Shown: positions 1-64,000 of the stretch, one piece after another
Position numbering within the stretch: position 1 is the stretch's first letter
Layout of the letters: each line of letters opens with the position of its first letter
Assembly (NCBI GenBank): GCA_963825995.1
Contig: CAWGVH010000001.1
Coordinates: 2,903-66,902 of the forward strand
Length of the DNA: 64,000 bases
Origin: an uncultured Chloroflexia bacterium
GTDB taxonomy: Bacteria > Chloroflexota > Limnocylindria > Limnocylindrales > CSP1-4
Direction of reading: 5' to 3'
Notes under the pieces: model-generated
Seen by the model: only the letters and a program-made list of their open reading frames with translations
What the model was told of the DNA's origin: nothing
The model's database searches: none
Program-made: the position numbers and the translations under genes

Positions 1-274
1 GCGCGATGGCCCCAGCCAGCCCTTCGAGCAGGCGGTGGCTGCCGCTCTCGACCGTGCGGGTCGCGCACTCCACGAGGGGACCGTAGTCCACCGTGTCGGC
101 CAGCTCGTCCGACTCGCTGGCCGCGGAAAGGTCAGTCTCGACCTCGAGGTCGACCTCCAGGAGCTGTGGGAGTGCCCGTTCCTCCTCACTCACACCAAGA
201 CACCCCTCGAGACGCATCGAGCTCAGGATGATGCGGTCCATGCGCGACGCCTCCTCAACCTGCTGCCGGGTCAT
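1..274 (-). CDS. folB: dihydroneopterin aldolase, N-terminal part only (gene continues past the window start)
   Basis: Reverse translation from ATG 274 (alternative ATG 241) gives ..MDRIILSSMRLEGCLGVSEEERALPQLLEVDLEVETDLSAASESDELADTVDYGPLVECATRTVESGSHRLLEGLAGAIA. This matches the FolB pattern (GV..EE....VDL......SD.L.DTVDY....LLE.LA). It lies directly downstream of folP. It is not in the ORF track because it runs off the edge. Confidence 0.7.
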   Translation of the reverse strand, partial: MTRQQVEEASRMDRIILSSMRLEGCLGVSEEERALPQLLEVDLEVETDLSAASESDELADTVDYGPLVECATRTVESGSHRLLEGLAGAIA

Positions 275-1178
275 GCCACCCGCCCCGGATGATGGCATCA
301 CTCATGCGGGCGGCACGGACGTTGGCGGCCACGTCGTGGACGCGCACGATATCGACGAGCGCGGCGATGCCCAGCGCGGTCGTGGCCAGCGTGCCTTCCA
401 GACGCTCCGATACGGGCACGTCGAGGACCTTCCCGATGGTGGACTTGCGGCTGGTGCCCAGGAGGACCGGGCAGCCGAGTTCGTGGAGCGCGGCGAGGTT
501 GCCCAGCAGGTGAAGGTTCTGCTCGGCCGTCTTGCCGAAGCCGATACCCGGGTCGACGATGAGTCGTCCCTCGGCACAACCCGCCTCGCGAGCTCGTCGA
601 AGCGCAGCGCGCAGGTCCTCGACCACCTCGCGCACGACGTCGTGGTAGACCGGCACCGCACGGCTGTGCATGAGGATGTAGGGCGCGCCATGTGCCGCCG
701 CGACGCGGGCCAGCGCCGCCCGGGCGATCACGGCCGTGACGTCGTTGACGATGTCGGCGCCCGCCGCGATCGCCGCCTCCGCCACCCTGACCTTGCTCGT
801 GTCGATGCTGATGGGCAGGTCCGGAGACCGGGCGCGGAGAGCAGCCACCACGCGAATCAGGCGAGCCAGCTCCTCCGGTTCGCTGACCGGGTCGTGGCCG
901 GGGCGCGTCGATTCAGCACCGATGTCGATGATGTCGGCGCCCTCCCCGACCATGCGCATGGCTTGGGTCACGGCAGCCTCAACGGCTGCCTCAGCGGCGA
1001 CGGCGGTCGCGACTGCTGGCACGGCCCCACCGTCCTCGGATAGCAGTCCATCGCCGCTGAAGGAATCGGGCGTCACGTTGATGATGCCCATCACGTACGT
1101 GCGCGAACCGAAGCGCAGATCGCAGCCACGGATCCGCAGTGGCGCGGGCAGCGGCCGAGTGAACGCGTCAGCCGGCAT
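255..1178 (-). CDS. folP: dihydropteroate synthase
   Basis: ORF 255..1556 trimmed to ATG 1178, because the upstream part overlaps folC. DHPS motifs are present: VMGIINVTPDSFSGDG, GADIIDIGAESTRPG, IDTSK, IVNDV, GTSRKS, VRVHDV. The start overlaps the folC stop by 11 nt. Confidence 0.9.
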   Translation of the reverse strand: MPADAFTRPLPAPLRIRGCDLRFGSRTYVMGIINVTPDSFSGDGLLSEDGGAVPAVATAVAAEAAVEAAVTQAMRMVGEGADIIDIGAESTRPGHDPVSEPEELARLIRVVAALRARSPDLPISIDTSKVRVAEAAIAAGADIVNDVTAVIARAALARVAAAHGAPYILMHSRAVPVYHDVVREVVEDLRAALRRAREAGCAEGRLIVDPGIGFGKTAEQNLHLLGNLAALHELGCPVLLGTSRKSTIGKVLDVPVSERLEGTLATTALGIAALVDIVRVHDVAANVRAARMSDAIIRGGWHDPAAG

Positions 1179-2481
1179 CGACGTCAGGCACGAGCCGGGC
1201 GCGCATGTGCCCCACGAGGTACAGCGAGCCCGTGATGACCAGGAGACCACCGGCCGCCTCGGCCAGCTCGCAGGCCCGCTGGAGGGCCTCATCAGCATCG
1301 TCGATGGCATCCCCGGTCGCGCGACCCGTAGCTGTCGCCCATGCCGCTGCCAGGTCGGAGGCGGGCAGCGAGCGATCGGAATCGGGCACACGCGTTGCCA
1401 GGCAGCTCGCCTCACGCAACCGTTCGGAGGTCGCGAGCGCCGAAGCCACCTCGCCCACGGCCTTGTCGGCCATGATCGCCAGCAGCAGCGTGACCGGGCC
1501 CGGCGGCAGGTGTGGTGCCAGCTCCTCGATCGCCGCGGCCAGCGCCGCGGCACCATCGGGGTTGTGAGCGCCGTCCAGCAGGACGGTCAGGCCATCGTGT
1601 TCCAGCACCTCCAGCCGGCCGGGCCAGCGCGTGCGCGCCAGGCCGGCCACCACGGCCTCGTCGGGGACCTCGGCCACGCCGGCCGCGGCAAGTGCGGCCA
1701 CGATCCCCAGCGCCACGGCGGCATTGGCAGCCTGGTGGCGACCCAGGAGCGGCACCTGGAACCTGCCCAGCCGCGGCGCCTGCAGGATCAGGCCGGAGAG
1801 GTCCATCCCAGCCACGTCCAGCGGATGGCAGACCGTCAGTGGGGCTCCGACCTCCCGGGCACGGGCCTCGATGACCACCAGCGCAGACCCGGAGGCCCCG
1901 GTCACGGCCTGACAGCCGGGCTTGATGATGGCCGCCTTCTCCGCCGCCACCGACTCCACGGTGCCACCCAGATATTCCTGGTGGTCGAGGCCCACGCTGG
2001 TGATGGCGGCCACCTGCGCAGACCACGTGTTCGAGGCGTCGAGCCGGCCGCCAAGGCCGACCTCCATGACCAGGACGTCGACGCCCCGGCGGGCCGCCCA
2101 CAGCCAGGCGGCTGCGGTCAGGAGCTCGAACTCGGTGGCCGGACCGTGCGTCGGTTCGCCCGGGGCACTGGCGCGCAGGACCTCTTCCAACAGGCCGTCC
2201 AGGTCGGAGTCGGCGATGGGGCGGCCGTCGACGAGGATGCGTTCGCGGTAGCTGGAGAGGTGCGGGCTGGGTGACTGGGCGGTGGAACGGCCGGCTGCCT
2301 GGAGCACGGATGCCACCATCGCGGCCACGCTGCCCTTGCCGTTGGTGCCGCCCACGAGCACGCCTCGCAGGGCCTGCTGTGGGTCGCCGAGCTCGGCCAG
2401 GAGGGCACTCATGCGCTCCAGGCCCAGGCGGATGCCGATCGGGCCGCGGGCGTGGATGCGGGTCAGTGCGTCGGCCGGCAC
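1168..2481 (-). CDS. folC: bifunctional folylpolyglutamate synthase / dihydrofolate synthase
   Basis: Mur-ligase-type sequence with LVGGTNGKGS P-loop, ITSVGLDHQEYLG and LLDGAHNPDG. I place the start at in-frame GTG 2481 (VPADALTRIHARGPIGIRLGLERM..), one base after the stop of the upstream small ORF. This gives a typical length of about 437 aa. Confidence 0.85.
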   Translation of the reverse strand: MPADALTRIHARGPIGIRLGLERMSALLAELGDPQQALRGVLVGGTNGKGSVAAMVASVLQAAGRSTAQSPSPHLSSYRERILVDGRPIADSDLDGLLEEVLRASAPGEPTHGPATEFELLTAAAWLWAARRGVDVLVMEVGLGGRLDASNTWSAQVAAITSVGLDHQEYLGGTVESVAAEKAAIIKPGCQAVTGASGSALVVIEARAREVGAPLTVCHPLDVAGMDLSGLILQAPRLGRFQVPLLGRHQAANAAVALGIVAALAAAGVAEVPDEAVVAGLARTRWPGRLEVLEHDGLTVLLDGAHNPDGAAALAAAIEELAPHLPPGPVTLLLAIMADKAVGEVASALATSERLREASCLATRVPDSDRSLPASDLAAAWATATGRATGDAIDDADEALQRACELAEAAGGLLVITGSLYLVGHMRARLVPDVDAG

Positions 2482-2482
2482 G

Positions 2483-2779
2483 TCAGAAGGCCGCGATCTC
2501 TTCCTCGTAGAAGACGCACTGGTTGAAGCGTGCCGAGAGGCAGACATCGGTGACGTAGCCGGCGTCGAGATGAACGCCGCCGCGCACTTGACAGCGTGCG
2601 ACGGTGCCCTCATGCCGCATGTAGGCCTTGAGCAGGTGAGGTGTCTGGACTGGGATCGTGCCACGGGGTCCGGTCATGTAGTAGTGCGGGCAGACATTGC
2701 GCCGCAGGTTGGGCAGGCCGAAGGGGATGGTCGGTCGAAGGACGGCCAGCTGGGTGGCCGTCGCCATCGCGCGTGGCAT
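2483..2779 (-). CDS. hypothetical small Cys-containing protein (about 94-98 aa), translationally coupled to folC
   Basis: This is the C-terminal segment of ORF 2483..3943 and has good GC3 bias. Candidate starts are ATG 2779 or 2767 (MPRAMATATQLAVLRPTIPFGLPNLRRNVCPHYYMTGPRG...CQVRGG...CLSARFNQCVFYEEEIAAF). The rest of the long ORF is antisense to a better plus-strand gene. I do not recognise the family. Confidence 0.5.
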   Translation of the reverse strand: MPRAMATATQLAVLRPTIPFGLPNLRRNVCPHYYMTGPRGTIPVQTPHLLKAYMRHEGTVARCQVRGGVHLDAGYVTDVCLSARFNQCVFYEEEIAAF

Positions 2780-2957
2780 GCTCGGCACAACGCGCGCGAT
2801 GGGGCCCGCTGGCGGACGCGGCGGCGCGCTGCCGACCGAACTCGAGCGAGACCCGCGGTCGCGGTTCGATGGCACCCCACGCTCGTCTGGGTTCACGCGT
2901 TTCCCTCTCCAGGCCCCCACCGAAGTGTTCCACTCTAGCGTGCCACAATCTGAAGGG

Positions 2958-4124
2958 ATGGACGAAGCCACTTCACGGGCGCTCCCGCCGACCCGCAGGA
3001 TGGCGTCAGCGAAGCCCCCGTCGGTCGTCCGCGGACGCTCCGGCACCGGCCCAGCCCCGGGTCCCGGCAGGAGCGACGGGGATGAGATCTCCCGCGCTCG
3101 CTGGGCCGGCGTGGCGCTCGTCATCGCCGCGCTGCTGGGTGCCATCAGCCTGGCCATATTCAGCCCCAGTGAGGGCGCCCTCCCGTCACGGCCGGGATCC
3201 ACGGCCGTGAGCGCCTCGGCTTCTCCGCAGGCCACCACCCTGGACAACCGCCTGCCCTCGACACAGGCGGAGATCACGTCACCCAAGGCGGGCTGGATCA
3301 TCGGCGAGTGGTACGTCGACGTGGCCGTGGCTGTCCCCGAAGAGACGCTGCCCCGGCGACTGCTCTCGCTCGTCGTGCTGCGCGACGGCACAGAGGTCAA
3401 GAGCCTCGATCGGCCGGACGTCGGACGCACGGTCACCGTGCCTGACGTGCCACTGGCGGCCGGCCAGAATGTGCTGACGGCCGCGCTGCGCGGACCGGGT
3501 GGCCTCGGTCCCGCGTCGGAGCCGGTGATCGTGACCCAGGACCGTGATGCGCCGGTCCTGCGCATCACCGCTCCCAAGACTGGGCTCGAGACGATCGAGT
3601 CAAGCGTCACCGTCACCGGCACTTCGGAGCCGGGCGCATCCGTCAGCGTGGCCAACACCGCCAACCGCTGGGACACAGACATCGGCGTTGGACCCAGCGG
3701 CGACTTCGAGGTCAAGGTGCCGCTGGCCATGGGCCGCAACCGCATCGCTGTCAGCTCCACCGACGCGGCTGGCATGGAGCAGCGCGACGCCATCGCCGTC
3801 GTGCGCAAGGACGGCCGGCCCGTCATCAAGATCACCGCACCCAAGCAGGTGGCACGATCAGAGCTGCCCAAGCTGATCCGGATCGCTGTGGACGTCACCG
3901 ACGCGGATGGTGCCGAGCTGCAGGATGCGACCGTGTCGTACACGCTCGGCGGCCCCGGGTGGACGGCCCAGGACTTCGAGGATCAGACCGACGCCGATGG
4001 CCGCTCGTCCTGGGAGGTCGAGCTGGTGGCTGGGGACTCAGGCAGCGATCCCACCCTCGGGGTGGAGGTCATCGCTCCCAACGGCGAGAAGAACCAGGCC
4101 AGCCGGGTCATCGAGATCTCCTGA
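2958..4124 (+). CDS. membrane-anchored extracytoplasmic protein with Ig-like/beta-sandwich repeats
   Basis: ORF 2697..4124 trimmed to ATG 2958, which is preceded by GAAGGG. It has one N-terminal TM segment (WAGVALVIAALLGAISLAIF). After it come repeated segments of the type PVLRITAPKTG..VTVTGTSEPGASVSV / PVIKITAPK.. Confidence 0.65.
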   Translation: MDEATSRALPPTRRMASAKPPSVVRGRSGTGPAPGPGRSDGDEISRARWAGVALVIAALLGAISLAIFSPSEGALPSRPGSTAVSASASPQATTLDNRLPSTQAEITSPKAGWIIGEWYVDVAVAVPEETLPRRLLSLVVLRDGTEVKSLDRPDVGRTVTVPDVPLAAGQNVLTAALRGPGGLGPASEPVIVTQDRDAPVLRITAPKTGLETIESSVTVTGTSEPGASVSVANTANRWDTDIGVGPSGDFEVKVPLAMGRNRIAVSSTDAAGMEQRDAIAVVRKDGRPVIKITAPKQVARSELPKLIRIAVDVTDADGAELQDATVSYTLGGPGWTAQDFEDQTDADGRSSWEVELVAGDSGSDPTLGVEVIAPNGEKNQASRVIEIS

Positions 4125-4178
4125 AGGCGGCTTGACCTGCCGGGGCCCGCTCCCGGCGCGTCGGAGCTTGGCTCCCCG

Positions 4179-4667
4179 TCAGCCGTGATCCTGTCCAGAG
4201 CGGCGCCGCAGCTCGGAGACGAGGGTGCCCGCGGGGGCCACGTGCGGCGCCTCGACGAGCCGGCCCCGACGCTCGGAGCGAGCCTGGTCGACCTCGCCAT
4301 CCACAGGCTGCTGGACGGACCGGAGCGCGGACACACCAGCCGGTGCGCCGGGCGCTGGCACTGCCGTGGCCACCGTCGAGGGCGACAGCAGGGCGTCCAG
4401 GAGGCCGCCGTCGGGCCCGGAGGTCGCGCCGAGGCTCACCCAGCAGGGACGGACCTCGTGCCCCCCGAGGGGTTCGCGGGTCGGGTCGGTGGCGCAGAAG
4501 GCCAGGGCGCCCACGAACGAGGGCCGGAAGTAGTGGCAGCTGGCGCACGACACGGCTGCGCGAGAGCAGCCGCGGCAGCGCGAGGTCTCAGGCTGCAGGG
4601 TGCGGCAGTGCGGGCAACGCCAGGTCGGAGCATCGGGGATGCGTTCCACGGGGTCGAAGATCGACAT
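4179..4667 (-). CDS. hypothetical Cys-rich (zinc-ribbon-like) protein
   Basis: ORF 4179..4946 trimmed to ATG 4667, because the upstream part overlaps the kinase gene. The sequence MSIFDPVERIPDAPTWRCPHCRTLQPETSRCRGCSRAAVSCASCHYF.. has several CxxC pairs. The start codon (4667) lies 31 nt downstream of the kinase stop (4699). Confidence 0.55.
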   Translation of the reverse strand: MSIFDPVERIPDAPTWRCPHCRTLQPETSRCRGCSRAAVSCASCHYFRPSFVGALAFCATDPTREPLGGHEVRPCWVSLGATSGPDGGLLDALLSPSTVATAVPAPGAPAGVSALRSVQQPVDGEVDQARSERRGRLVEAPHVAPAGTLVSELRRRSGQDHG

Positions 4668-4698
4668 GGTCAGTCGCGTTGGGTGGCCGGCAGGCGCC

Positions 4699-6504
4699 CT
4701 ACGGGCAGGCCGTCTGCGGGTCGCCGAGGACGAGATCGACGTTGGAGCCCACGGGCACCATCGCGCCGGCTTTCGGCAATTGGTCGTGCACAAGCCAGGC
4801 GTCGCCTGGCGCGGGATCGCTCGGGATGACAGCCCCAACGAGCAGCTCGGCCTCCTCGATGTGGCCGCGCGCCTCAGCCAGGGTGAGGCACAGGAAGTCA
4901 CCCACCAGCGCCGACTGCTGCGACGGGAAGGGCGAGGGCGTGACACGCGGACGGAGCGTCGGCACTTGTCGCGGCGTGGAGGCCGGCGCGGCCGTCGCGC
5001 CCAGGCCGCGGCCAGTGGAGATCACGTAGTCCACGGCCGAGCCGCGTGTCAGCGATCCGCCGGGCCCGGGGTCCGTGGTGATGACGTAGCCCTCGGGCAA
5101 TAGGTCGTCCGCGATGTAGCGCATGCCCAGCTTCAGGCCCGCAGCTTCCAGCAGGGCGATGGCCCTGTCCTCCTTGATGCCGTGCACGTCAGGCACCACG
5201 ACGGTCTCCACCTCCGTGCCGACCGTCACCTGGATCAGAGTGCCGCTCGGAACCTGGACTCCGGGGCCGGGCAGCTGATCGATGACCAGGCCCACCTCGT
5301 TGTTCGATGCAACGTAGTCGGCCTCCACGACGAGGCCGCGTCGCCGGGCGACGTTGGCTGCGTCGCTCTCCGTGCGACCAACCAGCTGTGGGGTCCTGAC
5401 CAGGGCCACACCGCCCGTGGCTGTCGGGCTGGGCGCCGCGGCGCTGTCGCCGATGCCGCTGAAGAGGATGAAGAGCAGGATGCCGGATGCCACGATGACG
5501 AGCAGCCCGAGACCCGCGGCTGCCCAGGCCAAGGGGCCAGACCTGGAATGACCATGAGCCGCCGCTGCGGGCTGTCCCACCGACCCGGGGACGGATCCCC
5601 TGGACGCGACGCTCCCAGGGATGGGGACTGGGAGGCTGGCGCCTGGCGCGGTGCCCGCGGCAGCGAACGCCGACGCCCCTGACGGATCGGCGACGAAGCG
5701 CGTCAGGGCCATCGAGAGCTCCGACGCGGAAGGCCGCGCGGCCGGATCGATGGCCAGACACCAGCGCACGATGGCGTCCAGGGCCGGTGGCGTGTCAGCT
5801 CGCACCAGCGTCGGCGACGGCACGCTGCCGCTCAGGCGCGCCACGGCCACGGCGGCCGGCGAATCACCGGAGAATGGACGCTGGCCGGTGAGAAGCTCGT
5901 ACATCACGAGCCCCAGCGAGTAGATATCGGAGGCCGGGCTGGCGGTGTCCCCACGTGCCTGTTCCGGGCTGAAGTAGAGAACGCTGCCGAGCGTGATGCC
6001 GGTCGAGGTGACGGGTGAGCGGGCGGCAACGTGGGCGATGCCGAAATCGGCCACCTGCACCCGGCCGTCCGGCGAGAGCAGGATGTTGCTGGGCTTGATG
6101 TCGCGGTGGATAAGCCCCCGAGCATGCGCCGCCGCGAGAGCGTCGGCCACCTGCTGGCCGATGCGCGCCACGGCGGTCGGGGGCAGCGCGCCGTGCTCGC
6201 CGAGCGCCACGGAGAGGTCGCCGCCGGTCACCTGCTCCATGACGATGTAGGGTCCGGCCGGGTCGGTCCCGAAGTCGTAGACCTGCACGATATTGGGATG
6301 GCTGAGGGAGGCGGCCGCCCGTGCCTCGTGTCGGAAGCGCTCGACGAACTGGGCGTCGCTGCCGTACTCCGGGCGCAGCACCTTGACGGCCACCTCGCGC
6401 CCGAGCTTGCTGTCCGTGGCGCGGAAGATGGTGGCCATGCCACCCTGGCCCAGGACCTGGTCCAGTCGGTAGCGGCCAGCCAGGACCCGGCCGAGCTCAG
6501 CCAC
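4699..6504 (-). CDS. PknB-like Ser/Thr protein kinase with C-terminal PASTA domains
   Basis: Hanks kinase motifs are present: GQGGMATIF, AVKVL, HRDIKPSNILL, DFGIA, SPEQARG. A TM segment (AAAGLGLLVIVASGILLFILF) follows, then three PASTA-like units (VRTPQLVG.., VVVPDVHG.., VGDFLCLTLAEA..). Confidence 0.92.
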   Translation of the reverse strand: MAELGRVLAGRYRLDQVLGQGGMATIFRATDSKLGREVAVKVLRPEYGSDAQFVERFRHEARAAASLSHPNIVQVYDFGTDPAGPYIVMEQVTGGDLSVALGEHGALPPTAVARIGQQVADALAAAHARGLIHRDIKPSNILLSPDGRVQVADFGIAHVAARSPVTSTGITLGSVLYFSPEQARGDTASPASDIYSLGLVMYELLTGQRPFSGDSPAAVAVARLSGSVPSPTLVRADTPPALDAIVRWCLAIDPAARPSASELSMALTRFVADPSGASAFAAAGTAPGASLPVPIPGSVASRGSVPGSVGQPAAAAHGHSRSGPLAWAAAGLGLLVIVASGILLFILFSGIGDSAAAPSPTATGGVALVRTPQLVGRTESDAANVARRRGLVVEADYVASNNEVGLVIDQLPGPGVQVPSGTLIQVTVGTEVETVVVPDVHGIKEDRAIALLEAAGLKLGMRYIADDLLPEGYVITTDPGPGGSLTRGSAVDYVISTGRGLGATAAPASTPRQVPTLRPRVTPSPFPSQQSALVGDFLCLTLAEARGHIEEAELLVGAVIPSDPAPGDAWLVHDQLPKAGAMVPVGSNVDLVLGDPQTACP

Positions 6505-6552
6505 GCTGCCTGCCCCCCGGAAGACCTGCGGGACCGATGGGCTCGGCCGACG

Positions 6553-7431
6553 TCACCGCAGGTCGAGCCCCGCCAGGTAGGTGCGGAGCTCGGAACCGAA
6601 CTCCTCGCGATCCAAGGCCAGCTCCAGGGACGCCTTGAGCCAGCCCATCGTCGTCCCGGCGTCGTGTCGCGTGCCCTCGAACGCGTAGCAGAAGACCTCT
6701 TGCTCCTGCATGAGCGCTTCGATGGCATCTGTGAGCTGGACCTCACCGCCGGCGCCGGCCGGCGTCTGCTCGAGCTTGGCGAAGATCTTGGGCGTCAGGA
6801 CGTAGCGCCCGATGATGGCCAGGTTGCTGGGAGCCCGGTCCGGCGCAGGCTTCTCCACCACGCCCCTGATGCGGCTGAGGCGGGCATCATCGTGTTCCCA
6901 GGCGGGGTCCACGTCGACGATGCCGTAGCGATGGGTCTCGTCGTGTGGCACGGGCATGACGGCGAGCGTCGAGCCGCCCGTGAGCTGATAGGACTCCACG
7001 AGCTGGCCGATGCAGGGCCGTGGACCGGTCACGACGTCATCGGAGAGGATGACTGCAAACGGTTCGTGGCCGACGAGCTCCTTGGCCATGAGCACCGCGT
7101 GGCCCAACCCAAGCTGCTCCTTCTGGCGCACGTAGCTCACCTGCGCCATGTCGCCGATACGACGCACCCGGCGCAGCATCTCGATGTCGCCGCGCGCCTC
7201 GAGGAGCGATTCCAGCTCGAAGCTGTGGTCGAAATGATCCTCGATGGCACGCTTCTGGCTGCTCGTGACGATGATGACCTGCTCGATGCCGGCCGCCACC
7301 GCCTCCTCGACGGCGTACTGGATGACCGGCTTGTCGACCAGGGGCAGCATCTCCTTGGGCTGCGCCTTGGTGGCGGGCAGGAAGCGTGTGCCCCAGCCCG
7401 CGGCGGGAAAGACTGCCTTGCGAACGCGCAT
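6553..7431 (-). CDS. galU: UTP--glucose-1-phosphate uridylyltransferase
   Basis: ORF trimmed to ATG 7431, which has a GGAGG RBS. MRVRKAVFPAAGWGTRFLPATKAQPKEMLPLVDKPVIQY.. is the GalU signature. Confidence 0.9.
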   Translation of the reverse strand: MRVRKAVFPAAGWGTRFLPATKAQPKEMLPLVDKPVIQYAVEEAVAAGIEQVIIVTSSQKRAIEDHFDHSFELESLLEARGDIEMLRRVRRIGDMAQVSYVRQKEQLGLGHAVLMAKELVGHEPFAVILSDDVVTGPRPCIGQLVESYQLTGGSTLAVMPVPHDETHRYGIVDVDPAWEHDDARLSRIRGVVEKPAPDRAPSNLAIIGRYVLTPKIFAKLEQTPAGAGGEVQLTDAIEALMQEQEVFCYAFEGTRHDAGTTMGWLKASLELALDREEFGSELRTYLAGLDLR

Positions 7432-7578
7432 CCATCCTCCATGGGCGCTGGCCGGTCCGAGCCCGGACCAGGCGGTCGGCACGGGCGTCCCCAACGGGAG
7501 TGGCCCCGAGTGTAGCGCGGGGCGTGGCGGCTCGGCCGTGCCGGTCGGCCGGGCTCCGGGGTGCCGGTGGCCCATCTC

Positions 7579-8526
7579 TCAGGCGGGCTGCGTGCTCGGC
7601 AGTGGGGCCGGCTGGCGGTGCACCTGGGCCAGCAGGCTGCCGGCTAACACGAGCGCTCCCCCAACGAGCTGCACGAAGGCCGGCCGCTCTGCGAGCAGCA
7701 TGGCAGCCAGCAGGACCGCGACGACCGGCTCGAGCAGCATGAGGATGGAGGCCCGCGTGGGACCAAGGCGGCGGTAACCGGCCAGGACCGCTGCGGTCGG
7801 GATGGCCAACCCGATGGTGGCCGCCAGGACGAGCCAGATCCAGGCGCCTTCGGCGGTGAATGGCTCGGCCAGCATCGAGGCCGCGCCCGCGAGGAGCGCG
7901 ACGCCGACGAACCCGATGGCCTGGATGACCGATAGAGCGGCGGCCGCCTGGGGGGCCGGGAGCGACGAGTAGCCACGCCCTGCGATGAGCGAGTGGATGG
8001 CCTGGGCGACTGCTGCCAACAGGCCCAGGAGCAGTCCGATGGCGGACACGTCGGCGTCCCCCTGGCCCAGCATGGGGACCACGACGACAAGCACGAGGCC
8101 GGCCGAGGCCAAGGCCAACGCCGCCACCCGCAGCGCCGTGAGCGGCTCATGGTAGACGCGCGTGGCAGCCACGGCCACGATGACCGGGTAGGTGTAGAAG
8201 CAGATGAGCACGAGCGCGATGCTGGCGTACTCGAAGCCCGTGAAGACGGCCAGGTTGATGACCACGTTGAGGATGGCCACGGTACTGATCTGGAGCCAGT
8301 GCTTCGGCGGCACGCCCGCGAAGCGCACTGAGCGGATGAGGCCCAAACCCAGGGCCAGGGCCACCGAAACGACCAGGATGAGCGCCCCGAGTAGCGCGCG
8401 CCAGGTCACGAAGGTGATGGTGGAGATGCCTGCCTCCGTCGCGAAGCGCGAGAGCACCCCGAGCGTGCCATAGCCGACCGCGGCGATGACGATCAGCGAG
8501 GCGCCGGCGGCATTCGAGCGATTCAG
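7579..8526 (-). CDS. EamA/DMT-family transporter (start codon uncertain)
   Basis: The C-terminal ~315 aa of ORF 7579..9291 is a 10-TM EamA-like sequence (ASLIVIAAVGYGTLGV...). I saw no in-frame ATG or GTG in the roughly 25 codons inspected upstream of its first TM segment. The best candidate is CTG 8526, which overlaps the upstream stop (CTGA). Confidence 0.65.
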   Translation of the reverse strand: MNRSNAAGASLIVIAAVGYGTLGVLSRFATEAGISTITFVTWRALLGALILVVSVALALGLGLIRSVRFAGVPPKHWLQISTVAILNVVINLAVFTGFEYASIALVLICFYTYPVIVAVAATRVYHEPLTALRVAALALASAGLVLVVVVPMLGQGDADVSAIGLLLGLLAAVAQAIHSLIAGRGYSSLPAPQAAAALSVIQAIGFVGVALLAGAASMLAEPFTAEGAWIWLVLAATIGLAIPTAAVLAGYRRLGPTRASILMLLEPVVAVLLAAMLLAERPAFVQLVGGALVLAGSLLAQVHRQPAPLPSTQPA

Positions 8527-9584
8527 CGTTCGGTCGCCTCGGCCTGCTCGCTCCGGGCACCACGCAGGACGATGCCGGTGAAGGGCACGCGGATCTCGCC
8601 GAAGGTCTCCGTCGAGACCAGGAAGCCAGCCAGCAGCAAGAGCGCCCCAAGGAGCTTGCCCAGCTGGTACCACTCGGTCGAGCCGAACCGATTGAGGCTG
8701 TCGGTCAGGGCGGGGATGAAGGCGCCCAAGGCGATGAGCAGGGTGGCCGGCACGCGGCTGTTGATCTTGCCGGTCACCAGGGCCCGCACCGCGCCGGGCA
8801 GCGAGGCCGCGAAGTTCACGGTGATGGCGATCGGGGCGATGAGGAGATTGAAGAGAAACTGGTCGCCCGGCTGTCCCGGGTCCAGCGAATAGGCCAATAC
8901 GCGGCGCTTGGGCATGAAGACATAGGCTGAGAAGAGCGCTCCGAGGATGAGCGCGAAGGCGCCGCTTACGTTGAGGAACGGAGTCAGCAGGCGCAACTGG
9001 GGCGGCAAGATGGCAGCCGTGGGCACGCCCGTCACCGGGTCCAGTGAGTAGCCCGGCGCAGGCAGCGTGGCCATGGCCATGAGGACGATGGACAGCAGCG
9101 TCGCTCCGCCGACGGCTGCCAGGGCCATCCAGGGCCAGCGCCAATTCTGGAAGTAGGTCTCCACGGCCACGGCCAGCGCCAGCACCCCAGCGACGAGGAA
9201 GTAGAGCATGGCCACGGTGCTCGCATCGGCGTAGATCTCGGGGTTGCGGCGCGCGGTCAGGAAGGTGAAGAGGCCGGCCAGGAAGAGGCACAGCGCGAAG
9301 CCGAAGCCGAACCGGGTACGACCCAGCAGGAAGGCCGTGCCCAAGCCCAGCCAGCCGGCCGTCCAGACCGCGCCGGTCAGGTACCAGAGCTGGTAGAGGG
9401 GCTCGCTCCAGCCGGCGGCCGCAGCCATGGCCTCACAGCCCACCGCGAGCGCATAGAAGGCCATGCCCAGCGCCCAGATGAGCTGGTAGCCACGACGTCG
9501 CTCGCGCCACTGGTCTACGAGGAGCAGGGCGAAGACGCCCGCCAGCACGGCGGTCACCGCCGGGATGACGACGTTGGCATCCAT
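8523..9584 (-). CDS. polytopic integral membrane protein, unknown family
   Basis: 353-aa ORF with good coding bias and about 10 hydrophobic segments. It forms an operon-like arrangement with the EamA gene. Confidence 0.6.
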   Translation of the reverse strand: MDANVVIPAVTAVLAGVFALLLVDQWRERRRGYQLIWALGMAFYALAVGCEAMAAAAGWSEPLYQLWYLTGAVWTAGWLGLGTAFLLGRTRFGFGFALCLFLAGLFTFLTARRNPEIYADASTVAMLYFLVAGVLALAVAVETYFQNWRWPWMALAAVGGATLLSIVLMAMATLPAPGYSLDPVTGVPTAAILPPQLRLLTPFLNVSGAFALILGALFSAYVFMPKRRVLAYSLDPGQPGDQFLFNLLIAPIAITVNFAASLPGAVRALVTGKINSRVPATLLIALGAFIPALTDSLNRFGSTEWYQLGKLLGALLLLAGFLVSTETFGEIRVPFTGIVLRGARSEQAEATER

Positions 9585-9603
9585 GTCGAGGGGTGGCGGC
9601 CGG

Positions 9604-9981
9604 TCAGGCCGGCTCGAACGCGTGATCCTCGCGATGGTTGCCGTCGCAGAGGCCCCAGGCCGGAGGATCGACGGGCAGCGCCACCGGCCGCATCAGCTCG
9701 CGCACGTCGGAGAGCCGGCACAGGTAGTGACCACGGCGCCCCGCCCAGGCGCGGAAATGAGCAGCATCGGCATGGAACTGGTGGGGGCCAGGGTTCAACG
9801 GCGCTTGTTCAGCCCAGCTCGGTGCCACCTCACGCGACACGTTGTCCAGGATCGTGACGCGAAAGGGCGTGCCCAAGATGGGCTCGCCGCAGCCGGCGCA
9901 GCGCTTGGCGTCGTTCTCCGAGAAGACGGTCGGGATCCGGATGCCCATGATCCGGCCGCCGCGGAAGCGGGTGGCGGTCAC
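9604..9981 (-). CDS. hypothetical protein with a CxxC motif
   Basis: 125-aa ORF with a GTG start at 9981 (alternative ATG 9948). It contains KRCAGCGEPILG. I recognise no family. Confidence 0.4.
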   Translation of the reverse strand: MTATRFRGGRIMGIRIPTVFSENDAKRCAGCGEPILGTPFRVTILDNVSREVAPSWAEQAPLNPGPHQFHADAAHFRAWAGRRGHYLCRLSDVRELMRPVALPVDPPAWGLCDGNHREDHAFEPA

Positions 9982-10206
9982 GGGCCGATCGTAGCAGAGG
10001 GGTACGTCGATCGGTGCCCGGGGAGAAGGGTAGAAGCGTGGACGCCCTCGTCGACGAGCTCGTGGATGGCTGCTTCCGTGTCATCGATCTCACCAGTGAT
10101 CAGGTCGACGAGCAGTGTGTCCGGCGGCCCCGCACGGACGCCGCACGTCATCGCGACTCATTGTCTATATTGTCGCCTACACATATAGGAAATATGGGGT
10201 AGTCGC

Positions 10207-11244
10207 TTGGATCTCGGGTACATCGTGCTCCTCCTGCTCATCGGGTTTGTTGCCCAGTTGGTCGACGGCTCGCTGGGCATGGGTTACGGCGTCACCTCGG
10301 CCACGCTGCTGGCGACCATCGGGTTCGCCCCGGCGGTGGCCTCCGCCACGATCCACGTGGCCAAGATCGGCACGGGCATCATGTCTGGGACCGCGCACTG
10401 GCGCTTCGGGAACGTCAACTGGCGAGCCGTCTTCATGCTTGCTATCCCCGGCACGGTCGGGGCGTTCGCGGGAGCCCTGGCCATCAGCTACATCGCTGCA
10501 GACGTCGCCGCGCCGTGGGTCAGCGTCATCCTGGCCGTCCTCGGCATGGTCGTGCTGCTGCGGACCGTGTTCAACCGCAAGGCGGCCATCCACTTCCATG
10601 AGCCGCGCACCCGGGTGCTCGGCCCACTTGGCCTCGTCGGAGGCTTCATCGATTCGGTCGGCGGCGGCGGCTGGGGCCCGGTCACGACCTCCACCCTGAT
10701 GGCTGCCAACCGCATGAGCCCCAACCAGGTCATCGGCACGGTCAGCATGTCCGAGTTCATCGTGGCCATCGGAGCCAGCGCGGGCTTCCTCGTGGCCCTT
10801 GGCAGCGAGTCCATCGAGTGGGGGGCCACCGCGCTGCTCCTTCTTGGCGGCCTCTTCGCGGCACCCATCGCCGCCTGGCTGGTGAGCCGCCTTGACCACC
10901 GGGTGCTGGGCGGCCTCGTGGGCGGCATGATCCTCGTCTACAACGCCGAGAACGTCCTTCGGCTGTTGGGCGTCGTGGGCCCCGCGGTCCTGGTCGCCCA
11001 GGTCGCCATCGTGGGCATCTCGCTGGCCATCTGCGCCTGGGTCGTGCGTGGCCGCCGCCAGGAGCGCGATGACACGCAGGGAGCCGCGCAGCTCACCGGG
11101 GTACCTGAGCCTCAACTCGAACAGGCACCGCTTGAACTCGAGGGGACTTCGTTGCCGAACCCAGCCGACAGAGACCCTACATCCGTGATCCCCGTGCTCA
11201 CGTCCGACGTCAGCGCCCTCGTCAGTCCGACGTCGCCGCGGTGA
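10207..11244 (+). CDS. TauE/SafE (DUF81) family anion exporter
   Basis: TTG start. MDLGYIVLLLLIGFVAQLVDGSLGMGYGVTSATLL.. and repeated G-rich TM helices are typical of DUF81. The C-terminal tail is low complexity. Confidence 0.8.
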   Translation: MDLGYIVLLLLIGFVAQLVDGSLGMGYGVTSATLLATIGFAPAVASATIHVAKIGTGIMSGTAHWRFGNVNWRAVFMLAIPGTVGAFAGALAISYIAADVAAPWVSVILAVLGMVVLLRTVFNRKAAIHFHEPRTRVLGPLGLVGGFIDSVGGGGWGPVTTSTLMAANRMSPNQVIGTVSMSEFIVAIGASAGFLVALGSESIEWGATALLLLGGLFAAPIAAWLVSRLDHRVLGGLVGGMILVYNAENVLRLLGVVGPAVLVAQVAIVGISLAICAWVVRGRRQERDDTQGAAQLTGVPEPQLEQAPLELEGTSLPNPADRDPTSVIPVLTSDVSALVSPTSPR

Positions 11245-12013
11245 AGCGTTCGGTGCGGATGCTGGTGGCAGGAGCTCCCATTCCCATCAACTGAACCTCG
11301 CAGTCAGCGATCATCGAGGGATTGCCGCAGAGATAGGCGACCATCCTGTCGCGCGTGAAGCCGTGGGCCGCGAGGAGGTCCCGCAGGTGATCTCCGACTC
11401 TCCCCGTCAGGCCGCGCCAGCCGCCCTCGTCCCGCGGTCGCGACAACACGGGCCGGTAGGTCAGCCACGTGCCGTCGAACCGGGAGAGCAGGGCGCGCCC
11501 TGCCAGCTCCTCCTCGATCCGCACTCCATGGAGGAGGACGGTCCGCGGCGGCCTGGAGCAGGCGCCGAGCTCGGCCGCCATCGAGAGGAGTGGCGCGATG
11601 CCGCTGCCGGTCGCGACCAGGAGATGGTCGCGGTCGTCGTCGGGCTCCAACCGAAACCGACCGGCTGGTGCGCCCACGAAGAGGCGAGACCCGAGCGGGA
11701 GCCCGAAGAGTCGCGGCGTGACGGCGCCCCCCTCGACGAGGGAGACCACGAGCTCGATGTCCCGTGCGCCTGACGGCGAGGCGATCGAATACGGACGCAG
11801 CGGCGTCAGGGGATGCATCGATCGGACCGGGACGTACTGGCCGGCGACGAAAGGCATGCTGCCCCGATCCGGGCGTACCGTCAACGTGGCAAGCGTCGGC
11901 GTCAGCGGGGCACGAGCCACGAGGCTCGCATTCGCGACGTGGGTCGCCCTCGGACGTGGTGCGATCGCGGTGAGGTCGGGCCTGCTGAACGCGGTGAGTG
12001 TTGGGGCGGTCAC
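11222..12013 (-). CDS. ferredoxin--NADP(+) reductase family oxidoreductase
   Basis: FAD-binding RPYSIAS and NAD(P)-binding LLVATGSGIAPL motifs, plus a YLCGNPSM tail. The start overlaps the ferredoxin stop by 4 nt. Confidence 0.8.
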   Translation of the reverse strand: MTAPTLTAFSRPDLTAIAPRPRATHVANASLVARAPLTPTLATLTVRPDRGSMPFVAGQYVPVRSMHPLTPLRPYSIASPSGARDIELVVSLVEGGAVTPRLFGLPLGSRLFVGAPAGRFRLEPDDDRDHLLVATGSGIAPLLSMAAELGACSRPPRTVLLHGVRIEEELAGRALLSRFDGTWLTYRPVLSRPRDEGGWRGLTGRVGDHLRDLLAAHGFTRDRMVAYLCGNPSMIADCEVQLMGMGAPATSIRTERFTAATSD

Positions 12014-12309
12014 GACGCCAACCGCCGAGGCACCAGGCCATCCACGACGGCCCGAGCAGCGCCAACGTCACGGTACCAGGCCATGTCCGCCCAGGCGAAG
12101 TCGACCCAGGCAGGAGGCAGACGGTCGGCACGGAAGATGGCCACGTTCGGACAGACGGTCTCGCAGATCCCGCAGTCGATACACTCGTCCGGGTCGATGT
12201 AGAGCTTGCGATCGACGCCGTCCTCCGAGTCGATGGCTCCCACGGGACAGGCCTCGACGCAGGCGCGGTCCATGTGATCCACGCAGGGTGCCGCGATGGC
12301 ATAGGCCAT
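12010..12309 (-). CDS. fdxA: ferredoxin (FdxA-like, 4Fe-4S/3Fe-4S)
   Basis: ORF trimmed to ATG 12309, which has a GGAGG RBS. MAYAIAAPCVDHMDRACVEACPVGAI...CIDCGICETVCP are the cluster-binding motifs. Confidence 0.85.
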   Translation of the reverse strand: MAYAIAAPCVDHMDRACVEACPVGAIDSEDGVDRKLYIDPDECIDCGICETVCPNVAIFRADRLPPAWVDFAWADMAWYRDVGAARAVVDGLVPRRLAS

Positions 12310-12520
12310 GATCCGTGTCCTCCGTGCAGCTGGCTGCAGCCCTTCGGCTGGCACACGCAGCATGGAGGACGAGGTCACCCAGGTCCTGTGATGACCGTGA
12401 TGGCGGGATGAGAAGAGACCAATGTTGTCGCTCGTTCGTCCCCCCGGCCGTTTCGTCGCGGAACGTCGCTCTTGGGAGCGACGGCGATGAAGCGGGTCCG
12501 ACGAGACAGTTGCGAGGTGC

Positions 12521-12597
12521 TGGTACCCCCAACCGGATTCGAACCGGTGATCTCCACCTTGAAAGGGTGGCGTCCTGGGCCTCTAGACGATGGGGGC
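12521..12597 (-). tRNA. tRNA-Glu (anticodon UUC), CCA encoded
   Basis: The reverse complement is GCCCCCATCGTCTAGAGGCCCAGGACGCCACCCTTTCAAGGTGGAGATCACCGGTTCGAATCCGGTTGGGGGTACCA. It folds as a cloverleaf: anticodon stem CCACC/GGTGG, loop CTTTCAA, T-arm ACCGG-TTCGAAT-CCGGT. The D-arm GTCTAGAGGCCCAGGAC is typical of tRNA-Glu. Confidence 0.85.
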
Positions 12598-12667
12598 CGG
12601 AGACTCCGGGAGTGTACCCGAGGCGGCCGCTGGGTCCGTCCGATGCGGGGCGCCCTCGGCGCTCTGC

Positions 12668-12967
12668 TCAGAGCCCCGTGACGATGGCGAAGATGGAGGC
12701 TGCTGCCAGCGACATGGCGGCACCGATGGCGCAGAGGCCGCCAGCGAGGCCACCGAGGAGCGCTCCGCCCGTGCGTCCCCGTCGCGCATCGGTCAAGGCG
12801 CGTCCCAGGAACCAGGCCGCCACGAACACCAGGCAGAGACCGAAGACGAGCAGCCCGATCACGGTGAAGGTGATGTTCTGGCCGGAGCGGTCCAGGACCA
12901 GGCCATAGAAGGCCAGGACCCCGGAGAGGACCAGCAGGACGATGACGGCGATGCGGGCGAGCGTCAC
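12668..12967 (-). CDS. small membrane protein (3 TM), unknown function
   Basis: 99-aa hydrophobic ORF whose start overlaps the stop of the GH13 gene by 4 nt. Confidence 0.5.
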   Translation of the reverse strand: MTLARIAVIVLLVLSGVLAFYGLVLDRSGQNITFTVIGLLVFGLCLVFVAAWFLGRALTDARRGRTGGALLGGLAGGLCAIGAAMSLAAASIFAIVTGL

Positions 12968-14547
12968 GCCGCGAGTATAGGTTCGGCCCGCTGGGAGGAA
13001 CGCCAGGCCGACTCCAGTCGGACGATCCCGCCGTGGCGGGCCGGTAGCTCGACACGGAGCCGGCGGTCGCCCACGAGCCGCGCGTGGCCACCCTGGCGTT
13101 CAGAGCGAAGCGGCACGAGGTCCGCGGAGGTGAAGCCGACCGGGACGTCGAGGTCCAAGGTGAGCGGTCCGTCAGCGGCGTTCAGGACGCACACGAAGGC
13201 ATCGTCCTCGTGCTGGCGCAGGTACGCCAACGCCAGGCCGTCAGCTCGGAGCAGCCCCAGTCCGCCATCCCGGAGCGCGCGGCTCGAATGGCGCAGGGCC
13301 ACCAGGTCGGCCAGCCAGTCGGCCGGCTCGCGGTCCCAGGCGGCCGGGTCGGAGGGGAAGGCACGACGGCAGTCAGGATCCATGAGCCCCTCCATGCCGA
13401 TCTCGTCGCCGTAGTAGACGCAGGGCGCTCCGGGCAGCGTCATCTGCAGGAGCATGGCCAGGCGAAGGGCGTCCATGTCGCCGCTGCAGAGCGTGCGATA
13501 GCGCGGCGTGTCGTGGCTGCCCAGGAGGTTGAGCTGTACGGCCAGGCGCTCCGGCCCGTAGGTGCGGGCCAGTCCATCGATGCGCCCCCAGAGCCCGGCG
13601 CCGTCGAGGGGGACGACCTTGCCCTGGTACTCCCAGGGCAGGTCGATGCCGGACGCCAGGCGGTGCTGGGCCGTGAACCCCAGGATCGCCTCGGTCAGCG
13701 GGTAGTCCATGAGCGCATCGAAGGTATCGCCGGTCAGCCACTGCGGCATGACGCTCCAGATCTCGGCCACCAGGTAGGCGTCCGGCTTGACGGTCCGCAC
13801 CCGCGCCCGGAACTCGCGCCAGAAGTCGATGCCGATCTCCTCGGCCACGTCGAGGCGCCAGCCGTCGATGCCGAAGTGAAGCCAGTGCTCAGCGACATCC
13901 AGGATGAGGGCCCGCAGATGGGGCTCGTCGAGGTCGAGCTTGGGCAGGGCCGCCAGATCCCACCAGGCTTCGTAGCCGAGGACCGCCCGCGAGGCGGCGC
14001 CACCGGGCGCGCCCCTCGCGCGCAGCGCGTCGATGGCGGCCTGTTCGTCCGCGGTCGGGAACGCGGTGAGCGGGCGCCGGCCTGCGAGGACGCTGGGGTC
14101 GAGGTGGAACCACTGGCGATAGGGCGAACGGGCACCGTTCTCCAGCACGTGATGGAACGGCCAGAAGCCGCGACCGCAGTGGTTGAAGACACCGTCGAGG
14201 ATGACGCGCATGCCGCGGGCGTGGGCCTCGTCGAGCAGCTCGCGCATGGCCTCGTCGCCACCCAGCAGGGGGTCCACGTGGAAGTAGTCGTCGGTGTGAT
14301 ATCGATGGTTGGAGGCTGAGGTGAAGACAGGGTTCAGGTACAGCGCAGTGATGCCGAGCCTGAGGAGGCGGTCGAGGTGGGCGACGACACCGTAGAGGTC
14401 GCCACCCTTGAAGCCGTGTCGCGTTGGTGGCACCTCCCAGGGCTCCAGGTCGCCTGGAGCCGGGACGCGACCACTGCGGGCCAGGCGGTCTGGGAAGACC
14501 TGGTAGAAGACGGCGTCACTGGCCCAGGCGGGGATGTCGTAGTGCAT
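12964..14547 (-). CDS. glycoside hydrolase family 13 (alpha-amylase superfamily; neopullulanase/alpha-glucosidase-like)
   Basis: GH13 conserved regions are present: VILDGVFNHCG, GWRLDVAEEI, YLVAEIW, LLGSHDTPR. ORF trimmed to ATG 14547 (MHYDIPAWASDAVFYQVFPDR), consistent with a divergent plus-strand gene starting at 14639. Confidence 0.88.
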   Translation of the reverse strand: MHYDIPAWASDAVFYQVFPDRLARSGRVPAPGDLEPWEVPPTRHGFKGGDLYGVVAHLDRLLRLGITALYLNPVFTSASNHRYHTDDYFHVDPLLGGDEAMRELLDEAHARGMRVILDGVFNHCGRGFWPFHHVLENGARSPYRQWFHLDPSVLAGRRPLTAFPTADEQAAIDALRARGAPGGAASRAVLGYEAWWDLAALPKLDLDEPHLRALILDVAEHWLHFGIDGWRLDVAEEIGIDFWREFRARVRTVKPDAYLVAEIWSVMPQWLTGDTFDALMDYPLTEAILGFTAQHRLASGIDLPWEYQGKVVPLDGAGLWGRIDGLARTYGPERLAVQLNLLGSHDTPRYRTLCSGDMDALRLAMLLQMTLPGAPCVYYGDEIGMEGLMDPDCRRAFPSDPAAWDREPADWLADLVALRHSSRALRDGGLGLLRADGLALAYLRQHEDDAFVCVLNAADGPLTLDLDVPVGFTSADLVPLRSERQGGHARLVGDRRLRVELPARHGGIVRLESAWRSSQRAEPILAA

Positions 14548-14638
14548 GCCCGACAGGGTATCCGCGGCGAGCGATGGAGACCGTGCCCGCCCGCCCAGCG
14601 ATCCCTGTCGGACAGCGGCCGTGGGACAATCGGACCCG

Positions 14639-15013
14639 ATGCTCCAGCTCATTCGCCAGATGCCGCCGGGGGTCCTGCTCTTCCTGGCCTACGCCTTCGT
14701 CGTCCTCTCGATCATCGGCCTGACCATGCCCGTCGTCATAGACCAGGCCGTGCAGACCCCCGTCACCTTCATCGGCCTCGTCTGGATGGGCCTGCTGGCC
14801 TACCTGATCTTCACCATGACCCTCGTGCTGCAGCGCAAGCAGGCCGCCTACGGGCTTTCGCTGGGTCTCACCACGCTGCTCCTGCCGCTGGCAGCCATCG
14901 TCCTGTTCGGTGCTGGTGGCTGGATCCTCTCCGCGTTCCTGCTCGTCACCTTCGGGGCGATCGTCTGGGCGCTGCGCCGGCCGCGAAGTCGCGAGTGGTT
15001 CTGCGAGCTATGA
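14639..15013 (+). CDS. small integral membrane protein (4 TM)
   Basis: ORF 14546..15013 trimmed to ATG 14639 (MLQLIRQMPPGVLLFLAYAFVVLSIIG..). Hydrophobic throughout. Confidence 0.55.
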   Translation: MLQLIRQMPPGVLLFLAYAFVVLSIIGLTMPVVIDQAVQTPVTFIGLVWMGLLAYLIFTMTLVLQRKQAAYGLSLGLTTLLLPLAAIVLFGAGGWILSAFLLVTFGAIVWALRRPRSREWFCEL

Positions 15014-15023
15014 CCGCCGCCGC

Positions 15024-15668
15024 ATGACCGGAGCGGGGTCACGCTGGGTCGTGCTTGACGTGGGCGAGACGCTCATCGATGAGTCGCGCATCTGGGCAGC
15101 CTGGGCGGACGTATTGGGCATCCCACGCACGACGTTCATGTCCGTCTTCGGCTCGCTGGTGGAACGCGGCTTGAACTACCCGCAGCTGGCCGACTACTTC
15201 CCGGTCGACTGGGGTGCCCACCGCGACGCCGTCGAGCGGTCCATCGGGGGATTCCGGCCTGAGGATCTGTATCCGGATGCCCTGCCGGCCCTGAGGTCAT
15301 TTCGTGAGCAGGGCTATCGAACGGCCATCATCGCCAACCAGCCTTCTCAGCGGCACCGCGAGCTGCGCGAGCTGGGGGTGGATGCGGAAGTCATGGCCAT
15401 GAGCGACGAGATGGGCGTCTCCAAACCTGATCCGGCCTTCTTCGTCGCGTCACTGGCTCTCCTCGGCGCTCCCGACCCAGGCAGCGTGGCCTATGTGGGC
15501 GACCGCATCGACAACGATGTGCTGCCCGCGGCGGCAGTCGGCATGCGCGCGGTCTGGTTGCGGCGCGGGCCGTGGGGAGTCATCCCGCGTGAGACGCCGA
15601 CGCAAGCCCACCTCGTGGTGGCGTCGCTCGCGGAGCTCGCGGAGCGCATCGACGAAGCCTGGGGCTAG
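15024..15668 (+). CDS. HAD-superfamily hydrolase
   Basis: ORF trimmed to ATG 15024. Motif I is VVLDVGETLID and the late motif is YVGDRIDNDV. Confidence 0.8.
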   Translation: MTGAGSRWVVLDVGETLIDESRIWAAWADVLGIPRTTFMSVFGSLVERGLNYPQLADYFPVDWGAHRDAVERSIGGFRPEDLYPDALPALRSFREQGYRTAIIANQPSQRHRELRELGVDAEVMAMSDEMGVSKPDPAFFVASLALLGAPDPGSVAYVGDRIDNDVLPAAAVGMRAVWLRRGPWGVIPRETPTQAHLVVASLAELAERIDEAWG

Positions 15669-15673
15669 GGTCC

Positions 15674-16672
15674 TCAGTCGCGCCGCCCGGTGAGGTCGGG
15701 CAATGGGTCGGAGATGCCGGCCAGCTTGACGACCTCATCCCAGAGCCAGCGCCGCTGGGCAGCGGACAAGCGCGTGGAGGGCAGCCGATCGAAGGGCCGC
15801 TCCCGCCGGTCGAGGAAGAGGCGCCCGCCGCCGAGACCGGCCTGGGGATGGCTGGCCAGCCAGGTGACCGTGTCGATACCCTGCGCCGGCGTGCGCAGGA
15901 GCGGGCCCACGAGACCGTAGAAGCGGGGCAGCGATTCGGCCAGGCCCGGCGTGTCCGCCCAACCCGGATGCATGGCATTGACGCGGACGCCACGACCGCG
16001 CAGCCGCCGTCCCCATTCGCGAACCAGGGCTGTGGCTGCCCGCTTCGCCCGCGCGTAGGCGAGGGTGCCGTTGTACTCGCCCCGTTCGAACTGCAGGTCG
16101 TCGAGCGGCAATGCCTGGCCATACATGCCACCTGAGACGACCGTGATGATGCGACCATCGCCGCTCGTCTCCAGCATCGGCAGCAAACCGGAGGTGAGCA
16201 CGAACGGTCCCACCACCATGGTGGCCAGTGTTGCCTCCAACCCTTCCTCAGTGACCGTGCGCGCGGCGTGGATGGCTCCGGCGTTATCGACGAGGATGTC
16301 CAGACGCCGCTCTGAGGCCTCGATCGCAGCCACGGCCTCGCGCACGCTGGCCAGGGAGGACATGTCGGCCACAACGACCGGGAAATGCCCCGCGCCACCA
16401 TACCGTTGCGCCAGCTCGGCAGCCGTGGCTGACAGGCGTTCGCGACTGCGACCGACGAGGACGACCCGGGCACCGAGCGACGCCAGCGACTCTGCGGTAG
16501 CGCGGCCCAACCCGGACGTCGGCCCGGTGACGAGGGCTGTGCGGCCGGCCAGTGCCGCGGGTTCCCCATCGAACCACCGGTAGAGGCGCCGACGAGCCTG
16601 GTAGCCGAGGCGGCTGAAGCTGCCCACGATCGTGATCTCGAGCGCGTCATCGACGAGGTAGCGCAGGTCCAT
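15674..16672 (-). CDS. short-chain dehydrogenase/reductase (SDR)
   Basis: ORF trimmed to ATG 16672. It has the TALVTGPTSGLG cofactor motif, NNAG-like DNAG, and YARAKRA (YxxxK). Confidence 0.85.
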   Translation of the reverse strand: MDLRYLVDDALEITIVGSFSRLGYQARRRLYRWFDGEPAALAGRTALVTGPTSGLGRATAESLASLGARVVLVGRSRERLSATAAELAQRYGGAGHFPVVVADMSSLASVREAVAAIEASERRLDILVDNAGAIHAARTVTEEGLEATLATMVVGPFVLTSGLLPMLETSGDGRIITVVSGGMYGQALPLDDLQFERGEYNGTLAYARAKRAATALVREWGRRLRGRGVRVNAMHPGWADTPGLAESLPRFYGLVGPLLRTPAQGIDTVTWLASHPQAGLGGGRLFLDRRERPFDRLPSTRLSAAQRRWLWDEVVKLAGISDPLPDLTGRRD

Positions 16673-16679
16673 GGGGAGG

Positions 16680-17180
16680 TCAGCCTTCGCCGGCGTCGGG
16701 ACCGGTGGCGCTGGCATCGGCCGCACTGACACCAGCACCGCTCGCGGCCAGCGCGTCCAGCTCTCGCTTCATGCCGGTCACGGCACCCTTGGCGATGCCG
16801 GCAAAGGCACGACCAAGAAGCGGCTGGATGGCCCCCAGCAGCCCGGAGAGCCTGATCTCGGCCACGTAATCGACGCGGGTACCCCCGGGTGCCTCGCTGA
16901 AGGTGATGCGGTCCTGGCTCCAGACACCGGAGCCCTCCCCGACCAGCACCACCTGGGTGGGTGCCTGATACTCGGTGATGCGGTACTCCATCGGCGTTGT
17001 CCGGGCACCCATCTTGACGTTGAGGGTGAAGCGGGCGCCGACACCCAGTTCGCCATCGTCGATGCGCCTCGATGAGGCGGTGTTGGGATCCCACTCTGCT
17101 TGGTGGGAGAAATCGGCCACATAGGCGAAGGCCGCCTCACGCGCCAGGGGGGTCGTCACGTGTTCGGTCAGCGTGGTCAT
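16680..17180 (-). CDS. SRPBCC (polyketide cyclase/dehydrase-like) family protein
   Basis: ORF trimmed to ATG 17180, which has a GGAGG RBS. The sequence is MTTLTEHVTTPLAREAAFAYVADFSHQAEWDPN... It is the first gene of a two-gene unit with the SDR. Confidence 0.75.
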   Translation of the reverse strand: MTTLTEHVTTPLAREAAFAYVADFSHQAEWDPNTASSRRIDDGELGVGARFTLNVKMGARTTPMEYRITEYQAPTQVVLVGEGSGVWSQDRITFSEAPGGTRVDYVAEIRLSGLLGAIQPLLGRAFAGIAKGAVTGMKRELDALAASGAGVSAADASATGPDAGEG

Positions 17181-17206
17181 GGTCTCAGCCTCCGATCGGG
17201 GTTGGG

Positions 17207-17246
17207 TAGACACTGTACAAACATTGTACTATCCTTCAACAGGAGG
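17207..17246. promoter_or_regulatory. candidate sigma70-type promoter (TAGACA-N17-TATCCT) overlapped by three 11-bp-phased repeats (TGTACAAACAT / TGTACTATCCT / TCAACAGGAGG); putative CarH/LitR operator
   Basis: Read directly from the sequence in the 108-bp divergent intergenic region 17181..17288. The same core CT(G/C)TACAAACATT(G/A)TAC recurs at 23742..23759. Confidence 0.45.
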
Positions 17247-17288
17247 CGTGACTGAGGCGCCCATCGCAGCGGGGGAAGGTCGAGCGTC

Positions 17289-18620
17289 ATGGACATCGCG
17301 GTCATCGGGTCAGGCATCAGTGGTCTGTCGGCAGCCTACGCCCTTCGTAACGACCACCGCGTGCGGCTCTACGAGGCCGAGCCTGAGCCGGGCGGTCACG
17401 TCAAGACCGTGAGCGTTGGCACGCCGGGTGGGCAACTCGCCGTGGATATCGGCTTCATCGTCTACAACGAGCCCACTTATCCGCGCTTCACCAGGCTGCT
17501 CGCCGAGCTGGGCGTGGAGACACAGCCAACGGAGATGTCGCTGGGTCACACCTGCCGCTCATGCAGCCTCGAGTTCAGCTCGCTCGGAGCGCGTGGCATG
17601 TTCGCGCAGCCGTCTAGCCTCCTGCAGGCCTCCCACTGGCGCATGATCGCGGACATCCGGCGCTTCTACGGCGTGGCGCGGCGCCGCCTCGACCACGACC
17701 GCTGGACGCGCGAGACCCTGGGCACCTTCCTCGACGACGGCGGCTACGGCATCGCTTTTCGCAATCACTTCCTGGTGCCGGTCGTCTCGGCTGTCTGGTC
17801 GACCTCGGCGGCCGAGATCATGGACTTCCCCGTCGACTACCTGCTTCGCTTCCTGGACAACCACGGCCTCATCGGGTTCGGGCAGAGTCATCCCTGGCGC
17901 ACCCTCAAGGGGGGCTCGAAGACCTACGTGGAGCGCATCCTGGAACGGCTGCCCGAGGGCTCGGTCCGCGCAGGCGACCCGGTGACCCGCATCCTGCGGC
18001 ACGAACAGAGTGTGACGGTGGTCACCGAGAGCGGCGCCAGCGCCCGCTTCGACGGCGTCGTCATGGCCACCCACGCGGACGTCACGCTGGCCTTGCTGGC
18101 TGATGCCGATGACGAGGAACGCGACGCCCTCGGCCTCTTCGAGTACACCATCAACGACGTCGTTCTCCATACGGACGAGACGATGCTGCCGCGTCGCGAG
18201 GGGGCGCGGGGATCCTGGAACGTGGATACCGTGGACTGCCACCGCCCTGGTCAGCAGTTGACCATGACCTACTTCATGAGCCGCCTGCAGCACCTGCCCG
18301 GAGAGACGCTCTACTGCACGTCTGTCAACCCGGGCGACCTGGTGGACCCCGCGAAGGTCATCTTGGCGCGATCCATGAGCCACCCCAAGTACACGTTCCG
18401 CACGCTGGACGGGCAGGTCGCCCTGGGCCGACTGCAGGGACATCGGCGCACCCTCTACGCCGGAGCGCACCTCGGCTATGGTTTCCACGAGGATGGCTGC
18501 CGGTCCGGCTACGAGGCTGCCGAGCGGATCGCTGGCGGCATCCTAGCGATCGCCCCCACGGGCTCTGGGGACGTCGCCGGGCCAGAGGTCGCCTCCGTCG
18601 TCCCGGCAGGCGCGGCATGA
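17289..18620 (+). CDS. FAD/NAD(P)-binding amine-oxidase-like oxidoreductase
   Basis: N-terminal dinucleotide fold [29 protein letters not shown]. It is the first gene of a translationally coupled operon with DUF1365 and a CFA-synthase-like gene. Confidence 0.85.
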
Positions 18621-19420
18621 CAGCGGTCGCCTCCAGACCGCGCTCGACAACGGAGCCACTGGCATCAGGACCGCACCCGATGCGCTCACACCTGCTGCAC
18701 GGCAAGGTCCGTCACCGGCGCTCACGACCGCTCGAGTATGAGCTCGAGCACGACGTCTTCTACCTCGCGCTTGACCTCTCCGAGATGGATGCCGCGATCG
18801 GCGGCGTGCGCCTTCTCAGCCGCAACCGCGCCAACGTGCTCACCTTCCGCGACCGCGACCACTGGCTCCCGGCAGCGACCGACCTGGCGGCCTCCGTCCA
18901 GCGGCACCTGCGCGAGGAGGGCCTCGACCCGACCGGCTGGCGCATCACCTTCATCGCCACGCCGCGCATCTTCGGCTACCAGTTCAACCCGGCCAGCTTC
19001 TACCTCTGTCGCGACAGCGAGGGTGCCCTGCGCGTCGTCATCATCGAAGTGCACAACACGCATGGCGAGCGGCGCCTCTACACGCAGCACCCGGAGCGGC
19101 ACGGTTCCGGCTGGGTCGATTCGATGGACAAGGACTTCTACGTCTCGCCCTTCATCGACATGGACGCCCGCTACAGGGTGCGGGTCCAGGACGACCCGCG
19201 GATCCTGCGCATCGCGATGTCGGAGACCGAGCACGGATCGCCCCTCCTCACCGCAAGCCTGGTGCTGCAGCGGGCACGGCTGACCGACCGGATGCTGGCG
19301 CGGCTCCTGCTGCGGATCCCCTTCGCCACGCACAAGACCATCGCGGCCATCCACCTGCACGCCTGGCGGCTGTGGCGCCGGGGCCTCCGTTTCCATCGCC
19401 ACTCTGAGGTGACCCGTTGA
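18617..19420 (+). CDS. DUF1365 family protein
   Basis: ATGA overlap with the upstream stop. [29 protein letters not shown]...[10 protein letters not shown] is the DUF1365 pattern. Confidence 0.8.
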
Positions 19421-20658
19421 CGGCTCCCACGCGCCTGGAGTGGCTGGCCGGCCCGCTCGATCCCCTCCTGACGGGCGTTTCGGGTCGCATCGGGCTGGCT
19501 GCCGCCTCGCGCATCCGCCACGGCTGCTTGACGGTGCATCTGCCGGACGGCTCGCGACGGGTCTTCGGCGACCGCGACTCCGAGTTGCGCGGCGAGATGC
19601 GCATCCACGACCTGGAGGCCCTGCGGCGCCTCTTGCTTGGGGGTGAGATCGGCGGTGGTGAGGCCTACGTGGACGGTCTCTGGTCCAGTCCCGACCTCGT
19701 GGCGCTCATCTCGCTGGCCGTGGCGAACCGGACCGACCTGGCCCTCTCCAAGGGCTGGTGGCGGGTGCCCGCCAAGGTCGGTCGGACCGTCGCCCATCGC
19801 CGCAACCGCAACACGAAGGCCGGTGCCCGGCGCAACATCACCGCCCACTACGACCTGGGCAACGACTTCTACCGGCTCTGGCTGGACGAGACCATGACCT
19901 ACTCGAGCGCGCTCTTCGAATCGCCCGAGCAGTCGCTGGCCGATGCTCAGCGCAGCAAGTACCGCCGCATGGCAGAGCTGGCTGGCCTGGAGCGTGGCCA
20001 GCACGTGCTCGAGATCGGCACCGGATGGGGCGGCTTCGCACTGTACGCGGCAGGCGAGCTGGGCTGCCGGGTCACGACCATCACCATCTCGCGATCGCAG
20101 CACGACCTGGCTCGTCAGCGTGTCACGGAGGCGGGGCTCGCGGGTCTCGTGGACGTCCAACTGCGCGACTACCGGGACCTGGAAGGCACCTACGACGCCA
20201 TCGTGTCGATCGAGATGCTGGAGGCCGTCGGCGCCGAGTACTACCGTGACTTCTTCGCGGCCTGCGGGCGAGCCCTGAAGACCGGAGGCCGCTTGAGCGT
20301 GCAGGTCATCACCTTCCCCCACGATGCCTACGAGGCGCAGCTGCGAGGCGCCAACTGGATCCAGCGCTACATCTTCCCAGGCGGCGTGCTGCCCTCCCTG
20401 GCGGCAATCGAGGCTTCCCTAGCCCACACCCAGCTGCTGGTGACCGGGGTGCACGACATCCGCGACAGCTACGCGCGCACGCTGCAGACGTGGCGGACCA
20501 GCTTCTTCGGTCACCTCGATGAGGTTCACGCCATGGGCTTCGACGACCGCTTCATCCGCATGTGGGACTACTACCTGTCCCTCAGCGAGGCAGGCTTCCG
20601 CACGGGCATGACGCAGGACCTTCAGATCGCCTTCCAGAAGCGCCGCGGCGTGGTCTGA
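19417..20658 (+). CDS. cyclopropane-fatty-acyl-phospholipid synthase family SAM-dependent methyltransferase
   Basis: TTGA overlap with the upstream stop. Motifs are HYDLGNDFYRLWLDETMTYSSALF and VLEIGTGWGGFALYAA. Confidence 0.88.
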   Translation: MTAPTRLEWLAGPLDPLLTGVSGRIGLAAASRIRHGCLTVHLPDGSRRVFGDRDSELRGEMRIHDLEALRRLLLGGEIGGGEAYVDGLWSSPDLVALISLAVANRTDLALSKGWWRVPAKVGRTVAHRRNRNTKAGARRNITAHYDLGNDFYRLWLDETMTYSSALFESPEQSLADAQRSKYRRMAELAGLERGQHVLEIGTGWGGFALYAAGELGCRVTTITISRSQHDLARQRVTEAGLAGLVDVQLRDYRDLEGTYDAIVSIEMLEAVGAEYYRDFFAACGRALKTGGRLSVQVITFPHDAYEAQLRGANWIQRYIFPGGVLPSLAAIEASLAHTQLLVTGVHDIRDSYARTLQTWRTSFFGHLDEVHAMGFDDRFIRMWDYYLSLSEAGFRTGMTQDLQIAFQKRRGVV

Positions 20659-20737
20659 GCTGGTGCAGCCGATCACGGGCGATCCGTCGACGCTGGTTCG
20701 ATCAGCCGACCCCATGGCCGGCCCTGCAGCCGTGCCG

Positions 20738-22174
20738 ATGCGCATCCTGATCGTGGGCGCCAGCGGGTACGTCGGCGGACGCCTGGCAGCACGTCTCATC
20801 GAGCGCGGCCACCACGTGCGGTTGGCCAGCCGGGATCCGCGGGGTCTGGCTGACCGCTTCCCGACGGCAGAGGTCGTCCGCCTCGATCTCCTGGACCCGG
20901 CAACCCTGCCGGCTGCCCTCGAGGGTGTCGAGCTGGCCTACTACCTGGCCCACTCCATGGCCGGTGGCGAGGCCGGCTTCGAACAGCGCGACCTTGCCGC
21001 CGCCCGCGCGTTCGCACGCTCCGCGCATGAGGCTGGCGTGGGCCACGTCGTCTACCTGGGCGGGCTGGGTGACCCCTCCAGGGAGCTCTCCCCGCACCTC
21101 ACCAGTCGCCAGCGGGTCGGGGCAGAGCTGGCCGCCCATGGCGTGCCGGTGACCGAGTTCCGGGCCGCCATCATCATCGGCTCGGGCAGCGCCTCCTTCG
21201 AGCTGTTGCGCAGCCTCGTGGAGCACCTGCCGGTGATGATCACGCCGCGCTGGGTGCGGACGCTATGCCAGCCCATCGCCGTCCGTGACGTACTCGACTT
21301 CCTCGTGGGAGCGGCCGGTCATCCGGAGCGCGCGGGCATCGTCGAGATCGGCGGGCCGGATGTGCTCTCCTACGCCGAGATGATGCAGACGTACGCGCGC
21401 CTGCGGGGCATGCGCCGTCTCATGATCCCGGTCCCGGTGCTCACGCCTCGGCTCAGCTCCTACTGGTGCAACCTGGTCACACCCGTCCCCGCCTCGATCG
21501 CGCGGCCACTCATCGAGGGACTCCGCAACGAGGTGGTCGTGCGCGAGCCCGGGCCTGCGGTAGCCTTCGGCATCGAGGCCACGCCCTTCGAGCTGGCCGT
21601 GCGGCGCGCCATCGAGCGTACCGACGGCCACGACATCGAGACCACCTGGTTCGATTCGATGGGCGTGCCCGGTCGGCCGGACCTGACCGAGGTGGGGTCA
21701 CGCGAGGGCATGATCGTGGACCGCCAGCGCCGCTCGGTCCATGCCAGTGCCACCGTGACCTTCGCCGAGATCGAGCGCCTCGGTGGGACCAGCGGCTGGC
21801 CGTTCGCCAACCTGCTCTGGGCGGCCCGCGGTCTGCTCGACCGCACCGTCGGTGGGCCCGGCATGCGCCTGGGTCGTCGGGACCCTGATCATGTCCGCGT
21901 CGGCGATGCTGTCGACTTCTGGCGCGTGGAGGCGGTGCGCTGGCCCGAGCTGCTGCGTCTCCGTGCCGAGATGAAGGTCCCCGGTCGCGCCTGGCTGCAG
22001 TACGAGGTGACCGAGTCAGCTGCAGGCAGCCTCATCACCCAGACCGCCTTCTTCGAGCCAAAGGGTCTCAGCGGCCGGCTCTACTGGTACCTCCTGCTGC
22101 CCGCGCACTGGCTGATCTTCCGCGGCTCCATCCGCAAGCTGGTGCAACGCGCCGAGCGAGCCGAGCGTCTCTGA
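20738..22174 (+). CDS. NAD(P)H-binding (atypical SDR/NmrA-like) protein with DUF2867-like C-terminal domain
   Basis: MRILIVGASGYVGGRLAARL Rossmann motif. The start could also be ATG 20714 or GTG 20663. Confidence 0.75.
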   Translation: MRILIVGASGYVGGRLAARLIERGHHVRLASRDPRGLADRFPTAEVVRLDLLDPATLPAALEGVELAYYLAHSMAGGEAGFEQRDLAAARAFARSAHEAGVGHVVYLGGLGDPSRELSPHLTSRQRVGAELAAHGVPVTEFRAAIIIGSGSASFELLRSLVEHLPVMITPRWVRTLCQPIAVRDVLDFLVGAAGHPERAGIVEIGGPDVLSYAEMMQTYARLRGMRRLMIPVPVLTPRLSSYWCNLVTPVPASIARPLIEGLRNEVVVREPGPAVAFGIEATPFELAVRRAIERTDGHDIETTWFDSMGVPGRPDLTEVGSREGMIVDRQRRSVHASATVTFAEIERLGGTSGWPFANLLWAARGLLDRTVGGPGMRLGRRDPDHVRVGDAVDFWRVEAVRWPELLRLRAEMKVPGRAWLQYEVTESAAGSLITQTAFFEPKGLSGRLYWYLLLPAHWLIFRGSIRKLVQRAERAERL

Positions 22175-22189
22175 CGCAGCGTCGGGTCC

Positions 22190-23623
22190 TCAAACGTCGG
22201 CACCCTCCCCGGCCCCGGCGGCCGTGACCGACCGGAAGGCAGCCAGGGCGCGCTCGCGCCCGGCCTGCAAGTCCACGATGGGCCGAGGGTAGGAACCACC
22301 GAGGTGGACGCCCGCCTCCGCGGACACAGCGGCAGACATCTCCCAGGGCGCGTGGATGTGGCGTGCCGGGACCTTCCCCAGCTCGGGCACCCAGCGGCGC
22401 ACCCAGTCACCATCAGGATCGAAGCGCTGCCCTTGCAGGACCGGGTTGAAGATGCGGAACCATGGCTGCGGGTCTGCGCCCACGCCCGCCGTCCACTGCC
22501 AGCCACCTCTGTTGTTCGCGACATCGCCATCGATCAGGTGCCCCATGAAGTGACGCTCGCCGACGCGGTAGTCCATGAGCAGGTGCCGGGTCAGGAAGGA
22601 GGCCACCACCAGGCGGGCCCGGTTGCCCAACCACGAGGTCGCCGCCAGCTGGCGCATGCCGGCATCCACGGCCGGGATGCCCGTGCGTCCTTCGCGCCAG
22701 GCAGCGACCGCCTCGGGGTCCTCCCGCTCTGAACGAAAGACGGCCATGAAGGGGCTATCAGCCGCGGGGTCGACGGCCGCGCGTCGATGGAAGAGCAGGT
22801 GATGGTAGAACTCCCGCCAGGCGACCTGGCGCACGAACGGCTGGGCCGTCTCGCCGACCTCAAGGGCGGCGCTCTCGACCTGGAGCGGCGAGAGCGTGCC
22901 GAGGTGGAGGTCGGGCCCCAGCCGCGACGTGGCCTGGCCGTCAAGGCCGTCACGGCCGCGACCGTAACCGGAGAGCCCTTCGAGCACCCAGGTCCGGAGG
23001 CGCTCCTGGGCGGCCGATTCGCCCGCCTCGGGCGTGCCGGGATATGGTGCCTCGCGATCAGCCAGCGCAGCCGTGACCGCCATCGACCCAGCCACGAGGT
23101 GCGCCGGGGTGTGGATGGCTCCGATGGCTGGCAGCAGTGGCCGCCGGGCGGCCTGCTGCAGCGCTCGCCAGAACGGCGTGAAGACGCCGTACGGCCGGCC
23201 AGAGGCGGTGAGCATGGACTCAGGCTCGGCCAGCAGCAGACCGGGCTGCAGCTGGAGGCGACGGCCGTCGCGCTCGAGCGCGGCAGCCACGGCCTGGTCA
23301 CGTCGATGGCTGAAGGGCGTGACGTCCCGGGTCGCCAGGATGACGGCAGCGCCGGCCTCATGCGCCAGCCTCGGCACGACCTCCTCGGGGCGACCGGTAC
23401 GCAGGAGCAGGCCGCTGCCACGCACCCGCAGGGAGGCGTCGAGCTCGGCGAGCGTGCGCATCAGGAACCACGTCCGTGCCGGCGCGGACGTGGAAGCGTC
23501 CAGGAGTCGCTCATCGAGCACAAAGAGCGGGATCACGGCGCGCCCTCCAGCCACCGCCATGCTCAGGGCCGGATGGTCCCTGATCCGCAGGTCGCGCCGA
23601 AACCAGACGATGGCGGTGTCCAT
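22190..23623 (-). CDS. phr: deoxyribodipyrimidine photolyase (CPD photolyase/cryptochrome family)
   Basis: ORF trimmed to ATG 23623, which has a GGAGG RBS. Motifs are MDTAIVWFRRDLRIRDHPAL, TSRLGPDLHLGTLSP, WREFY, GWQWTAGVGAD and RIFNPVLQ. Confidence 0.9.
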   Translation of the reverse strand: MDTAIVWFRRDLRIRDHPALSMAVAGGRAVIPLFVLDERLLDASTSAPARTWFLMRTLAELDASLRVRGSGLLLRTGRPEEVVPRLAHEAGAAVILATRDVTPFSHRRDQAVAAALERDGRRLQLQPGLLLAEPESMLTASGRPYGVFTPFWRALQQAARRPLLPAIGAIHTPAHLVAGSMAVTAALADREAPYPGTPEAGESAAQERLRTWVLEGLSGYGRGRDGLDGQATSRLGPDLHLGTLSPLQVESAALEVGETAQPFVRQVAWREFYHHLLFHRRAAVDPAADSPFMAVFRSEREDPEAVAAWREGRTGIPAVDAGMRQLAATSWLGNRARLVVASFLTRHLLMDYRVGERHFMGHLIDGDVANNRGGWQWTAGVGADPQPWFRIFNPVLQGQRFDPDGDWVRRWVPELGKVPARHIHAPWEMSAAVSAEAGVHLGGSYPRPIVDLQAGRERALAAFRSVTAAGAGEGADV

Positions 23624-23673
23624 GCTCTCCTCCACCCTGCTCCTCTGGTCGATGTCTTGGTCGGCGCTCCAGA

Positions 23674-23760
23674 ACCCTGTACAGCCGCCAAGAACATTGT
23701 ACAAGTGGTTGACACCTGAGGGTGATATCCGTATCCTGAAACTCTACAAACATTATACAC
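23674..23760. promoter_or_regulatory. divergent phr / SRPBCC-epimerase control region: promoter TTGACA-N17-TATCCT plus five TGTACA/ACA repeat units; putative CarH/LitR operators
   Basis: Repeat units are CTGTACA (23677), AACATTGTACAAGTGGTTGACAC (23693..23715, two units 11 bp apart) and CTCTACAAACATTATACAC (23742..23760, two units 11 bp apart). The -35 is at 23709..23714 and the -10 at 23732..23737. Confidence 0.45.
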
Positions 23761-25215
23761 ATGGGATCCGAGGCGATGACGAAACACACGCTGGACAGCA
23801 CCCACATCGTGAAGGCGGACCTGGAGCGCGTGTGGGATTTCTTCTCCCGTGCCCGCAACCTGGGACGCATCACCCCCCGCTCGATGGGCTTCGACATTCA
23901 CACGCCCGACCCGGTGACGGAGACCGGCGCCGTCATCGATTACACGGTGCGGCCGCTGTTCGGCATCCCCACCCACTGGCAGACGCACATCGATGAGGTG
24001 GAAGCTCCCCTGCGCTTCCGCGACGTGCAGGCCAAGGGCCCCTACAGGTCGTGGGTCCACGAACACCGCTTCACTCCTGTCACGGACGGGGTCCGCATGG
24101 ACGACCACGTCGAGTACGAGCTGCCCCTCGGGCCGCTCGGCACCCTGGGACACCGTCTCGTGGTGCGGGCCCAGCTCGAGCACGTCTTCGCCTTTCGTGC
24201 CACGGCCATCGACCAGATCTTTGAGCCGGCCGGCGACCGGGCGAACGGGCGACCGGGTACCATCGCCGTCGCCGGCGGGACAGGTTTCGTGGGTGGTGAG
24301 ATCGCCCGTGAGCTCCGCCGCCGCGGGCGGCACGTCGTCGTCCTCTCCTCTCGGGGCGAGGGTGCCCGCGGGCAGTTGCCGGACGACATCGAACTGCGGT
24401 CGGCCGACGTCCGCGACCCCGCAGGCCTGGGCGCCGCGCTGGAGGGCGTGGATGAGCTGGTCATCTCACTGGCCTTCCCTGGCCTACCGGTCGAGCAGCC
24501 CAGCAAGGGCTACACCTTCATGGAGGTCGATGCCGGCGGCACGCAGCGGCTCATCGCAGCCGGCCGGCAGGCTGGCGTCCGCCGCGTGGTCTACCTCTCG
24601 GGTGCGGGTGCTGGTCACGACGCCCAGCGTCACTGGTTCCGCGCCAAGGCCGTGGCGGAGGACGCCGTGCGCGGCTCAGGGATGGCCTGGACGATCCTGC
24701 GACCAACTTGGGTCTATGGCTCCGGCGACGTCTCGCTCAACCGCTTCCTCGGGTTCACACGCTCCCTGCCCTTCGTGCCTCTCACGAATCTGGGCCGCCA
24801 GCTGCTGGCCCCGGTCTTCGTCGGCGACGTGGCTCGCCTGGCGGCGGATTCACTGGAGCAGGATGCTGCCGTCGAGCAGGTCTTCGAGGTCGGTGGCCCG
24901 GAGGCCATGTCCATGCGCGAGGTCATCGGACGGGCCATGAGCGTGGCGGGCCTTCACAAGCCCCTCATCCCCGGCCCCGCTCCACTCCTCAAGATGGCCG
25001 CCTGGCCCATGCGCTTCCTGCCGAACCCGCCCCTGAGCCCTGACGCGGTGGATTTCGTCAACCAGCCGGCCACCGTGGACATCGAGCCCCTCTTGCGATC
25101 CATGCCGCGCACGCTCACGCCACTGGAGGCCGGCCTGGCGACGTACCTGGGCCCGCGGCACACCTCGACCACGATCATCGACGGACTCACGGAGGGTGTG
25201 CGGACGCCCGCCTGA
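23761..25215 (+). CDS. fusion protein: N-terminal SRPBCC domain + NAD-dependent epimerase/dehydratase (atypical SDR) domain
   Basis: N-terminal sequence is HIVKADLERVWDFFSRARNLGRITP...YRSWVHEHRF. It is followed by IAVAGGTGFVGGEIAREL and a Rossmann-type domain. Confidence 0.8.
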   Translation: MGSEAMTKHTLDSTHIVKADLERVWDFFSRARNLGRITPRSMGFDIHTPDPVTETGAVIDYTVRPLFGIPTHWQTHIDEVEAPLRFRDVQAKGPYRSWVHEHRFTPVTDGVRMDDHVEYELPLGPLGTLGHRLVVRAQLEHVFAFRATAIDQIFEPAGDRANGRPGTIAVAGGTGFVGGEIARELRRRGRHVVVLSSRGEGARGQLPDDIELRSADVRDPAGLGAALEGVDELVISLAFPGLPVEQPSKGYTFMEVDAGGTQRLIAAGRQAGVRRVVYLSGAGAGHDAQRHWFRAKAVAEDAVRGSGMAWTILRPTWVYGSGDVSLNRFLGFTRSLPFVPLTNLGRQLLAPVFVGDVARLAADSLEQDAAVEQVFEVGGPEAMSMREVIGRAMSVAGLHKPLIPGPAPLLKMAAWPMRFLPNPPLSPDAVDFVNQPATVDIEPLLRSMPRTLTPLEAGLATYLGPRHTSTTIIDGLTEGVRTPA

Positions 25216-25243
25216 CGGTGCGCCTGTAGCCGGACACGACGCC

Positions 25244-27520
25244 ATGGTCGAGAGGCGCATCCCCCACGACGACGTGCCGCACATCCACGGCGGCACGATC
25301 CGCATCGCATCGGCGCCCCGCTGGCTACGTCAGCCTGCGACACGGTCTTTCGGGCTGGCCTCGTCGCTCGACGCTGTGCGGCGCGCTCCGACCATCCTGT
25401 CCGCTATCCGTCTCGCCCCGCAGGTCCGCGATGCAGCCGGCGCCGCCCTCCGTGCTGGCACCCGTCCGGCGCTCCTCCTGGAGCCGCTCGAGGAGGCCAT
25501 CCGGGACGCCAGCGACACGGTCACGGCCGTGGCCGCCATCCACGCCCTGGGGGAGGTCCCGGGCCGCCTCGCCGAGCGCGAGATGGCCCAGATGCTGAGC
25601 GAGGGCGTGAACGGCTTCGACGCCCACGCCGCCTGGACCGCGAGCCTGCGGCCGGCGTCGCCCGCGCTCATCGAGCCACTCACCAAGACCGTTGCACGCG
25701 GTGGCCTGGCCGGCATGCACGCCCAGCATGCCCTGGCCCGTTGGGCGAGCCAGGACGCCGGCATCGCGTCGGCTGTCCTGGTCGCCCTCGACACGGCGCT
25801 CCGGGAGACAGGCGTCGCGACCGCGCGCCGCTACCTCGCCGAGGTCGCTGGCCTCGTGCCCGGTCCCGTCGGCCGACGACTCCTGGAGCGGCTGGCCACC
25901 GATGCCTCGGAAGCGTCGGCCGTGCGAGTCGAGGCTGTCGCTTCGCTGGGTGACCGGGTCGGCGAGCGGCTGCCGCCGAGCGTCACGTCCCTGGCCTCGC
26001 AGGGCGGCCCCATCGGAGAGGCGGTTCGACAGGCGCGGGCACGGCAGGTGCTGGGGCGCCGCGGCCCGCGCCGCAGCCACACCCGCGAAGACGGCCTGAA
26101 GATCGCCCAGGTCCACCTCGGCGCCGTCCTGGACGCCGAGGCGACTCGCGCCGGTGTGGGTGATGCTGGTGGCGTTGCCACGCTGCTGCCGAGGCTGGGG
26201 GCAGCGCTGGCGGCAGAGCCGCACATCCACGAGATCATCAGCGTCGGCCGGGCGCTGCCCGGCGTGCCGGCGCGAACGCGGCTGCACGAGCAGCCCACGA
26301 TGGGCGGCCACTGCTTCGAGAACGTGGCCCTGGAAGAAGGCGAGGGTGCCACCTTCGCGGGTGACTGGCCCTCGCTCGTGGCGGCCGAGCGCGGCATTCG
26401 CGCCGCCTTGCTGGCATCAGGCACGCCGGACGTCCTCCACCTGCGCATTGCTGACCCGGGCAGCCTGGCCGCAGCACGTGTGGCCCACGAACTCGGCATC
26501 CCGACCGTCTTCACGCTCGCTCCTGATCCGCACGGTCCCATCGCGGCCGCCGAGCGCCGGGGCACACTCGACCGTCGGACCTTCGGGACGGAGGACGCGC
26601 GGTCGGCACTCTGGTATCGCGTCGGCCTCGTGGCACGGTTTGCCCACGAGGCCCGCGAGTTGGTCCTCTTCCCGCGACCCGACCTGCCGCGACAGCTCGC
26701 CGAGCTGGTGGGCATCGACCTGGCTGCCGGGCCGCCTCGTCACACCATCGTGGCCGAGGGCGTGGATACCCAGCAGGCCGACGAAGCTGCGGCAGCACGT
26801 GCGGCCGGCACGAGCGCAGCCGTCCTGGACGACCTGGTGCGGGCCATCGAGCGCCTGCCTGAGGAACGGCAGGGGCTGCCCATCGTCGTGAGCGTCGGCC
26901 GGCTCCACGACGTCAAGGGCATGGCCCGCATCGTCGAGGCCATCGCCCGCGACCCATCGCTCGGCGCGGGGGCGAACCTCGTCCTCGTCGGCGGCGACCT
27001 CGACCATCCAAATGCCGGTGAAGCGGCCGAGCTGGCGCGCATCAACGTGCTCTTCCACAGGCATGCCGGCCTCAGCGATCGGGTGATCCTGCTCGGACAC
27101 CGTCGGCACGCCGAGGCTGGCCTGCTCCTCGCGGTCGCGAGGCACGGCTGGGGCGACTGGGTCGCGCCTGGTGGCGCCTACGTCTGTGGCAGTCCCAAGG
27201 AGGAGTTCGGGCTCGCCATCCTGGAGGCCATGGCCGCGGGCCTGCCCGTCGTGGCGCCGCTGACTGGCGGCCCTGCCACCTACATCGAGCCCGGGGTCAC
27301 CGGCGCGTTGGTGGACACGACCGACCCGCGTGCCATCGCTGCCGGCATCCACGAGGCGCTGCACCTTGCCGCGGATCCGGCGACCGGCGAGCGCACCCGG
27401 TCCGTCGTGGACGCGCGCTTCACCCTCAGCCGGATGGCCCACACGCTGGCCGCTGTCTACCGCATCGCGGCCGGCGCCAGCACGCTGGCCCTGACCGTGG
27501 AGGAAGGCCGGGCGGCGTGA
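25244..27520 (+). CDS. HEAT-repeat N-terminal region fused to a GT4-family (GT-B) glycosyltransferase
   Basis: The C-terminal half carries VVSVGRLHDVKG...LVLVGG...GSPKEEFGLAILEAMAAGLPVVAP..GGPATYIEPGVTG, the glycos_transf_1 signature. Start chosen at ATG 25244, just after the upstream stop. Confidence 0.75.
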   Translation: MVERRIPHDDVPHIHGGTIRIASAPRWLRQPATRSFGLASSLDAVRRAPTILSAIRLAPQVRDAAGAALRAGTRPALLLEPLEEAIRDASDTVTAVAAIHALGEVPGRLAEREMAQMLSEGVNGFDAHAAWTASLRPASPALIEPLTKTVARGGLAGMHAQHALARWASQDAGIASAVLVALDTALRETGVATARRYLAEVAGLVPGPVGRRLLERLATDASEASAVRVEAVASLGDRVGERLPPSVTSLASQGGPIGEAVRQARARQVLGRRGPRRSHTREDGLKIAQVHLGAVLDAEATRAGVGDAGGVATLLPRLGAALAAEPHIHEIISVGRALPGVPARTRLHEQPTMGGHCFENVALEEGEGATFAGDWPSLVAAERGIRAALLASGTPDVLHLRIADPGSLAAARVAHELGIPTVFTLAPDPHGPIAAAERRGTLDRRTFGTEDARSALWYRVGLVARFAHEARELVLFPRPDLPRQLAELVGIDLAAGPPRHTIVAEGVDTQQADEAAAARAAGTSAAVLDDLVRAIERLPEERQGLPIVVSVGRLHDVKGMARIVEAIARDPSLGAGANLVLVGGDLDHPNAGEAAELARINVLFHRHAGLSDRVILLGHRRHAEAGLLLAVARHGWGDWVAPGGAYVCGSPKEEFGLAILEAMAAGLPVVAPLTGGPATYIEPGVTGALVDTTDPRAIAAGIHEALHLAADPATGERTRSVVDARFTLSRMAHTLAAVYRIAAGASTLALTVEEGRAA

Positions 27521-28884
27521 CCCTGTTGGTCGTCAGCCCCGACTACGTCTCACACGCCATCCCGCTGCTCACCATCGCGGAAGCCTGGGCCGCCAAGGGC
27601 GAGCGGGTCGTGGTGGCCACAGGGCCGGCCATCGCCCCGATCGTCGAGGGGGCCGGCTTCGAGCACGCTGAGCTCATCATGTCGCGTGGGTCTAACGCGG
27701 GCGCCGCCGTGGCCGAGCGAGGATCGCGCGCCGAGGCACGCTCACTGGACGCCTTCTTCATGGCCACTCGCCGAGGCATGCTCCAGACCCTGCGCTTCCA
27801 GGCGGAGGCTCGCGCCATCGACCTGCTGTGGCAGCCGCAGCTCGTGGCCCGAAGGACGATCCGCATCGTAGAGCGCGTGCGCCCCGACGCCATCCTTGTG
27901 GACCACCTTGCCTTCGCGGCCACGATCGGCCTGCGGGCCATGGGCGTGCCGTACGCAGATGTCGTCGTCGGCCACCCAACGGCACTGCCCGTCGGCGCGG
28001 AGGTCTATGGCGTGCCATCGGCGTGGCCGTCCGCCATCACAGCCGACCAGGTCCAGCTCGCGACGCTGCGGGCCATCGCCCGCGGGGTCAGCGAGGCCTT
28101 TGGCGATGCCTACGATCGCGTCCTGCGCTCGCTGGCGCCGGGGACCGAGCCTGTCGGCGATGCCTTCGCCGCCCACGGGGACCTGGTCCTCTACGCCTAC
28201 CCCGAGGATCTGCACGAGGCGACGCGATCGGCACTCCTGCCGCGACACGCCTTCCTGGGCAGTGCCGTCCGCCACGAACCGCCCGACGACGAAGCGGCGG
28301 CCTGGCTGGCATGCGCCGATGGACGACCACTGGTGGTCGTATCCCTCGGCACCTTCCTCTCTGCGCGCAGCGACGTCCTGGCGCGGGTCGCCGCAGCACT
28401 GCGCAAGGTCGAGGCACGCGTGGCAATCGCCATCGGCGCCAACGACCCCGGGATCATCGGTCCGCTCCCCTTGGACTGGCTCGTGCGTGCCAGCCTGCCG
28501 CAGGTGGCGCTGCTGGGGCATGCCTCCCTGCTCGTGACGCACGGCGGCAACAACAGCGTGACGGAGGCCCTCACTCACGGCGTGCCGCTGTTGGTCATGC
28601 CCTTCTCGAGCGACCAGTTCGACGGTGCCGCGGCCATCGAACGGCATCTGGCCGGTGTGGCGCTGGACCCGAACCGCGCCAGCCGGCCACTCATCGCCGG
28701 GAGCGTCCGCGGCCTGCTCCAGTCCCCACCGACGACGCCCGGACGCATCAGCGAGAGGCTCCGGGCGCTGCCAGGCTCTGAGATCGCCTATGCGGCGCTG
28801 TCTGGAGGCGGCCATCTCGCGCCCCACCCGACCCCCACGGCGACACCCACGGCGAGAAGCAGCGTCGTGACGACCTCCGCCTGA
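27517..28884 (+). CDS. GT1-family UDP-glycosyltransferase (MGT/CrtX-like)
   Basis: GTGA overlap with the upstream stop. The C-terminal motif is LLVTHGGNNSVTEALTHGVPLLVMPFSSDQF. Confidence 0.8.
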   Translation: MTLLVVSPDYVSHAIPLLTIAEAWAAKGERVVVATGPAIAPIVEGAGFEHAELIMSRGSNAGAAVAERGSRAEARSLDAFFMATRRGMLQTLRFQAEARAIDLLWQPQLVARRTIRIVERVRPDAILVDHLAFAATIGLRAMGVPYADVVVGHPTALPVGAEVYGVPSAWPSAITADQVQLATLRAIARGVSEAFGDAYDRVLRSLAPGTEPVGDAFAAHGDLVLYAYPEDLHEATRSALLPRHAFLGSAVRHEPPDDEAAAWLACADGRPLVVVSLGTFLSARSDVLARVAAALRKVEARVAIAIGANDPGIIGPLPLDWLVRASLPQVALLGHASLLVTHGGNNSVTEALTHGVPLLVMPFSSDQFDGAAAIERHLAGVALDPNRASRPLIAGSVRGLLQSPPTTPGRISERLRALPGSEIAYAALSGGGHLAPHPTPTATPTARSSVVTTSA

Positions 28885-28955
28885 CGGAGCTCTCAGGGAC
28901 ACCGGGGCGCTGGACCGCCCTGCCCTGACCATCCACCAGGGCCACGGGAATCGAG

Positions 28956-28983
28956 CGAGCCGGCCCCCGAAGGGACCGGCTCG
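28956..28983. terminator. GC-rich hairpin between convergent genes (possible bidirectional terminator)
   Basis: GAGCCGGCCC-CGAA-GGGACCGGCTC: an 11-bp stem with 1 mismatch and a tetraloop. There is no clear U-tract. Confidence 0.3.
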
Positions 28984-29012
28984 ATCGGCAGGGGGAGAGG
29001 GTGGAGGAGCGG

Positions 29013-29579
29013 TCAGCTCAGAGAGGGCGGCAGCATGACCTTCTGGATGACGTGGATGATGCCCTGGTCGCTGGCGCGGATGTCCGTGGCCAGGATGACC
29101 GCGTCGTCGATGCGCAGCTTGCCACCGCGATCGGTGATGGCGGCCTTGTCGCCGTTGAGCATCTCGACCTTGGAGCCGAGTGCAGCGGTGGCCGTCTTGG
29201 CGTTCACCTTGCCGTCGACGACGTGGTAGGCCAGGATGTCGAGCAGGACGCCCTCACCCAGAAGGCTGTCGACGCTGCAGACGTTGCTGGGGTTGAGGCC
29301 GGCCTTGCCAAGGCCGAGGGCATCGCCCAGGCGGCGGAAGGCCGCATCGGTCGGGGCGAAGAGCGTCTTGTCCGGAGAGGACAGCACGTCCACCACGGCA
29401 CCATCGAGGTAGTCGCAGGTGGCAGCGGTCAGGAGCGTGTCGTAGTTGCCGGTTCGGCTGTTCACGGCGATGGCCTTGTCCACGATCGTCGTGCCGGGGG
29501 CGGCCGAGGCGGCGGCCGGGATGATGGCCGTCACGGAGAGGGCGGCCAGCATCGCGCCAGCCATGATCTTCTTCAACAT
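29013..29579 (-). CDS. secreted fasciclin (FAS1) domain protein
   Basis: ORF trimmed to ATG 29579, which has a GGAGG RBS. It has a signal peptide (MLKKIMAGAMLAALSVTAIIPAAASA) and the motifs TLFAPTDAAF and ILAYHVV..G. Confidence 0.85.
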   Translation of the reverse strand: MLKKIMAGAMLAALSVTAIIPAAASAAPGTTIVDKAIAVNSRTGNYDTLLTAATCDYLDGAVVDVLSSPDKTLFAPTDAAFRRLGDALGLGKAGLNPSNVCSVDSLLGEGVLLDILAYHVVDGKVNAKTATAALGSKVEMLNGDKAAITDRGGKLRIDDAVILATDIRASDQGIIHVIQKVMLPPSLS

Positions 29580-29675
29580 CAGGGGTTCCTCCTTGTGGTA
29601 GTCCGTGTCAGTGCTTGAGGTGGACGGAGGCTTGGGAGCGGATGGAAGATCGTCCCCCAAGCCTCCAGTCGTGGC

Positions 29676-30983
29676 CTAGTTGGCCGACGCGTCCTCGACG
29701 AGGATCACGTTGAACGAGCCACCGCTGAGCTGGCCAATGGCCATGGCGCTGTAGCTCTTGCCGGCCTCGAGCGTGAGGGGTTCGATGTCGAAGGCGGCCT
29801 TCTTGGCGCCGGCGGGACGGACCTCGAGGTCGTACTCACCCGCGGGAACGGTGGCGTAGCCCTTGGCCTTGCCGTACTTGAGGTTCTTGAAGATGGCGTC
29901 CTTGACAGCGCTGCCGTCAGGGGCCACGTCGACCTTGGGCGCGTCGGCGCTCAGGTGCACGACGCGGATCTGGGCCTGGTCGGCGACCGGGGCCGGCTTG
30001 TCCGCGACGATGACCGGGGTGATGTTGGCGAGCTCGTTGGTGGCCGCGACGGTCGTCAGGGTGCCGCCCTCGAAGGTGAGCGGGGCATCGATGACCACGG
30101 GGCCCTCCTCGAGCGAAGCGCCCGCGGGAACGACCTGGATCTGATAGGTGCCGGCCGGCACGAAGAGGTAGTCGGAGATGGCGCCGAAGGGGACGTCCGT
30201 GAGGATGGCCCCGCCGTTGGCGTAGACATCGACGTTCGGAGCGTCGGCCGAGAAGTGACCGACACGCACGCCCGCCAGGGCGGCATCGACGGCCGGCACG
30301 ACCGTGAAGCTGCCGTCCTCGAGGCCGCCGACGGCGAACACGGAGTAGCTCGTGCCGGCGTCGAGGGTGACCTCGGGGATGTCGAAGGCGACGGTGTCCG
30401 TACCCGCGGCGCGGATCTCCAGATCGTAGGCGCCAGCCGGCAGGTCGACGTAGCCGGTGTTGTCAGGGAAGGCCAGGCCCTCGATGAGGGCAGCCTCGCC
30501 GTCAGGGGCGATGTCGACGGCCGGGGCGTCGAAGCTGAAGTGGACGACGCGGACCTGGGTGCCATCGGCGTTGGGAGCGGGGGCGTCGGCCAGGACCTGC
30601 GGGATGATCGCGGTGGCAAGGCTGCCGGTGGCGGCCACGGTGGTCATGGTGCCGGCATCGAAGGTGAGGGGTGCGTCGATGACGACGGGGCCCTCCTCCA
30701 GCGTGGCGCCGCTCGGCACGACCTGGATCTGGTACTCGCCACCGGGGACCTCGAGATAGTCCGTGATGCTGGCGTACTCGAGGCCCTCGACGACGAGGTT
30801 GCCGCCGGCGTACACATCGACGGCCGGGGCATCGCCCGCGCCGTGGAGGACGCGAACCTTGGCCATCGCATCGGCCATCTCGTCCTGGGCGCCGACCGCG
30901 GTCGGGACGACGGCTGCGGCCGAGAGGGCAGCAGCGATACCGATGAGCGCGATCTTGCGCCCTCGGGTGGTTGGCTGAGACAT
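29676..30983 (-). CDS. secreted DUF4397 protein (internally duplicated, four DUF4397-like modules)
   Basis: ORF trimmed to ATG 30983, which has an AGGAAG RBS. It has a signal peptide. Four VR(V/G)(L/V)H..(A/F)DAP.VD(V/I) motifs mark four modules that alternate between two types. The matching segments VVPSGATLEEGPVVIDAPLTFDAG and VVPAGASLEEGPVVIDAPLTFEGG lie in the first and third modules. Confidence 0.8.
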   Translation of the reverse strand: MSQPTTRGRKIALIGIAAALSAAAVVPTAVGAQDEMADAMAKVRVLHGAGDAPAVDVYAGGNLVVEGLEYASITDYLEVPGGEYQIQVVPSGATLEEGPVVIDAPLTFDAGTMTTVAATGSLATAIIPQVLADAPAPNADGTQVRVVHFSFDAPAVDIAPDGEAALIEGLAFPDNTGYVDLPAGAYDLEIRAAGTDTVAFDIPEVTLDAGTSYSVFAVGGLEDGSFTVVPAVDAALAGVRVGHFSADAPNVDVYANGGAILTDVPFGAISDYLFVPAGTYQIQVVPAGASLEEGPVVIDAPLTFEGGTLTTVAATNELANITPVIVADKPAPVADQAQIRVVHLSADAPKVDVAPDGSAVKDAIFKNLKYGKAKGYATVPAGEYDLEVRPAGAKKAAFDIEPLTLEAGKSYSAMAIGQLSGGSFNVILVEDASAN

Positions 30984-31090
30984 CTGGGTGACTTCCTTTC
31001 GGGTTGCGACGGTCAAAGATGTGGAGCGGGCCGGCAGTGGCAAGGGGAAGCGCACTGCCGACCCGGTTGGATCAGTGAAGGTTGGCTGGG

Positions 31091-31840
31091 CTAGGCCGCA
31101 GGGGACTCCTCGGCGTCCATCGACTCTTCGGCCATCATGTCGTCGTCAGCCATGAGGCTGGCGTCGACGGCCGGCAGCACCGTGAAGGAGCCGTCAGCCA
31201 GGGAGCCGATGGCGAAGACCGTGAAGCTGTTGCCACCTGCAAGCGCCAGCGGGTCGATGTCGAAGGCGACGTCGGTCGTGCCGGTCGGGCGGATCTCGAG
31301 GTCGTACTCACCCTCGGGCAGGTCAAGGTAGCCGGCCGCGTTCGGGTAGGCGAGGTTCTCGACCACCACGTCACCACCGTCAAGGGCGATGTCGACCGCG
31401 GGGGCGTCAGCGCTGTAGTGGACGACGCGCACTTGGGCGATACCGTCCTGCGGGTTGGGTTCGTCAACAAGGACCTGAGCCTCGATGGAGGCGAGGGCGT
31501 TGGTCGCGGCGACCGTGGTCATGGTGCCAGCGGCGAACTCGAGGTCGACCGGGCCGATGACCGCGCCGTCGGCGGGATCAGCGCCTGCAGCCACGACCTC
31601 GATGGTGTACGTGCCACCGGGAACCTCGAGGTAATCAGAGAGCACGCCGAAGGGGACCTCGGTGAGGATGGCGCCACCGTTGGCGTAGACGTCGACCGCG
31701 GGCGCGTCCGGGCTGAAGTGCCCGACGCGGACCTTGGCCATGTCGGCCATGTCGTCCTGGGCGGCGACGCCGACCGGAAGGACGGAGATGGCCGCAAGGG
31801 CGGCAGCTGCACCAAGGATCGAGAGCTTCGTGGTTCGCAT
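31091..31840 (-). CDS. secreted DUF4397 protein (two modules) with acidic C-terminal tail
   Basis: ORF trimmed to ATG 31840, which has an AGGAA RBS. It has a signal peptide and is a paralog of the 29676..30983 product (AKVRVGHFSPDAPAVDVYANGGAILTEVPFG..). Confidence 0.8.
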   Translation of the reverse strand: MRTTKLSILGAAAALAAISVLPVGVAAQDDMADMAKVRVGHFSPDAPAVDVYANGGAILTEVPFGVLSDYLEVPGGTYTIEVVAAGADPADGAVIGPVDLEFAAGTMTTVAATNALASIEAQVLVDEPNPQDGIAQVRVVHYSADAPAVDIALDGGDVVVENLAYPNAAGYLDLPEGEYDLEIRPTGTTDVAFDIDPLALAGGNSFTVFAIGSLADGSFTVLPAVDASLMADDDMMAEESMDAEESPAA

Positions 31841-32047
31841 GGTTCGTTCCTTTCCATGAGTGTTGGTCACTGATGTGAGCCTGTGGCTCGAAGCGGCGAG
31901 CCTGGAGGCCCACCGGCGGGGCGGTCGAGGCGCGCTGCGCCCCTTGCGTGGGCCCCTAGCGGGACCACCTGTCGGTCATGTCGTTGTCTCCTCGCTCTGC
32001 TCTCCTGTTCAAGGTCTGTTGACCTGATGGAGCAGACGATACCCGTG

Positions 32048-32080
32048 GTGTCCATACCTTGTCAAGTGTTTGTCTGACCT
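32048..32080. promoter_or_regulatory. weak candidate operator: three TGT (ACA on the minus strand) triplets phased at 11 bp upstream of the CarH/LitR gene
   Basis: TGT occurs at 32049, 32060 and 32071 (GTGTCCATACC TTGTCAAGTGT TTGTCTGACCT), within the 285-bp intergenic region 31841..32125. Confidence 0.25.
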
Positions 32081-32125
32081 TTTCAGCGTGCGGCTGTCAC
32101 ACAGGCGTGATATGGTCAACAAAGC

Positions 32126-33043
32126 ATGTACAGCATCAAGCAAGCTTCAATCCGCTCTGGCGTCAGCGTTCCGCTCATCCGGGCGTGGGAGCGCCGCTAC
32201 GGCGTGGTCAGCCCTAAGCGCACGCCATCCGGCTACCGGCTCTACGACGACGAGGCCATCGCCACCCTCGTGCGCGTGCGGGAGCTGACCGATAGCGGGT
32301 GGGGTGCCAGCGAGGCCAGTCGAGCCATCCTGGCCGGCGAGGTTGGGGTGATGCCCATCGTCCAAATGGCTCCCGTCCCCCTGGGCGACGGGTCCGCACG
32401 CACGCGTCAGGCAGACCTCAACGGGCGGTTCCTGGCAGCCGCAACGGCCATGGACATCGCCGGGACGGGCGCCGTGCTTGACGAGATCCTCGCGCAGGGA
32501 TCGTTCGAGTCCGTCGTCGACGATCTGCTCATGCCGGCCCTCGCGTCACTCGGTCTGGCCTGGACGGAGGGCCGGCTGGACGTCGCGGCGGAGCATGCCG
32601 CAAGCGCCGCTGTCCATCGCCGGCTGTCTGCACTGTACGAGGCGGCCGCGGTCATCGGTGACGTCAGCGTCGTCGTTGGCCTGCCGCCAGAGGGCCGCCA
32701 CGAGCTGGGTGCGCTCGCGTTCGCCGTGGCGCTGCGGCGCCTGGGGGTCGGCGTGCTGTACCTCGGTGCGGACGTGCCCGCCGCCAGCTGGGTGCACGTC
32801 ATCCGGCAGCATCGTGCTCGTGTCGTGGTTCTGGCTGTTGTCCAGGATTCCGACCAGCGTAGGGCGCTCGAGGTTGCAGACGCGCTGCGCGCCGCAGGCC
32901 AGAGCCTCGTCTTCGCGGTCGGTGGCCGCAGCGCCAGATGGGACGGGACGCGGGAAGCCGGTATCGTGGTGCTGCCGGACCGCATCAACGAGGCGGCCGC
33001 GGTGACGGCCAGGCTCGCAGCAGGGTCAGTCGCGGCACGGTAG
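32126..33043 (+). CDS. MerR-family transcriptional regulator with C-terminal cobalamin-binding domain (CarH/LitR-type light-responsive repressor)
   Basis: The N-terminal MerR HTH is YSIKQASIRSGVSVPLIRAWERRYGVVSPKRTPSGYRLYDDEAI. The helical-bundle motif WTEGRLDVAAEH has W-x9-EH spacing. The B12-binding Rossmann segment is VVVGLPPEGRHELGALAFAVALRRLGVGVLYLGADVP. Confidence 0.85.
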   Translation: MYSIKQASIRSGVSVPLIRAWERRYGVVSPKRTPSGYRLYDDEAIATLVRVRELTDSGWGASEASRAILAGEVGVMPIVQMAPVPLGDGSARTRQADLNGRFLAAATAMDIAGTGAVLDEILAQGSFESVVDDLLMPALASLGLAWTEGRLDVAAEHAASAAVHRRLSALYEAAAVIGDVSVVVGLPPEGRHELGALAFAVALRRLGVGVLYLGADVPAASWVHVIRQHRARVVVLAVVQDSDQRRALEVADALRAAGQSLVFAVGGRSARWDGTREAGIVVLPDRINEAAAVTARLAAGSVAAR

Positions 33044-33122
33044 GCTGCCCGGACGGGGTCATCGACACCCAGATAGGACGGGGAGCACAGAACATGAGCA
33101 GGAGCAGCCACTCGCTGCGTGC

Positions 33123-33890
33123 GTGGGCGTGAGGCTCACCGTCCTCGGCTCGTCAGCCGCGTGGTCCGAGCGCCCCGGTCGACCGTCGTCGTCCTATCTC
33201 GTCGAACTCGCGGGAGAGGCGCTGGTGCTGGACCTGGGCCAGGGCGCCATGGGGGCGCTGTTCGGGCATCGCGAACCGTCGACCATTCGAGCCCTGGTGA
33301 TCAGCCACATGCACGCCGACCACCACGTCGACCTGATACCGCTGCGCCACCACCTGCGGTACCAGTTCGAGGAGCCGCGCAGCATCGAGCTGCACGTTCC
33401 CGACGAGCTCAGGCTCCGGTACGACGCCTTCTGCGGCGAAGCGGATTTTCTGCGTGATCTCGTGGGGCCGGAGCTCGTGGCAGGCACCAGGGAGATCGGA
33501 CCATTCAGGCTGGAGGTCCAGCCGGTCCTCCACTCGGAGCACAGCTACGCTTTCCGTGTCGCAGCGGTGGACGATCCGGGTGGTCCGGGCCTGGTCTACA
33601 GCGGCGACTGCGGCCGCGCGGAGGACCTGGCGCCGCTCATCCATGAGGGTGACACCGTGCTCTGCGAGGCCTTCTGGTCGACGCGGACACCCGAACCTGG
33701 GGCCAATCACCTCACCGCCGTCCAGGCAGCGGGCGTGGCGCAACGCGGGCATGCCGCCTGCCTCGTCCTGACCCACATCCTCGAGTCCAACGACCCGCAG
33801 GCCGCCCTGGAGGCCGCTGGGCAGGTCTTCAGCGGTGCCGTGGGCCTGGCCGAACCTGACGGGATCCACCACATCGGAGAGCAGCCATGA
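33123..33890 (+). CDS. MBL-fold metallo-hydrolase
   Basis: VISHMHADHHVD is an HxHxDH motif. GTG start. The stop overlaps the argS start by 4 nt. Confidence 0.8.
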   Translation: MGVRLTVLGSSAAWSERPGRPSSSYLVELAGEALVLDLGQGAMGALFGHREPSTIRALVISHMHADHHVDLIPLRHHLRYQFEEPRSIELHVPDELRLRYDAFCGEADFLRDLVGPELVAGTREIGPFRLEVQPVLHSEHSYAFRVAAVDDPGGPGLVYSGDCGRAEDLAPLIHEGDTVLCEAFWSTRTPEPGANHLTAVQAAGVAQRGHAACLVLTHILESNDPQAALEAAGQVFSGAVGLAEPDGIHHIGEQP

Positions 33891-35584
33891 ACGGGATGGC
33901 CGATCGCAGAAGCCCGGCCCCGTCGGTGCGGACCCGCGTGCAGGGACTCATCGAGCAGGCGCTGCGCCACGCTGTCGAATCGGGTGCCTTGCCGGAGCCA
34001 GGGCCCCGGCAGGCGCCGGAGGTGGAGGTCGAGCGGCCCGCCAATCCGGAGCACGGCGACCTGGCCACCAACCTGGCCATGAAGCTGGCTCGGCCGATGC
34101 GGCGGTCGCCACTGCAGATCGCGGAGGCGCTGGCGGCCAGCCTGCGTGCCCAGTCCACCGGTATCGCCATCAACGACGTGCAGGTGGCCGCGCCCGGCTT
34201 CCTCAACTTGCGCCTCTCGCCCACCTGGCTCGAGGCCGTGCTTGACGAGGCTCTGATGGCCGGACAGGACTTCGGGAGAGTCCGGCCGGAAACCCCGCGG
34301 CACGTGAACGTGGAGTTCGTCTCGGCCAACCCCACGGGCCCCCTGACCGTCGGTAACGCACGCGGCGCCTTCGTCGGCGATCTCCTCTGCCGCGTGCTGG
34401 AAGGCGGCGGTCATCGCGTCACCCGCGAGTACTACTTCAATGACTCGGGCCGCCAAGTCCGGGTGCTCGGCGCTTCCGTGGTCGCCCGTCGGCTCGGACA
34501 ACCGCTGCCAGAGGAGGCGTACCGTGGCAGCTACGTGGACGAGCTGGCCGCGGCCATGCCGGACCACGTCTGGGAGGCCGCCTCAGCTCCGGGCGTCGAT
34601 CGTGATGCTCGCATCGGCGACTGGGCTGGGTCCCAGATCCGCGATGGCATCGAAGCCAGCCTCGAGCGGCTCGGTGTGCACTTCGACGTCTGGAAGAGCG
34701 AGGCGAGCCTGTACGGGGAGGGCTGGGTGGAACGCGCCGTGGCCACGCTGCGCGAGGGCGGCCACGTCTTCGAGTCGGAGGGCGCCACGTGGTTTCGCTC
34801 GACGGCATTCGGCGACGACAAAGACCGCGTCATCTTCCGCTCCTCTGGTGAACCCACCTACTTCGCGTCCGACATCGGCTACGTCTCGGAGAAGTTCAGC
34901 CGCGGCTTCGACAAGCTCATCTACGTGTGGGGTGCCGACCACCACGGGACTGTGGCGCGCGTCCGCAACGCGGCGGAGGCCTTGGGCTTCGACAGGGAGG
35001 CCGTGGAGATGCTCATGGTGGCCTGGGTGCGCTTCGTGCGCGAGGGCCAGGAGATCCCCATGAGCAAGCGATCCGGTGAGTTCCTGACGCTCGACGAGCT
35101 GCTCGAAGAGATCGGGGTTGACGCCGCACGCTGGTCGTTCGCCTCCCGATCGGCAAGCTCGCCCATCGACGTGGACATCGAGCTGGCGCGCCGCCAGTCA
35201 TCCGAGAACCCCGTCTACTACGTGCAGTACGCCCACGCCAGGATCTGTTCGATCCTCTCCAAGGCGACAGCGGTGGGTCTGGCGCGAGCCACGTCGTTCC
35301 GCGGCGTGCTGGCTGACGACGACGTGGCGGCCGGACTGGCACGCGACCTGCTGCGGTTGCCCGAGGTCGTGGAGGACGCGGCGCGCTCGGAGGAGGCGCA
35401 GGGCGTGACCGCGTACGCCACGGAGTTGGCTACCACGTTCCATGCCTTCTACCGAGACCGTCGAGTCATCGACGTCGACGACCCGGCCACCTCGGCTGGC
35501 CGCCTGGCGCTCATCGACCTGGCGCGCTCGGTCATCGGCAACACCCTGGCCCTGCTGGGCATCTCGGCACCAGCGGCCATGTGA
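33887..35584 (+). CDS. argS: arginine--tRNA ligase
   Basis: Class I signatures are present: SANPTGPLTVGNARG (HIGH-like region), YYFNDSGRQV, and MSKRSG (KMSKS). Confidence 0.93.
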   Translation: MNGMADRRSPAPSVRTRVQGLIEQALRHAVESGALPEPGPRQAPEVEVERPANPEHGDLATNLAMKLARPMRRSPLQIAEALAASLRAQSTGIAINDVQVAAPGFLNLRLSPTWLEAVLDEALMAGQDFGRVRPETPRHVNVEFVSANPTGPLTVGNARGAFVGDLLCRVLEGGGHRVTREYYFNDSGRQVRVLGASVVARRLGQPLPEEAYRGSYVDELAAAMPDHVWEAASAPGVDRDARIGDWAGSQIRDGIEASLERLGVHFDVWKSEASLYGEGWVERAVATLREGGHVFESEGATWFRSTAFGDDKDRVIFRSSGEPTYFASDIGYVSEKFSRGFDKLIYVWGADHHGTVARVRNAAEALGFDREAVEMLMVAWVRFVREGQEIPMSKRSGEFLTLDELLEEIGVDAARWSFASRSASSPIDVDIELARRQSSENPVYYVQYAHARICSILSKATAVGLARATSFRGVLADDDVAAGLARDLLRLPEVVEDAARSEEAQGVTAYATELATTFHAFYRDRRVIDVDDPATSAGRLALIDLARSVIGNTLALLGISAPAAM

Positions 35585-37022
35585 AGAGGCCGGCGTGGGG
35601 CCCAGCCTCGAATGATGCGCTGACGCCGCTCCGGCGACAGGGTCGCCGCTGGGGCTAAGGAGCCAGCCCGAGGGCAGCCTTCACGTTCGCGAGCGTGTTC
35701 GGGTCGCTGGTCAGGAGCACCAGCGCTGGATCGGAGATGCCGGTCGAGACATCGGCGGCGATCACGGCATGGGCTCCTGGCAGGTCGGCGATGGCGGCAT
35801 TGGCCGCCTCCACGAACTGGCCCACGTCCTCGGGGCTGTCCCACTTCGTCTGCCAGACGATTGCCCACGTTCCGTCGGGGCCGTCGAGGCTGACGAGGCG
35901 GTCACCGCCCCAGCCGGCCGCGGCGTTGGCCTTGGGCAGCTCGATCGGAGCCTTCGGACCTTCCTGCGTGCCCGGCTGGCCATCGGCCAGCCAGACGGCG
36001 ATGCGGAGCTCGCCCATCGTCTCTCGCCAGGCCTCCACCCAGCCTGCTCCGAGCCGACCGGCGAGGTCGCCGAGGTCGATGGACGTGGGTCGCTCACCCG
36101 GGTAGAGCTTGGGATGCAGGATCTGCTCGGTCGATTCTGGTGGGCTGGCCCAGGCGTTATTGACGCTGGCCCAGCCACCGGCTTCCCGAAGCCGATCAAC
36201 GAAGAGGCGACCTTCAAGGAATGGGAGGTTGTACTCCCGCTGGAGGATCTGCGGCAGGGAGGCGAGGGTGCCGTCGTCGCCCGGTACGATGACATCTTCT
36301 ACCTTGGACTGGTTGCCTGGCGCGATGTTCGAGGCCGCCCAATCAAGCATGACGGCGGTGCCATCACCCTGCTCGAGGGCCAAGCCGGCGAGAGCCTGGT
36401 CGCCCATGGCTGGGTCACTCACGCGGACGCGGCTGATCCCGATCTGCTGGTCGACGGCCGTGCGGCCGAACTCACGCGCCGCGTTGGCCTCGTCGCCGAT
36501 GGTGAGCTTCTCGAGCGAGTTCAGGACTGTCAGGTTGCCACCTCCGGCCTGGTACGCGACCGAGAGCTCCTGGCCGTAGAGCCGGTCGAGCAGGGAGGCC
36601 AGATCGTCGCCTGGTCCGAGCAGGCCGAGGCGCTTGAGCGTCTTGTCTTCGCCGGCGACGGAGGCGGGGTCATGCACGATCTGCGAGCGAGGGCTGAGCA
36701 GTGCCTTCTGGTCAGCGTTGCCGACAGCGTCATATGGGACGGCTCCCAGCGGGAGCTCACGGACGGTCGGGATGGCCGCCGCCGCCGCATCCAGCTGGCC
36801 GCTTACGGTCGGGTTCTGGAGGGTGCCGCCGGCACCCAGTGGCTGGATGGGCGGGCCCAGCGAGACAACGTAGGCGACCGGGCTGTCCTTGATGACCACG
36901 GTGCCCGGCTGCGGATCCTGGGAGAGGACGACACCGTTCGGAACGGCTGGGTCATTGACCTCCGACCGCGCGCCCGGTGTGACCTCGGCAGCCGCAAGCG
37001 TGGCCTGGGCATCCGCCTCCGC

Positions 37023-38470
37023 GAGGCCCACGATGGCGGGCACGCTGACCTGCTTGGGACCCTTGCTGACGGTGAGGGTGACGGCCGAGCCGGTCTGCAC
37101 CTCGCTGCCCGCGGCGGGCTCGGTCTTGACGGCCTGGCCGGCGGGGACCGTGGCGTTGGTCTTCTGCTCGGTGGCGCCCACGACGAGGCCGGCGGCCGCG
37201 ATGGCGGCGTTGGCGTCGGCCTCAGCGAGGCCCTTGACCTCGGGCACGAGGGTGAGCGGCGGGCCGGAGCTGACGCTGTAGTTCACCGCGCTGCCCGCGG
37301 CGACCGTGCTGTCGGGTGGCGGATCCTGGGCGAGGACGGTGTTCTTGGGGCTGGCGTCCTCGACGACGGTCGAGGTGCCCACGCTGAGCTCGGCAGCCTC
37401 GATGGCGGCCTTGGCGTCGGGCTGCAGGAGGCCCACGATGGCGGGCACGCTGACCTGCTTGGGACCCTTGCTGACGGTGAGGGTGACGGCCGAGCCGGTC
37501 TGCACCTCGCTGCCCGCGGCGGGCTCGGTCTTGACGGCCTGGCCGGCGGGGACCGTGGCGTTGGTCTTCTGCTCGGTGGCGCCCACGACGAGGCCGGCGG
37601 CCGCGATGGCGGCGTTGGCGTCGGCCTCAGCGAGGCCCTTGACCTCGGGCACGAGGGTGAGCGGCGGGCCGGAGCTGACGCTGTAGTTCACCGCGCTGCC
37701 CGCGGCGACCGTGCTGTCGGGTGGCGGATCCTGGGCGAGGACGGTGTTCTTGGGGCTGGCGTCCTCGACGACGGTCGAGGTGCCCACGCTGAGCTCGGCA
37801 GCCTCGATGGCGGCCTTGGCGTCGGGCTGCAGGAGGCCCACGATGGCGGGCACGCTGACCTGCTTGGGACCCTTGCTGACGGTGAGGGTGACGGCCGAGC
37901 CGGTCTGCACCTCGCTGCCCGCGGCGGGCTCGGTCTTGACGGCCTGGCCGGCGGGGACCGTGGCGTTGGTCTTCTGCTCGGTGGCGCCCACGACGAGGCC
38001 GGCGGCCGCGATGGCGGCGTTGGCGTCGGCCTCAGCGAGGCCCTTGACCTCGGGCACGAGGGTGAGCGGCGGGCCGGAGCTGACGCTGTAGTTCACCGCG
38101 CTGCCCGCGGCGACCGTGCTGTCGGGTGGCGGATCCTGGGCGAGGACGGTGTTCTTGGGGCTGGCGTCCTCGACGACGGTCGAGGTGCCCACGCTGAGCT
38201 CGGCAGCCTCGATGGCGGCCTTGGCGTCGGGCTGCAGGAGGCCCACGATGGCGGGCACGCTGACCTGCTTGGGACCCTTGCTGACGGTGAGGGTGACGGC
38301 CGAGCCGGTCTGCACCTCGCTGCCCGCGGCGGGCTCGGTCTTGACGGCCTGGCCGGCGGGGACCGTGGCGTTGGTCTTCTGCTCGGTGGCGCCCACGACG
38401 AGGCCGGCGGCCGCGATGGCGGCGTTGGCGTCGGCCTCAGCGAGGCCCTTGACCTCGGGCACGAGGGTGA
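37023..38470. repeat. tandem repeat, 405-bp unit x about 3.6 (each unit encodes two different PASTA domains)
   Basis: Antisense ORFs at 37306, 37711 and 38116 (the first two 126 aa, the third 195 aa) share an identical N-terminal sequence of about 115 aa. The protein segment TLVPEVKGLAEADANAAI...SSGPPL repeats exactly. Confidence 0.9.
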
Positions 38471-38675
38471 CGCTTGTGCCCGCCGAGACGTACAGCGCGA
38501 CCTCCGAGCCGAGCGAGATCTCTTCATCGGCAGCCGGAACGGTCTTGATGGCGTCGCCCACAGCGACGTCTTCATTGCTCTGCTCGATGGTTTCTCCGAC
38601 GACCAGCCCGGCGTCCTCGATGGCCGCGACCGCATCAGCCTCTGAGAGGTCACGCACCGCGGGGACGGCCACGTT

Positions 38676-41600
38676 CGGCTCGACGCCCAGGCTCACGAGG
38701 TAGCTGACGGTGCTCCCCACGGCCACGCTGCTGCCGGGCTCGGGATCCTGGCTCACGACGTCACCGGCGGGCACGTCGGCGCTGTAGGCCTCGCTGGGGG
38801 CGCCGCTGAGGCGGGCGTCGGCGAGGGCCTGCTCGGCCTCGGAGGCGGGCGCGCTCGTGAGGTCGGGCACCGTGACCTGCTCGACGCCCAGGCTCACGAG
38901 GTAGCTGACGGTGCTCCCCACGGCCACGCTGCTGCCGGGCTCGGGATCCTGGCTCACGACGTCACCGGCGGGCACGTCGGCGCTGTAGGCCTCGCTGGGG
39001 GCGCCGCTGAGGCGGGCGTCGGCGAGGGCCTGCTCGGCCTCGGAGGCGGGCGCGCTCGTGAGGTCGGGCACCGTGACCTGCTCGACGCCCAGGCTCACGA
39101 GGTAGCTGACGGTGCTCCCCACGGCCACGCTGCTGCCGGGCTCGGGATCCTGGCTCACGACGTCACCGGCGGGCACGTCGGCGCTGTAGGCCTCGCTGGG
39201 GGCGCCGCTGAGGCGGGCGTCGGCGAGGGCCTGCTCGGCCTCGGAGGCGGGCGCGCTCGTGAGGTCGGGCACCGTGACCTGCTCGACGCCCAGGCTCACG
39301 AGGTAGCTGACGGTGCTCCCCACGGCCACGCTGCTGCCGGGCTCGGGATCCTGGCTCACGACGTCACCGGCGGGCACGTCGGCGCTGTAGGCCTCGCTGG
39401 GGGCGCCGCTGAGGCGGGCGTCGGCGAGGGCCTGCTCGGCCTCGGAGGCGGGCGCGCTCGTGAGGTCGGGCACCGTGACCTGCTCGACGCCCAGGCTCAC
39501 GAGGTAGCTGACGGTGCTCCCCACGGCCACGCTGCTGCCGGGCTCGGGATCCTGGCTCACGACGTCACCGGCGGGCACGTCGGCGCTGTAGGCCTCGCTG
39601 GGGGCGCCGCTGAGGCGGGCGTCGGCGAGGGCCTGCTCGGCCTCGGAGGCGGGCGCGCTCGTGAGGTCGGGCACCGTGACCTGCTCGACGCCCAGGCTCA
39701 CGAGGTAGCTGACGGTGCTCCCCACGGCCACGCTGCTGCCGGGCTCGGGATCCTGGCTCACGACGTCACCGGCGGGCACGTCGGCGCTGTAGGCCTCGCT
39801 GGGGGCGCCGCTGAGGCGGGCGTCGGCGAGGGCCTGCTCGGCCTCGGAGGCGGGCGCGCTCGTGAGGTCGGGCACCGTGACCTGCTCGACGCCCAGGCTC
39901 ACGAGGTAGCTGACGGTGCTCCCCACGGCCACGCTGCTGCCGGGCTCGGGATCCTGGCTCACGACGTCACCGGCGGGCACGTCGGCGCTGTAGGCCTCGC
40001 TGGGGGCGCCGCTGAGGCGGGCGTCGGCGAGGGCCTGCTCGGCCTCGGAGGCGGGCGCGCTCGTGAGGTCGGGCACCGTGACCTGCTCGACGCCCAGGCT
40101 CACGAGGTAGCTGACGGTGCTCCCCACGGCCACGCTGCTGCCGGGCTCGGGATCCTGGCTCACGACGTCACCGGCGGGCACGTCGGCGCTGTAGGCCTCG
40201 CTGGGGGCGCCGCTGAGGCGGGCGTCGGCGAGGGCCTGCTCGGCCTCGGAGGCGGGCGCGCTCGTGAGGTCGGGCACCGTGACCTGCTCGACGCCCAGGC
40301 TCACGAGGTAGCTGACGGTGCTCCCCACGGCCACGCTGCTGCCGGGCTCGGGATCCTGGCTCACGACGTCACCGGCGGGCACGTCGGCGCTGTAGGCCTC
40401 GCTGGGGGCGCCGCTGAGGCGGGCGTCGGCGAGGGCCTGCTCGGCCTCGGAGGCGGGCGCGCTCGTGAGGTCGGGCACCGTGACCTGCTCGACGCCCAGG
40501 CTCACGAGGTAGCTGACGGTGCTCCCCACGGCCACGCTGCTGCCGGGCTCGGGATCCTGGCTCACGACGTCACCGGCGGGCACGTCGGCGCTGTAGGCCT
40601 CGCTGGGGGCGCCGCTGAGGCGGGCGTCGGCGAGGGCCTGCTCGGCCTCGGAGGCGGGCGCGCTCGTGAGGTCGGGCACCGTGACCTGCTCGACGCCCAG
40701 GCTCACGAGGTAGCTGACGGTGCTCCCCACGGCCACGCTGCTGCCGGGCTCGGGATCCTGGCTCACGACGTCACCGGCGGGCACGTCGGCGCTGTAGGCC
40801 TCGCTGGGGGCGCCGCTGAGGCGGGCGTCGGCGAGGGCCTGCTCGGCCTCGGAGGCGGGCGCGCTCGTGAGGTCGGGCACCGTGACCTGCTCGACGCCCA
40901 GGCTCACGAGGTAGCTGACGGTGCTCCCCACGGCCACGCTGCTGCCGGGCTCGGGATCCTGGCTCACGACGTCACCGGCGGGCACGTCGGCGCTGTAGGC
41001 CTCGCTGGGGGCGCCGCTGAGGCGGGCGTCGGCGAGGGCCTGCTCGGCCTCGGAGGCGGGCGCGCTCGTGAGGTCGGGCACCGTGACCTGCTCGACGCCC
41101 AGGCTCACGAGGTAGCTGACGGTGCTCCCCACGGCCACGCTGCTGCCGGGCTCGGGATCCTGGCTCACGACGTCACCGGCGGGCACGTCGGCGCTGTAGG
41201 CCTCGCTGGGGGCGCCGCTGAGGCGGGCGTCGGCGAGGGCCTGCTCGGCCTCGGAGGCGGGCGCGCTCGTGAGGTCGGGCACCGTGACCTGCTCGACGCC
41301 CAGGCTCACGAGGTAGCTGACGGTGCTCCCCACGGCCACGCTGCTGCCGGGCTCGGGATCCTGGCTCACGACGTCACCGGCGGGCACGTCGGCGCTGTAG
41401 GCCTCGCTGGGGGCGCCGCTGAGGCGGGCGTCGGCGAGGGCCTGCTCGGCCTCGGAGGCGGGCGCGCTCGTGAGGTCGGGCACCGTGACCTGCTCGACGC
41501 CCAGGCTCACGAGGTAGCTGACGGTGCTCCCCACGGCCACGCTGCTGCCGGGCTCGGGATCCTGGCTCACGACGTCACCGGCGGGCACGTCGGCGCTGTA

Positions 41601-42493
41601 GGCCTCGCTGGGGGCGCCGCTGAGGCGGGCGTCGGCGAGGGCCTGCTCGGCCTCGGAGGCGGGCGCGCTCGTGAGGTCGGGCACCGTGACCTGCTCGACG
41701 CCCAGGCTCACGAGGTAGCTGACGGTGCTCCCCACGGCCACGCTGCTGCCGGGCTCGGGATCCTGGCTCACGACGTCACCGGCGGGCACGTCGGCGCTGT
41801 AGGCCTCGCTGGGGGCGCCGCTGAGGCGGGCGTCGGCGAGGGCCTGCTCGGCCTCGGAGGCGGGCGCGCTCGTGAGGTCGGGCACCGTGACCTGCTCGAC
41901 GCCCAGGCTCACGAGGTAGCTGACGGTGCTCCCCACGGCCACGCTGCTGCCGGGCTCGGGATCCTGGCTCACGACGTCACCGGCGGGCACGTCGGCGCTG
42001 TAGGCCTCGCTGGGGGCGCCGCTGAGGCGGGCGTCGGCGAGGGCCTGCTCGGCCTCGGAGGCGGGCGCGCTCGTGAGGTCGGGCACCGTGACCTGCTCGA
42101 CGCCCAGGCTCACGAGGTAGCTGACGGTGCTCCCCACGGCCACGCTGCTGCCGGGCTCGGATCCTGGCTCACGACGTCACCGGCGGGCACGTCGGCGCTG
42201 TAGGCCTCGCTGGGGGCGCCGCTGAGGCGGGCGTCGGCGAGGGCCTGCTCGGCCTCGGAGGCGGGCGCGCTCGTGAGGTCGGGCACCGTGACCTGCTCGA
42301 CGCCCAGGCTCACGAGGTAGCTGACGGTGCTCCCCACGGCCACGCTGCTGCCGGGCTCGGGATCCTGGCTCACGACGTCACCGGCGGGCACGTCGGCGCT
42401 GTAGGCCTCGCTGGGGGCGCCGCTGAGGCGGGCGTCGGCGAGGGCCTGCTCGGCCTCGGAGGCGGGCGCGCTCGTGAGGTCGGGCACCGTGAC
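38676..42493. repeat. tandem repeat, 201-bp unit x 19 (one 67-aa PASTA domain per unit), apparently identical copies apart from one 1-nt deletion and the last codon
   Basis: The unit starts CTCGACGCCCAGGCTCACGAGG and ends ..GGGCACCGTGACCTG. Successive unit starts at 38880, 39081 and 39282 are 201 bp apart. The protein unit is VTVPDLTSAPASEAEQALADARLSGAPSEAYSADVPAGDVVSQDPEPGSSVAVGSTVSYLVSLGVEQ. Confidence 0.92.
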
Positions 42494-42694
42494 CTGCTCG
42501 GGTGCGATGGCGACATCGACGTCCACCCTGGACCCGCCCAGCACCATCGTGCCCGCTGCCGGGTCCTGATCGAGGATGGTGTTGGGCTCCACCTCGGTGG
42601 TCTCCAGAGAGGTGGTCCCGAGAACTAGACCCAGGGAATCCGCTTCCGTCTGGGCGTCCGCCAGCATCATGCCCTCGAATGTCGGCACGGCGAC

Positions 42695-43510
42695 CAGCGC
42701 GGGGCCCGAGGAGACGACGTAGGCGACGGCCGAGAGGCGGGCCACCTCGGTGGCGGCCACGGGGTTCGAGCTGATGACGTTGCCCGCCACGATGCTGGCG
42801 TCGCTGGCTTGGGTGCGGGTGCCGGCCGCCAGGCCGGCGTCGGCGAGGGCCTTGAGAGCCTCGCTCTCGGGCAGGTCGATGATGTCGGGCACGGCGACCA
42901 GCGCGGGGCCCGAGGAGACGACGTAGGCGACGGCCGAGAGGCGGGCCACCTCGGTGGCGGCCACGGGGTTCGAGCTGATGACGTTGCCCGCCACGATGCT
43001 GGCGTCGCTGGCTTGGGTGCGGGTGCCGGCCGCCAGGCCGGCGTCGGCGAGGGCCTTGAGAGCCTCGCTCTCGGGCAGGTCGATGATGTCGGGCACGGCG
43101 ACCAGCGCGGGGCCCGAGGAGACGACGTAGGCGACGGCCGAGAGGCGGGCCACCTCGGTGGCGGCCACGGGGTTCGAGCTGATGACGTTGCCCGCCACGA
43201 TGCTGGCGTCGCTGGCTTGGGTGCGGGTGCCGGCCGCCAGGCCGGCGTCGGCGAGGGCCTTGAGAGCCTCGCTCTCGGGCAGGTCGATGATGTCGGGCAC
43301 GGCGACCAGCGCGGGGCCCGAGGAGACGACGTAGGCGACGGCCGAGAGGCGGGCCACCTCGGTGGCGGCCACGGGGTTCGAGCTGATGACGTTGCCCGCC
43401 ACGATGCTGGCGTCGCTGGCTTGGGTGCGGGTGCCGGCCGCCAGGCCGGCGTCGGCGAGGGCCTTGAGAGCCTCGCTCTCGGGCAGGTCGATGATGTCGG
43501 GCACGGCGAC
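42695..43510. repeat. tandem repeat, 204-bp unit x 4 (one 68-aa PASTA domain per unit)
   Basis: The protein unit VAVPDIIDLPESEALKALADAGLAAGTRTQASDASIVAGNVISSNPVAATEVARLSAVAYVVSSGPAL occurs four times exactly. GCAGGTCGAT recurs at 42871 and 43075. Confidence 0.9.
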
Positions 43511-44475
43511 GGTTGGCGTCGCCACAGCGACGGACAGCTCGATGGTGGACCCGACAGGCACGGCTTGGCCGGGAGGCGGTTGCTGACCCAGCACCGTGCC
43601 GGGCTCCACGTCGTCGTTCTCGACCGAGACGACCCGAACGACGAGCCCGTAATCATCGGCCGTGAGCTCGGCCTCCTCGAGGCTGAGGCCCTGGAAGTTG
43701 GGCGTGTCGACCACCGCTTCAGCCGACGGAGTCGCGCTGGGGACCTCGGTCACGACCGGCGAGGGTGACAGGGTCACGTCCGGCGAGCCGGAGTCGAAGG
43801 GGCGGAAGAGGAGGATGACGATGGCGAGCGCCACGATGAAGGCGCCCACGAGGATGCCCCCCACGAGCAGCACGGGCGTGCCCTCGTCTGGCGGCTCGCC
43901 GTCCATGCCGGGCGGTGGCAGAGGCGGGCCGTCAGGCGGTTCGATCGTCACCTCTGGCCTGGCGGCCAGCGCAGCCAGGGCGGCCTCAGTGGCTTCCGGG
44001 TCGGGGGCCACGGGCGTCGTCGTCCAGGCTGCGACGCCAGTCGCGGCGGCCATGCCGGCGCCTCCATCAGCAGCCAGGCCGGCCTCGTCCGCCAGATCGT
44101 CGGCAGGGTCCGGCCCAGCGGCCACGGCGTCCGGGTCCGCGGCCCCAGCCTCGAACTCTCCGGCGTCCTCGTCAGATCCGACGACAGCCTCCGACGGGTC
44201 CTCGTTATCTGACAGAGGGGGTCCGGCATCTGGGCCGGACGGCTGACCGGCGACTGCCTTGACCTCCGTCGGGTCAGACGCAGCTGCAAGTGGATCAGTG
44301 GAGGCAGTGGGGTCGCCGGGGTCCGGCCGCTGATCAGTCATGGCAGGCGGACCTTAGGTGACTTCGGCTCTGCGTGCGAGCACCCTGCGTGAGTCGATTG
44401 GGTCGTTCCCGGCACAAGTGTCCGAATTCTTCATCGTCCGCCGCTCCTCGCTTCACGTGCCCACAGGCCGACGGA

Positions 44476-45819
44476 TCAGGGCAAGACACCAAGGGCCGTT
44501 TCGACAGTATCGAGCGTCGCGTCGCTGTCGGCCAGCAGGACAAGTACTGGAGAGGATAGTCCTCCGCTCAGGTCGGCATTCGAGACTGCCTGGGCCCCGG
44601 ACAGATCTCGCATGGCATCGCGGGCGGCTTCCTTGAACTCCCTGGCGTCAGCCTGGCTGTCCCAGTCGGTCTGCCAGACGACGGCCCAGGTACCTTCCGG
44701 CCCATCAAGGCTCACCAAGCGGTCACCACCCCAACCGGCGGCCGCGTCAGCGCGCGGCAGGCGGGGCGGCAGGACCGGGAAGAGCGACCGCGCCTTCTGA
44801 CCATCCGCCACCCACACGCCGATCTGCATCTCGCCCAGGGTCTGCTCGTAGGAGGTCGTCCAGTCGGGGCCAAGCATTGCTTCCACATCCGGCAGTGCGA
44901 CCTCGATCGGGGTCTCGTCGGGGTAGAGCTCAGGGTGCATGATCTGCTCGGTCGAGACCGGCTGTGCCTGCCAGGCCTCATCCACGGCCGGCCAGTCGCC
45001 ACGGCCCCGGATGGCATTCACGAAGGCGAAGCCGTCGATGTAGGGGAACTCCAACTGCCGGCGCATCAGGACCGGCATCTCTCGCAGCACCTTGCTGTCC
45101 TGCCTCGTGAGCGCGCCCGCGGACACGGCCAGCAGGTCGGCCAGCTTGAGTTGGCGGGCCGCCCAGTCGTACATGATGGCGGTGGCATCGCCCTCGACCA
45201 ACGCCTGCTGAGCGAGGATGGCGTCCGACTGGTCCAGCTGCCTGATGCGGCGGGCCTCCAGGTCGTATGCCGCGTCCTGGAGGGCGTGCTCATACTCGTG
45301 GGCGACGACGACCAATTCGAGCGCCCCGATCTTGCGAGCCGGGCCGATGAGCGAGAACGTATCCGACCTCGGGTCGTAGTACGCCAGCACCTGGGCGTCG
45401 TACAGCGAGAGGGTCAGCTCACCCAGGTCGTCGTCCGGATCGATCAGCCCGAGGCGTGTGAGGGCAGCATCCTCGGCCGCGACGTCGGCGTCCGTGTATT
45501 CCTCGCGGAAGAGAGCTTCCAGTTCAGCCGTGAAGGTGCCGGCGTCGATGACGCGGTACTTGACGCCGTCGGCCGGCGGGAGGCCGCGGATGGGAGGCAC
45601 GGAGTCGATGACCGCGTTCACCCGCCTGACCATCCTGGCGTTGAAGCCATCCGGCAGCGACGCGGCCTCGCCCGAGGAGGCCGGCGTGGACGCATCCTGT
45701 GCTGAGGCGAGGCCTGACGGGGCGAGCGCAAGCAGGGCGAGGGACAGGGCCAGTGCGGCGGGGCGGGCGAGCCACGACCGGCGCAGCGCCGACGCGGAGC
45801 GACTGACGATGGCTGTCAT
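44476..45819 (-). CDS. secreted HExxH (zinc metallopeptidase-like) protein, paralog of the C-terminal domain of the giant PASTA protein
   Basis: Signal peptide MTAIVSRSASALRRSWLARPAALALSLALLALAPSGLASA (start ATG 45819 or 45828). The HExxH motif is intact (VVAHEYEHALQD). The C-terminus AAGWGGDRLVSLDGPEGTWAVVWQTDWDS matches the giant protein's AAGWGGDRLVSLDGPDGTWAIVWQTKWDS. Confidence 0.8.
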   Translation of the reverse strand: MTAIVSRSASALRRSWLARPAALALSLALLALAPSGLASAQDASTPASSGEAASLPDGFNARMVRRVNAVIDSVPPIRGLPPADGVKYRVIDAGTFTAELEALFREEYTDADVAAEDAALTRLGLIDPDDDLGELTLSLYDAQVLAYYDPRSDTFSLIGPARKIGALELVVVAHEYEHALQDAAYDLEARRIRQLDQSDAILAQQALVEGDATAIMYDWAARQLKLADLLAVSAGALTRQDSKVLREMPVLMRRQLEFPYIDGFAFVNAIRGRGDWPAVDEAWQAQPVSTEQIMHPELYPDETPIEVALPDVEAMLGPDWTTSYEQTLGEMQIGVWVADGQKARSLFPVLPPRLPRADAAAGWGGDRLVSLDGPEGTWAVVWQTDWDSQADAREFKEAARDAMRDLSGAQAVSNADLSGGLSSPVLVLLADSDATLDTVETALGVLP

Positions 45820-46026
45820 GTCGCGCATTCTGACAGCGTTGGCGCGAGGCTCCTTGGGGACCGCCCCCGGCACCCCCAGGGGGTCTGTGCGAGGTCACCC
45901 GTGTGGGCGCCGACAGCCGGTGTGCGTTTCTTCATCGTTCGAGGGCTGGCGCCTTCATCGTCGAGGGCTACTCTTTCGCTCACGGAACCGCGAAGCATCC
46001 CTTCACAGTTCCCTCTCCCTCCCTCT

Positions 46027-46065
46027 GGAACGAGGGGCGCCGATTGGGCAGGCGCCCCTCGTTCC
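46027..46065. other. perfect 15-bp-stem hairpin (GGAACGAGGGGCGCC - 9 nt loop - GGCGCCCCTCGTTCC) in a divergent intergenic region
   Basis: Read directly from the sequence. It is followed on the plus strand by CTTTATGTGT. It lies 30 nt upstream of the ATG at 46095. Confidence 0.6.
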
Positions 46066-46094
46066 CTTTATGTGTCCTGCGTGTGGCACCATCC

Positions 46095-46790
46095 ATGGTC
46101 ATGGAGATCACCTGGTTCGGCGCGTCGTGTGTTCGACTGAAGGGTCGAGAGGGAGTCGTCGCGGCGGATCCATTCCGTTCCATCGTGGGACCGACCGGTC
46201 GCGGCATCACGGCTGACATCGTCTCGTACGGCTACCCCGACGAGTCAGAGGTGGTCGGGCGCGGCGCAAGGTCCAAGGCCGACGTGGTCTCGCGCCAGCT
46301 GGGCGTGCCGCTGCCGAGCAGCCTCGAGTCGGCGTACGTCCTCAATTCGCCGGGTGAGTTCGAGGTGCACGACGTGATGGTCATCGGCGCCCGCACCTTC
46401 CGGGACGCCGAGCGTGGTGGCAGGCGCGGTCCGAGTACGGCGTTCGTGTACGAGCTTGATGGCATCTATACGGCGCACCTGGGCGACATCGGGCACGTGC
46501 TCGACGCCGACACCATCCGCGAGATCGGCCACGTGGACATCGTCTGCCTCGGGATCGGCCCACAGCTCAGCGCGGCCCAAGCCGCAGAGGTCATCACCCA
46601 GCTGGACGCGGCCATGGTCGTGCCGATGCCCCTGACAGACGCCGCGGCGGCCACAGATGGCGACCTGGCACGGTTCCTCAAGGAGATGAGCACCAGTCAC
46701 CCGCAATCTGTCCCACGGCTGAACGTGACGATCTCGTCGCTGCCGGCCGAGACCACGATCGTCATGCTGGAGCAGCGCGGCAAGACCTGA
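46095..46790 (+). CDS. MBL-fold metal-dependent hydrolase (UlaG/YtkL-like)
   Basis: ORF 45903..46790 trimmed to ATG 46095 (MVMEITWFGASCVRLKG..). ..YTAHLGDIGH.. and ..VDIVCLGIG.. are typical of this small MBL family. Confidence 0.7.
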   Translation: MVMEITWFGASCVRLKGREGVVAADPFRSIVGPTGRGITADIVSYGYPDESEVVGRGARSKADVVSRQLGVPLPSSLESAYVLNSPGEFEVHDVMVIGARTFRDAERGGRRGPSTAFVYELDGIYTAHLGDIGHVLDADTIREIGHVDIVCLGIGPQLSAAQAAEVITQLDAAMVVPMPLTDAAAATDGDLARFLKEMSTSHPQSVPRLNVTISSLPAETTIVMLEQRGKT

Positions 46791-46839
46791 GACCCATCGA
46801 ACTCCGCGGGCCATCTGTCGTCCGTGGATCGTGGGCGCT

Positions 46840-47805
46840 TCAGTGGGTCGAGCGCGCCGAGGCCAAGCGAAGCTCGAGCACCATGCCGGGCTCGTAGCGC
46901 CGTATGCGCAGCCAGCCGGCCGCCTCGCGGACGCGATCCTCGAGCAGCCTGCCGGTAGCGACGCCGATGTGGTCGGCCACATCGAGCAGGGCCGATGCGG
47001 GGGCAAGCCCGATGAGTTCTGAATCGAGCATGCTCACGCCTTCGTTCCGGGCCAGTCGATCGACCGTCTCCCAGATGTGCCACATCGAAGTCCTGGCGTG
47101 GTCGAGCACGTTCATGGAGAGCTGAACGCACCCCTGCGACGCAAGATCGATGCCCAGCGCCTGCACCGCCGGCAGCCCGCCATCGCGCTCTCGGACCTGG
47201 CTGGCCAGTCGTCGCGCGACCACCACGTCCGTGGTGGACAGCTGGATGTTCCAGGCGATGAGGAAAGGACGCGCGCCCACGACTGTCGCGCCGGCCGTCG
47301 GGTGTGGCGTGGCTGGCCCGAAGTCCGGCTCATGGGCCTTCTGGCGCATGGCCGCCGCCAGACCCTCGAACCCGGGCCGTCGGATGTCGGCCAGGACGCG
47401 CCGGTCGGGGCGGATGGCGGCCTCGGCATAGAGGAAGACCGGCAGGTCGAACCGCTCCGCCAGGGTGGCGGCGAAACGGCGCGCACCCTCGACACACTGC
47501 TCCATGGTCGTGTCGCCGAGGGGCACGAAAGGGATAACGTCCACTGCCCCGATGCGCGGATGCTTGCCCCGCTGCACGCGCATGTCGATGCATCCGATGG
47601 CCACCTCGACCGCACGTTCCATGGCCGCCATCACGCGGCCCGGGTAGCCCGCGATGGTGTAGACGCTGCGCTCATGGTCCGCGTCAGCCGTGCGGTCCAG
47701 GAGCCATACACCGGCGTGGCTGCGGATGACCTCAGCGATGGCGTCCAGGGCCTGGGTTCTGGAGCCCTCACTGAAGTTGGGGACACACTCCACGAGGCTT
47801 TCCAT
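46840..47805 (-). CDS. glutamate formimidoyltransferase (FtcD N-terminal-type)
   Basis: MESLVECVPNFSEGSRTQALDAI... and HPRIGAVDVIPFVP are hallmark formiminotransferase motifs. Confidence 0.88.
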   Translation of the reverse strand: MESLVECVPNFSEGSRTQALDAIAEVIRSHAGVWLLDRTADADHERSVYTIAGYPGRVMAAMERAVEVAIGCIDMRVQRGKHPRIGAVDVIPFVPLGDTTMEQCVEGARRFAATLAERFDLPVFLYAEAAIRPDRRVLADIRRPGFEGLAAAMRQKAHEPDFGPATPHPTAGATVVGARPFLIAWNIQLSTTDVVVARRLASQVRERDGGLPAVQALGIDLASQGCVQLSMNVLDHARTSMWHIWETVDRLARNEGVSMLDSELIGLAPASALLDVADHIGVATGRLLEDRVREAAGWLRIRRYEPGMVLELRLASARSTH

Positions 47806-47815
47806 GCCATCCGTC

Positions 47816-48625
47816 CTAGTGCAGCTCGATGCGCATCACGGGGTAGCGCTCATCGGCGATGGCCATGATGAAGCCGCAACGCTCCCAGAAGCGCGGGTGG
47901 GCCGTGGATGCCTCGTCAACGGCAAGTGTCAGGTCCGGGTAGGCCTCCGCAGCCGCGAAGCCGCGTGAGGACAGGTCACTGGTGACTGCGCTGACAAGCT
48001 CTGCCCCCAGACCCTCTCCCCTCGCCGCGACGACGGTGGCGACGCAGGTGATGACCGCGGGCAGGGGCGAGCTGGGAAGAGCCGGGTACAGATCCCGGAT
48101 CTGCTGAGCCCGCGGATAGGCGGACAGGGGCCCGAACTGCGCATAGGCCATGGGCGACCCGTCGATCATCAGGACCTTGGCATAAGTGCCGAAGACCGCA
48201 AGGCCTCGGGTCAGGAGGCGCAGCTTGCGCGGCGTGTCGGCAGTTGGCCGCCGATCCGCTGTCGACTCGGGCAGGAACGGATTGACGGTGGGCGTGGTGA
48301 CGGTATCGTCTGCGCCCGCGTCGACCAGGAACGCACGCGGGTCGGCCGACGTCCCGCCAGGCGCGGGAGCGAAGGGGTTGAAGGCAGGCTCCCTGTGCGG
48401 GGCGGGGGCGAACGGATTGTCAGCCATCGCTCGTGGGGTCCCGCCGGATGCGGGGGCAGGACTCGCCTGCCACCAGGACGCCCTCGCCGTCTTCTGACCC
48501 CGGACCCCGTCTTCCCAGTAGTCGCAACTGCGGTGGTCGAAGCGCGGGTCGGCGCAGGGAGGCAGGAGCGCCAACGAGGCTTCATCGACGATATCGACGA
48601 TCTCGACGCCAGGGCGCGTGCTCAC
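47816..48625 (-). CDS. GNAT-like acetyltransferase domain protein
   Basis: GTG start. The C-terminal segment VATVVAARGEGLGAELVSAV...FWERCGF resembles the GNAT acetyl-CoA-binding motif. The central region is Pro-rich and low complexity. Confidence 0.6.
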   Translation of the reverse strand: MSTRPGVEIVDIVDEASLALLPPCADPRFDHRSCDYWEDGVRGQKTARASWWQASPAPASGGTPRAMADNPFAPAPHREPAFNPFAPAPGGTSADPRAFLVDAGADDTVTTPTVNPFLPESTADRRPTADTPRKLRLLTRGLAVFGTYAKVLMIDGSPMAYAQFGPLSAYPRAQQIRDLYPALPSSPLPAVITCVATVVAARGEGLGAELVSAVTSDLSSRGFAAAEAYPDLTLAVDEASTAHPRFWERCGFIMAIADERYPVMRIELH

Positions 48626-48643
48626 CCGCTGAGTCTAGGGCCG

Positions 48644-49357
48644 TCAGACCCCGAACCGGAGGCTGGCGGCGATGGCTTCGAAGATGGCCTCCGCGTCCTC
48701 GAAGCCCTCTTGCGACGCCACGAAGCAGACGAGATACGCGTCACCACCGAAGCGGAAGAGGTACGAGCGCACCTGGATGGCACCAAGGTCCGGGTCCTCG
48801 AGGCTGAAGTCGAAGCGCACGCCCCTGGCAGTCGGCAGCGTCACGTCATCGCGGAAGGGACCGCCGCTGAGACCCGGCAGGCCGGAGATCTGGTCCTTGA
48901 CGAGCGACTTGACAGCATGGGCCTGCTGGTCGTCGGTCGGCTGCGCGAGGACGATGAGAAGTGGGGGCAGGTCGCCGAGCGCACTGGGGTCGCCAGCCAC
49001 GGCGCTGACCCGTGAGTTGGTCGCGTCCAGGACGTCCTCGATGCGCAGCGCGAGGTCCGGGGACGACACTGAGACCGCGTCCACCAGCTCGCTTGTTTGG
49101 GCGTCATCGACGGCAGCGCCACTCCACCCCGAGGGCAGCACCATGGCATACCCATCCGGATGGGGCCACCAGGTCGGCTCGCCGGTGCCTGCGATGGCAG
49201 CGGGAATCTCGACGACAGCCCCGGACGGAGACGCGGGCGCCCCGAAGGGGTCGAGCAGAGCTTCGAACACGGCACCCGTTGGGGCGCTGCAGCCTCCTGC
49301 GATGAGTCCGACCAGCGCCACGACGAGGATGCCGACTGGGGTCGTTCGGCTCGTCAT
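48644..49357 (-). CDS. putative lipoprotein, unknown function
   Basis: Signal peptide with a lipobox-like LIAGGC (MTSRTTPVGILVVALVGLIAGGCSAP). Confidence 0.6.
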   Translation of the reverse strand: MTSRTTPVGILVVALVGLIAGGCSAPTGAVFEALLDPFGAPASPSGAVVEIPAAIAGTGEPTWWPHPDGYAMVLPSGWSGAAVDDAQTSELVDAVSVSSPDLALRIEDVLDATNSRVSAVAGDPSALGDLPPLLIVLAQPTDDQQAHAVKSLVKDQISGLPGLSGGPFRDDVTLPTARGVRFDFSLEDPDLGAIQVRSYLFRFGGDAYLVCFVASQEGFEDAEAIFEAIAASLRFGV

Positions 49358-49487
49358 TCCGCAGCAAGGATGCCCCAGAAGCGAAAGACGTGCAGGCTAA
49401 CCATCTGGCCCTGCGCGCGGTGACCAATGCCTCAGCGGGGATGCTGGGAGCCGCTGCTATAGTCGAACGACAACTAGCAATAGCACG

Positions 49488-49640
49488 CCTCACCTTCGGG
49501 GTCGGGTGCAATCCCCTACCGGTGGTCGGCAGACGGGCCAGGGTGGCCACTGCCAGCCCACGAGCCGCCGCTAGATGCGGCGGTCGATCCCCTCACAGGG
49601 AGCCGACGGTCACAGTCCGGATGGAAGAAGGAGAGAGGCG
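49488..49640 (+). promoter_or_regulatory. FMN riboswitch (RFN element)
   Basis: CUUCGGGGUCGGGUGCAAUCCCCUACCGGUGGU ... AGCCCACGAGCC ... GGAGCCGACGGUCACAGUCCGGAUGGAAGAAGGAGAG. These blocks match the conserved RFN blocks of B. subtilis ribD (CUUCGGGGCAGGGUGGAAAUCCCGACCGGCGGU .. AGCCCGUGACC .. GAAGCCGACAGUGAAAGUCUGGAUGGGAGAAGGA). A TATAGT -10-like hexamer sits at 49458. Confidence 0.88.
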
Positions 49641-49658
49641 ACCGCCGACGTTCTGTCG

Positions 49659-50537
49659 GTGCATGTCGCTCGTGGCGCGGTCGCCGGCAACTGTCCGGCC
49701 GCGTCCGTCCCTCTCCGGTCGATCCCGACGGCGGGGCGGGAGGTCGCAAGACTGGACGCCATCGAGCTCCGCGGGATCAGCCGCAGCTTCGAGATCACGG
49801 GCACCCGTTTGGTCGCCTTGGACGGGCTTGACCTGCGCGTGGCCGAACGCGAGGTGGTGGCGATCGTGGGCCCCAACGGCTGCGGGAAGTCGACGCTCCT
49901 GCGGGTCGTGAGCGGCCTGCTCCCTCCCGATCGCGGCACCGTCCTCTCCTTCGGCTCCAGCGTGGCCGGTGTCGACCCACGCGTCGGGCTGGTCTTCCAG
50001 GAGCCACGCTTGCTGCCGTGGCGGACCGTGCTGCAGAACGTGGCGCTGCCCCTGGAGCTGGCCGGTGTGGCTCGCATCGATTGCGAGACACGGGCCCGCG
50101 AGGTCCTGGCCCTGACCGACCTCGAGTCCTTCGCCGGAGCGATGCCACATCAGCTTTCGGGAGGCATGGCCCAGCGAGCCGCGCTGGCCCGCGCGCTGGC
50201 ACCTCGGCCGGATGTGCTGCTGCTGGACGAACCCTTCAGTGCCCTCGACGCCATGACCCGCGAGCGACTCGACGCCGAGCTGCTGGACCTCTGGAGTCGC
50301 ACGGGCACGACCATCGTGCTCGTCACGCACAGCATCTCGGAGGCGGTCTTCGTAGCCGACCGGGTCCTCGTGATGTCGCCTCGTCCCGGGCGCATCGTGG
50401 CCGAGGTGGTGGTTCCGGTGCAGCGCCCGCGCCGCATCTCCGGCAGCGACGCCGCCACGTTCAGTGAGGCCGCCGACGAGGTCCGCTCGCTGCTGGCCCA
50501 GGACGAGCTCGAGGGCCCACGAGGGGCGGCCGCCTGA
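49659..50537 (+). CDS. ABC transporter ATP-binding protein (NitT/TauT family); start codon uncertain
   Basis: Walker A GPNGCGKST, signature LSGGMAQR, Walker B LLLDEPFSALD. The annotated ORF start (49575) lies inside the riboswitch. In-frame GTG 49659 or CTG 49752 (8 nt after GGGAGG) are the candidates. Confidence 0.8.
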   Translation: MHVARGAVAGNCPAASVPLRSIPTAGREVARLDAIELRGISRSFEITGTRLVALDGLDLRVAEREVVAIVGPNGCGKSTLLRVVSGLLPPDRGTVLSFGSSVAGVDPRVGLVFQEPRLLPWRTVLQNVALPLELAGVARIDCETRAREVLALTDLESFAGAMPHQLSGGMAQRAALARALAPRPDVLLLDEPFSALDAMTRERLDAELLDLWSRTGTTIVLVTHSISEAVFVADRVLVMSPRPGRIVAEVVVPVQRPRRISGSDAATFSEAADEVRSLLAQDELEGPRGAAA

Positions 50538-51412
50538 TGGCGCCGGCACGCACCCCGTCGACCCAGCCGCCTGGCGGTGGCGTGACCACGGGGGCCACGG
50601 TCGCGGTCGACCAGCCGAAGGCGGATCAGGCCGGCCGCAATCCGGCGCCGGCATGGCGTCGCCTGCTCCACGATATGGTCCCCGTCGTGGCCGCGGCGTC
50701 CATCTTCATCCTCGCCTGGCAGCTCGTCGTCATCGTGGGCGACTATCCCCACTTCATCCTGCCAGGACCCCTCGCAGTGGCCCAGCGCTTCGTGGGCGGC
50801 TGGACCGATGGGATCATCGGGCCGCACTTCCTGACGACCCTGAGCGAGGTCCTGCTGGGGCTGGCTGTGGGAGGCCTGGCCGGCCTGCTGACCGGCATCC
50901 TGCTGGCACGCTCTCGGCTGGCCGCACGCATGCTGTCTCCCTACATCGTGGCCGCGCAGGCCACCCCGATCCTCGCGCTGGCGCCCCTCATCGCGCTCTG
51001 GTTCGGCACGGGACTGGCCAGCCGACTGCTCATCTGCGCGCTCATCTGCTACTTCCCCATCGCCGTCGGGACCATGGTCGGTATCCGCTCGGTCGACCCA
51101 CGCCTGATCGAGATGGGGCGCAGCCTGCGGGCGACGCGCTGGCAGATCCTGAGCACGATCGAGGTGCCCTCGGCATTGCCGCAGATCCTGGGCGGCCTGC
51201 GCATCGGCGTCACGCTGGCTGTCGTGGGCGCCATCGTGGCCGAGTGGGCGGGCGGCGACCAGGGCCTGGGCGTGCTCGTCAACCTCGCGCGCGGCAGCAT
51301 GTTCGATATCCCGCTCATGTTCGCGACGCTCATCACCATCGCCCTCCTCGGGGTCGGGCTCTACCTCATCGTCATCTCGATCGAGCGCCGGCTCGTGCCG
51401 GCGCGCGGCTGA
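50537..51412 (+). CDS. ABC transporter permease (BPD_transp_1; ThiX/RibX-like)
   Basis: ATGA overlap with the ATPase stop. It has about six TM segments and an EAA-like loop (MGRSLRATRWQILSTIEVPSALPQILGGLRIG). Confidence 0.85.
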   Translation: MAPARTPSTQPPGGGVTTGATVAVDQPKADQAGRNPAPAWRRLLHDMVPVVAAASIFILAWQLVVIVGDYPHFILPGPLAVAQRFVGGWTDGIIGPHFLTTLSEVLLGLAVGGLAGLLTGILLARSRLAARMLSPYIVAAQATPILALAPLIALWFGTGLASRLLICALICYFPIAVGTMVGIRSVDPRLIEMGRSLRATRWQILSTIEVPSALPQILGGLRIGVTLAVVGAIVAEWAGGDQGLGVLVNLARGSMFDIPLMFATLITIALLGVGLYLIVISIERRLVPARG

Positions 51413-51435
51413 AACCAGCGGAAAGGCAGGCGCGC

Positions 51436-52497
51436 ATGTCGACCCCTCATCCTGGACCAGCGGCCCGGGCGCGAGCTGCGTGGCCGCCTCACCTCGCGCT
51501 ACCCGCTTGGGTCGCGGTCCTCCTCCTGCTGACGGGCCCGGCCAGCAGCCTGGCGCAGTCCGAGGGGTCCAGTCCCGTCCCGGAACCGATCAGCCTGACG
51601 GTGGGCCTGGGCTACATCCCGAGCGTGCAGTTCGCACAGTTCTACCTCGCCGAGGAGGCAGGCTACTACGCCGATGCGGGGCTGGCCGTGACGTTCCAGA
51701 ACAAGGTGGATCCCGAGCTCATCACGCTCGTCGGGCAAGGTGCGGTGGATATCGGCATTGGTGATGGGACGAGCATCATCCCGGCAGTCAGCCAGGGCAT
51801 CCCGGTCCGCTACGGCGCAACCATCTACGGGCGCTTCCCCAACGTGCTCTTCTCGCTCGAGGAAAGCGGCATCGAGAACGCGGCGGACCTGGCCGGTAGG
51901 TCGATCGGCATCCCCGGCCGCTTCGGCTCATCCTGGATCGCGCTGCAGGCCCTGCTGGCATCCGCAGGCCTGACGCCGGAGGACGTCGAGATCGTGACGT
52001 ACCCGGACTTCGGGCACGGTGTCGCCGTCGCCGAGGGCCAGGTCGACGCTGCCATCGGCTACCTCAACAACGAGCCGGTCCAGCTGGCCCGCGAAGGGCT
52101 GACCGTGAATGTCATCCACGTCGACGACGTGGCCCCGCTGCCCGGCCCGGGTCTCGTGGTCGGGACGAGCACCCTGCAGGCGAAGGGTGACGCCCTGCGG
52201 GCCTTCACTCGTGCCACGCTGCGGGCCATGGAGGACATCGCGGCCGACCCGCAACGGGGCCTCGATGCCACGTTCGTACGGGTACCGGAGCTGGCTGCCG
52301 ATCCCGAGACGCAGCTGGCCATCCTGGAGGCCACCGTCGACGCCTGGCAGAACGACTACACCCTCGTCCACGGCCTTGGCAGCATCGACCGGGCGACCTG
52401 GGCGTCAGCCGTGGGCATCATGACTGCCCTGCCGGACTCCGTCGTGACGAACCCTCCGCTGGTCGATGATCTCATCACGGATGAGCTGGTGCCCTGA
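51436..52497 (+). CDS. NMT1/THI5-like (ThiY/RibY-type) periplasmic substrate-binding protein
   Basis: This is the C-terminal 353 aa of ORF 50464..52497, starting at ATG 51436. After a signal peptide come LTVGLGYIPSVQFAQFYLAEEAGYY and GIPGRFGSSW, typical of the NMT1 family. Confidence 0.85.
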   Translation: MSTPHPGPAARARAAWPPHLALPAWVAVLLLLTGPASSLAQSEGSSPVPEPISLTVGLGYIPSVQFAQFYLAEEAGYYADAGLAVTFQNKVDPELITLVGQGAVDIGIGDGTSIIPAVSQGIPVRYGATIYGRFPNVLFSLEESGIENAADLAGRSIGIPGRFGSSWIALQALLASAGLTPEDVEIVTYPDFGHGVAVAEGQVDAAIGYLNNEPVQLAREGLTVNVIHVDDVAPLPGPGLVVGTSTLQAKGDALRAFTRATLRAMEDIAADPQRGLDATFVRVPELAADPETQLAILEATVDAWQNDYTLVHGLGSIDRATWASAVGIMTALPDSVVTNPPLVDDLITDELVP

Positions 52498-52553
52498 CGA
52501 TGTCCGATACTGGACCCATGTCCGATGCTGACCATGTCCGATGCTGATCCGGG

Positions 52554-52754
52554 ATGACCATCGCTGCGCCAGCCCACGACAGCCACCACGATGACGCTGG
52601 CGACCACGACTCCGGCCACGGCCATGGCCACGGACACGAGGGCGCGGCCGAGCCGCTCGGGCCACCGGATCTCATGGCTTGGGCGTACGCCGTCGCGGGT
52701 GGAGCGGTGGGCCTCGTGGCGGCTCTCGCGCTGTACGTCGCCGCGCACGACTGA
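52554..52754 (+). CDS. small His-rich membrane-anchored protein (66 aa)
   Basis: MTIAAPAHDSHHDDAGDHDSGHGHGHGHEG...WAYAVAGGAVGLVAALALYVAAHD. GC3 bias is strong. The His/Asp-rich head and single C-terminal TM are reminiscent of small metal-binding transporter subunits such as CbtB; the family is not established. Confidence 0.5.
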   Translation: MTIAAPAHDSHHDDAGDHDSGHGHGHGHEGAAEPLGPPDLMAWAYAVAGGAVGLVAALALYVAAHD

Positions 52755-52877
52755 GCGAACGCCCACGGCCATCCTGAGCCGTGGCCAGCAGCCGGTCGAG
52801 CCCCTGTCCGGTTCAGCGCCCCGGACCCCAGCGGCGCCGATCTGGACGGCGCTGAGTTGGCGGGCGCCTCTACGCTC

Positions 52878-54574
52878 CTAGAAGAGGCCGACGATCCGCC
52901 CATCGGCGTCGATGTCGACGTCCTCTCCGGCCGGGTGGGTGGGTAGCCCGGGCATCGTCATCATGCTCCCGCAGTAGGCAGTCACAAAGCCGGCGCCCGC
53001 GAAGAGCCGTGCGTCCCGGATGGGCAGACGCCACCCGCGTGGCCGCCCCTTCAGCGCCGGGTCATGAGTCAGCGATGACTGCGTCTTGGCCATGCATACC
53101 GGCACGCTGCCAAAGCCGAGACGCTCGATGGCATCCAGGGAGGCCTCGGCCTGCGGCGTGAGGTCGACGCCGTCGGCACCATACACGCGGGTCGCGATGT
53201 CCTCGATCTGCTCGCGCAGGGAGGCGCCGTCACGTGACAGGAAACGGAAATCCGGCGCGCCTTTCTGGGCGGCCGTCCAGACGGCGCGTGCCAGATCCAT
53301 CGCACCCTCTCCGCCATCCGAGAAGTGGCGCGAGACCACGACGGCCTCAGCGCCGGCCGCCAGCGCGGCCTTACGGGCGGCCTGGAACTCCGACTCGTGA
53401 TCCGTGGGGAAGGTGTTGATGGCGACGACGGCGGGCACGCCGTAGTTGGCCACGATGGCGAGGTGCTGGGCGAGGTTCTCAGCCCCGCGGCCGACCGCCT
53501 CCGGATCTTCCGCGAGCAGCACCGGGTCCAGCGACTGCCCGGCCACGACCCTGCCGACACCGCCGTGCATCTTGAGGGCCCGGATGGTGGCCACGATGAC
53601 TGCTGCAGACGGGCGCAGTCCGGAGAGTCGGCACTTGATGTCCATGAACTTCTGGAGGCCCATGTCGGAGGCGAAGCCGCCTTCCGTGCAGACGGCCTCG
53701 TTGAGCTTGAGTGCGACCCGGTCAGCCACAACGGACGAGTTGCCGTGGGCGATGTTGGCGAATGGTCCGGCGTGGACGAAGGCCGGGCCGCCCTCCGTGG
53801 TCTGGACGAGGTTCGGCTTGATGGCGTCCCGCAGCAGGACGGTCATGGCGCCTGCGACCCTGAGGTCCTCCATGGTCACGGCCATGCCATTCGTGGTCTC
53901 GGCCACGATGATGCGACCGATGCGGCGGCGAAGGTCCTGCAGGTCGGTGGCCAGGGCAAGCACCGCCATGACCTCCGAGGCTGCCGTGATGTGGAACTCG
54001 CCGCTCGCGCTGCAGCTCGACCGCCTCCCCGATGCCGAGGCGTACGTGCCGCAGGATGCGGTCATTCAGGTCGAGGACGCGAGGCCAACGGATGGTGGCC
54101 AGAGTCGATGCCCAGCTGGTTGCCGCGCAGAAGGTGATTGTCCAGGAAGGCTGCCCCAAGATCGTGGGCCGCGGTGACGGCGTGGATATCCCCGGTGAAG
54201 TGGAGGTTGATGTCCTCCATGGGCAGCACCTGGCTGTAGCCGCCGCCGGCGCCACCGCCCTTGATCCCAAAGACCGGGCCGAGCGAGGGCTGCCGAATGG
54301 CCACTGCCGCACGGACGCCCAATCGGTTGAGCCCTTGAGCCAGCCCGATCGTGGTGGTCGTCTTGCCCTCGCCCAGCGGGGTGGGCGTGACCGCCGTGAC
54401 GATGATCTCCTTGCCATTCGGCCGGTCCGACAGACGATCGAGCACCTCCAGGCGGATCTTGGCCTTGAAGCGGCCGTAGAGCTCGATCTCGTCGGGCAGG
54501 AGGCCTAACTCGAGGGCGATGTCGGCGATGGGACGCAGCGTGGCGTCCTGGGCGATCTGGAGGCTGCTGGGCAT
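52878..54574 (-). pseudogene. fhs: formate--tetrahydrofolate ligase, interrupted by two same-direction frameshifts
   Basis: The N-terminal ORF 54062..54574 reads ..TPTPLGEGKTTTTIGL..GIKGGGAGGGY.. The middle segment, in the frame of ORF 53722..54417, reads ATIRWPRVLDLNDRILRHVRLGIGE. The remainder, ORF 52878..54065, reads GEFHITAASEVMAVLALA...FVHAGPFANIAHG.. The breaks are near 54097 and near 54000-54005. Confidence 0.85.
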
Positions 54575-54630
54575 GCGCGTCAGGATGCCACGCTGCCGCC
54601 GCCCTCGCCGAGCCTAGCTGTCACCAGCAG

Positions 54631-55515
54631 CTAATCGGCAGCCAGCTGCATGTGCGCGGCACGAGCGAGATGACGCATGAGCACGGCGTTGGTGACGGGA
54701 CCGACTCCGCCAGGTACCGGGGTGATGGCACCCGCCACCGGCAGGACGGAAGGCCGGTCGACGTCACCCACGATGGTGCCGTCCGCCAGAACGTTGATGC
54801 CGCAGTCGATGACGGCCGCACCTGGCTGGATGGCATCACCACGGATGAGTCCGGGCGCACCGGCGGCCACGATGACGATCTCCGCCTGCCGGACCTGGGC
54901 GTCGAGATCCTGGTCTTGCGATGGCAGACCGTCACCGTGGCATCCTCGCCGATGAGGAGCAGTTGGGCCGGACGACCCACGACGTTGCTGCGCCCCACGA
55001 CGACGGCGGGGCGACCGGCCATGGGGATGCCCGCGCGCTTGAGGATCTCGATGGCCGCCTCCGCGCAGGAAGGCGCGAAGCCGCCGGAACCGCGCGAGAT
55101 GCGCCCGGCGTTGACGGGGTGGATGCCGTCGAGGTCCTTCCGCGGATCGAGCGCATCGATGATGCCTGGCGAGTTCGAGGCCGGCCGGCAGCGGCAACTG
55201 CAGGATGACACCCGCCACGGCGGCATCCAAGCTGAGTTCGGCCAGCCTGGCGCGCACAGCGGCGGAATCGACATCGCCGGGCATCGTCAGCAGCCGGCCG
55301 GCCGAGCCCACCGACTCGGCCGAGCGCAGGATGCGTCTCGCGTAGACGGCAGAGGCGGCATCGTCCCCCACCAGGAGCACTCGGAGCTCCGGGATCGACC
55401 CACGTGACCGGGTCAGATCAGCGACCTCTCGCTTGGTCTCTTCGAGCATCTGCCGGGCCATGGCCCGTCCGTCGAGAAGTTCGGCACCCCGACCGACTCC
55501 CCCCGCGAAGCTCAT
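54631..55515 (-). pseudogene. folD: methylenetetrahydrofolate dehydrogenase/methenyl-THF cyclohydrolase with two compensating frameshifts (central ~80 codons out of frame)
   Basis: The ends of ORF 54631..55515 are FolD-like (..VLLVGDDAASAVYAR..VILQLPLP.. and ..AEIVIVAAGAPGLIRGD..ITPVPGGVGPVT..). The conserved middle (IIDALDPRKDLDGIHPVNAGRI...GRPAVVVGRSNVVGRP...VTVCHRKT) is found only in the frame of ORF 54621..55274. The shifts are near 55173 and 54912. Confidence 0.85.
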
Positions 55516-56195
55516 GCGGGCTCAGGATCACGCAGCCGGCCCGAGGCCAGCAGATCACGTATCCGGGCCGTGGCGCTCTGTACTTGCCGGAGGTGCTCCT
55601 CCACCAAGATCCGCGCCTCGTCAGCGAACGCCTCATCTCCGACCGCGGGCAGGTTGACCAGGACGTTCGCGGCTGCCGCCCGGGCCGCGGCTTCGAGCAG
55701 CAGGGCGGCACAGTCGAGGTCGCTGGAGGCATGCGGGTTGGTGCGGCCGACGAGCCGCTCGACGAGCTCGATCTGATGAAGACAGGCTTCCACGAGGGCC
55801 AGCGGAACAGCAGTGGAGCTTCGGGCTGCGGTACGCGTGGCGGCGTCCCGGCTCGAGATCTCTGCCGCTGTCGCGCGCGGCAGACGGCGAGCCTCCCTGT
55901 AGGCTGCATACGCGGCGGCGTCCTCATCCGCCAGCGCCAGGAAGCGCGCTCGGGCGGCGTCCGAGTCGAGCAGCGCGACCCTGTGCAGGAGGGCGTGAGC
56001 CTCGTAGGCGGGTCGCTCGAGTGAGAGTCGCACGACCATGCTGGCGAGGCTGGCCGCCAGCGAGGCCGTCACGGCGGCGGCGCTGCCACCACCGGGTACC
56101 GGCTGGCCCGACGCCAGCGCCGCGGTGAAGCCTTCCACCGTCATGTCACCGAACGGTTCACGCCTCTCGATCATGTCGGGCATTCTCGCACGCAT
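55512..56195 (-). CDS. formiminotetrahydrofolate cyclodeaminase / methenyl-THF cyclohydrolase (FTCD_C family)
   Basis: ..FTAALASGQPVPGGGSAAAVTASLAASLASMV.. is the cyclodeaminase domain signature. The stop overlaps the folD ATG (ATGA). The start could be ATG 56195, 56183, 56174 or 56144. Confidence 0.8.
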   Translation of the reverse strand: MRARMPDMIERREPFGDMTVEGFTAALASGQPVPGGGSAAAVTASLAASLASMVVRLSLERPAYEAHALLHRVALLDSDAARARFLALADEDAAAYAAYREARRLPRATAAEISSRDAATRTAARSSTAVPLALVEACLHQIELVERLVGRTNPHASSDLDCAALLLEAAARAAAANVLVNLPAVGDEAFADEARILVEEHLRQVQSATARIRDLLASGRLRDPEPA

Positions 56196-56258
56196 GGCAG
56201 GTGGGGCCGCTCGTCCATCTGGACCGCCGGGGAGTCCGGATGGCAGGTCGCTCCGCCC

Positions 56259-56540
56259 TCAGGCGGCGCGTGTCAGATCCGCGTCGCGGGCGGGGAGTTC
56301 TTCGATGGTCCAACGGCGCTCACCCAACAGGTGGACGAGCCGGTAGCGGCGCTCGTGTGAACGGACCACGAAGACCGTCCGCGGGCCAGTCTGCAGCGGG
56401 TAGGCAGAGGTCTCGTCGCGGACCGCCTCTACGTCCGTGACTCGGCGGCGCTCGCCTGCCGCACGGATCTCCACGGGACGGCCGGAGCGGCCATCCACGG
56501 CCACGACAGCGCCTGGCATCAGGGTGTTGAGATCGAACAT
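56259..56540 (-). CDS. hypothetical 93-aa protein with its own SOS-box promoter
   Basis: GGAGG RBS 7 nt upstream of ATG 56540. GC3 bias is high. Two LexA boxes lie 57-110 nt upstream. I recognise no family. Confidence 0.65.
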   Translation of the reverse strand: MFDLNTLMPGAVVAVDGRSGRPVEIRAAGERRRVTDVEAVRDETSAYPLQTGPRTVFVVRSHERRYRLVHLLGERRWTIEELPARDADLTRAA

Positions 56541-56596
56541 CGGCAGAGCCTCCTCTCCGAACCGCCTTGCTGGCCGAGGGTCACGTTTCGGACTAC

Positions 56597-56649
56597 TCGA
56601 ACATCCGTTCTATCGCGGGCCCCGGGAATCTACTAGAACACCTGTTCCA
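56597..56649. promoter_or_regulatory. two LexA (Cheo-type) boxes: TCGAACATCCGTTCTA and TAGAACACCTGTTCCA
   Basis: Perfect GAAC-N4-GTTC palindromes at 56599..56610 and 56636..56647. The same core is present in front of lexA. Confidence 0.8.
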
Positions 56650-56732
56650 TCGTCAAGAGCCCGCTCGGATGTGCCGATAGGCTCACGCCGGCTCGTGCCA
56701 GCTCGCCTGGCACGACGTGGGACGGCGCCGGA

Positions 56733-57983
56733 TCAGCTGCGCCGCGCCGTGTCGTCGCCGCGCGCCCGGCCGATGCTGCCGTCGTCCGGGGAGCGCAGCG
56801 GGTCACGTTCGAAGGGCTCGGCGACGCCGCTGTCGAGGAGGCGTGCGCGGCGGATGGCCCGGGAGCCGAAGCGACGCCTGATCTCATCGGCGGCCTCCGT
56901 GGCCCGGCGCCTACGGTCGTCTGCCTCGTGGAAGAGGGCCAGCTGCTGACCTTCCTCGAGGTGCGAAGCAGCGACGCCGAGCAGTCTCACCTTGATGCCG
57001 CGAAGCTCGGGACGTGCCAGCTCGAGAGCCGCCCGGAAGACGACCTCCGTCTCGTCGCTCGGCTCGGGCAGCGTGCGCTGGCGGGAGATGGTGGCGAAGG
57101 ATGCGTCCCGGACCTTGACGGCCACCGTCCGCGCCCTCACGTGACCTGCCCGCAGCCGGCCCGCGACCCCCTCCGACAGCGCCAGGAGCGTGCGCTCCAA
57201 GAGCTCGGGGTCGGATGTGTCCACGTCGAAGGTGTGCTCGTGGCTGACCGATCGCGCAGGCTCCGCACCCGAGACCGGTGACGGATCGATGCCGCGTGCG
57301 CGTGCGGCCAACACGGGTCCCTGCTTGCCGAAACGACGGGCCAGCAGGTCATCCGGCAGGGCTGCCAGATCGCCGATCGTGCGGACGCCGTAGTCGGCCA
57401 GCTGGGCGGCCGTGCGCTCACCCACGCCCCACAGGCGCGCGATGGGAAGCGGTGCCAGGAAGGCAGCCTCGTGGCCCGGCTCGACGATCACCAGGCCATC
57501 CGGTTTGTCAAGGTCCGAGGCCACCTTGGCGACGAGCTTGGAGGTGGCCAGGCCGACCGAGGCAGTCAGCCCGAGCTCGTCACGGACGACCGCCTTGATG
57601 GACCGTGCGATCTGTGCAGGGCTGCCGTGGAGGGCCTCCGAACCAGCCACGTCGAGGAAGGCCTCGTCGATGGAGATGGGTTCGACGGCCGGCGTGAAGC
57701 GACGCAGGATCTCCATGACCTGGCGACTGACGGCCGCGTACTTGCGGCCGTCGACGGGCACGAAGACGGCCTCAGGGCACAGCGCAGCGGCCGTTCGCAG
57801 GGGCATGGCCGAGTGGATCCCGTAGCGCCGAGCCTCGTACGAGGCGGCGCTGACGACTCCGCGATCAGTGGGAGCGCCCGCTCCCACGATGACGGGCCGG
57901 CCCCGCAACTCGGGGCGATCCCGCTGTTCGACGGACGCGAAGAAGGCGTCGAGGTCGACATGCAGCGTCGTGGCGGGTCTCAC
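56733..57983 (-). CDS. dinB: DNA polymerase IV (Y-family)
   Basis: GTG start. LHVDLDAFFASVEQRDRPELRGRPVIVG, SIDEAFLDV and the little-finger region are present. Confidence 0.9.
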   Translation of the reverse strand: MRPATTLHVDLDAFFASVEQRDRPELRGRPVIVGAGAPTDRGVVSAASYEARRYGIHSAMPLRTAAALCPEAVFVPVDGRKYAAVSRQVMEILRRFTPAVEPISIDEAFLDVAGSEALHGSPAQIARSIKAVVRDELGLTASVGLATSKLVAKVASDLDKPDGLVIVEPGHEAAFLAPLPIARLWGVGERTAAQLADYGVRTIGDLAALPDDLLARRFGKQGPVLAARARGIDPSPVSGAEPARSVSHEHTFDVDTSDPELLERTLLALSEGVAGRLRAGHVRARTVAVKVRDASFATISRQRTLPEPSDETEVVFRAALELARPELRGIKVRLLGVAASHLEEGQQLALFHEADDRRRRATEAADEIRRRFGSRAIRRARLLDSGVAEPFERDPLRSPDDGSIGRARGDDTARRS

Positions 57984-58019
57984 CCCGCCATGATGCCGCG
58001 GCGGGCAAGCCCGGCGGTG

Positions 58020-58466
58020 CTAGCCCTTGGGCTCGACCGCGACCGTGACCTCCGAGGTCATCTCCGGAGCGACGCGGATGGCCACCTTGTACGTGCCCAG
58101 CTGACGGAGCGGTTCATCCAGGTCGATGCGATGGCGGTCGATCTCGATGCCGCGGCGCGCCAGCGCGTCAGCGATGTCCTTGGCCGTGATGGAACCATAG
58201 AGCTTGCCGCCCTCGCCGACCTTGACGCCCATCGTCAGCGTCGTGCTGCTGATGCGCTGGGCGGCGATCTCGGCCTCCTCGCGCTCGCGCTTGCGCTGCT
58301 CCTCGCGGCTGGCGATGTCGTGCTGCCAGGCGCGGAAGGCCCCGCCCGAGGCCGGCACAGCCAGGCTCCGCGGAATCAGGTAGTTGCGAGCGTAGCCGTT
58401 GGTCACATCCTTGAGCTCACCGCTCTTGCCCACCGACTCGACGTCCGCTGTGAGGATCACCTTCAC
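58020..58466 (-). CDS. rplI: 50S ribosomal protein L9
   Basis: MKVILTADVESVGKSGELKDVTNGYARNYLIPRSLAV.. is the canonical L9 N-terminus. Confidence 0.93.
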   Translation of the reverse strand: MKVILTADVESVGKSGELKDVTNGYARNYLIPRSLAVPASGGAFRAWQHDIASREEQRKREREEAEIAAQRISSTTLTMGVKVGEGGKLYGSITAKDIADALARRGIEIDRHRIDLDEPLRQLGTYKVAIRVAPEMTSEVTVAVEPKG

Positions 58467-58490
58467 GGTCTCAGAAGCCTCCTGGTATCG

Positions 58491-58958
58491 CTACGTCTTG
58501 ATGATGCCGCGTTCAGCCAGCTCGACGCGCAGGACGCTGGCGCTGGCTTCCATCAGAGCCGGCAGGCGGCGGGCGAGCGACCGGACGGGCATCGGGAGCA
58601 GGCGCCGTGCCGCTTCCATATCCCGTTCGAGCTCGCGGCCATCGATGCCGAGCGCGTACATCTTCTCCATCATCAGGTCTCGCGGGACCCCCTCCAGGAA
58701 GAGGTCCAAGGCGATGATAGTGACCATCACGTCATCGAACCTGCTGATGATTGGGATCCAATCGGGGATGACGTCGATGGGTGCCACGATGTAGGCCCCC
58801 GCCATCCCCAGGATGGCCTTGCGCGACCAGGGCACCCGTCCGTCGAGCGCAAGCTCGATGAGAAGCCGTCCGTAGATCGGCGCTCGCTGCAGGAAGGGCA
58901 GGAACGGCCAGAAGCTGAGCGCGGTCAGCCCCAGCCGGAAAGTGGTTCGCAGGGCCAT
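58491..58958 (-). CDS. DUF1232 (YkvA-like) membrane protein
   Basis: ORF 58491..59198 trimmed to ATG 58958 (alternative GTG 59018). YIVAPIDVIPDWIPIISRFDDV is the DUF1232 motif. Confidence 0.65.
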   Translation of the reverse strand: MALRTTFRLGLTALSFWPFLPFLQRAPIYGRLLIELALDGRVPWSRKAILGMAGAYIVAPIDVIPDWIPIISRFDDVMVTIIALDLFLEGVPRDLMMEKMYALGIDGRELERDMEAARRLLPMPVRSLARRLPALMEASASVLRVELAERGIIKT

Positions 58959-59096
58959 CGGGAGCGCGAGTCTAGCACCCGAGCCGCCTGCGGCACGCGT
59001 CGCGAACCAGCCAGACACCCGCCCGGCTTTGGCGTTGGTCGGTCGTCGGCGTGCGCCGTGTCGCAGCAGGATGCGTGCCGTTCCGGCTCGGATGTC

Positions 59097-59125
59097 TTGA
59101 CATTCGAACAGGTGTTCGGTAGCCT
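59097..59125 (+). promoter_or_regulatory. lexA promoter (TTGACA-N17-TAGCCT) with a LexA box (TCGAACAGGTGTTCGG) in the spacer
   Basis: The -35 is at 59097..59102, GAAC-N4-GTTC at 59106..59117, and the -10-like hexamer at 59120..59125. A GGAGG RBS and GTG 59143 follow. Confidence 0.75.
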
Positions 59126-59142
59126 TCACGAAAGGAGGACGC

Positions 59143-59778
59143 GTGACCAAGCACGACGCGCTGCGCAGACAGCGAATCATCGAGTACATCGCCACCACGG
59201 TCCGGCGCAGCGGCTATCCCCCGTCCGTCCGGGAGATCGCCGCGGCCGTCGGGCTGGCTTCGACGTCCGCCGTCCATCACCATCTGTCGGCACTCGAGCG
59301 TGAAGGCCTGCTTGAACGGGACGCCACCCAATCCCGGGCCCTTCGACTGAAGCCGGCGGCACTCCTGGGAAACGGCGGTACTGACATCCTTGGAGCGGAT
59401 GAGCGTCGCTACCCCATCCTCGGTGAGATCGCCGCAGGCGGACCGATCGAGGCTTATCAGGATGCCAGTGAGACGATCTCTATCCCAGACATGATCAATG
59501 CCAGCACCGCCACCTATGTCCTACGGGTACGCGGTGATTCGATGGTCGATGCCCACATCATGGACGGCGACCTGGTTGTCATCCGCGAACAGCAGACGGC
59601 GCAGGATGGCGACATCGTCGTTGCCCAGGTCGAGGAGAACGCCGTCACGCTGAAGCGGTTCTTCAAGGAACACGACCGGGTGCGCCTGCAGCCTGCCAAT
59701 GACCGTTATGAGCCCCAGTACTACGACGCCGTGCGCATCCAGGGCAAGCTGGTGGGCGTCATCAGGCGGGTCGACTAG
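59143..59778 (+). CDS. lexA: LexA repressor
   Basis: Winged-helix N-terminus (GYPPSVREIAAAVGLASTSAVHHHLSALEREGLL). The S24 peptidase domain has RVRGDSM and LKRF (Ser/Lys dyad context). Confidence 0.93.
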   Translation: MTKHDALRRQRIIEYIATTVRRSGYPPSVREIAAAVGLASTSAVHHHLSALEREGLLERDATQSRALRLKPAALLGNGGTDILGADERRYPILGEIAAGGPIEAYQDASETISIPDMINASTATYVLRVRGDSMVDAHIMDGDLVVIREQQTAQDGDIVVAQVEENAVTLKRFFKEHDRVRLQPANDRYEPQYYDAVRIQGKLVGVIRRVD

Positions 59779-59780
59779 GG

Positions 59781-59800
59781 TTGTCCACGGCTTATCCACA
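59781..59800. promoter_or_regulatory. DnaA boxes upstream of dnaB (TTGTCCACG and perfect TTATCCACA)
   Basis: Read directly from the sequence: 59781..59789 and 59792..59800. Confidence 0.5.
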
Positions 59801-59949
59801 GTGCTCGTGGAGAGTCACTGCGGACGACCTGCGGACAGGCCCGCGATCGTTGGTGGAGATGGCGCTTGCGTGCGCCCACCAGGACCATGAACATGCCGAG
59901 GGCGTGAGGTGATGCCCAGCTGAGCCACAGCCACCCTCTGGAGAGAAGC

Positions 59950-61311
59950 GTGTCCATCGATCGTCTGCCACCCCAGTCCATCGAGGCCGAGCAATCGGTC
60001 CTGGGTGCGCTGCTGATCGACCGTGATGCGGTCATCGAGGTCGCAGAGCTGCTTCAACCGGGTGACTTCTACCGCCAGCACCACGGCACCGTCTACGCGG
60101 CGGTCGTGGATCTCTACGAGCGGCGCGAACCGGTCGACATCGTCACCGTCAGTGAGACGCTGGAGCGCCAGGGACGCTTGGATGAGGTCGGCGGCACGGC
60201 CTATCTGACGAGCCTCATCAACCTCACCCCGACGGCTGTCAACGCAGTTCACTACGCGCGCATCGTCGAGCGCAAGAGCGTGCTGCGGAATCTCATCAGC
60301 GCGGCGGGTCGTATCGCGGGGCTGGGCTACCAGGAAGATGGAGACGTCGGAGAGGTCATCGACCGAGCCGAATCTGAGCTCTTCGCGGTCAGCGAGAAGC
60401 GCGTTCAGTCCGGATTCGCACCTCTCAAGACGCTGCTCCACGACGCGTACGACCGCCTTGACTATCTCCACCAGCACAAGGGTGAGATCAGCGGCATCCG
60501 CACCGGGTTCGCGGACCTGGACACCATGACCACCGGCCTCCAGAAGTCGGACCTCGTCCTCGTGGCGGCGCGGCCTTCCATCGGCAAGACGAGCCTGGCG
60601 CTCAACTTCGCGGAGCATGCCGCCGTCAACGAGGGCAAGGTCGTCGGCGTCTTCAGCCTCGAGATGAGCAAGGAGCAGCTGGTGCTCAGGCTGCTCTCGT
60701 CGGTGGCTAACATCGACTCGCAGCGCCTGCGCACCGGTTTCCTGGAGGAGATGGACTTCGCGCGGCTGGCGCCTGCCATGAACAAGCTGGCCGAGGCGCC
60801 CATCTTCATCGACGACACGCCGAACATCAGCACCATGGAGCTGCGCACCAAGGCGCGGCGCCTGCAAGCCGAGTCGGGCCTGGACATGATCATCGTGGAC
60901 TATCTGCAGCTCATGCAGGCGAGCGTGCAGACGCGGGAGGCCAACCGCGTCCAGGAGGTCAGTGACATCTCACGGGGCCTCAAGGCACTGGCCCGAGAAC
61001 TCGAGGTCCCGGTCGTGGCCCTGTCTCAGCTGTCCCGGCAGACCGAGACGCGCGAGAAGGGCGAGCCCCGGCTGTCAGACCTGCGGGAGTCGGGCGCATT
61101 GGAACAGGACTCCGACCTGGTCATGTTCCTCTGGCGCGACAAGGAGCGTGGCACCGATGACCAGGAGCGCGACGGAGAAGTCATCAACCTCAGGCTAGCC
61201 AAGCACCGCAACGGCCCGACCGGCGAGACGAAGCTGTGGTTCAGGAAGCGCCAGACCCGGTTCGTCTCCTATGCCGAGGAGGAACACTACGCAGACAGCT
61301 CGTACGCGTAA
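59950..61311 (+). CDS. dnaB: replicative DNA helicase
   Basis: LPPQSIEAEQSVLGALL.., Walker A AARPSIGKTS and the RecA-like C-terminal domain. GTG start preceded by GGAGAG. Confidence 0.93.
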   Translation: MSIDRLPPQSIEAEQSVLGALLIDRDAVIEVAELLQPGDFYRQHHGTVYAAVVDLYERREPVDIVTVSETLERQGRLDEVGGTAYLTSLINLTPTAVNAVHYARIVERKSVLRNLISAAGRIAGLGYQEDGDVGEVIDRAESELFAVSEKRVQSGFAPLKTLLHDAYDRLDYLHQHKGEISGIRTGFADLDTMTTGLQKSDLVLVAARPSIGKTSLALNFAEHAAVNEGKVVGVFSLEMSKEQLVLRLLSSVANIDSQRLRTGFLEEMDFARLAPAMNKLAEAPIFIDDTPNISTMELRTKARRLQAESGLDMIIVDYLQLMQASVQTREANRVQEVSDISRGLKALARELEVPVVALSQLSRQTETREKGEPRLSDLRESGALEQDSDLVMFLWRDKERGTDDQERDGEVINLRLAKHRNGPTGETKLWFRKRQTRFVSYAEEEHYADSSYA

Positions 61312-61403
61312 CCTCTCCGCTGGGCCGCGTTCGCGTGCCGATGGCAGCCCCGACTGCCTACACTCGATGTCCCGGTCGAGAGGTCCAAGCGAAGGAGCGC
61401 AGC

Positions 61404-61610
61404 ATGGGTGTCATCATCATCCGCGAGATGGTCGGCAGCAGCCCGGATTCGTGGAGCGCTGCAGCAGCTGACGCCGTGTCGCGCGCTTCCCATACGGTGC
61501 GCAATATCCGCCAGATCGAGGTCGTGCGCCACACCGCTCGGGTCGATGAGGGGCGCATCGTCGAGTTCCAGGTCGAACTCAAGATCCACTTCGAGTACGA
61601 GGGTGCTTAA
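61404..61610 (+). CDS. dodecin-family (flavin-binding) protein
   Basis: ORF trimmed to ATG 61404, which has a GAAGGAG RBS. MGVIIIREMVGSSPDSWSAAAADAVSRASHTVRNIRQIEVVRHTARVDEGRIVEFQVELKIHFEYE fits the dodecin pattern. Confidence 0.75.
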   Translation: MGVIIIREMVGSSPDSWSAAAADAVSRASHTVRNIRQIEVVRHTARVDEGRIVEFQVELKIHFEYEGA

Positions 61611-61616
61611 GGGCGG

Positions 61617-61625
61617 TTATCCACA
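61617..61625. promoter_or_regulatory. perfect DnaA box TTATCCACA embedded in a GCTTAAG(G/T)GGCGGTT direct repeat
   Basis: GCTTAAGGGCGGTTATCCACAGCCTGCTTAAGTGGCGGTTGAG at 61605..61647. Confidence 0.4.
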
Positions 61626-61669
61626 GCCTGCTTAAGTGGCGGTTGAGACCGAGACCGGATGATGCGGGC

Positions 61670-64000
61670 ATGCCGAGCGAGCCGCTGACATCCGAGACAG
61701 CCACCAGCGCCCCCACGTCACCCGCAGCGGATCCGCCTGTCACTGCTGACCGACCGGGCGATCCGGCGGGCCATCCCTCCGGGCTGGCCATCATCGCCAG
61801 CAAGATCTCACCTGCGATCGAGGGCCGCCTCGTACTGACGCGTGCGCGGCTGGTGGGCTGGCTGGAACAGCAGTCGCACGCCCGGGTGATCCTGCTGACG
61901 GCAGAGGCCGGCTACGGCAAGTCGACGCTGCTCAGTGACTTCGCCCGGCGTTCGGACCTGGCGTGCATCTGGTATCGCCTGGAAACCTCGGATGGCGACT
62001 GGATCACCTTCCTGAGCTACATGGTGGCCTCGCTGCGGGGTTCCGTACCGGGCTTCGGCCAGGCGACGGAAGCACTGCTGCGCAACGTGGCGGCCATGGG
62101 ATCGTCGAGGGAGCTGGTGCTGGCGCAGTTCCTGTCCGACCTTGGAGAGGTCGGCAGCAGAGAATTGCTCGTCATCCTCGATGACTACCACCTGGTTGGT
62201 GAGTCGGCAGACGTGCGCATGATCCTGGGTCGGCTGATCGACCGTGCTCCGGCTGGCATGCGCTTCGTGCTTGCCGGTCGTGGTCGCCCCAACCTCGCAC
62301 TCGGGCGCATGATCGCCCAGGGACGCGTGGCAGAGCTGACCACTCACGACCTGCGGTTCTCACGGCCAGAGATCGAGGAGCTATTCGCGACCGCCTACCT
62401 GCAGCCGCTCGACCAGCGGGCACGCGAAGTCGTGGCCGAGCGGACCCAGGGCTGGGCGGCCAGCCTGCAGCTCGTGGCGGCGTCGATCGCTGTCAGTCGC
62501 CCGAGCGAGGTGGCTTCGTTCATCGAAGCGCTGAGTGGGGCCACGGGACCCATCTACGACTTCCTTGCCGAAGAGGTCCTGGCCCGCATGGCGCCGCTCA
62601 CGGAGCGCGTATTACTGCAGGCCTCTCTCCTTGACCGGGTCACACCCGAACTCGTCACGGCTGGGCTCTCGGTGAGCGACGAGCCCATCGACCGGGACAC
62701 GGTGGCCGCCCACTTGGAAGACGCGCGTTCACTGGGTCTGCTGGGAGAGGCCGAGGCTGAGAGTGGCGGTGCGCGCATCCATCCCCTATTCCGGGAGTTG
62801 CTGGAGCATCACCTCGGGCAACTGACGCCGCCCGAGCACATCAAGGCCATGCATGCTGCCATCGCCCGGAGCGCTGAGAGCACAGCCTGGCTGGCGTCCG
62901 CCAAGCACTACGCCCTGGCGGGCATGGAAATCGAAGCTATGCGAGTCCTCGGTTCGGCGGCAAGCGAGGCCCTCGGGACCGGCGGATGGGGCGCTGTCGT
63001 GGAGGTCGTTGCGCTCATGCCCGACGCCACACCTCCTCCCGCCGTCGAAGTGATCAAAGCACGAGCACTTCTTTCACATGGCAAGACGCCTGCCGCGCTC
63101 GAACTCCTAAGGGCAATCGACCGCAGACACCTGACCCCGGAAGAGCGTGGATTGGTGGGTCTAACGTCGGCGACCGCGTTCCATCTCGACGGCTCAATGC
63201 ATGAGCTCGAAACCGAGGTTGAGTTCGTTGCCAAGGACGAGTTGGTTCCAGCACCCCTCCGTGGGGTTGCACTGTCCTGGCGGCAGATGCTGATCGCGAA
63301 CCACGGCGGAAGCATTTCAACTGCGGTGGACCTTCTCAGCGAATCGGCGAGACACCAACTCCGATCGGGCCTTCGGTACTTCGCGGGTATTACGTTGCAC
63401 AACACGGCGAACGCCGAACTCGCTCGCGGCAACTACCAGGAGGCGCGCCGGTTGGCACTAGAGGCGGTCGAGCAATTGTCACAGGTCGAGGACGGGGCAG
63501 GGGTTGTCGCCTCCTCACGATCCATAGCTGCCGTGGCGGCCGCTGAACGTGGGCAGTTGACGGATGGCCTTCGTGAGGCGACTGCCGCCGCAACGGAGCC
63601 CGGGGCAACAGCAGACGCAATCGCAGAGGCCGCCTACATAAACGCTGTGTGCGGCAGACCCCAACGCGCAGAGTCGCTGCTGGCCAGGTTCGATCGAGGT
63701 GATGCACCGTGGTCCAAGGAACTCGCGTCGCGTGCTCAGGCATGCCATGGGCGGGTTGCGCTGCGGCTGTGTGAGGGCGACCTGCGCGGCGCGCGCTCAG
63801 CGTGGGACGAGATTGTCGGCATTGAAGCTTCGGACATAGATTCGGTATCGCGAGGAGCACTGGTCGACTCCGCCTTGGCGCTCCTGGAAGGAGCAGAGGG
63901 CGCCCTGGAGTTGGCCAGAGATGCAGTTGCCAAGGCTGCGAGTCAAGACGCATGGCGATGGATTGCACGCGCCCGCATTCTCGAGGCCGCGGCCGACCGC
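61670..64000 (+). CDS. MalT/LAL-like STAND NTPase regulator with TPR-like helical repeats (3' end beyond window)
   Basis: My own translation from ATG 61670 stays open to the window end (777 codons). It is not in the ORF track because there is no stop. It has Walker A LLTAEAGYGKSTLL, Walker B LVILDDYH, and the MalT-like TQGWAASLQL. Confidence 0.8.
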   Translation, partial: MPSEPLTSETATSAPTSPAADPPVTADRPGDPAGHPSGLAIIASKISPAIEGRLVLTRARLVGWLEQQSHARVILLTAEAGYGKSTLLSDFARRSDLACIWYRLETSDGDWITFLSYMVASLRGSVPGFGQATEALLRNVAAMGSSRELVLAQFLSDLGEVGSRELLVILDDYHLVGESADVRMILGRLIDRAPAGMRFVLAGRGRPNLALGRMIAQGRVAELTTHDLRFSRPEIEELFATAYLQPLDQRAREVVAERTQGWAASLQLVAASIAVSRPSEVASFIEALSGATGPIYDFLAEEVLARMAPLTERVLLQASLLDRVTPELVTAGLSVSDEPIDRDTVAAHLEDARSLGLLGEAEAESGGARIHPLFRELLEHHLGQLTPPEHIKAMHAAIARSAESTAWLASAKHYALAGMEIEAMRVLGSAASEALGTGGWGAVVEVVALMPDATPPPAVEVIKARALLSHGKTPAALELLRAIDRRHLTPEERGLVGLTSATAFHLDGSMHELETEVEFVAKDELVPAPLRGVALSWRQMLIANHGGSISTAVDLLSESARHQLRSGLRYFAGITLHNTANAELARGNYQEARRLALEAVEQLSQVEDGAGVVASSRSIAAVAAAERGQLTDGLREATAAATEPGATADAIAEAAYINAVCGRPQRAESLLARFDRGDAPWSKELASRAQACHGRVALRLCEGDLRGARSAWDEIVGIEASDIDSVSRGALVDSALALLEGAEGALELARDAVAKAASQDAWRWIARARILEAAADR

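Follow-up and report, generated by a model that had tools for sequence, protein, structure and literature searches.

What controls the genes that diverge from a short intergenic region in the genome of an uncultured Chloroflexota bacterium? The region lies in a 64-kb stretch of DNA of 69.7% GC, the whole of which is referred to here as the window. It comprises 108 bp of noncoding DNA, from the ATG of an SRPBCC gene (17180, minus strand) to the ATG of a FAD-oxidoreductase gene (17289), and from it the stretch 17207 TAGACAcTGTACAAACATTGTACTATCCTTCAACAGGAGG 17246 was read. An initial annotation of this stretch had pointed to three tandem repeats overlapping a promoter and had compared them with the operator of the light-responsive repressor CarH of Thermus. 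The consensus it gave was accurate: the Thermus CarH operator is described as three tandem 11-bp direct repeats with the consensus nAnnTnnACAn (PMC8156234; PMC9304148). A broader published CarH consensus, nnnnTnnACAn, overlapping the −35 or −10, does not require the A at position 2 (PMC9304148). The CarH operators of Bacillus megaterium and myxobacteria carry three to five units, a mix of repeats (DR) and pseudo-repeats (dr), placed over the −35 or the −10 (PMC9304148).

Results

The repeat element, which we call operator A (17210–17242, forward strand), comprises three tandem 11-bp units, and its assignment to CarH is a prediction. Its cores are in exact 11-bp phase: DR1 is TGTACA (17214–17219), dr2 is TGTACT (17225–17230) and DR3 is TCAACA (17236–17241). 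Taken as 11-mers, the units start at 17210, 17221 and 17232 and read ACACTGTACAA, ACATTGTACTA and TCCTTCAACAG. The sequence bore out the claim of three 11-bp-phased repeats starting at 17214, 17225 and 17236, an arrangement of which approximately zero copies are expected in 64 kb, and it agreed with the claim that every 11-mer has T at position 5 and ACA, ACT and ACA, respectively, at positions 8–10. The proposed fit to nAnnTnnACAn was only partial; it held for the T and AC(A/T) positions and failed at position 2, which is C in all three window 11-mers and C or G in the position weight matrix of the relatives. GGAGG (17242–17246), which had been included in the element, lies outside the conserved block. 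The second unit, with ACT in the window or ACC rather than ACA, is a pseudo-repeat, and its departure from ACA is probably constrained by the −10. DR1 and dr2 can also be read as a palindrome, GTACAA-N3-TTGTAC, and TGTACA is itself self-complementary; for these two units taken by themselves, the binder may equally be a dimer on an inverted repeat.

In order to determine how often such arrays would occur by chance, we took expected counts from 100 first-order Markov simulations of the window. The pattern T..ACA-N5-T..AC-N6-T..ACA occurs once (0.00 expected), as does TGTAC-N6-TGTAC (0.02 expected). TGTACA itself occurs four times in the 64 kb, each time inside one of three promoter regions of a single gene cluster. 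The two-unit pattern T..ACA-N5-T..ACA is found five times, against 0.14 expected, and all five copies are at 23698–23759 and 32006–32132. A 3×11 position weight matrix trained solely on the operator A units of the relatives ranked 17210–17242 first (44.7 bits), followed by 23728–23760 (26.6 bits) and 32048–32080 (13.5 bits), with the maximum over 50 shuffles (12.4 bits) as the null. A weight-matrix scan had been proposed as a check on the motif; the sequence available for scanning was the 64-kb window and approximately 21 kb per relative, and in the window the matrix scored above the null in the three cluster promoter regions and nowhere else.

Within 17150–17320, a consensus scan returned a sole promoter-like match (shuffles mean 0.1), the TAGACA-17-TATCCT that had been proposed before. 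We take it as a predicted sigma-70-type promoter of the FAD-oxidoreductase operon (17207–17235, forward strand). An alternative −10 for this operon is TACTAT (17227–17232), which corresponds to a clade-invariant TACyAT; the −10 may be either TACTAT or TATCCT, all promoters here being consensus predictions. Repeat 1 lies in the predicted spacer, repeat 2 extends into the −10, and the predicted transcription start is covered by repeat 3. The suggestion that the repeats fill the promoter spacer is therefore too narrow, since the array continues through the −10 and ends a short way downstream of it. A classical MerR-type activator site, with a dyad in a 19–20-bp spacer, was considered for this promoter and rejected; the best promoter has a 17-bp spacer, and the three phased repeats run past the −10. 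We also rejected a short ORF from GTG 17248 behind AGGAGG (17241–17246), which has a spacing of 1 nt, is out of frame and is unconserved in relatives.

On the other side, the divergent unit (15674–17180, minus strand) consists, by Pfam, of the SRPBCC gene (16680–17180, ATG at 17180, ribosome-binding site GGAGG) and an SDR gene (15674–16738). Because the SRPBCC ribosome-binding site is only 20 bp from the operator, the SRPBCC-SDR promoter must overlap the operator or lie beyond it, and both directions are therefore probably under control. A candidate minus-strand SRPBCC promoter, TTGAAG-16-TACAGT (17240–17213), matches at 8 of 12 positions and was absent from the output of the promoter scan.

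To assess conservation, we used a photolyase-anchored scan, with one genome per species, which yielded about 20 syntenic loci from uncultured Chloroflexota MAGs. These loci carry the same cluster, including carH, with photolyases 58–88% identical, and the nearest MAGs are labelled Chloroflexia or Limnocylindrales. The repeats are present in 19 of 19 orthologous intergenic regions between the FAD-oxidoreductase and SRPBCC genes, usually as TTGCGTAGgnTGTACAAACATTGTACcATCcTTGTACA, that is, three TGTACA cores in 11-bp phase. The triple pattern occurs at the orthologous site, once per locus, in 17 of the 19 related loci, and one extra copy was found, in the carH region of locus L014. In a MAFFT alignment of 20 sequences, invariant noncoding columns were confined to 17214–17241. 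In this 28-bp core, 13 columns are invariant and the majority fraction averages 0.91 over the 20 genomes; the noncoding flanks have mean majority fractions of 0.59 and 0.55 and no invariant column, and the neighbouring coding DNA, at 0.81–0.92, is at the level of the core. Repeat 3 keeps its T and ACA in all relatives, while its inner two bases vary (GT, CA, AG, GG, CT, GA, AT). As read from the alignment, this pattern of variation matches the published CarH consensus nnnnTnnACAn (PMC9304148). In the related loci (417 kb), 100 of 116 TGTACA hexamers fall inside the three promoter regions, and the spacings between TGTACA-type cores peak at 11 and 22 bp; an 18-bp peak, sought in the same clade loci, was not found.

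Neither the triple pattern nor a three-unit array was found in 60 unrelated, non-clade photolyase loci (1.05 Mb), which included loci of Tepidiforma, Dehalococcoidia, Anaerolineae, Acidobacteriota and Alphaproteobacteria with phr-FADox-DUF1365-cfa clusters. Within the photolyase loci sampled, the repeat motif is clade-specific. A metagenome scan for TGTACA-N5-TGTAC-N6-TGTACA gave at least 120 stretches, mostly 11-bp satellites or iteron-like tandem arrays on low- or medium-GC contigs, and among the matches listed, tblastn found no carH, photolyase or ufa neighbours.

The remaining repeat sites of the window are in two further promoter regions of the cluster. In the first, between the photolyase gene and the SRPBCC-epimerase operon, predicted operator B1 (23698–23714, forward strand) is the pair TGTACAagtggTTGACA, whose second unit is the −35 of a predicted promoter, TTGACA-17-TATCCT (23709–23737). 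Predicted operator B2 (23743–23759, forward strand; 26.6 bits) is the pair TCTACAaacatTATACA and lies downstream of the −10 of the SRPBCC-epimerase/glycosyltransferase operon, ahead of its ATG (23776). Both pairs are kept in relatives. An extra TGTACA is found near B1, at 23678–23683, with variable spacing in relatives.

In the second, between the DUF4397 operon and carH, we predict three operators. C1 (32048–32080, minus strand; 13.5 bits) is the three-unit array cAGACA-TTGACA-TGGACA, and its middle unit is the −35 of the predicted promoter of the DUF4397-DUF4397-fasciclin operon, TTGACA-18-TATCGT (32065–32036). C2 (32006–32022, minus strand) is the pair TCAACAgacctTGAACA, located downstream of the −10 of that operon, and its TGTnnA-N5-TGTnnA form is kept in all relatives displayed. 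C3 (32116–32132, forward strand) is the pair TCAACAaagcaTGTACA, which runs from the end of the carH extended −10 through the carH ATG (32126). The extended −10 is TGaTATGGT (32108–32116), conserved as TGnTAnnnT, and the upstream, noncoding unit of C3 is conserved as TC[A/G]ACA. Since the pair spans from the extended −10 to the ATG, a leaderless carH mRNA and autoregulation are implied.

Overlap of repeats with a −35 or −10 is thus seen at the predicted promoters at 17207–17235, 23709–23737 and 32065–32036. The non-palindromic cores (TTGACA, TGGACA, TCAACA, TGAACA and TAGACA) always carry T..ACA on the same strand as the promoter that they overlap, an orientation that favours direct, head-to-tail repeats over a dyad.

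The candidate regulator is encoded in the same cluster, by a carH/litR-type gene (32126–33043, forward strand) whose 305-aa product combines a MerR winged-helix domain with two cobalamin domains, a four-helix bundle (B12-binding_2) and a Rossmann fold (B12-binding). Its description as CarH-type was upheld by Pfam (MerR_1, B12-binding_2 and B12-binding), with both B12 domains above threshold, including PF02310 (B12-binding), and by a full-length alignment with Thermus thermophilus CarH (5C8D, E = 1.4e-30) in which Wx9EH and the axial His are kept. The recognition helix and wing, WERRYGVVSPKRTPSGYRLY, in the WERRYG..KRTPSGYRLY region, are very similar to those of Thermus CarH, and the N-terminal domain is nearly invariant across the clade. 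The Wx9EH motif reads WTEGRLDVAAEH, and every complete clade member retains it; it is described as absolutely conserved in, and diagnostic of, adenosylcobalamin (AdoCbl)-dependent CarH, and as absent from CarA (PMC8156234). The axial His lies in RHELG, and this His, the Gly and the GG are intact across the clade. The classical motif ExHx2Gx41SxV/Tx22-27GG is altered at two positions throughout the clade: its E is replaced by G, S or A (G/S/A-R-H-E-L-G) and its S by A. With this deviant ExHxxG/SxV motif, the handling of the cofactor may differ. We saw no other transcription factor encoded in the cluster.

The operon downstream of operator A (17289–22174, forward strand) has four genes, assigned by Pfam and given Ufa names by analogy with the Rhodobacter genes (PMC7380195): a FAD amine-oxidase/UfaD-like gene (17289–18620), a DUF1365/UfaO-like gene (18617–19420), a CFA-synthase/UfaM-like gene (19417–20658) and an NmrA-DUF2867 gene (20663–22174), all on the forward strand. 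The first three parallel RSP1091 (ufaD), RSP1090 (ufaO) and the ~400-aa RSP1089 of Rhodobacter in domain content and order. In the Rhodobacter operon RSP1091–1087, the synthesis of furan fatty acids requires ufaD, which encodes a FAD-binding desaturase, and ufaO, which encodes a DUF1365 protein; the methylase UfaM is encoded by a separate gene (PMC7380195). By this analogy, the operon would be a ufaD/ufaO/cfa-like operon of the furan fatty acid type.

It is followed by the photolyase gene (22190–23622, minus strand; true ATG fixed), which diverges from the SRPBCC-epimerase region, by the operon of the SRPBCC-epimerase and two glycosyltransferases (23776–28884, forward strand), and by the DUF4397-DUF4397-fasciclin operon (29013–31870, minus strand), which is divergent from carH. 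The DUF4397 operon has its own conserved 7-codon leader ORF. Rfam searches of the whole window and of 31860–32040 turned up an FMN riboswitch and a tRNA and nothing else, with no family for the conserved DUF4397 leader.

Discussion

These data suggest that 17210–17242 is most likely the operator of a class I (adenosylcobalamin-type) CarH/LitR repressor, the product of 32126–33043. The binding of the protein to DNA, its oligomer, its cofactor and the effect of light are inferred from sequence, as are the transcription starts. In the dark, an AdoCbl-bound CarH oligomer would form, a tetramer by analogy with Thermus CarH, and three of its MerR-type DNA-binding domains would line up head-to-tail along one face of the DNA, one on each 11-bp direct repeat. 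For the ufaD/ufaO/cfa-like operon, the bound repeats would span the promoter spacer, the −10 and the start of transcription and shut out RNA polymerase; the region being just 108 bp, the divergent SRPBCC-SDR promoter would probably be covered as well. Light would photolyse AdoCbl, the oligomer would break up and lose its DNA binding, and the genes would be expressed. The same CarH would act at the photolyase/SRPBCC-epimerase-glycosyltransferase promoter region and at the DUF4397-fasciclin/carH promoter region, its own promoter included, and the result would be a light-controlled photoprotection island of approximately 18 kb (15674–33890). The target genes are classic light-damage genes.

While a CarH-family protein may bind these repeats, the signal need not be the photolysis of AdoCbl. 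The protein could instead be CarA-like, or like the LitR proteins of classes II–V, and could depend on a partner photoreceptor or antirepressor or sense the availability of B12. We regard this as unlikely. The clade-wide deviation of the B12 motif, which lacks an acidic residue at the second position ahead of the axial His and has Ala for Ser, speaks in its favour, as does the use of TGTACA cores by LitR classes with other sensing modes (PMC9758184). However, the Wx9EH motif that is reported absent from CarA (PMC8156234) is intact in the clade, the axial His, Gly and GG are equally intact, both B12 Pfam domains score above threshold, and no LOV, antirepressor or other partner gene was seen in the cluster.

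A regulator from outside the window is quite improbable. Such a protein, LexA-like or of the MerR or TetR type, would bind as a dimer to the palindrome (T)GTACAA-N3-TTGTAC(A), and the nearby carH would be coincidental. DR1 and dr2 do form a near-perfect 17-bp palindrome with conserved flanking A/T positions (17220–17221 and 17224–17225), and photolyase functions in DNA repair. Cyanobacterial LexA uses palindromes that contain GTAC, with the box RGTAC-N3-DGTWCB; the GTAC-N7-GTAC spacing found here is unlike that box, and no recA, lexA or other SOS gene is found in the cluster. A dimer on the palindrome would also leave unexplained a third repeat conserved at exact 11-bp phase in which only T..ACA is invariant, and a dyad binder would not select the co-oriented non-palindromic pairs TGTACA+TTGACA, TTGACA+TGGACA and TCAACA+TGAACA. 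A repeat site on carH's own promoter further argues for CarH as the binding protein.

That the repeats are bare promoter elements, such as the −35/−10 of an ECF-type sigma factor for photo-oxidative stress or two overlapping divergent promoters, is extremely improbable: TGTACA does resemble TTGACA, the invariant TACyAT −10 shares bases with repeat 2, two cores at a distance of 22 bp could pass for a −35/−10 pair and the homologous Rhodobacter clusters are under sigma-E/ChrR control (PMC7380195), but the 11-bp pairs at 23743–23759 and 32116–32132 are downstream of predicted −10 boxes and cannot be −35/−10 pairs, ordinary sigma-70-like promoters are already predicted at each site, the cluster has no sigma or anti-sigma genes, and T..ACA with free inner bases is the pattern of a CarH repeat, not of a hexamer box.

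The closest described counterpart of the predicted CarH operator is that of Thermus thermophilus CarH (LitR) at the carH/crt promoter (PDB 5C8E). The two share three tandem 11-bp TnnACA repeats on one face of the DNA, overlap with the promoter, and a regulator with the same MerR domain, four-helix bundle (Wx9EH) and Rossmann B12 domain, alignable over its full length and, as predicted here, autoregulated. In contrast to Thermus, the core is a self-complementary TGTACA, position 2 is C or G and not A, and the repeats at this promoter cover the spacer, −10 and +1, not the −35. The linker of the protein is about 20 residues longer and its ExHxxG/SxV motif deviates; its predicted targets are furan-fatty-acid-type, photolyase, glycosyltransferase and DUF4397/fasciclin genes, whereas those of Thermus CarH are carotenoid genes. 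The DR1-dr2-DR3 layout fits the plasticity of repeats and pseudo-repeats in the operators of Bacillus megaterium and myxobacteria; those have four or five units and control carotenogenesis, and ours has three units at operator A and two or three elsewhere. The Streptomyces LitR paper gives no operator data.

The content of the predicted regulon is very similar to that of class II LitR proteins of Pseudomonas. These regulators (PplR1 of P. putida, PmlR2 of P. mendocina) bind TGTACA cores, one site over the −35 and a second between transcription start and ATG, and the genes under their control include phrB, ufaM and those of an SDR and a FAD oxidoreductase (PMC9758184). The core is identical to ours and the two-site layout is as at 23698–23759. 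However, the class II spacing is T(G/A)TACA-N12-TGTA(C/T)A, where ours is N5 with an 11-bp period, and class II regulators lack a Rossmann B12 domain and depend on a LOV photoreceptor, whereas both B12 domains and Wx9EH are found in the protein of the window. PhrR, of Halomonas and other Proteobacteria, is reportedly a B12-dependent light regulator of photolyase, cfa and folate genes (Romine et al. 2017). It is likewise a MerR-B12 regulator placed over photolyase and cyclopropane/furan fatty-acid-type genes, not carotenoid genes, in a different phylum.

The observation is real, and the site is most likely a new example, in an uncultured Chloroflexota lineage, of the known CarH mechanism. A full-text literature search for CarH together with Chloroflex* gave only a passing mention, of a CarH-like gene beside phytoene synthase in Herpetosiphon. 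We tentatively raise the possibility of a broader novelty: in a Chloroflexota lineage that is apparently free of a carotenoid cluster, CarH might run a whole ~18-kb island through three divergent promoter pairs, with single self-complementary TGTACA arrays serving both directions, with a regulon that adds a DUF4397-DUF4397-fasciclin envelope operon and an SRPBCC-epimerase with two glycosyltransferases, not previously tied to B12 or light, and with a photoreceptor whose B12 motif is non-canonical. If this is true, the loss of the acidic residue before the axial His and the replacement of Ser by Ala could mean that cobalamin is coordinated differently or that its photochemistry is changed.

The operator is compact, at 33 bp, and together with its cognate repressor it is a potential orthogonal part for CarH-based optogenetic switches. 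For the CarH family, the locus would extend the 11-bp direct-repeat logic of Thermus, Bacillus and myxobacteria to Chloroflexota, with a TGTACA core that is also that of B12-independent LitR classes, at a different spacing. It would tie CarH to furan-fatty-acid-type lipid genes, photolyase, glycosyltransferases and DUF4397/fasciclin genes instead of carotenoid genes, and it hints at what several domains of unknown function may do, all of them predicted to be light-induced. For a lineage without a cultured model, the cluster would provide a testable, sequence-level regulon of a B12-based photoreceptor.

CarH orthologues and TGTACA-type repeats

The product of the carH/litR-type gene (32126-33043, plus strand) and its orthologues in the syntenic Chloroflexota relatives (L002-L058) retain the Wx9EH motif and the axial histidine. 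The clade lacks the acidic residue of the ExHxxG motif, reading G/S/A-R-H-E-L-G at this position, and an alanine replaces the serine of the SxV/T motif. The linker joining the DNA-binding domain to the B12 domain is ~20 residues longer in these proteins than in Thermus CarH.

An extra TGTACA, conserved in the relatives, lies at 23678-23683, upstream of the photolyase gene (22190-23622, minus strand). Because its distance to the next core differs among relatives, from 19 to 26 bp, this copy is out of the 11-bp phase. In the region upstream of photolyase in the window, we did not locate the gene's own promoter.

Among the listed matches to TGTACA-N5-TGTAC-N6-TGTACA in metagenomes, recurrent arrays of 11-bp TGTACAGTATA / TGTACAATATA units were common to at least 16 contigs (L083, L108, L111, L128, L132, L136, L138, L141, L163, L165, L174, L176, L180, L188, L194 and L197). 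These contigs have a GC content of ~50%, and the arrays often form two clusters ~59 bp apart. Their appearance is that of iterons or of some other repeated operator, with no relation to the cluster in the window.

One syntenic locus, L001, comes from a MAG labelled ‘uncultured beta proteobacterium’ (CAVQQK010000007.1). Gene order there is fully syntenic with both the window and the Chloroflexia-labelled MAGs, at 75-95% protein identity, and the record is probably mislabelled taxonomically.

Other features of the window

A 2162-aa protein (35655-44341, minus strand) carries 26 PASTA repeats and a DUF3261-like stretch; the protein immediately after it, of 743 aa, has 8 such repeats. The window also encodes a PASTA Ser/Thr kinase elsewhere, at 4699-6504. 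An FMN riboswitch (49488-49636, plus strand; 75.5 bits) precedes an ABC transporter ATPase/permease pair (49575-51412), whose substrate is probably riboflavin or a related compound. Formate-tetrahydrofolate ligase is encoded on the minus strand (52878-54574) as two adjoining ORFs, 54062-54574 covering profile positions 2-158 and 52878-54065 covering positions 182-556, a split that could reflect a frameshift or misassembly, or mark a pseudogene.

The leader of the DUF4397 operon

In its ~160-nt leader, the minus-strand DUF4397-DUF4397-fasciclin operon (29013-31870) carries a conserved upstream ORF, ATGACCGACAGGTGGTCCCGCTAG (31956-31994, minus strand; 7 codons, product MTDRWSR), with its own ribosome-binding site, GAGGAGA. 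In each of the 13 genomes compared, the ORF retains its start and its length of 8 codons, encodes Arg-Trp at codons 4-5 and ends in a stop, which varies between TAG, TGA and TAA. A conserved GUGG/CCAC hairpin holds this stop in its loop, and a GGCG-N5-CGCC hairpin comes next. Rfam searches of the whole window and of 31860-32040 returned no family matching the leader. The upstream ORF may act as a leader-peptide attenuator.

Follow-up and report, generated by a model that had tools for sequence, protein, structure and literature searches.

Candidate CarH/LitR-type operators in the divergent photolyase/SRPBCC-epimerase region of an uncultured Chloroflexota bacterium

The boxes at 23674-23760, between a photolyase gene and a divergent SRPBCC-epimerase operon, are very probably operators of a CarH/LitR-type repressor, which on sequence comparison would silence the flanking genes in the dark and release them in the light. 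The gene for this regulator (32126-33043) lies 8 kb from the photolyase region, within the same window (the whole stretch of DNA analyzed, 64,000 nucleotides). We regard the finding as a real but ordinary case of a known light switch, in an uncultured Chloroflexota lineage of soil. The genes beside the boxes are as follows.

22190..23623, minus strand: phr, photolyase, with ATG at 23623 (Pfam DNA_photolyase and FAD_binding_7)
23776 (or 23761)-25215, plus strand: SRPBCC-NAD(P) epimerase/dehydratase fusion (Pfam, NCBIfam)
25196-27520, plus strand: GT4 glycosyltransferase (Pfam, NCBIfam)
27517-28884, plus strand: UDP-glycosyltransferase of the macrolide-GT type (Pfam, NCBIfam)

The best NCBIfam matches of the phr product are deoxyribodipyrimidine photo-lyase models. 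The SRPBCC-epimerase gene and the two glycosyltransferase genes (23776..28884), whose synteny is kept in 20 relatives, probably form one operon under the promoter at 23709. The first-pass annotation had begun this operon at 23761, a start that now appears improbable; ATG 23776 is most likely the true one, since the N-terminus MTKH(T/I)L recurs in most relatives. A start at 23776 would therefore place the repeat pair e3 in the +1/5'-UTR region. The intergenic sequence (23624-23775) presents five 11-bp units with a T-n-n-A-C-A core, arranged as 1 + 2 + 2 around a promoter.

23674..23684, plus strand: unit e1, ACCCTGTACAG, on the phr side of the region, core TGTACA at 23678-23683
23694..23715, plus strand: pair e2, ACATTGTACAA (23694) and GTGGTTGACAC (23705), cores TGTACA at 23698 and TTGACA at 23709
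23732..23737, plus strand: TATCCT, -10 box of the promoter that serves the SRPBCC-epimerase operon, lying 17 bp beyond the -35 box
23739..23760, plus strand: pair e3, AAACTCTACAA (23739) and ACATTATACAC (23750), cores TCTACA at 23743 and TATACA at 23754

The e2 and e3 units, as well as a CTGTACA at 23677, had been listed before and are present as described. The second core of e2 (TTGACA, 23709) doubles as the -35 box in the promoter of the SRPBCC-epimerase operon, TTGACA-N17-TATCCT (23709-23737), the single sigma-70-like promoter returned by a consensus scan of the phr region. Pair e3 sits 5 bp downstream of its -10 box and covers about +1 to +17. On the minus strand, ATTGTA of e2 reads TACAAT, a conserved hexamer inside the repeats and a candidate -10 box for phr. 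The consensus scan gave no convincing minus-strand -35/-10 pair for phr in this region, so that control of phr is proposed from proximity alone; unit e1 probably sits a short way downstream of where phr transcription begins. The gaps are 19-26 bp from e1 to e2 and 45-46 bp between the two pairs, slightly off a multiple of 11.

Comparison with 20 syntenic Chloroflexota genomes, the photolyases of which are 60-88% identical, indicates which parts of this layout are fixed (alignment A1 for the phr region, 21 genomes; alignment A2 for the region upstream of the carH-type gene, 15 genomes). The arrangement TGTACA-N5-TTGACA-N17-TAnnnT-N5/6-TGTACA-N5-TGTACA is kept in the 20 syntenic genomes, and conservation of the repeats upstream of phr in relatives, proposed earlier as a check, has thus been verified. 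The columns of A1 that never vary are TTGACA, the T/TACA letters in the first core and the greater part of TACAAAC..TGTACA, with the remaining core columns at 90% or above, while the spacer and flanks are variable (mean column identity 50%). For e2, 21/21 genomes agree on TTGACA and on the first core's T/TACA, most flanking columns reach at least 90%, and the 11-bp core-to-core spacing holds in 20/21. A TAnnnT box at 17-18 bp spacing is present in all 21, with varying hexamer letters. The counterpart of e3, TGTACA-N5-TGTACA at 3-6 bp after the -10 box, is likewise found in 21/21; its variation among genomes falls mostly at both "n" positions of TnnACA, and the window's own e3 (TCTACA, TATACA) is the most degenerate pair of the family. 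The core of e1 (at least 5/6 matches) is seen in 15 of the 21 genomes, at a variable distance of 19-26 bp from e2. The lineage that carries the island is uncultured and known from soil and wetland metagenomes. Public DNA and RNA-type runs contain the locus; four RNA-type runs over 22900-25300 consist of short unoriented contigs from related strains, in which neither transcription starts nor a light/dark contrast can be seen.

The same repeat recurs at a second control region, site A, 6.5 kb upstream in the window, which has the following neighbors.

17210-17242, plus strand: site A, three contiguous 11-bp units, ACACTGTACAA, ACATTGTACTA and TCCTTCAACAG
17289..22174, plus strand: UfaD/UfaO-like operon (Pfam), with an FAD amine-oxidase-type desaturase (UfaD-like), a DUF1365 protein (UfaO-like), a cyclopropane/methyl fatty-acid synthase-like protein and an NmrA/DUF2867 protein
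16680-17180, minus strand: SRPBCC (Polyketide_cyc2) protein (Pfam), divergent from site A, syntenic
15674-16738, minus strand: short-chain dehydrogenase (SDR; Pfam), with the SRPBCC gene and divergent from site A, syntenic

The sole sigma-70-like promoter found there by the consensus scan (TAGACA-N17-TATCCT, 17207-17235) serves the UfaD/UfaO-like operon, and the units of site A span its spacer, -10 box and +1. The arrangement DR1-dr2-DR3 is kept in 18/20 genomes; the last base of the middle unit is C or T throughout, a consequence of its overlap with the -10 box TAC(C/T)AT. For the divergent SRPBCC-SDR pair the scan of the site A region gave no convincing minus-strand -35/-10 pair, and its control is accordingly proposed from proximity alone. 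Operator placement differs between the two regions: three contiguous units lie over the promoter at site A, and pairs flank the promoter, with a fifth unit, in the phr region.

Several earlier statements on the two regions can now be refined. The near-identity of 18 bp at 23742 and 17213 holds as a likeness and not as the count of two differences, since the 18th base also differs (A vs T), giving 3/18; the 17-mers CTCTACAAACATTATAC (23742-23758) and CTGTACAAACATTGTAC (17213-17229) differ at 2/17 positions. The consensus scan did recover TATCCT with N17 spacing in both promoters (23709 and 17207). As an argument for a common regulon, however, the shared hexamer loses its force, being clade-specific, common only to the closest relatives and outside the conserved element. 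Members of the phased ACA repeat family occupy fixed positions relative to the -35 and -10 boxes in 20 related genomes. "Unlinked" does not really fit the two regions, which neighbor each other as control regions within a single conserved island of ~18 kb (15674-33890). The proposal of a common photoprotection regulon gains support, for the consensus is the CarH direct repeat and a CarH-type gene with its own repeats lies in the window. That gene and its upstream region comprise these features.

32126..33043, plus strand: carH/litR-type regulator gene, 305 aa (MerR HTH, B12-binding_2 and B12-binding domains)
32005..32133, both strands: third operator region (repeat scans, promoter scan, alignment A2)
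32080-32048, minus strand: a pseudo-repeat, a unit with a TTGACA -35 box (32065) and a TGGACA unit, in the order dr-DR-DR
32026-32005, minus strand: a pair lying downstream of TATCGT (32041-32036), the -10 box in the promoter of the DUF4397/fasciclin operon
cores at 32116 and 32127, plus strand: pair TCAACA + TGTACA (repeat scan)
29013..31870, minus strand: two DUF4397 repeat protein genes and a fasciclin-domain gene (Pfam), syntenic

The plus-strand pair overlaps the extended -10 box of carH, TGATATGGT (32108-32116), its transcription start and its start codon. The DUF4397 and fasciclin genes sit downstream of the minus-strand promoter (32065-32036). The cores of this region are invariant or nearly so in the 15 genomes of A2. 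The carH-type gene hence has its own copies of the repeat upstream, in three groups, and is syntenic with its proposed targets. It is the sole transcription factor gene of the conserved island, and Pfam scans of the other large ORFs in the window gave no second candidate regulator. A search for a cobalamin riboswitch in the window was negative, Rfam returning just an FMN riboswitch and a tRNA.

The repeats are in clear excess. Under a strict rule for tandem units (N4-T-N2-ACA-N, twice) the 64 kb contain 5, compared with 0.21 expected (at most 2 in 200 shuffles), an enrichment of about 25-fold, and all five fall between genes, in the phr and carH regions. A relaxed rule, which asks for two hexamers at an 11-bp interval with at most 2 mismatches in total to TGTACA, matches at four positions in the window, 17214, 23698, 23743 and 32116, all intergenic, and so adds site A. 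With up to 2 mismatches, GTACAANNNTTGTAC matches just the phr region and site A in 64 kb (0.05 expected), and 0/100 shuffles reached two matches. Single TGTACA hexamers are not significantly enriched in the window (4 vs 2 expected). Across the syntenic loci (416 kb), 95/95 strict tandem matches map between genes, in the orthologues of the phr and carH regions. The 60 non-syntenic phr loci from other lineages (1.05 Mb) gave 3 relaxed matches; a scan of spacings N3-N15 in them turned up no near-perfect pair, whether TGTACA-N5, TGTACA-N12 or at another spacing.

The identity of the repeat provides the link to the regulator. In 84 units, information peaks at T5 and A8-C9-A10 (1.8-1.9 bits), with 0.7 and 1.1 bits at the positions between. 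This 11-mer consensus (T5, ACA at 8-10) equals the published direct repeat of CarH, 5'-nnnnTnnACAn-3', which overlaps -35 or -10 boxes (PMC9304148). The cores recur with a period of 11 bp within every pair or triple, and the units here overlap promoter boxes as well: TTGACA -35 boxes at 23709 and 32065, the spacer and -10 box under site A, and +1 under e3. The asymmetric cores TTGACA, TGGACA, TCAACA and TGAACA stand in tandem in the same orientation, which fits head-to-tail recognition and not a palindrome-binding dimer.

The hexamer TGTACA is shared with class II LitR of Pseudomonas (PplR1 of P. putida and PmlR2 of P. mendocina), which places one site on the -35 box and a second between transcription start and start codon, much as seen here, a two-site layout footprinted for PmlR2 (PMC9758184). 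The regulon of class II LitR includes phrB, an SDR, an FAD-dependent oxidoreductase and the furan-fatty-acid gene ufaM (PMC9758184). One may then ask whether the sites are real operators bound by a different protein encoded outside the window, for example a dimer reading palindromic TGTACA or a B12-independent LitR/CarA-type paralogue. With 64 kb of the genome visible, such a protein could exist elsewhere; TGTACA is self-complementary, which allows e3 and site A to be read as inverted repeats, and class II LitR, for which B12 is not the chromophore, recognizes this very hexamer (PMC9758184). We nevertheless find this improbable. The Pseudomonas sites are TGTACA-N12-TGTACA (T(G/A)TACA hexamers), whereas the spacing here is N5 throughout (the 11-bp period); the asymmetric cores are directly oriented; and the consensus is that of the class I CarH repeat. 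Class II LitR lacks B12 photoreceptor function and is switched by LOV proteins, whereas the protein encoded here has class I B12 signatures, and its gene, the only transcription factor of the island, shares synteny with the sites and has copies of its own.

The signatures of the CarH-type protein are distributed over its full length. Pfam MerR_1 covers residues 2-64 (E = 2.9e-13), in alignment with the DNA-binding domain of Thermus thermophilus CarH (TtCarH), and is followed by B12-binding_2, the four-helix bundle (E = 6.3e-11), and the Rossmann-type B12-binding domain (E = 1.6e-8). The best NCBIfam match is TransRegCarH, and comparison with TtCarH structures gives E = 1.4e-30 over residues 2-285 for 5C8D and also ~1e-30 for 3WHP. 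A Wx9EH motif caps the upper axial 5'-deoxyadenosyl group of the cofactor, and an E/DxHxxG loop supplies the lower axial histidine to cobalamin. The four-helix bundle holds W146-x9-EH, with WTEGRLDVAAEH at residue 146 aligned to WHRGEIGVAEEH of TtCarH; the motif occurs in 11/11 orthologue copies that read through position 146 (window included), and the four copies without it end earlier. In the B12-binding domain, the RHELG loop aligns His-Glu-Leu-Gly with His-Glu-Ile-Gly of TtCarH. The acidic residue of E/DxHxxG is displaced by one position (EGRHELG here, GERHEIG in Thermus), with Gly two before His, and the axial His and its Gly are conserved in all full-length carH orthologues.

Among the closest known systems, Thermus CarH (LitR; PDB 5C8D/5C8E/3WHP) agrees in domain order, full-length similarity, Wx9EH and axial His. 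It differs in that the protein here has ~45% or lower identity, a Chloroflexota host and the shifted acidic residue of ExHxxG. At the carH-crtB promoter, the Thermus operator comprises three 11-bp direct repeats in tandem, one of which holds the -35 box. In Bacillus megaterium and in the myxobacteria (Cystobacter, Sorangium, Haliangium), the CarH operators are likewise tandem 11-bp repeats with pseudo-repeats over -35/-10; TTGACA is found inside the repeat, and some serve two divergent promoters, as here. Three contiguous repeats, as in Thermus, are seen at site A (DR-dr-DR) and at 32048-32080 (dr-DR-DR). The phr region, in contrast to the 3-4 contiguous repeats of Thermus and Bacillus, whose operators are the two with structural characterization, and the contiguous blocks of 3-5 units in B. 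megaterium and myxobacteria, divides its repeats into one pair on each side of the promoter plus a fifth unit (1 + 2 + 2), and the core is mostly the palindromic TGTACA. The B. megaterium and myxobacterial operators lie upstream of carotenoid genes, whereas the targets here are photolyase, lipid-modifying, glycosyltransferase and surface-protein genes, with no carotenoid genes in the window.

CarH might also bind the sites and yet act otherwise than in the textbook model: by repression independent of B12 and light (as CarA does), with the help of a partner, or as an activator at some promoters. The shifted acidic residue, the split 2+2 layout unlike Thermus and Bacillus operators, and the published plasticity of CarH in oligomer state and operator design (PMC9304148) would all accommodate such behavior. 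Even so, we consider it quite improbable, as all full-length orthologues retain Wx9EH, the axial His and its Gly, and the sites lie on -35, -10 and +1, positions typical of repression.

That e3 might instead act as RNA, its UGUACA-N5-UGUACA folding into a small hairpin within the epimerase operon's 5' UTR and affecting mRNA stability or translation, deserves hardly any credence. Two self-complementary hexamers 5 nt apart in a transcribed leader can indeed pair. Yet the window's own e3 has 2/6 pairs broken, and of the eight genomes with a non-TGTACA core six have 1-2 broken pairs, with 0 compensatory changes; we reject the hairpin because the variants break pairs without compensation. The 11-bp unit is also present at non-transcribed positions (-35 boxes, promoter spacers), and most of the variation is at positions that the protein-binding consensus leaves as "n". 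Finally, there is next to no probability that the similarity reflects a chance likeness between stretches of AT-rich promoter DNA against a 70% G+C background, or that it stems from a mobile element or dispersed repeat: intergenic promoter DNA is AT-richer than the rest and the single hexamer is not enriched, but the tandem arrangement is, the units are confined to three intergenic regions without mobile-element features, and base-level conservation over 21 genomes while the flanks diverge refutes this reading.

Assignment of the sites to the CarH-type repressor is consistent with the nature of the genes around them. The target families (photolyase, FAD oxidoreductase, DUF1365, CFA-synthase-like, SDR) match experimental LitR and singlet-oxygen regulons (PMC9758184, PMC7380195). 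The sigma-E/ChrR regulon of Rhodobacter sphaeroides includes RSP1091-1087 (ufaD, ufaO, a 402-aa gene, RSP1088 and a 245-aa gene) and phrA (PMC7380195). The first three families of this singlet-oxygen/furan-fatty-acid operon occur here in the same order (FAD desaturase, DUF1365, CFA-synthase-like), with SDR and photolyase nearby (PMC7380195). In Alphaproteobacteria and Flavobacteriia phr also adjoins AmOx-DUF1365-CFAS. Control differs: in Rhodobacter an alternative sigma factor is freed by singlet oxygen, whereas here a photoreceptor repressor is proposed to block sigma-70-like promoters. The promoters found are TTGACA/TAnnnT at 17-18 bp and not ECF-type, and Pfam gave no sigma/anti-sigma genes (ECF, rpoE-chrR) among the scanned island ORFs (15674-35584).

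We infer the following sequence of events. In the dark, an adenosylcobalamin-bound CarH oligomer would occupy the tandem 11-bp direct repeats through their T-n-n-A-C-A cores. Binding at e2 would cover the -35 box of the SRPBCC-epimerase/glycosyltransferase operon and the probable -10 region of the phr promoter, binding at e3 would cover the transcription start of the operon, and e1 would place a further unit just downstream of the probable phr start; with CarH on all three, RNA polymerase would therefore be excluded from both divergent promoters. In the light, photolysis of the cofactor would take the oligomer apart, DNA binding would be lost, and both transcription units would be switched on. 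CarH probably also controls the UfaD/UfaO-like lipid operon and the divergent SRPBCC-SDR pair through site A (17210-17242), and probably the DUF4397/fasciclin operon and its own gene through 32005-32133. Together, we propose, the controlled units make up one light-response island of ~18 kb.

A bolder joint reading, possible though in our judgment doubtful, is that the lineage has an undescribed CarH binding mode together with a regulon beyond photoprotection. Two-repeat half-operators ~four helical turns apart may bracket the promoter, one at -35 and one at +1, with a single tetramer perhaps spanning both, and the palindromic TGTACA cores may let one region silence two divergent promoters. The regulon may add glycosyltransferases of the envelope, the DUF4397/fasciclin surface proteins and, on a transcript shared with carH, a putative cyclic-nucleotide phosphodiesterase. 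If this were true, light would remodel the cell surface and second-messenger signaling in a non-phototrophic soil bacterium.

On the CarH-operator assignment itself, a resemblance between sequences becomes a complete, testable map, in which one B12 photoreceptor gene and three operator regions, each bidirectional, appear to control six transcription units over ~18 kb. To specialists this is an expected extension of the CarH/LitR family and no surprise. The host lineage is without a cultured representative among the genomes retrieved, and there was therefore no earlier description of its light response to build on. Vitamin B12 light sensing is what the map predicts for these non-phototrophic Chloroflexota of soil and wetland, with a response that would comprise DNA photorepair and furan-type or methylated fatty-acid genes. 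It would also take in genes of unknown role (the SRPBCC-epimerase fusion, the glycosyltransferases and the DUF4397/fasciclin proteins), giving them a functional context.

We mapped the genes of the island by Pfam and NCBIfam scans, and the repeat units of the phr region (intergenic, between the photolyase gene phr and the divergent SRPBCC-epimerase gene) are listed as read on the plus strand.

Features of the island (window coordinates)
15674-16738, minus: short-chain dehydrogenase (SDR)
16680-17180, minus: SRPBCC protein
17210-17242: site A, repeat units
17289-18620, plus: FAD amine-oxidase-type enzyme
18617-19420, plus: DUF1365 protein
19417-20658, plus: cyclopropane-fatty-acid-synthase-like methyltransferase
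20663-22174, plus: NmrA/DUF2867 protein
22190-23623, minus: phr (photolyase), ATG at 23623
23624-23775: phr region
23674-23684: e1, single unit ACCCTGTACAG
23694-23715: e2, pair ACATTGTACAA + GTGGTTGACAC, the second core a perfect TTGACA
23732-23737, plus: TATCCT, -10 box
23739-23760: e3, pair AAACTCTACAA + ACATTATACAC, 5 bp beyond TATCCT
23776-25215, plus: SRPBCC-epimerase fusion
25196-27520, plus: GT4 glycosyltransferase
27517-28884, plus: UDP-glycosyltransferase
29013-29660, minus: fasciclin-domain protein
29676-31870, minus: two DUF4397 proteins
31871-32125: carH upstream intergenic region, 255 bp
32126-33043, plus: CarH-type protein, 305 aa
33123-33890, plus: MBL-fold hydrolase

The elements of the phr region match their description in the first-pass annotation. 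The TTGACA of e2 stands 17 bp from TATCCT, and this TTGACA-N17-TATCCT (23709-23737) is the one sigma-70-like site that a promoter scan returns in the region; the site A region likewise returns exactly one, TAGACA-N17-TATCCT (17207-17235). The consensus scan gives no promoter for phr in the phr region and none for the SRPBCC-SDR pair at site A, and no usable start sites came out of the public runs of RNA type. The 18-base likeness reported between the two regions holds with its two differences over 17 bases (23742-23758 against 17213-17229), and over the full 18 the differences are three. With at most two mismatches, GTACAANNNTTGTAC occurs in the window only at 17215 and 23744, against 0.05 occurrences expected. 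The SRPBCC-epimerase frame is listed from 23761; an in-frame ATG preceded by GAGG lies at 23776 and corresponds to the N-terminus MTKH(T/I)L common to most relatives.

The CarH repeat has been defined by experiment as 5'-nnnnTnnACAn-3' (PMC9304148), and we searched for this published 11-bp unit, in which position 5 is T and positions 8-10 are ACA. Counting both strands, the window has five cases of two units in tandem, compared with 0.21 expected and a maximum of two in 200 dinucleotide shuffles, at a window G+C of 70%. All five are intergenic: the phr region has two, and three precede the 32126 gene. Relaxing the scan to hexamer pairs brings in a single further site, at 17214. Lone TGTACA hexamers are not significant; the signal is the phasing. 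The pooled consensus of 84 units, acnnTgTACAa, carries 1.9 bits at T5, 1.9 at A8, 1.8 at C9 and 1.8 at A10, whereas the two positions separating T5 from A8 carry just 0.7 and 1.1 bits; it equals the experimentally defined CarH repeat. The window's e3 cores (TCTACA and TATACA) are the most degenerate in the family, and T-n-n-A-C-A is still kept in both. The Thermus protein is described with three tandem repeats and that of Bacillus megaterium with four, overlapping -35 or -10, and in Myxococcus TTGACA lies inside a repeat (PMC9304148). The phr region is without a contiguous triple repeat.

Because TGTACA is self-complementary, neither the e3 pair nor site A can by itself show whether the repeats are direct or inverted. 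Cores that are asymmetric (TTGACA, TGGACA, TCAACA and TGAACA) always share one orientation within a group, which favors direct repeats. An RNA hairpin formed by the e3 pair is disfavored: variant cores occur in eight genomes, pairing is broken in six of them, and all eight lack compensatory changes.

A photolyase-based scan, with one genome per species, gave 80 loci. Twenty of these belong to soil and freshwater MAGs of uncultured Chloroflexota (some labeled Chloroflexia or Candidatus Limnocylindrales), with photolyases 60-88% identical to that of the window and the complete gene order from SDR to carH. The window sequence itself is present in soil and wetland metagenomes. In the alignment of the phr region from 21 genomes, mean column identity is 50%; the T/TACA of the first core, TTGACA and most of TACAAAC..TGTACA are invariant, the other core columns and TA...T stand at 90% or higher, and spacer and flanks are free. 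Measured directly, TTGACA followed by TAnnnT at 17-18 bp is found in 21 of 21 genomes, as is a hexamer pair at 11-bp spacing, 3-6 bp past TAnnnT; a (T/A)-rich TGTACA-type core lies exactly 11 bp ahead of TTGACA in 20 of 21. The first pair is separated from the second by 45-46 bp in most genomes (range 43-47), and e1 is present with at least five of six matches in 15 of 21, at a variable distance of 19-26 bp. The -10 hexamer varies (TATCCT, TACCAT, TAGTAT and others), so the identical TATCCT that had been taken as a shared mark of the two regions is confined to the closest relatives.

Site A is kept as TnnACA-N5-TGTAC(C/T)-N5-TnnACA in 18 of 20 genomes, its middle pseudo-repeat fused to the -10 box TAC(C/T)AT. 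In the window (17202-17235) and its three closest relatives the upstream part of site A is remodeled, and the best promoter there is TAGAC(A/G)-N17-TATCCT, compared with TTGCGT-N17-TACCAT in the wider clade; the repeats stay put. The carH upstream region, aligned from 15 genomes, is conserved at the cores that it has in the window. The syntenic loci, 416 kb in total, contain 95 strict tandem matches, every one of them in a phr or carH intergenic region, and the relaxed scan adds site A plus a single match elsewhere. The remaining 60 loci (1.05 Mb; Acidobacteriota, Proteobacteria, Bacteroidota, other Chloroflexota and more) give three relaxed matches and no near-perfect pair resembling these sites at any N3-N15 spacing.

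The gene 8.4 kb from the phr-region finding encodes a 305-aa protein with MerR HTH, B12-binding_2 and B12-binding domains, whose top NCBIfam model is 'HTH-type transcriptional repressor CarH'. Residues 2-285 align with Thermus thermophilus CarH (5C8D, E = 1.4e-30; 3WHP, E = 9.7e-31), including W146-x9-E-H and, in the cobalamin loop, His-x-x-Gly. By domains and alignment the protein is thus of CarH type, and the regulator implied by the repeat pattern is encoded nearby. Its cobalamin loop (32690-32710; residues ~187-195) reads E-G-R-H-E-L-G, compared with G-E-R-H-E-I-G in Thermus CarH, which displaces the acidic residue of E/DxHxxG by one position; the strict motif is absent from every relative's CarH copy read.

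Upstream of carH, the minus strand from 32080 to 32048 carries a pseudo-repeat, a TTGACA-containing unit and a TGGACA unit. This TTGACA (32065-32060) is the -35 of a promoter, TTGACA-N18-TATCGT, pointing into the DUF4397/fasciclin genes, and the minus strand has another pair (32026-32005) downstream of the TATCGT box. On the plus strand, the pair TCAACA (32116) and TGTACA (32127) overlaps both an extended -10 box, TGATATGGT (32108-32116), and the carH start codon at 32126, an arrangement that would imply autoregulation and an almost leaderless mRNA. This apparent extended -10 stands just 9 nt ahead of the ATG, a Shine-Dalgarno sequence is absent and the arrangement is conserved in 15 genomes; the carH mRNA is probably leaderless. 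The carH frames of four MAG loci (L004, L014, L020 and L023) end after 40-137 codons, with the rest of the gene recovered by tblastn, and are probably assembly indel errors rather than pseudogenes. The best NCBIfam match of the adjacent MBL-fold protein is a cyclic-nucleotide-degrading phosphodiesterase (127 bits, under the cut-off of 400). The pairing with carH is kept in relatives and hints at a link of light with second messengers.

Elsewhere in the window, the minus strand at 35655-44353 encodes an unusually large protein of 2162 aa with 26 PASTA domains (third-position G+C 0.93), then a 747-aa frame with eight; a PASTA Ser/Thr kinase lies at 4699-6552 (minus) and a tRNA-Glu (anticodon TTC) at 12521-12597 (minus). 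An FMN riboswitch (RF00050, Rfam, 75.5 bits; 49488-49636, plus) precedes ABC transporter genes (ATPase 49575-50537, permease 50468-51412); the ATPase frame as listed overlaps it, and its true start is therefore probably further downstream.

Class II LitR of Pseudomonas shares the TGTACA hexamer, spaced there by N12, with one site on the -35 and one past the transcription start; its regulon includes phrB, an SDR, an FAD oxidoreductase and ufaM (PMC9758184). The order FAD enzyme, DUF1365, CFA-synthase-like is that of the first three genes of Rhodobacter RSP1091-1087, where ufaD and ufaO serve to make a furan fatty acid, a scavenger of singlet oxygen (PMC7380195). In the Alphaproteobacteria and Flavobacteriia loci of the scan phr directly adjoins these three genes and is followed by AmOx-DUF1365-CFAS, and in Acidobacteriota its neighbor is an SRPBCC protein, a homologue of the 23776 fusion's N-terminal domain (loci compared: L028, L039, L058, L069, L071, L074, L080; L030, L037, L043 and others). 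The gene association is thus widespread. Neither CarH nor TGTACA repeats were found in these loci, and it is only in this Chloroflexota clade that the CarH-repeat overlay is seen.

The sites are in statistical excess, conserved at fixed positions on promoter boxes and matching the CarH repeat, and a CarH-type gene with B12 signature motifs and sites of its own lies in the same conserved island. Both observations support the common regulon first proposed from the repeats and promoters, and we read the phr-region element, from its sequence, as a CarH/LitR-type operator. Following the behavior of the CarH family (PMC9304148), an AdoCbl-bound oligomer would occupy the repeats in the dark, occluding the -35 box of the epimerase operon promoter through e2 and its start site through e3. 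The ATTGTA of e2 is invariant and reads TACAAT on the minus strand, a candidate phr -10 box; phr would then start at ~23689, with e1 at about +6 to +11, and one control region would shut down the promoters on both sides. On illumination the upper ligand of the cofactor would be destroyed, the oligomer would dissociate and all promoters would be released. The analysis is of value mainly because it maps the whole of a predicted light-response island in an uncultured lineage.

Follow-up and report, generated by a model that had tools for sequence, protein, structure and literature searches.

The 64,000-nt window analysed here (uncultured Chloroflexia bacterium, assembly GCA_963825995.1, contig CAWGVH010000001.1, positions 2,903-66,902 of the forward strand) contains a giant PASTA gene, which is genuine and is conserved in soil Limnocylindria (Chloroflexota). 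Its product is probably a long surface stalk. On the best explanation, an extended PASTA spacer presents a peptidase-like head that lacks catalysis and acts together with a free enzyme; we assign this reading a probability of about 0.55. The ectodomain, a very long and strongly acidic PASTA chain, would act as the spacer and would bear a DUF8575 head at its far end. The head may have retained binding to the free enzyme or to the substrate of this enzyme, and the stalk would anchor this activity to the cell some way out from the membrane.

Reading frame and domain anatomy

The gene is present on the minus strand as two ORFs, 42110..44341 and 35655..42143 (window coordinates). The junction reads GGATCC^GAGCCC, whereas the 18 other copies of the same unit read GGATCCCGAGCC; a CC run at 42159-42160 (minus strand) thus stands against CCC in the 18 sister copies. 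Insertion of one C at this position (a G on the plus strand) produced an ORF of 2895 aa with no internal stops, which bore out the proposal of an earlier note on this DNA that the two ORFs be joined by one base. The frameshift is most likely a consensus error. A genuine frameshift, by which the gene would have been recently inactivated in this genome, is very unlikely. The sequence as given is indeed frameshifted, but this is the single lesion in 8.7 kb, the repeats are otherwise intact and identical, and loss of one base from a CCC run inside a GGATCC site is typical of long-read consensus errors. Moreover, homopolymer frameshifts of the same kind recur at the related loci L012 and L009, and the ORFs of L007 (3222 aa) and L008 (2617 aa) run through without interruption.

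The entire protein is accounted for by a tail, a TM helix, a linker, the PASTA units, and DUF8575 (Table 1). This anatomy had been described correctly in outline, but the tail comprises 156 and not about 165 aa, and the C-terminal domain 395 and not about 470 aa.

Table 1. Features of the giant gene and its upstream neighbor (window coordinates)
Feature	Position	Strand	Remarks
Secreted DUF8575 paralogue, HEYEH...EGDATA intact	44476..45873	-	Directly upstream, same strand as giant gene
N-terminal tail, predicted cytoplasmic, aa 1-156	43874..44341	-	Acidic, net charge -31, Pro/Ala-rich (composition)
Single TM helix, aa 157-179, VLLVGGILVGAFIVALAIVILLF	43805..43873	-	Nearly invariant among orthologues
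Juxtamembrane linker, aa 180-210, Pro/Ser-rich	43712..43804	-	
PASTA unit N1, unique, membrane-proximal	43511..43711	-	Pfam PASTA 54.6 bits
Array A, 4 identical 204-bp PASTA units	42695..43510	-	TRF period 204, 4.1 copies; Pfam PASTA 35.3 bits
PASTA unit X1, unique	42494..42694	-	Pfam PASTA 42.3 bits
Array B, 19 identical 201-bp PASTA units	38673..42493	-	TRF period 201, 19.0 copies, 99% matches; Pfam PASTA 55.1 bits
PASTA unit X2, unique	38466..38672	-	Pfam PASTA 45.2 bits
Array C, (C1 C2) x3 + C1, 7 PASTA units	37050..38465	-	TRF period 405, 3.6 copies, 100% matches; Pfam PASTA 55.8 and 42.5 bits
PASTA unit X3, unique, adjoins head domain	36843..37049	-	Pfam PASTA 41.3 bits
C-terminal DUF8575/Hvo_1808-like domain, aa 2501-2895, and stop codon	35655..36842	-	Zinc-ligand positions REFGR...QGDGTA

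A Pfam search revealed no kinase or transpeptidase domain, as had been claimed before; the N-terminal 277 aa matched PASTA alone. The PknB/Stk1 profile NF033483 scored 26 bits (cutoff, 450), via the PASTA part only, and no transpeptidase match of a PBP2x-type class B PBP was obtained in the non-PASTA parts. Within the tail, the motif AAWTTTPVAPDPEATEAALAALAARPEVTIEPP (window 43934-44032) is almost invariant in four orthologues, and the remainder differs in length and sequence. We infer a type-II (N-in) single-pass membrane protein; as positive charge is scarce on both sides of the helix, this topology follows from PASTA precedent only. The whole protein is extremely acidic, with a net charge of -244 in the PASTA region.

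The order of the units is N1, A x4, X1, B x19, X2, (C1 C2) x3 + C1, X3, which amounts to exactly 34 (aa 211-2500) and confirms the earlier count. These 34 units represent just eight distinct sequences, all eight of which matched Pfam PASTA (PF03793) at 35.3-55.8 bits (gathering threshold, 23.2 bits), and they are joined by linkers of 0-3 residues. An AF2 model of four units (pLDDT 91, pTM 0.49) showed the alpha plus three-stranded beta fold and superposed on solved PASTA domains. Foldseek matched it to 3py9, 2kui, 3m9g, and 5e12 at E values of 1e-12 to 1e-14; for the extended PrkC ectodomain 3py9 the values were E 3e-14 and an rmsd of 4.8 Å over 206 columns, and 3ouv superposed with an rmsd of 1.0 Å across 67 residues. 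The best resemblance was to extended PrkC (3py9) and PknB (2kui), not to the compact PBP2x pair. PASTA ectodomains of kinases are linear in published structures (PMC3601408, PMC7654742). Judged from the model, the linear stringing envisaged in the earlier note is plausible. At an estimated 3-3.5 nm per PASTA domain, a linear stalk would measure on the order of 100 nm.

Repeat dynamics and the wall-binding alternative

Each array consists of copies that do not differ in DNA (100% identity), except for the frameshift, located in the second copy of array B, and a boundary base of the last B copy; after correction of the frameshift, 18 of the 19 B copies are DNA-identical and the last is off by this one base. 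Because of this identity, the copy number depends on long-read assembly. Perfect repeats of 201, 204, and 405 bp that span as much as 3.8 kb present difficulties for assembly, L084, from a short-read MAG, has no more than 11-12 units, and L003, a short-read contig, ends inside the arrays, all of which could be taken to mean that the copy numbers are inflated and that the true gene has few PASTA units. Such an assembly artefact, a concern raised previously, is nevertheless extremely improbable. Seven independent contigs from long-read MAGs of different samples and species carry the same arrays, with about 24-47 units in the same order of unit types, and the eight unique unit types by themselves already outnumber, to our knowledge, those of any characterised PASTA protein.

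These seven syntenic loci, all from related Limnocylindria, share the skeleton N1...X2 (C1C2)n C1 X3, followed by DUF8575 and then by a convergent ArgS gene. The unit totals are about 24, 30, 34, 34, 36, 38, and 47, which lends no support to a fixed stalk length. For array A, the copies are fully identical inside one genome, and DNA identity across genomes is only 70-88%. Compared with orthologues, N1 is strongly constrained (dN/dS 0.11-0.22) and X3 gave values of 0.13-0.41; amplified units reached 0.3-0.8 versus 0.11-0.41 for the terminal unique units. Judged from these sequence comparisons, unequal recombination keeps the copies uniform in each genome and changes their number (concerted evolution). 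Relaxed constraint together with variable number fits spacers better than specific ligand sites, and we regard the amplified PASTA units as interchangeable spacers.

Alternatively, the 34 units might bind muropeptide or lipid II, making the protein a multivalent wall tether, a thickness ruler, or a sink competing with the kinase encoded at 4699..6504 in the window (Pkinase 172 bits, three PASTA units). Some PASTA domains of PknB and PrkC do bind muropeptides (PMC3145798, PMC3601408), and a precedent for a ruler exists in StkP, whose proximal PASTA units place a distal unit that binds a wall hydrolase. However, peptidoglycan binding is absent from many PASTA domains, with usually one binder per array; Arg or Glu at the end of strand beta'1 marks a binder and Pro a non-binder (PMC7654742). 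The only invariant prolines of the units are P4 and P45, with no firm correspondence to the beta'1-end position. In addition, the amplified units are under relaxed constraint, with dN/dS at 0.5-0.8, and vary in number, the stalk would be far longer than a cell wall could plausibly be thick, 30 kb separate the giant gene from the unlinked kinase gene, and PASTA arrays of unrelated proteins adjoin adhesin modules. Wall binding is therefore unlikely, and neither the muropeptide sink nor the surface-layer anchor suggested earlier found support.

Among the closest known systems are the PASTA Ser/Thr kinases (Mtb PknB, S. aureus PrkC/Stk1, S. pneumoniae StkP). These are likewise N-in single-pass proteins with PASTA outside, and the PASTA fold, the short linkers, and the linear arrangement are the same. 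The giant protein differs in having a 156-aa acidic tail in place of the kinase, 34 units instead of 3-4, mostly identical tandem copies, and a distal element that is a predicted pseudo-peptidase rather than a PASTA unit. In a library of 1.84 billion proteins, dozens of cluster representatives with 10-34 PASTA units were found. Of the 150 database proteins richest in PASTA units, about 140 are without a kinase, which is present in only six, and many PASTA-rich proteins carry adhesin-type modules (LamG, Big, cadherin, PKD, dockerin). The architecture is thus extreme, not unique, and the uniqueness implied before was overstated: high-copy PASTA proteins are common in databases, although no paper in the literature searched describes arrays of this kind or their present use.

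The DUF8575 head and its putatively active paralogue

The C-terminal 395 aa are homologous to DUF8575/NF038145 ("Hvo_1808 family surface protein"), the members of which are cell-surface associated; Hvo_1808 itself is a cell-associated haloarchaeal lipoprotein (PMC2945643). NF038145 matched with 87 bits (E 1.6e-24, residues 63-348), which is below the equivalog cutoff of 200, so the head belongs to the family at the domain level only. The local Pfam copy gave no family match for this domain, and the precomputed label PF26686 was attached to all matches listed among 238 homologues.

Motifs were compared in 120 homologues (P0001-P0120). Wherever the motif was covered, the PASTA-fused clade (P0001-P0050, about 50 members) showed RExxR...Q with a few variants, e.g. 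ARAFDG in P0007 and AREFGQ in P0013, whereas P0051-P0120 showed HExxH...EGDA. Among 99 family members, 21 matched Zn_peptidase_2 (PF04298) below threshold, the best at E 1.1e-4 and 22 bits versus 27, and five live members matched DUF6782. On the basis of this motif and these sub-threshold profile matches, DUF8575 is a putative zinc peptidase fold of the HExxH...E type. The AF2 model of the head (pLDDT 97.4, pTM 0.94) had no solved structural relative in the PDB by Foldseek at E<0.1, nor was there a PDB sequence match.

Both His ligands and the Glu ligand have been lost from the head; hence it cannot act as a zinc peptidase in the manner of the family and is predicted to be a catalytically dead pseudo-peptidase that is still under selection. 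The peptidase-like tip of the earlier note is accordingly valid as to homology (HExxH...E relatives, weak Zn_peptidase_2 matches) but not as to the tip's own motif. Glu239 and His243 of STEQxxHP, Asp148, and Asp314 are invariant in both clades. They could form a real functional site, in which case the head might not be "dead." Apart from its motif, the head differs from the rest of the family in being fused to a PASTA stalk.

The DUF8575 paralogue encoded directly upstream is 39% identical to the head (E 1e-88). Its translation probably begins at an internal ATG near 45819-45828, and its N terminus resembles a signal peptide. With the motif intact, it is a putative active zinc peptidase, and the two genes probably form one operon. 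The paralogue was found directly upstream of the giant gene at L001, L004, L007, L008, L009, and L012, and L083 contains an upstream DUF8575 as frameshift-broken fragments; the live/dead pair is conserved in all close orthologues. This neighbor had been omitted from the earlier note. A comparable case is provided by EnvC/NlpD, degenerate LytM proteins acting with amidases, which have also lost metal ligands, are retained under selection, and occur beside an active hydrolase, here the paralogue. Fold and family are different, and activation, binding, or a peptidoglycan substrate would be conjectural for the giant protein.

In repeat-extender proteins (Marinomonas MpIBP, RTX adhesins, S. aureus SasG, S. 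epidermidis Aap, streptococcal Rib/alpha-C), a rod projects a terminal functional domain from the cell, and DNA-identical tandem repeats vary in copy number between strains. The giant gene resembles them in its near-identical repeats, the number of which varies among relatives. It differs in using PASTA and not Ig-like, G5-E, or Rib units, in an N-terminal TM anchor in place of LPXTG or T1SS, and in its host, an uncultured soil Chloroflexota bacterium. A free-standing giant adhesin, the head of which would bind a polymer, a mineral, or another cell independently of the neighboring peptidase, is a rather unlikely alternative. Arguments for it are the DNA-identical repeats of variable number and the non-repeat distal domain, both shared with MpIBP, SasG/Aap, and Rib-type proteins, the adhesin modules of other PASTA-rich proteins, the extreme acidity, and L084, where the head is degenerate and an adjacent live paralogue is absent. 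On the other hand, the pair occurs in every close orthologue, the head's family consists of putative enzymes whose other members stand alone in secreted, lipid-anchored, or TM-anchored form, and adhesin export signatures such as LPXTG or T1SS were not seen. For the favored reading, in which head and free enzyme cooperate, L084 shows that docking of the paralogue cannot be a universal role.

A broader proposal, which we consider quite doubtful, sees in PASTA arrays a general "measuring rod" tunable by recombination, which in this lineage would keep the pseudo-/active-peptidase pair a defined distance, about 100 nm, outside the membrane, at an outer envelope layer. The pair would then build, trim, or sense this layer, for example a sheath, an S-layer, or a matrix, and coupling to the cell interior would go through the invariant TM helix and the conserved TTTP motif of the cytoplasmic tail, e.g. 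by serving the PASTA kinase as a substrate or FHA-type partner. If this were true, selection would act on array length, which would be inherited and would help to determine how the envelope of Limnocylindria is built.

Two further arrangements were encountered among the relatives. At the same locus in L085, a single gene encodes both a PASTA stalk and a live HEYDH head, and a separate paralogue is absent, an ancestral-like state. A spacer role of the PASTA units gains support from P0101, P0102, P0105, and P0106, in which this tail-TM anchor leads, through a Pro/Thr/Ser linker that takes the place of the PASTA units, to a live DUF8575 domain.

Reading frame and domain layout of the giant PASTA protein

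The giant PASTA gene was present as two minus-strand ORFs, with the 3' end of the first overlapping the 5' end of the second within a perfect repeat. Sequence comparison showed that the junction copy of this repeat reads GGATCC-GAGCCC in place of GGATCCCGAGCC in the sister copies and differs from them in no other position. Addition of one C resulted in a reading frame of 2895 aa, in which exact string matching tiled the residues from 211 to 2500 with 34 PASTA units of 66-69 aa each. These units belong to only eight sequence types (N1, A, X1, B, X2, C1, C2, and X3) with pairwise identities of 22-52%. Each of the eight exceeded the Pfam PASTA gathering threshold, and domain profile searches found neither a kinase nor a transpeptidase domain in the protein. 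The earlier note had thus correctly described a giant, kinase-less protein of 34 PASTA units; its C-terminal domain proved shorter than the proposed 470 aa or so. Types A and B and the pair C1C2 form tandem arrays, as determined with Tandem Repeats Finder and direct comparison. Inside each array the DNA copies are identical, the exceptions being the frameshift and one boundary base.

Several further properties of the region were recorded. GC content is 0.745-0.76 in the arrays versus ~0.69 in the flanks. The PASTA region would form an extremely acidic ectodomain (net charge -244 across 2290 aa), and cysteine is absent from the entire protein. An ORF antisense to the arrays was rejected as a gene and regarded as a by-product of high-GC repeated coding sequence. 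A promoter and terminator scan over 35.3-46.2 kb yielded nothing informative.

In four orthologues, the tail motif AAWTTTPVAPDPEATEAALAALAARPEVT was nearly invariant, as was the TM helix, and the tail outside AAWTTTPVAPDPEATEAALAALAARPEVTIEPP varied freely. This constancy hints at cytoplasmic and membrane partners. The motif (TTTP) may be a candidate partner-binding or phosphorylation site; a tie to Ser/Thr phosphorylation is speculative. The window also encodes a PknB-type kinase with three PASTA units (Pkinase 172 bits, PASTA 103 bits), 30 kb from the giant gene. Its neighbors differ from the classic fhaA-pstP-rodA-pbpA set of such kinases and encode an NTP-transferase and an EamA transporter.

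Features of the giant PASTA gene, its product and the surrounding window
Feature	Window position	Residues	Strand	Description
First ORF of giant gene	42110..44341		-	
Second ORF of giant gene	35655..42143		-	
Added C	42159-42160			
Cytoplasmic tail				156 aa; acidic, net charge -31
Tail motif AAWTTTPVAPDPEATEAALAALAARPEVTIEPP	43934-44032	104-136	-	
TM helix		157-179		
Pro/Ser linker				31 aa
PASTA region	36843-43711	211-2500	-	
Array A			-	4 x 204 bp
Array B			-	19 x 201 bp
Array C (C1C2)			-	3.6 x 405 bp
C-terminal domain (head)		2501-2895		395 aa
Live paralogue	44476..45873		-	39% identity to head; directly upstream of giant gene, 134-bp gap
Antisense ORF	35769-38645		+	958 aa
PknB-type kinase	4699-6504		-	
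DUF4397 gene	29676-31055		-	
DUF4397 gene	31091-31870		-	
MerR-HTH and B12-binding regulator	32126-33043		+	CarH/LitR-like

Syntenic loci and evolution of the repeats

Syntenic loci were reached through homologues of the C-terminal domain. They lie on contigs from long-read metagenomes that carry annotations as uncultured Chloroflexia, Candidatus Limnocylindrales, or Limnocylindria. The common gene order was FTCD, MBL-fold gene, DUF8575 gene, giant PASTA gene, and convergent argS. Orthologous loci likewise retain two DUF4397 genes and a possibly light-responsive regulator in synteny with the giant gene. Unit architectures were derived with an HMM built on the eight window units, and unit names denote best matches to the window types.

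PASTA unit architecture at the window and syntenic loci
Locus	Architecture	Units
Window	N1 A4 X1 B19 X2 (C1C2)3 C1 X3	34
L009 (contig shared with L002)	N1 A3 X1 B16 X2 (C1C2)5 C1 X3	34
L008	N1 A4 X1 B17 X2 (C1C2)2 C1 X3	30
L004	A6, B12, diverged C pairs	34
L012	A6-7, ~16-19 B-type	36
L007	~22-23 A copies, few B-type	38
L083	single array, ~29-30 copies	~47
L001	noisy assembly	~24

The ORFs at L007 (3222 aa) and L008 (2617 aa) are uninterrupted. Because the same arrays recur at syntenic loci and these two ORFs are intact, large arrays are a property of the gene family rather than of one assembly. The exact unit number in the window rests on the window's own reads, and an assembly artefact in which the array copy numbers are not real is highly improbable.

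The frameshift might instead mark a pseudogene, the giant gene being inactivated in the window genome. In the noisier assembly of L012 (4360-6960), frameshifts recurred at one fixed position of successive identical repeat copies, and the window lesion sits in the short C run of GGATCC(C)GAG, a GGATCC site that includes GATC. For these two reasons the lesion was read as a consensus error, probably a systematic one of long-read or methylation-context basecalling and not a biological change, and inactivation is very unlikely. Programmed phase variation was also rejected, as a 3-base C run is presumably too short for slipped-strand switching.

Array A shares 70-88% DNA identity between orthologous genomes, although its copies are identical within a genome. 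Such a pattern marks concerted evolution by unequal recombination in arrays older than the species splits. The giant gene is a clean case of concerted evolution of coding repeats, resolvable by long-read metagenomes only. Comparison with orthologues gave dN/dS values of 0.11-0.22 and 0.13-0.41 for the unique end units N1 and X3, respectively, of 0.52-0.79 for A, and of ~0.3-0.6 for C1 and C2 in close pairs. Array B was left out of the comparison with the window because indel misalignment makes its values invalid. The stronger constraint on the end units is suggestive, the sequences being short, and fits amplified units that would serve as interchangeable spacers between end units with specific contacts. 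The earlier note had proposed possible functions for the repeats themselves; these ratios and the variable unit number point rather to spacers, and a multivalent peptidoglycan binder, ruler, or sink is accordingly unlikely. Selection for a total near 34 units was considered, since the first six genomes carry 30-38 units despite the expansion of different arrays, and was not adopted: a fixed total is weakened by L083, by the noisy L001, and by L084, a distant relative with 11-12 units in a short-read assembly. Since totals are large in all long-read assemblies but vary (~24-47), no particular stalk length is claimed to be selected.

The DUF8575 head, its live paralogue and the proposed stalk

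The identity of the head was drawn from an NCBIfam match and from precomputed labels of its homologues. It scored 87 bits against "Hvo_1808 family surface protein", not reaching the equivalog cutoff of 200, and its homologues are labeled PF26686 (DUF8575). The paralogue carries a signal-peptide-like N terminus and the motif HEYEH...EGDATA. Motifs were compared in an alignment of 120 homologues, which fell cleanly into two groups. Stand-alone or merely anchored members (P0051-P0120) carry HExxH and a downstream Glu in all sequences covering those columns. The PASTA-fused clade (P0001-P0050) carries RExxR and Gln wherever the motif is covered, with few variants, e.g. P0007 and P0013. Zn_peptidase_2 was matched below threshold by 21 live members and a "putative metallopeptidase" DUF (DUF6782) by five. 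The label "putative zinc peptidase" for DUF8575 is deduced from the motif, and by the same token the window head is a conserved pseudo-version of this putative fold. The peptidase-like tip proposed in the earlier note stood as homology, with a head that is probably catalytically dead, RExxR...Q replacing HExxH...E. Because several residues are invariant in the live and dead clades alike (Glu239 and His243 of STEQxxHP, Asp148, and Asp314 of GWGGDR), a binding site, or even a catalytic site, may be retained elsewhere in the domain.

An AF2 model of the head (pLDDT 97.4, pTM 0.94) placed the two motifs, which begin at positions 122 and 157, on consecutive predicted helices (115-133 and 147-172). 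Neither single-sequence nor profile searches matched a PDB relative, and Foldseek with this model found no significant PDB fold relative. A faint Foldseek likeness of the C-terminal subdomain to a TiME/PknH-sensor-like fold (probability 0.8-0.9, TM 0.2) was not relied on. Hvo_1808 itself has been characterized no further than as a haloarchaeal lipoprotein associated with the cell (PMC2945643), and the literature searched contained no description of DUF8575 function.

In an AF2 model of four PASTA units (pLDDT 91), each unit was confidently folded; the pTM of 0.49 is expected of beads on a string. The best PDB matches were the extended kinase ectodomains of Staphylococcus aureus PrkC (3py9; superposition of three domains at 4.8 Å) and Mycobacterium tuberculosis PknB (2kui), whereas the compact PBP2x PASTA pair gave ~16 Å rmsd only. 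Linkers between units comprise 0-3 residues, and the net charge of the PASTA region should favor extension. By extrapolation, the stalk would be ~100 nm long. The PASTA arrangement of kinases is linear, and in StkP the proximal units act as a ruler that places a distal one, to which the hydrolase LytB binds (PMC3601408, PMC7654742).

The giant gene is directly preceded by the live paralogue in L001, L004, L007, L008, L009, and L012, and in L083 by frameshift-broken fragments of it. The earlier note had left this neighbor out of its reading of the protein; its recurrence in close orthologues calls for its inclusion. In the best-supported reading, to which we assign a probability of roughly 0.55, an N-in membrane anchor would hold the protein, the long PASTA array would act as a spacer, and the non-catalytic head would keep a binding function, cooperating with the secreted enzyme encoded alongside it, either by docking this enzyme or by capturing its substrate. 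A stand-alone adhesin, needing no such enzyme, is unlikely.

Two distant relatives at the equivalent chromosomal position bear on the origin of the pair. L085 (5492-11833, ERZ25039539 contig_10888; P0142 and P0098) encodes, in a single frameshift-split gene, a TM helix, PASTA units with Pro/Thr linkers between them, and a live HEYDH head; no separate DUF8575 paralogue was found at its syntenic locus. This arrangement looks like the ancestral state. L084 (6001-10416, GCA_034436555.1; P0188, 1471 aa) comes from a short-read MAG whose repeats may be collapsed. Its head is independently degenerate, the ligand positions being occupied by GQADT and GGDQAV, and an adjacent DUF8575 paralogue was not found. 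Other family members join a similar Pro-rich tail and TM anchor through a disordered Pro/Thr/Ser linker to a live head. In the simplest history, a membrane-tethered DUF8575 enzyme came first, PASTA units then replaced its tether, and a later duplication in the window lineage would have given two products, a live enzyme that is free and a dead head borne on the stalk.

Surface proteins with repeat stalks are already known, as are pairs of a pseudoenzyme and an enzyme; what is new is that these are built from PASTA and DUF8575. The locus and its orthologues present PASTA as the probable building block of a surface stalk ~2,300 residues long, associated with two putative peptidases, one live and one dead, that are conserved as a pair, and give the DUF8575/Hvo_1808 family a testable hypothesis. 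They also form a natural series, spanning a live head, a dead head accompanied by a free enzyme, and ~24-47 repeats, in which PASTA chain length can be related to function.

PASTA arrays in other proteins

To our knowledge, PASTA domains have been studied almost solely as sensor modules of one to four copies in kinases and PBPs. A profile of the eight units, searched against 1.84 billion cluster representatives, retrieved 45,546 PASTA proteins, those at the top of the list having 20-34 matched units per called protein. Among the 150 listed, the highest counts were 34 in P0164, 32 in P0122, and 31 in P0121, which represents a fragment of the orthologue at L083; only six contained a kinase domain and two contained DUF8575. 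Four unrelated proteins combined 23-30 PASTA units by Pfam with LamG, Big, cadherin-like, PKD, or dockerin modules. In PASTA copy number the window protein is extreme, ranking among the most PASTA-rich of the library. The unusual architecture claimed for it holds for this copy number and not for the lack of a kinase: it is a member of a broad, uncharacterized class of kinase-less PASTA-array proteins, and no description of such high-copy proteins was found in the literature searched. Uncultured bacteria thus seem to harbor many surface proteins of this class, which is large and unstudied.

Another observation concerned Hanks-type kinases (P0185, P0242, P0248, P0263, P0264, and P0269) whose PASTA units number 11-14, several-fold more than in any characterized PASTA kinase we know of. 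A separate giant family (P0124, P0126, P0130, P0138, P0139, P0146, and P0148) has arrays of 15-30 PASTA units and a module of ~310 aa containing LVELQNNDGGWD, interleaved with the arrays or following them. In P0124 this module gave a weak GH88-like match, and a dockerin-like tail ends most members of the family whose C terminus is present.
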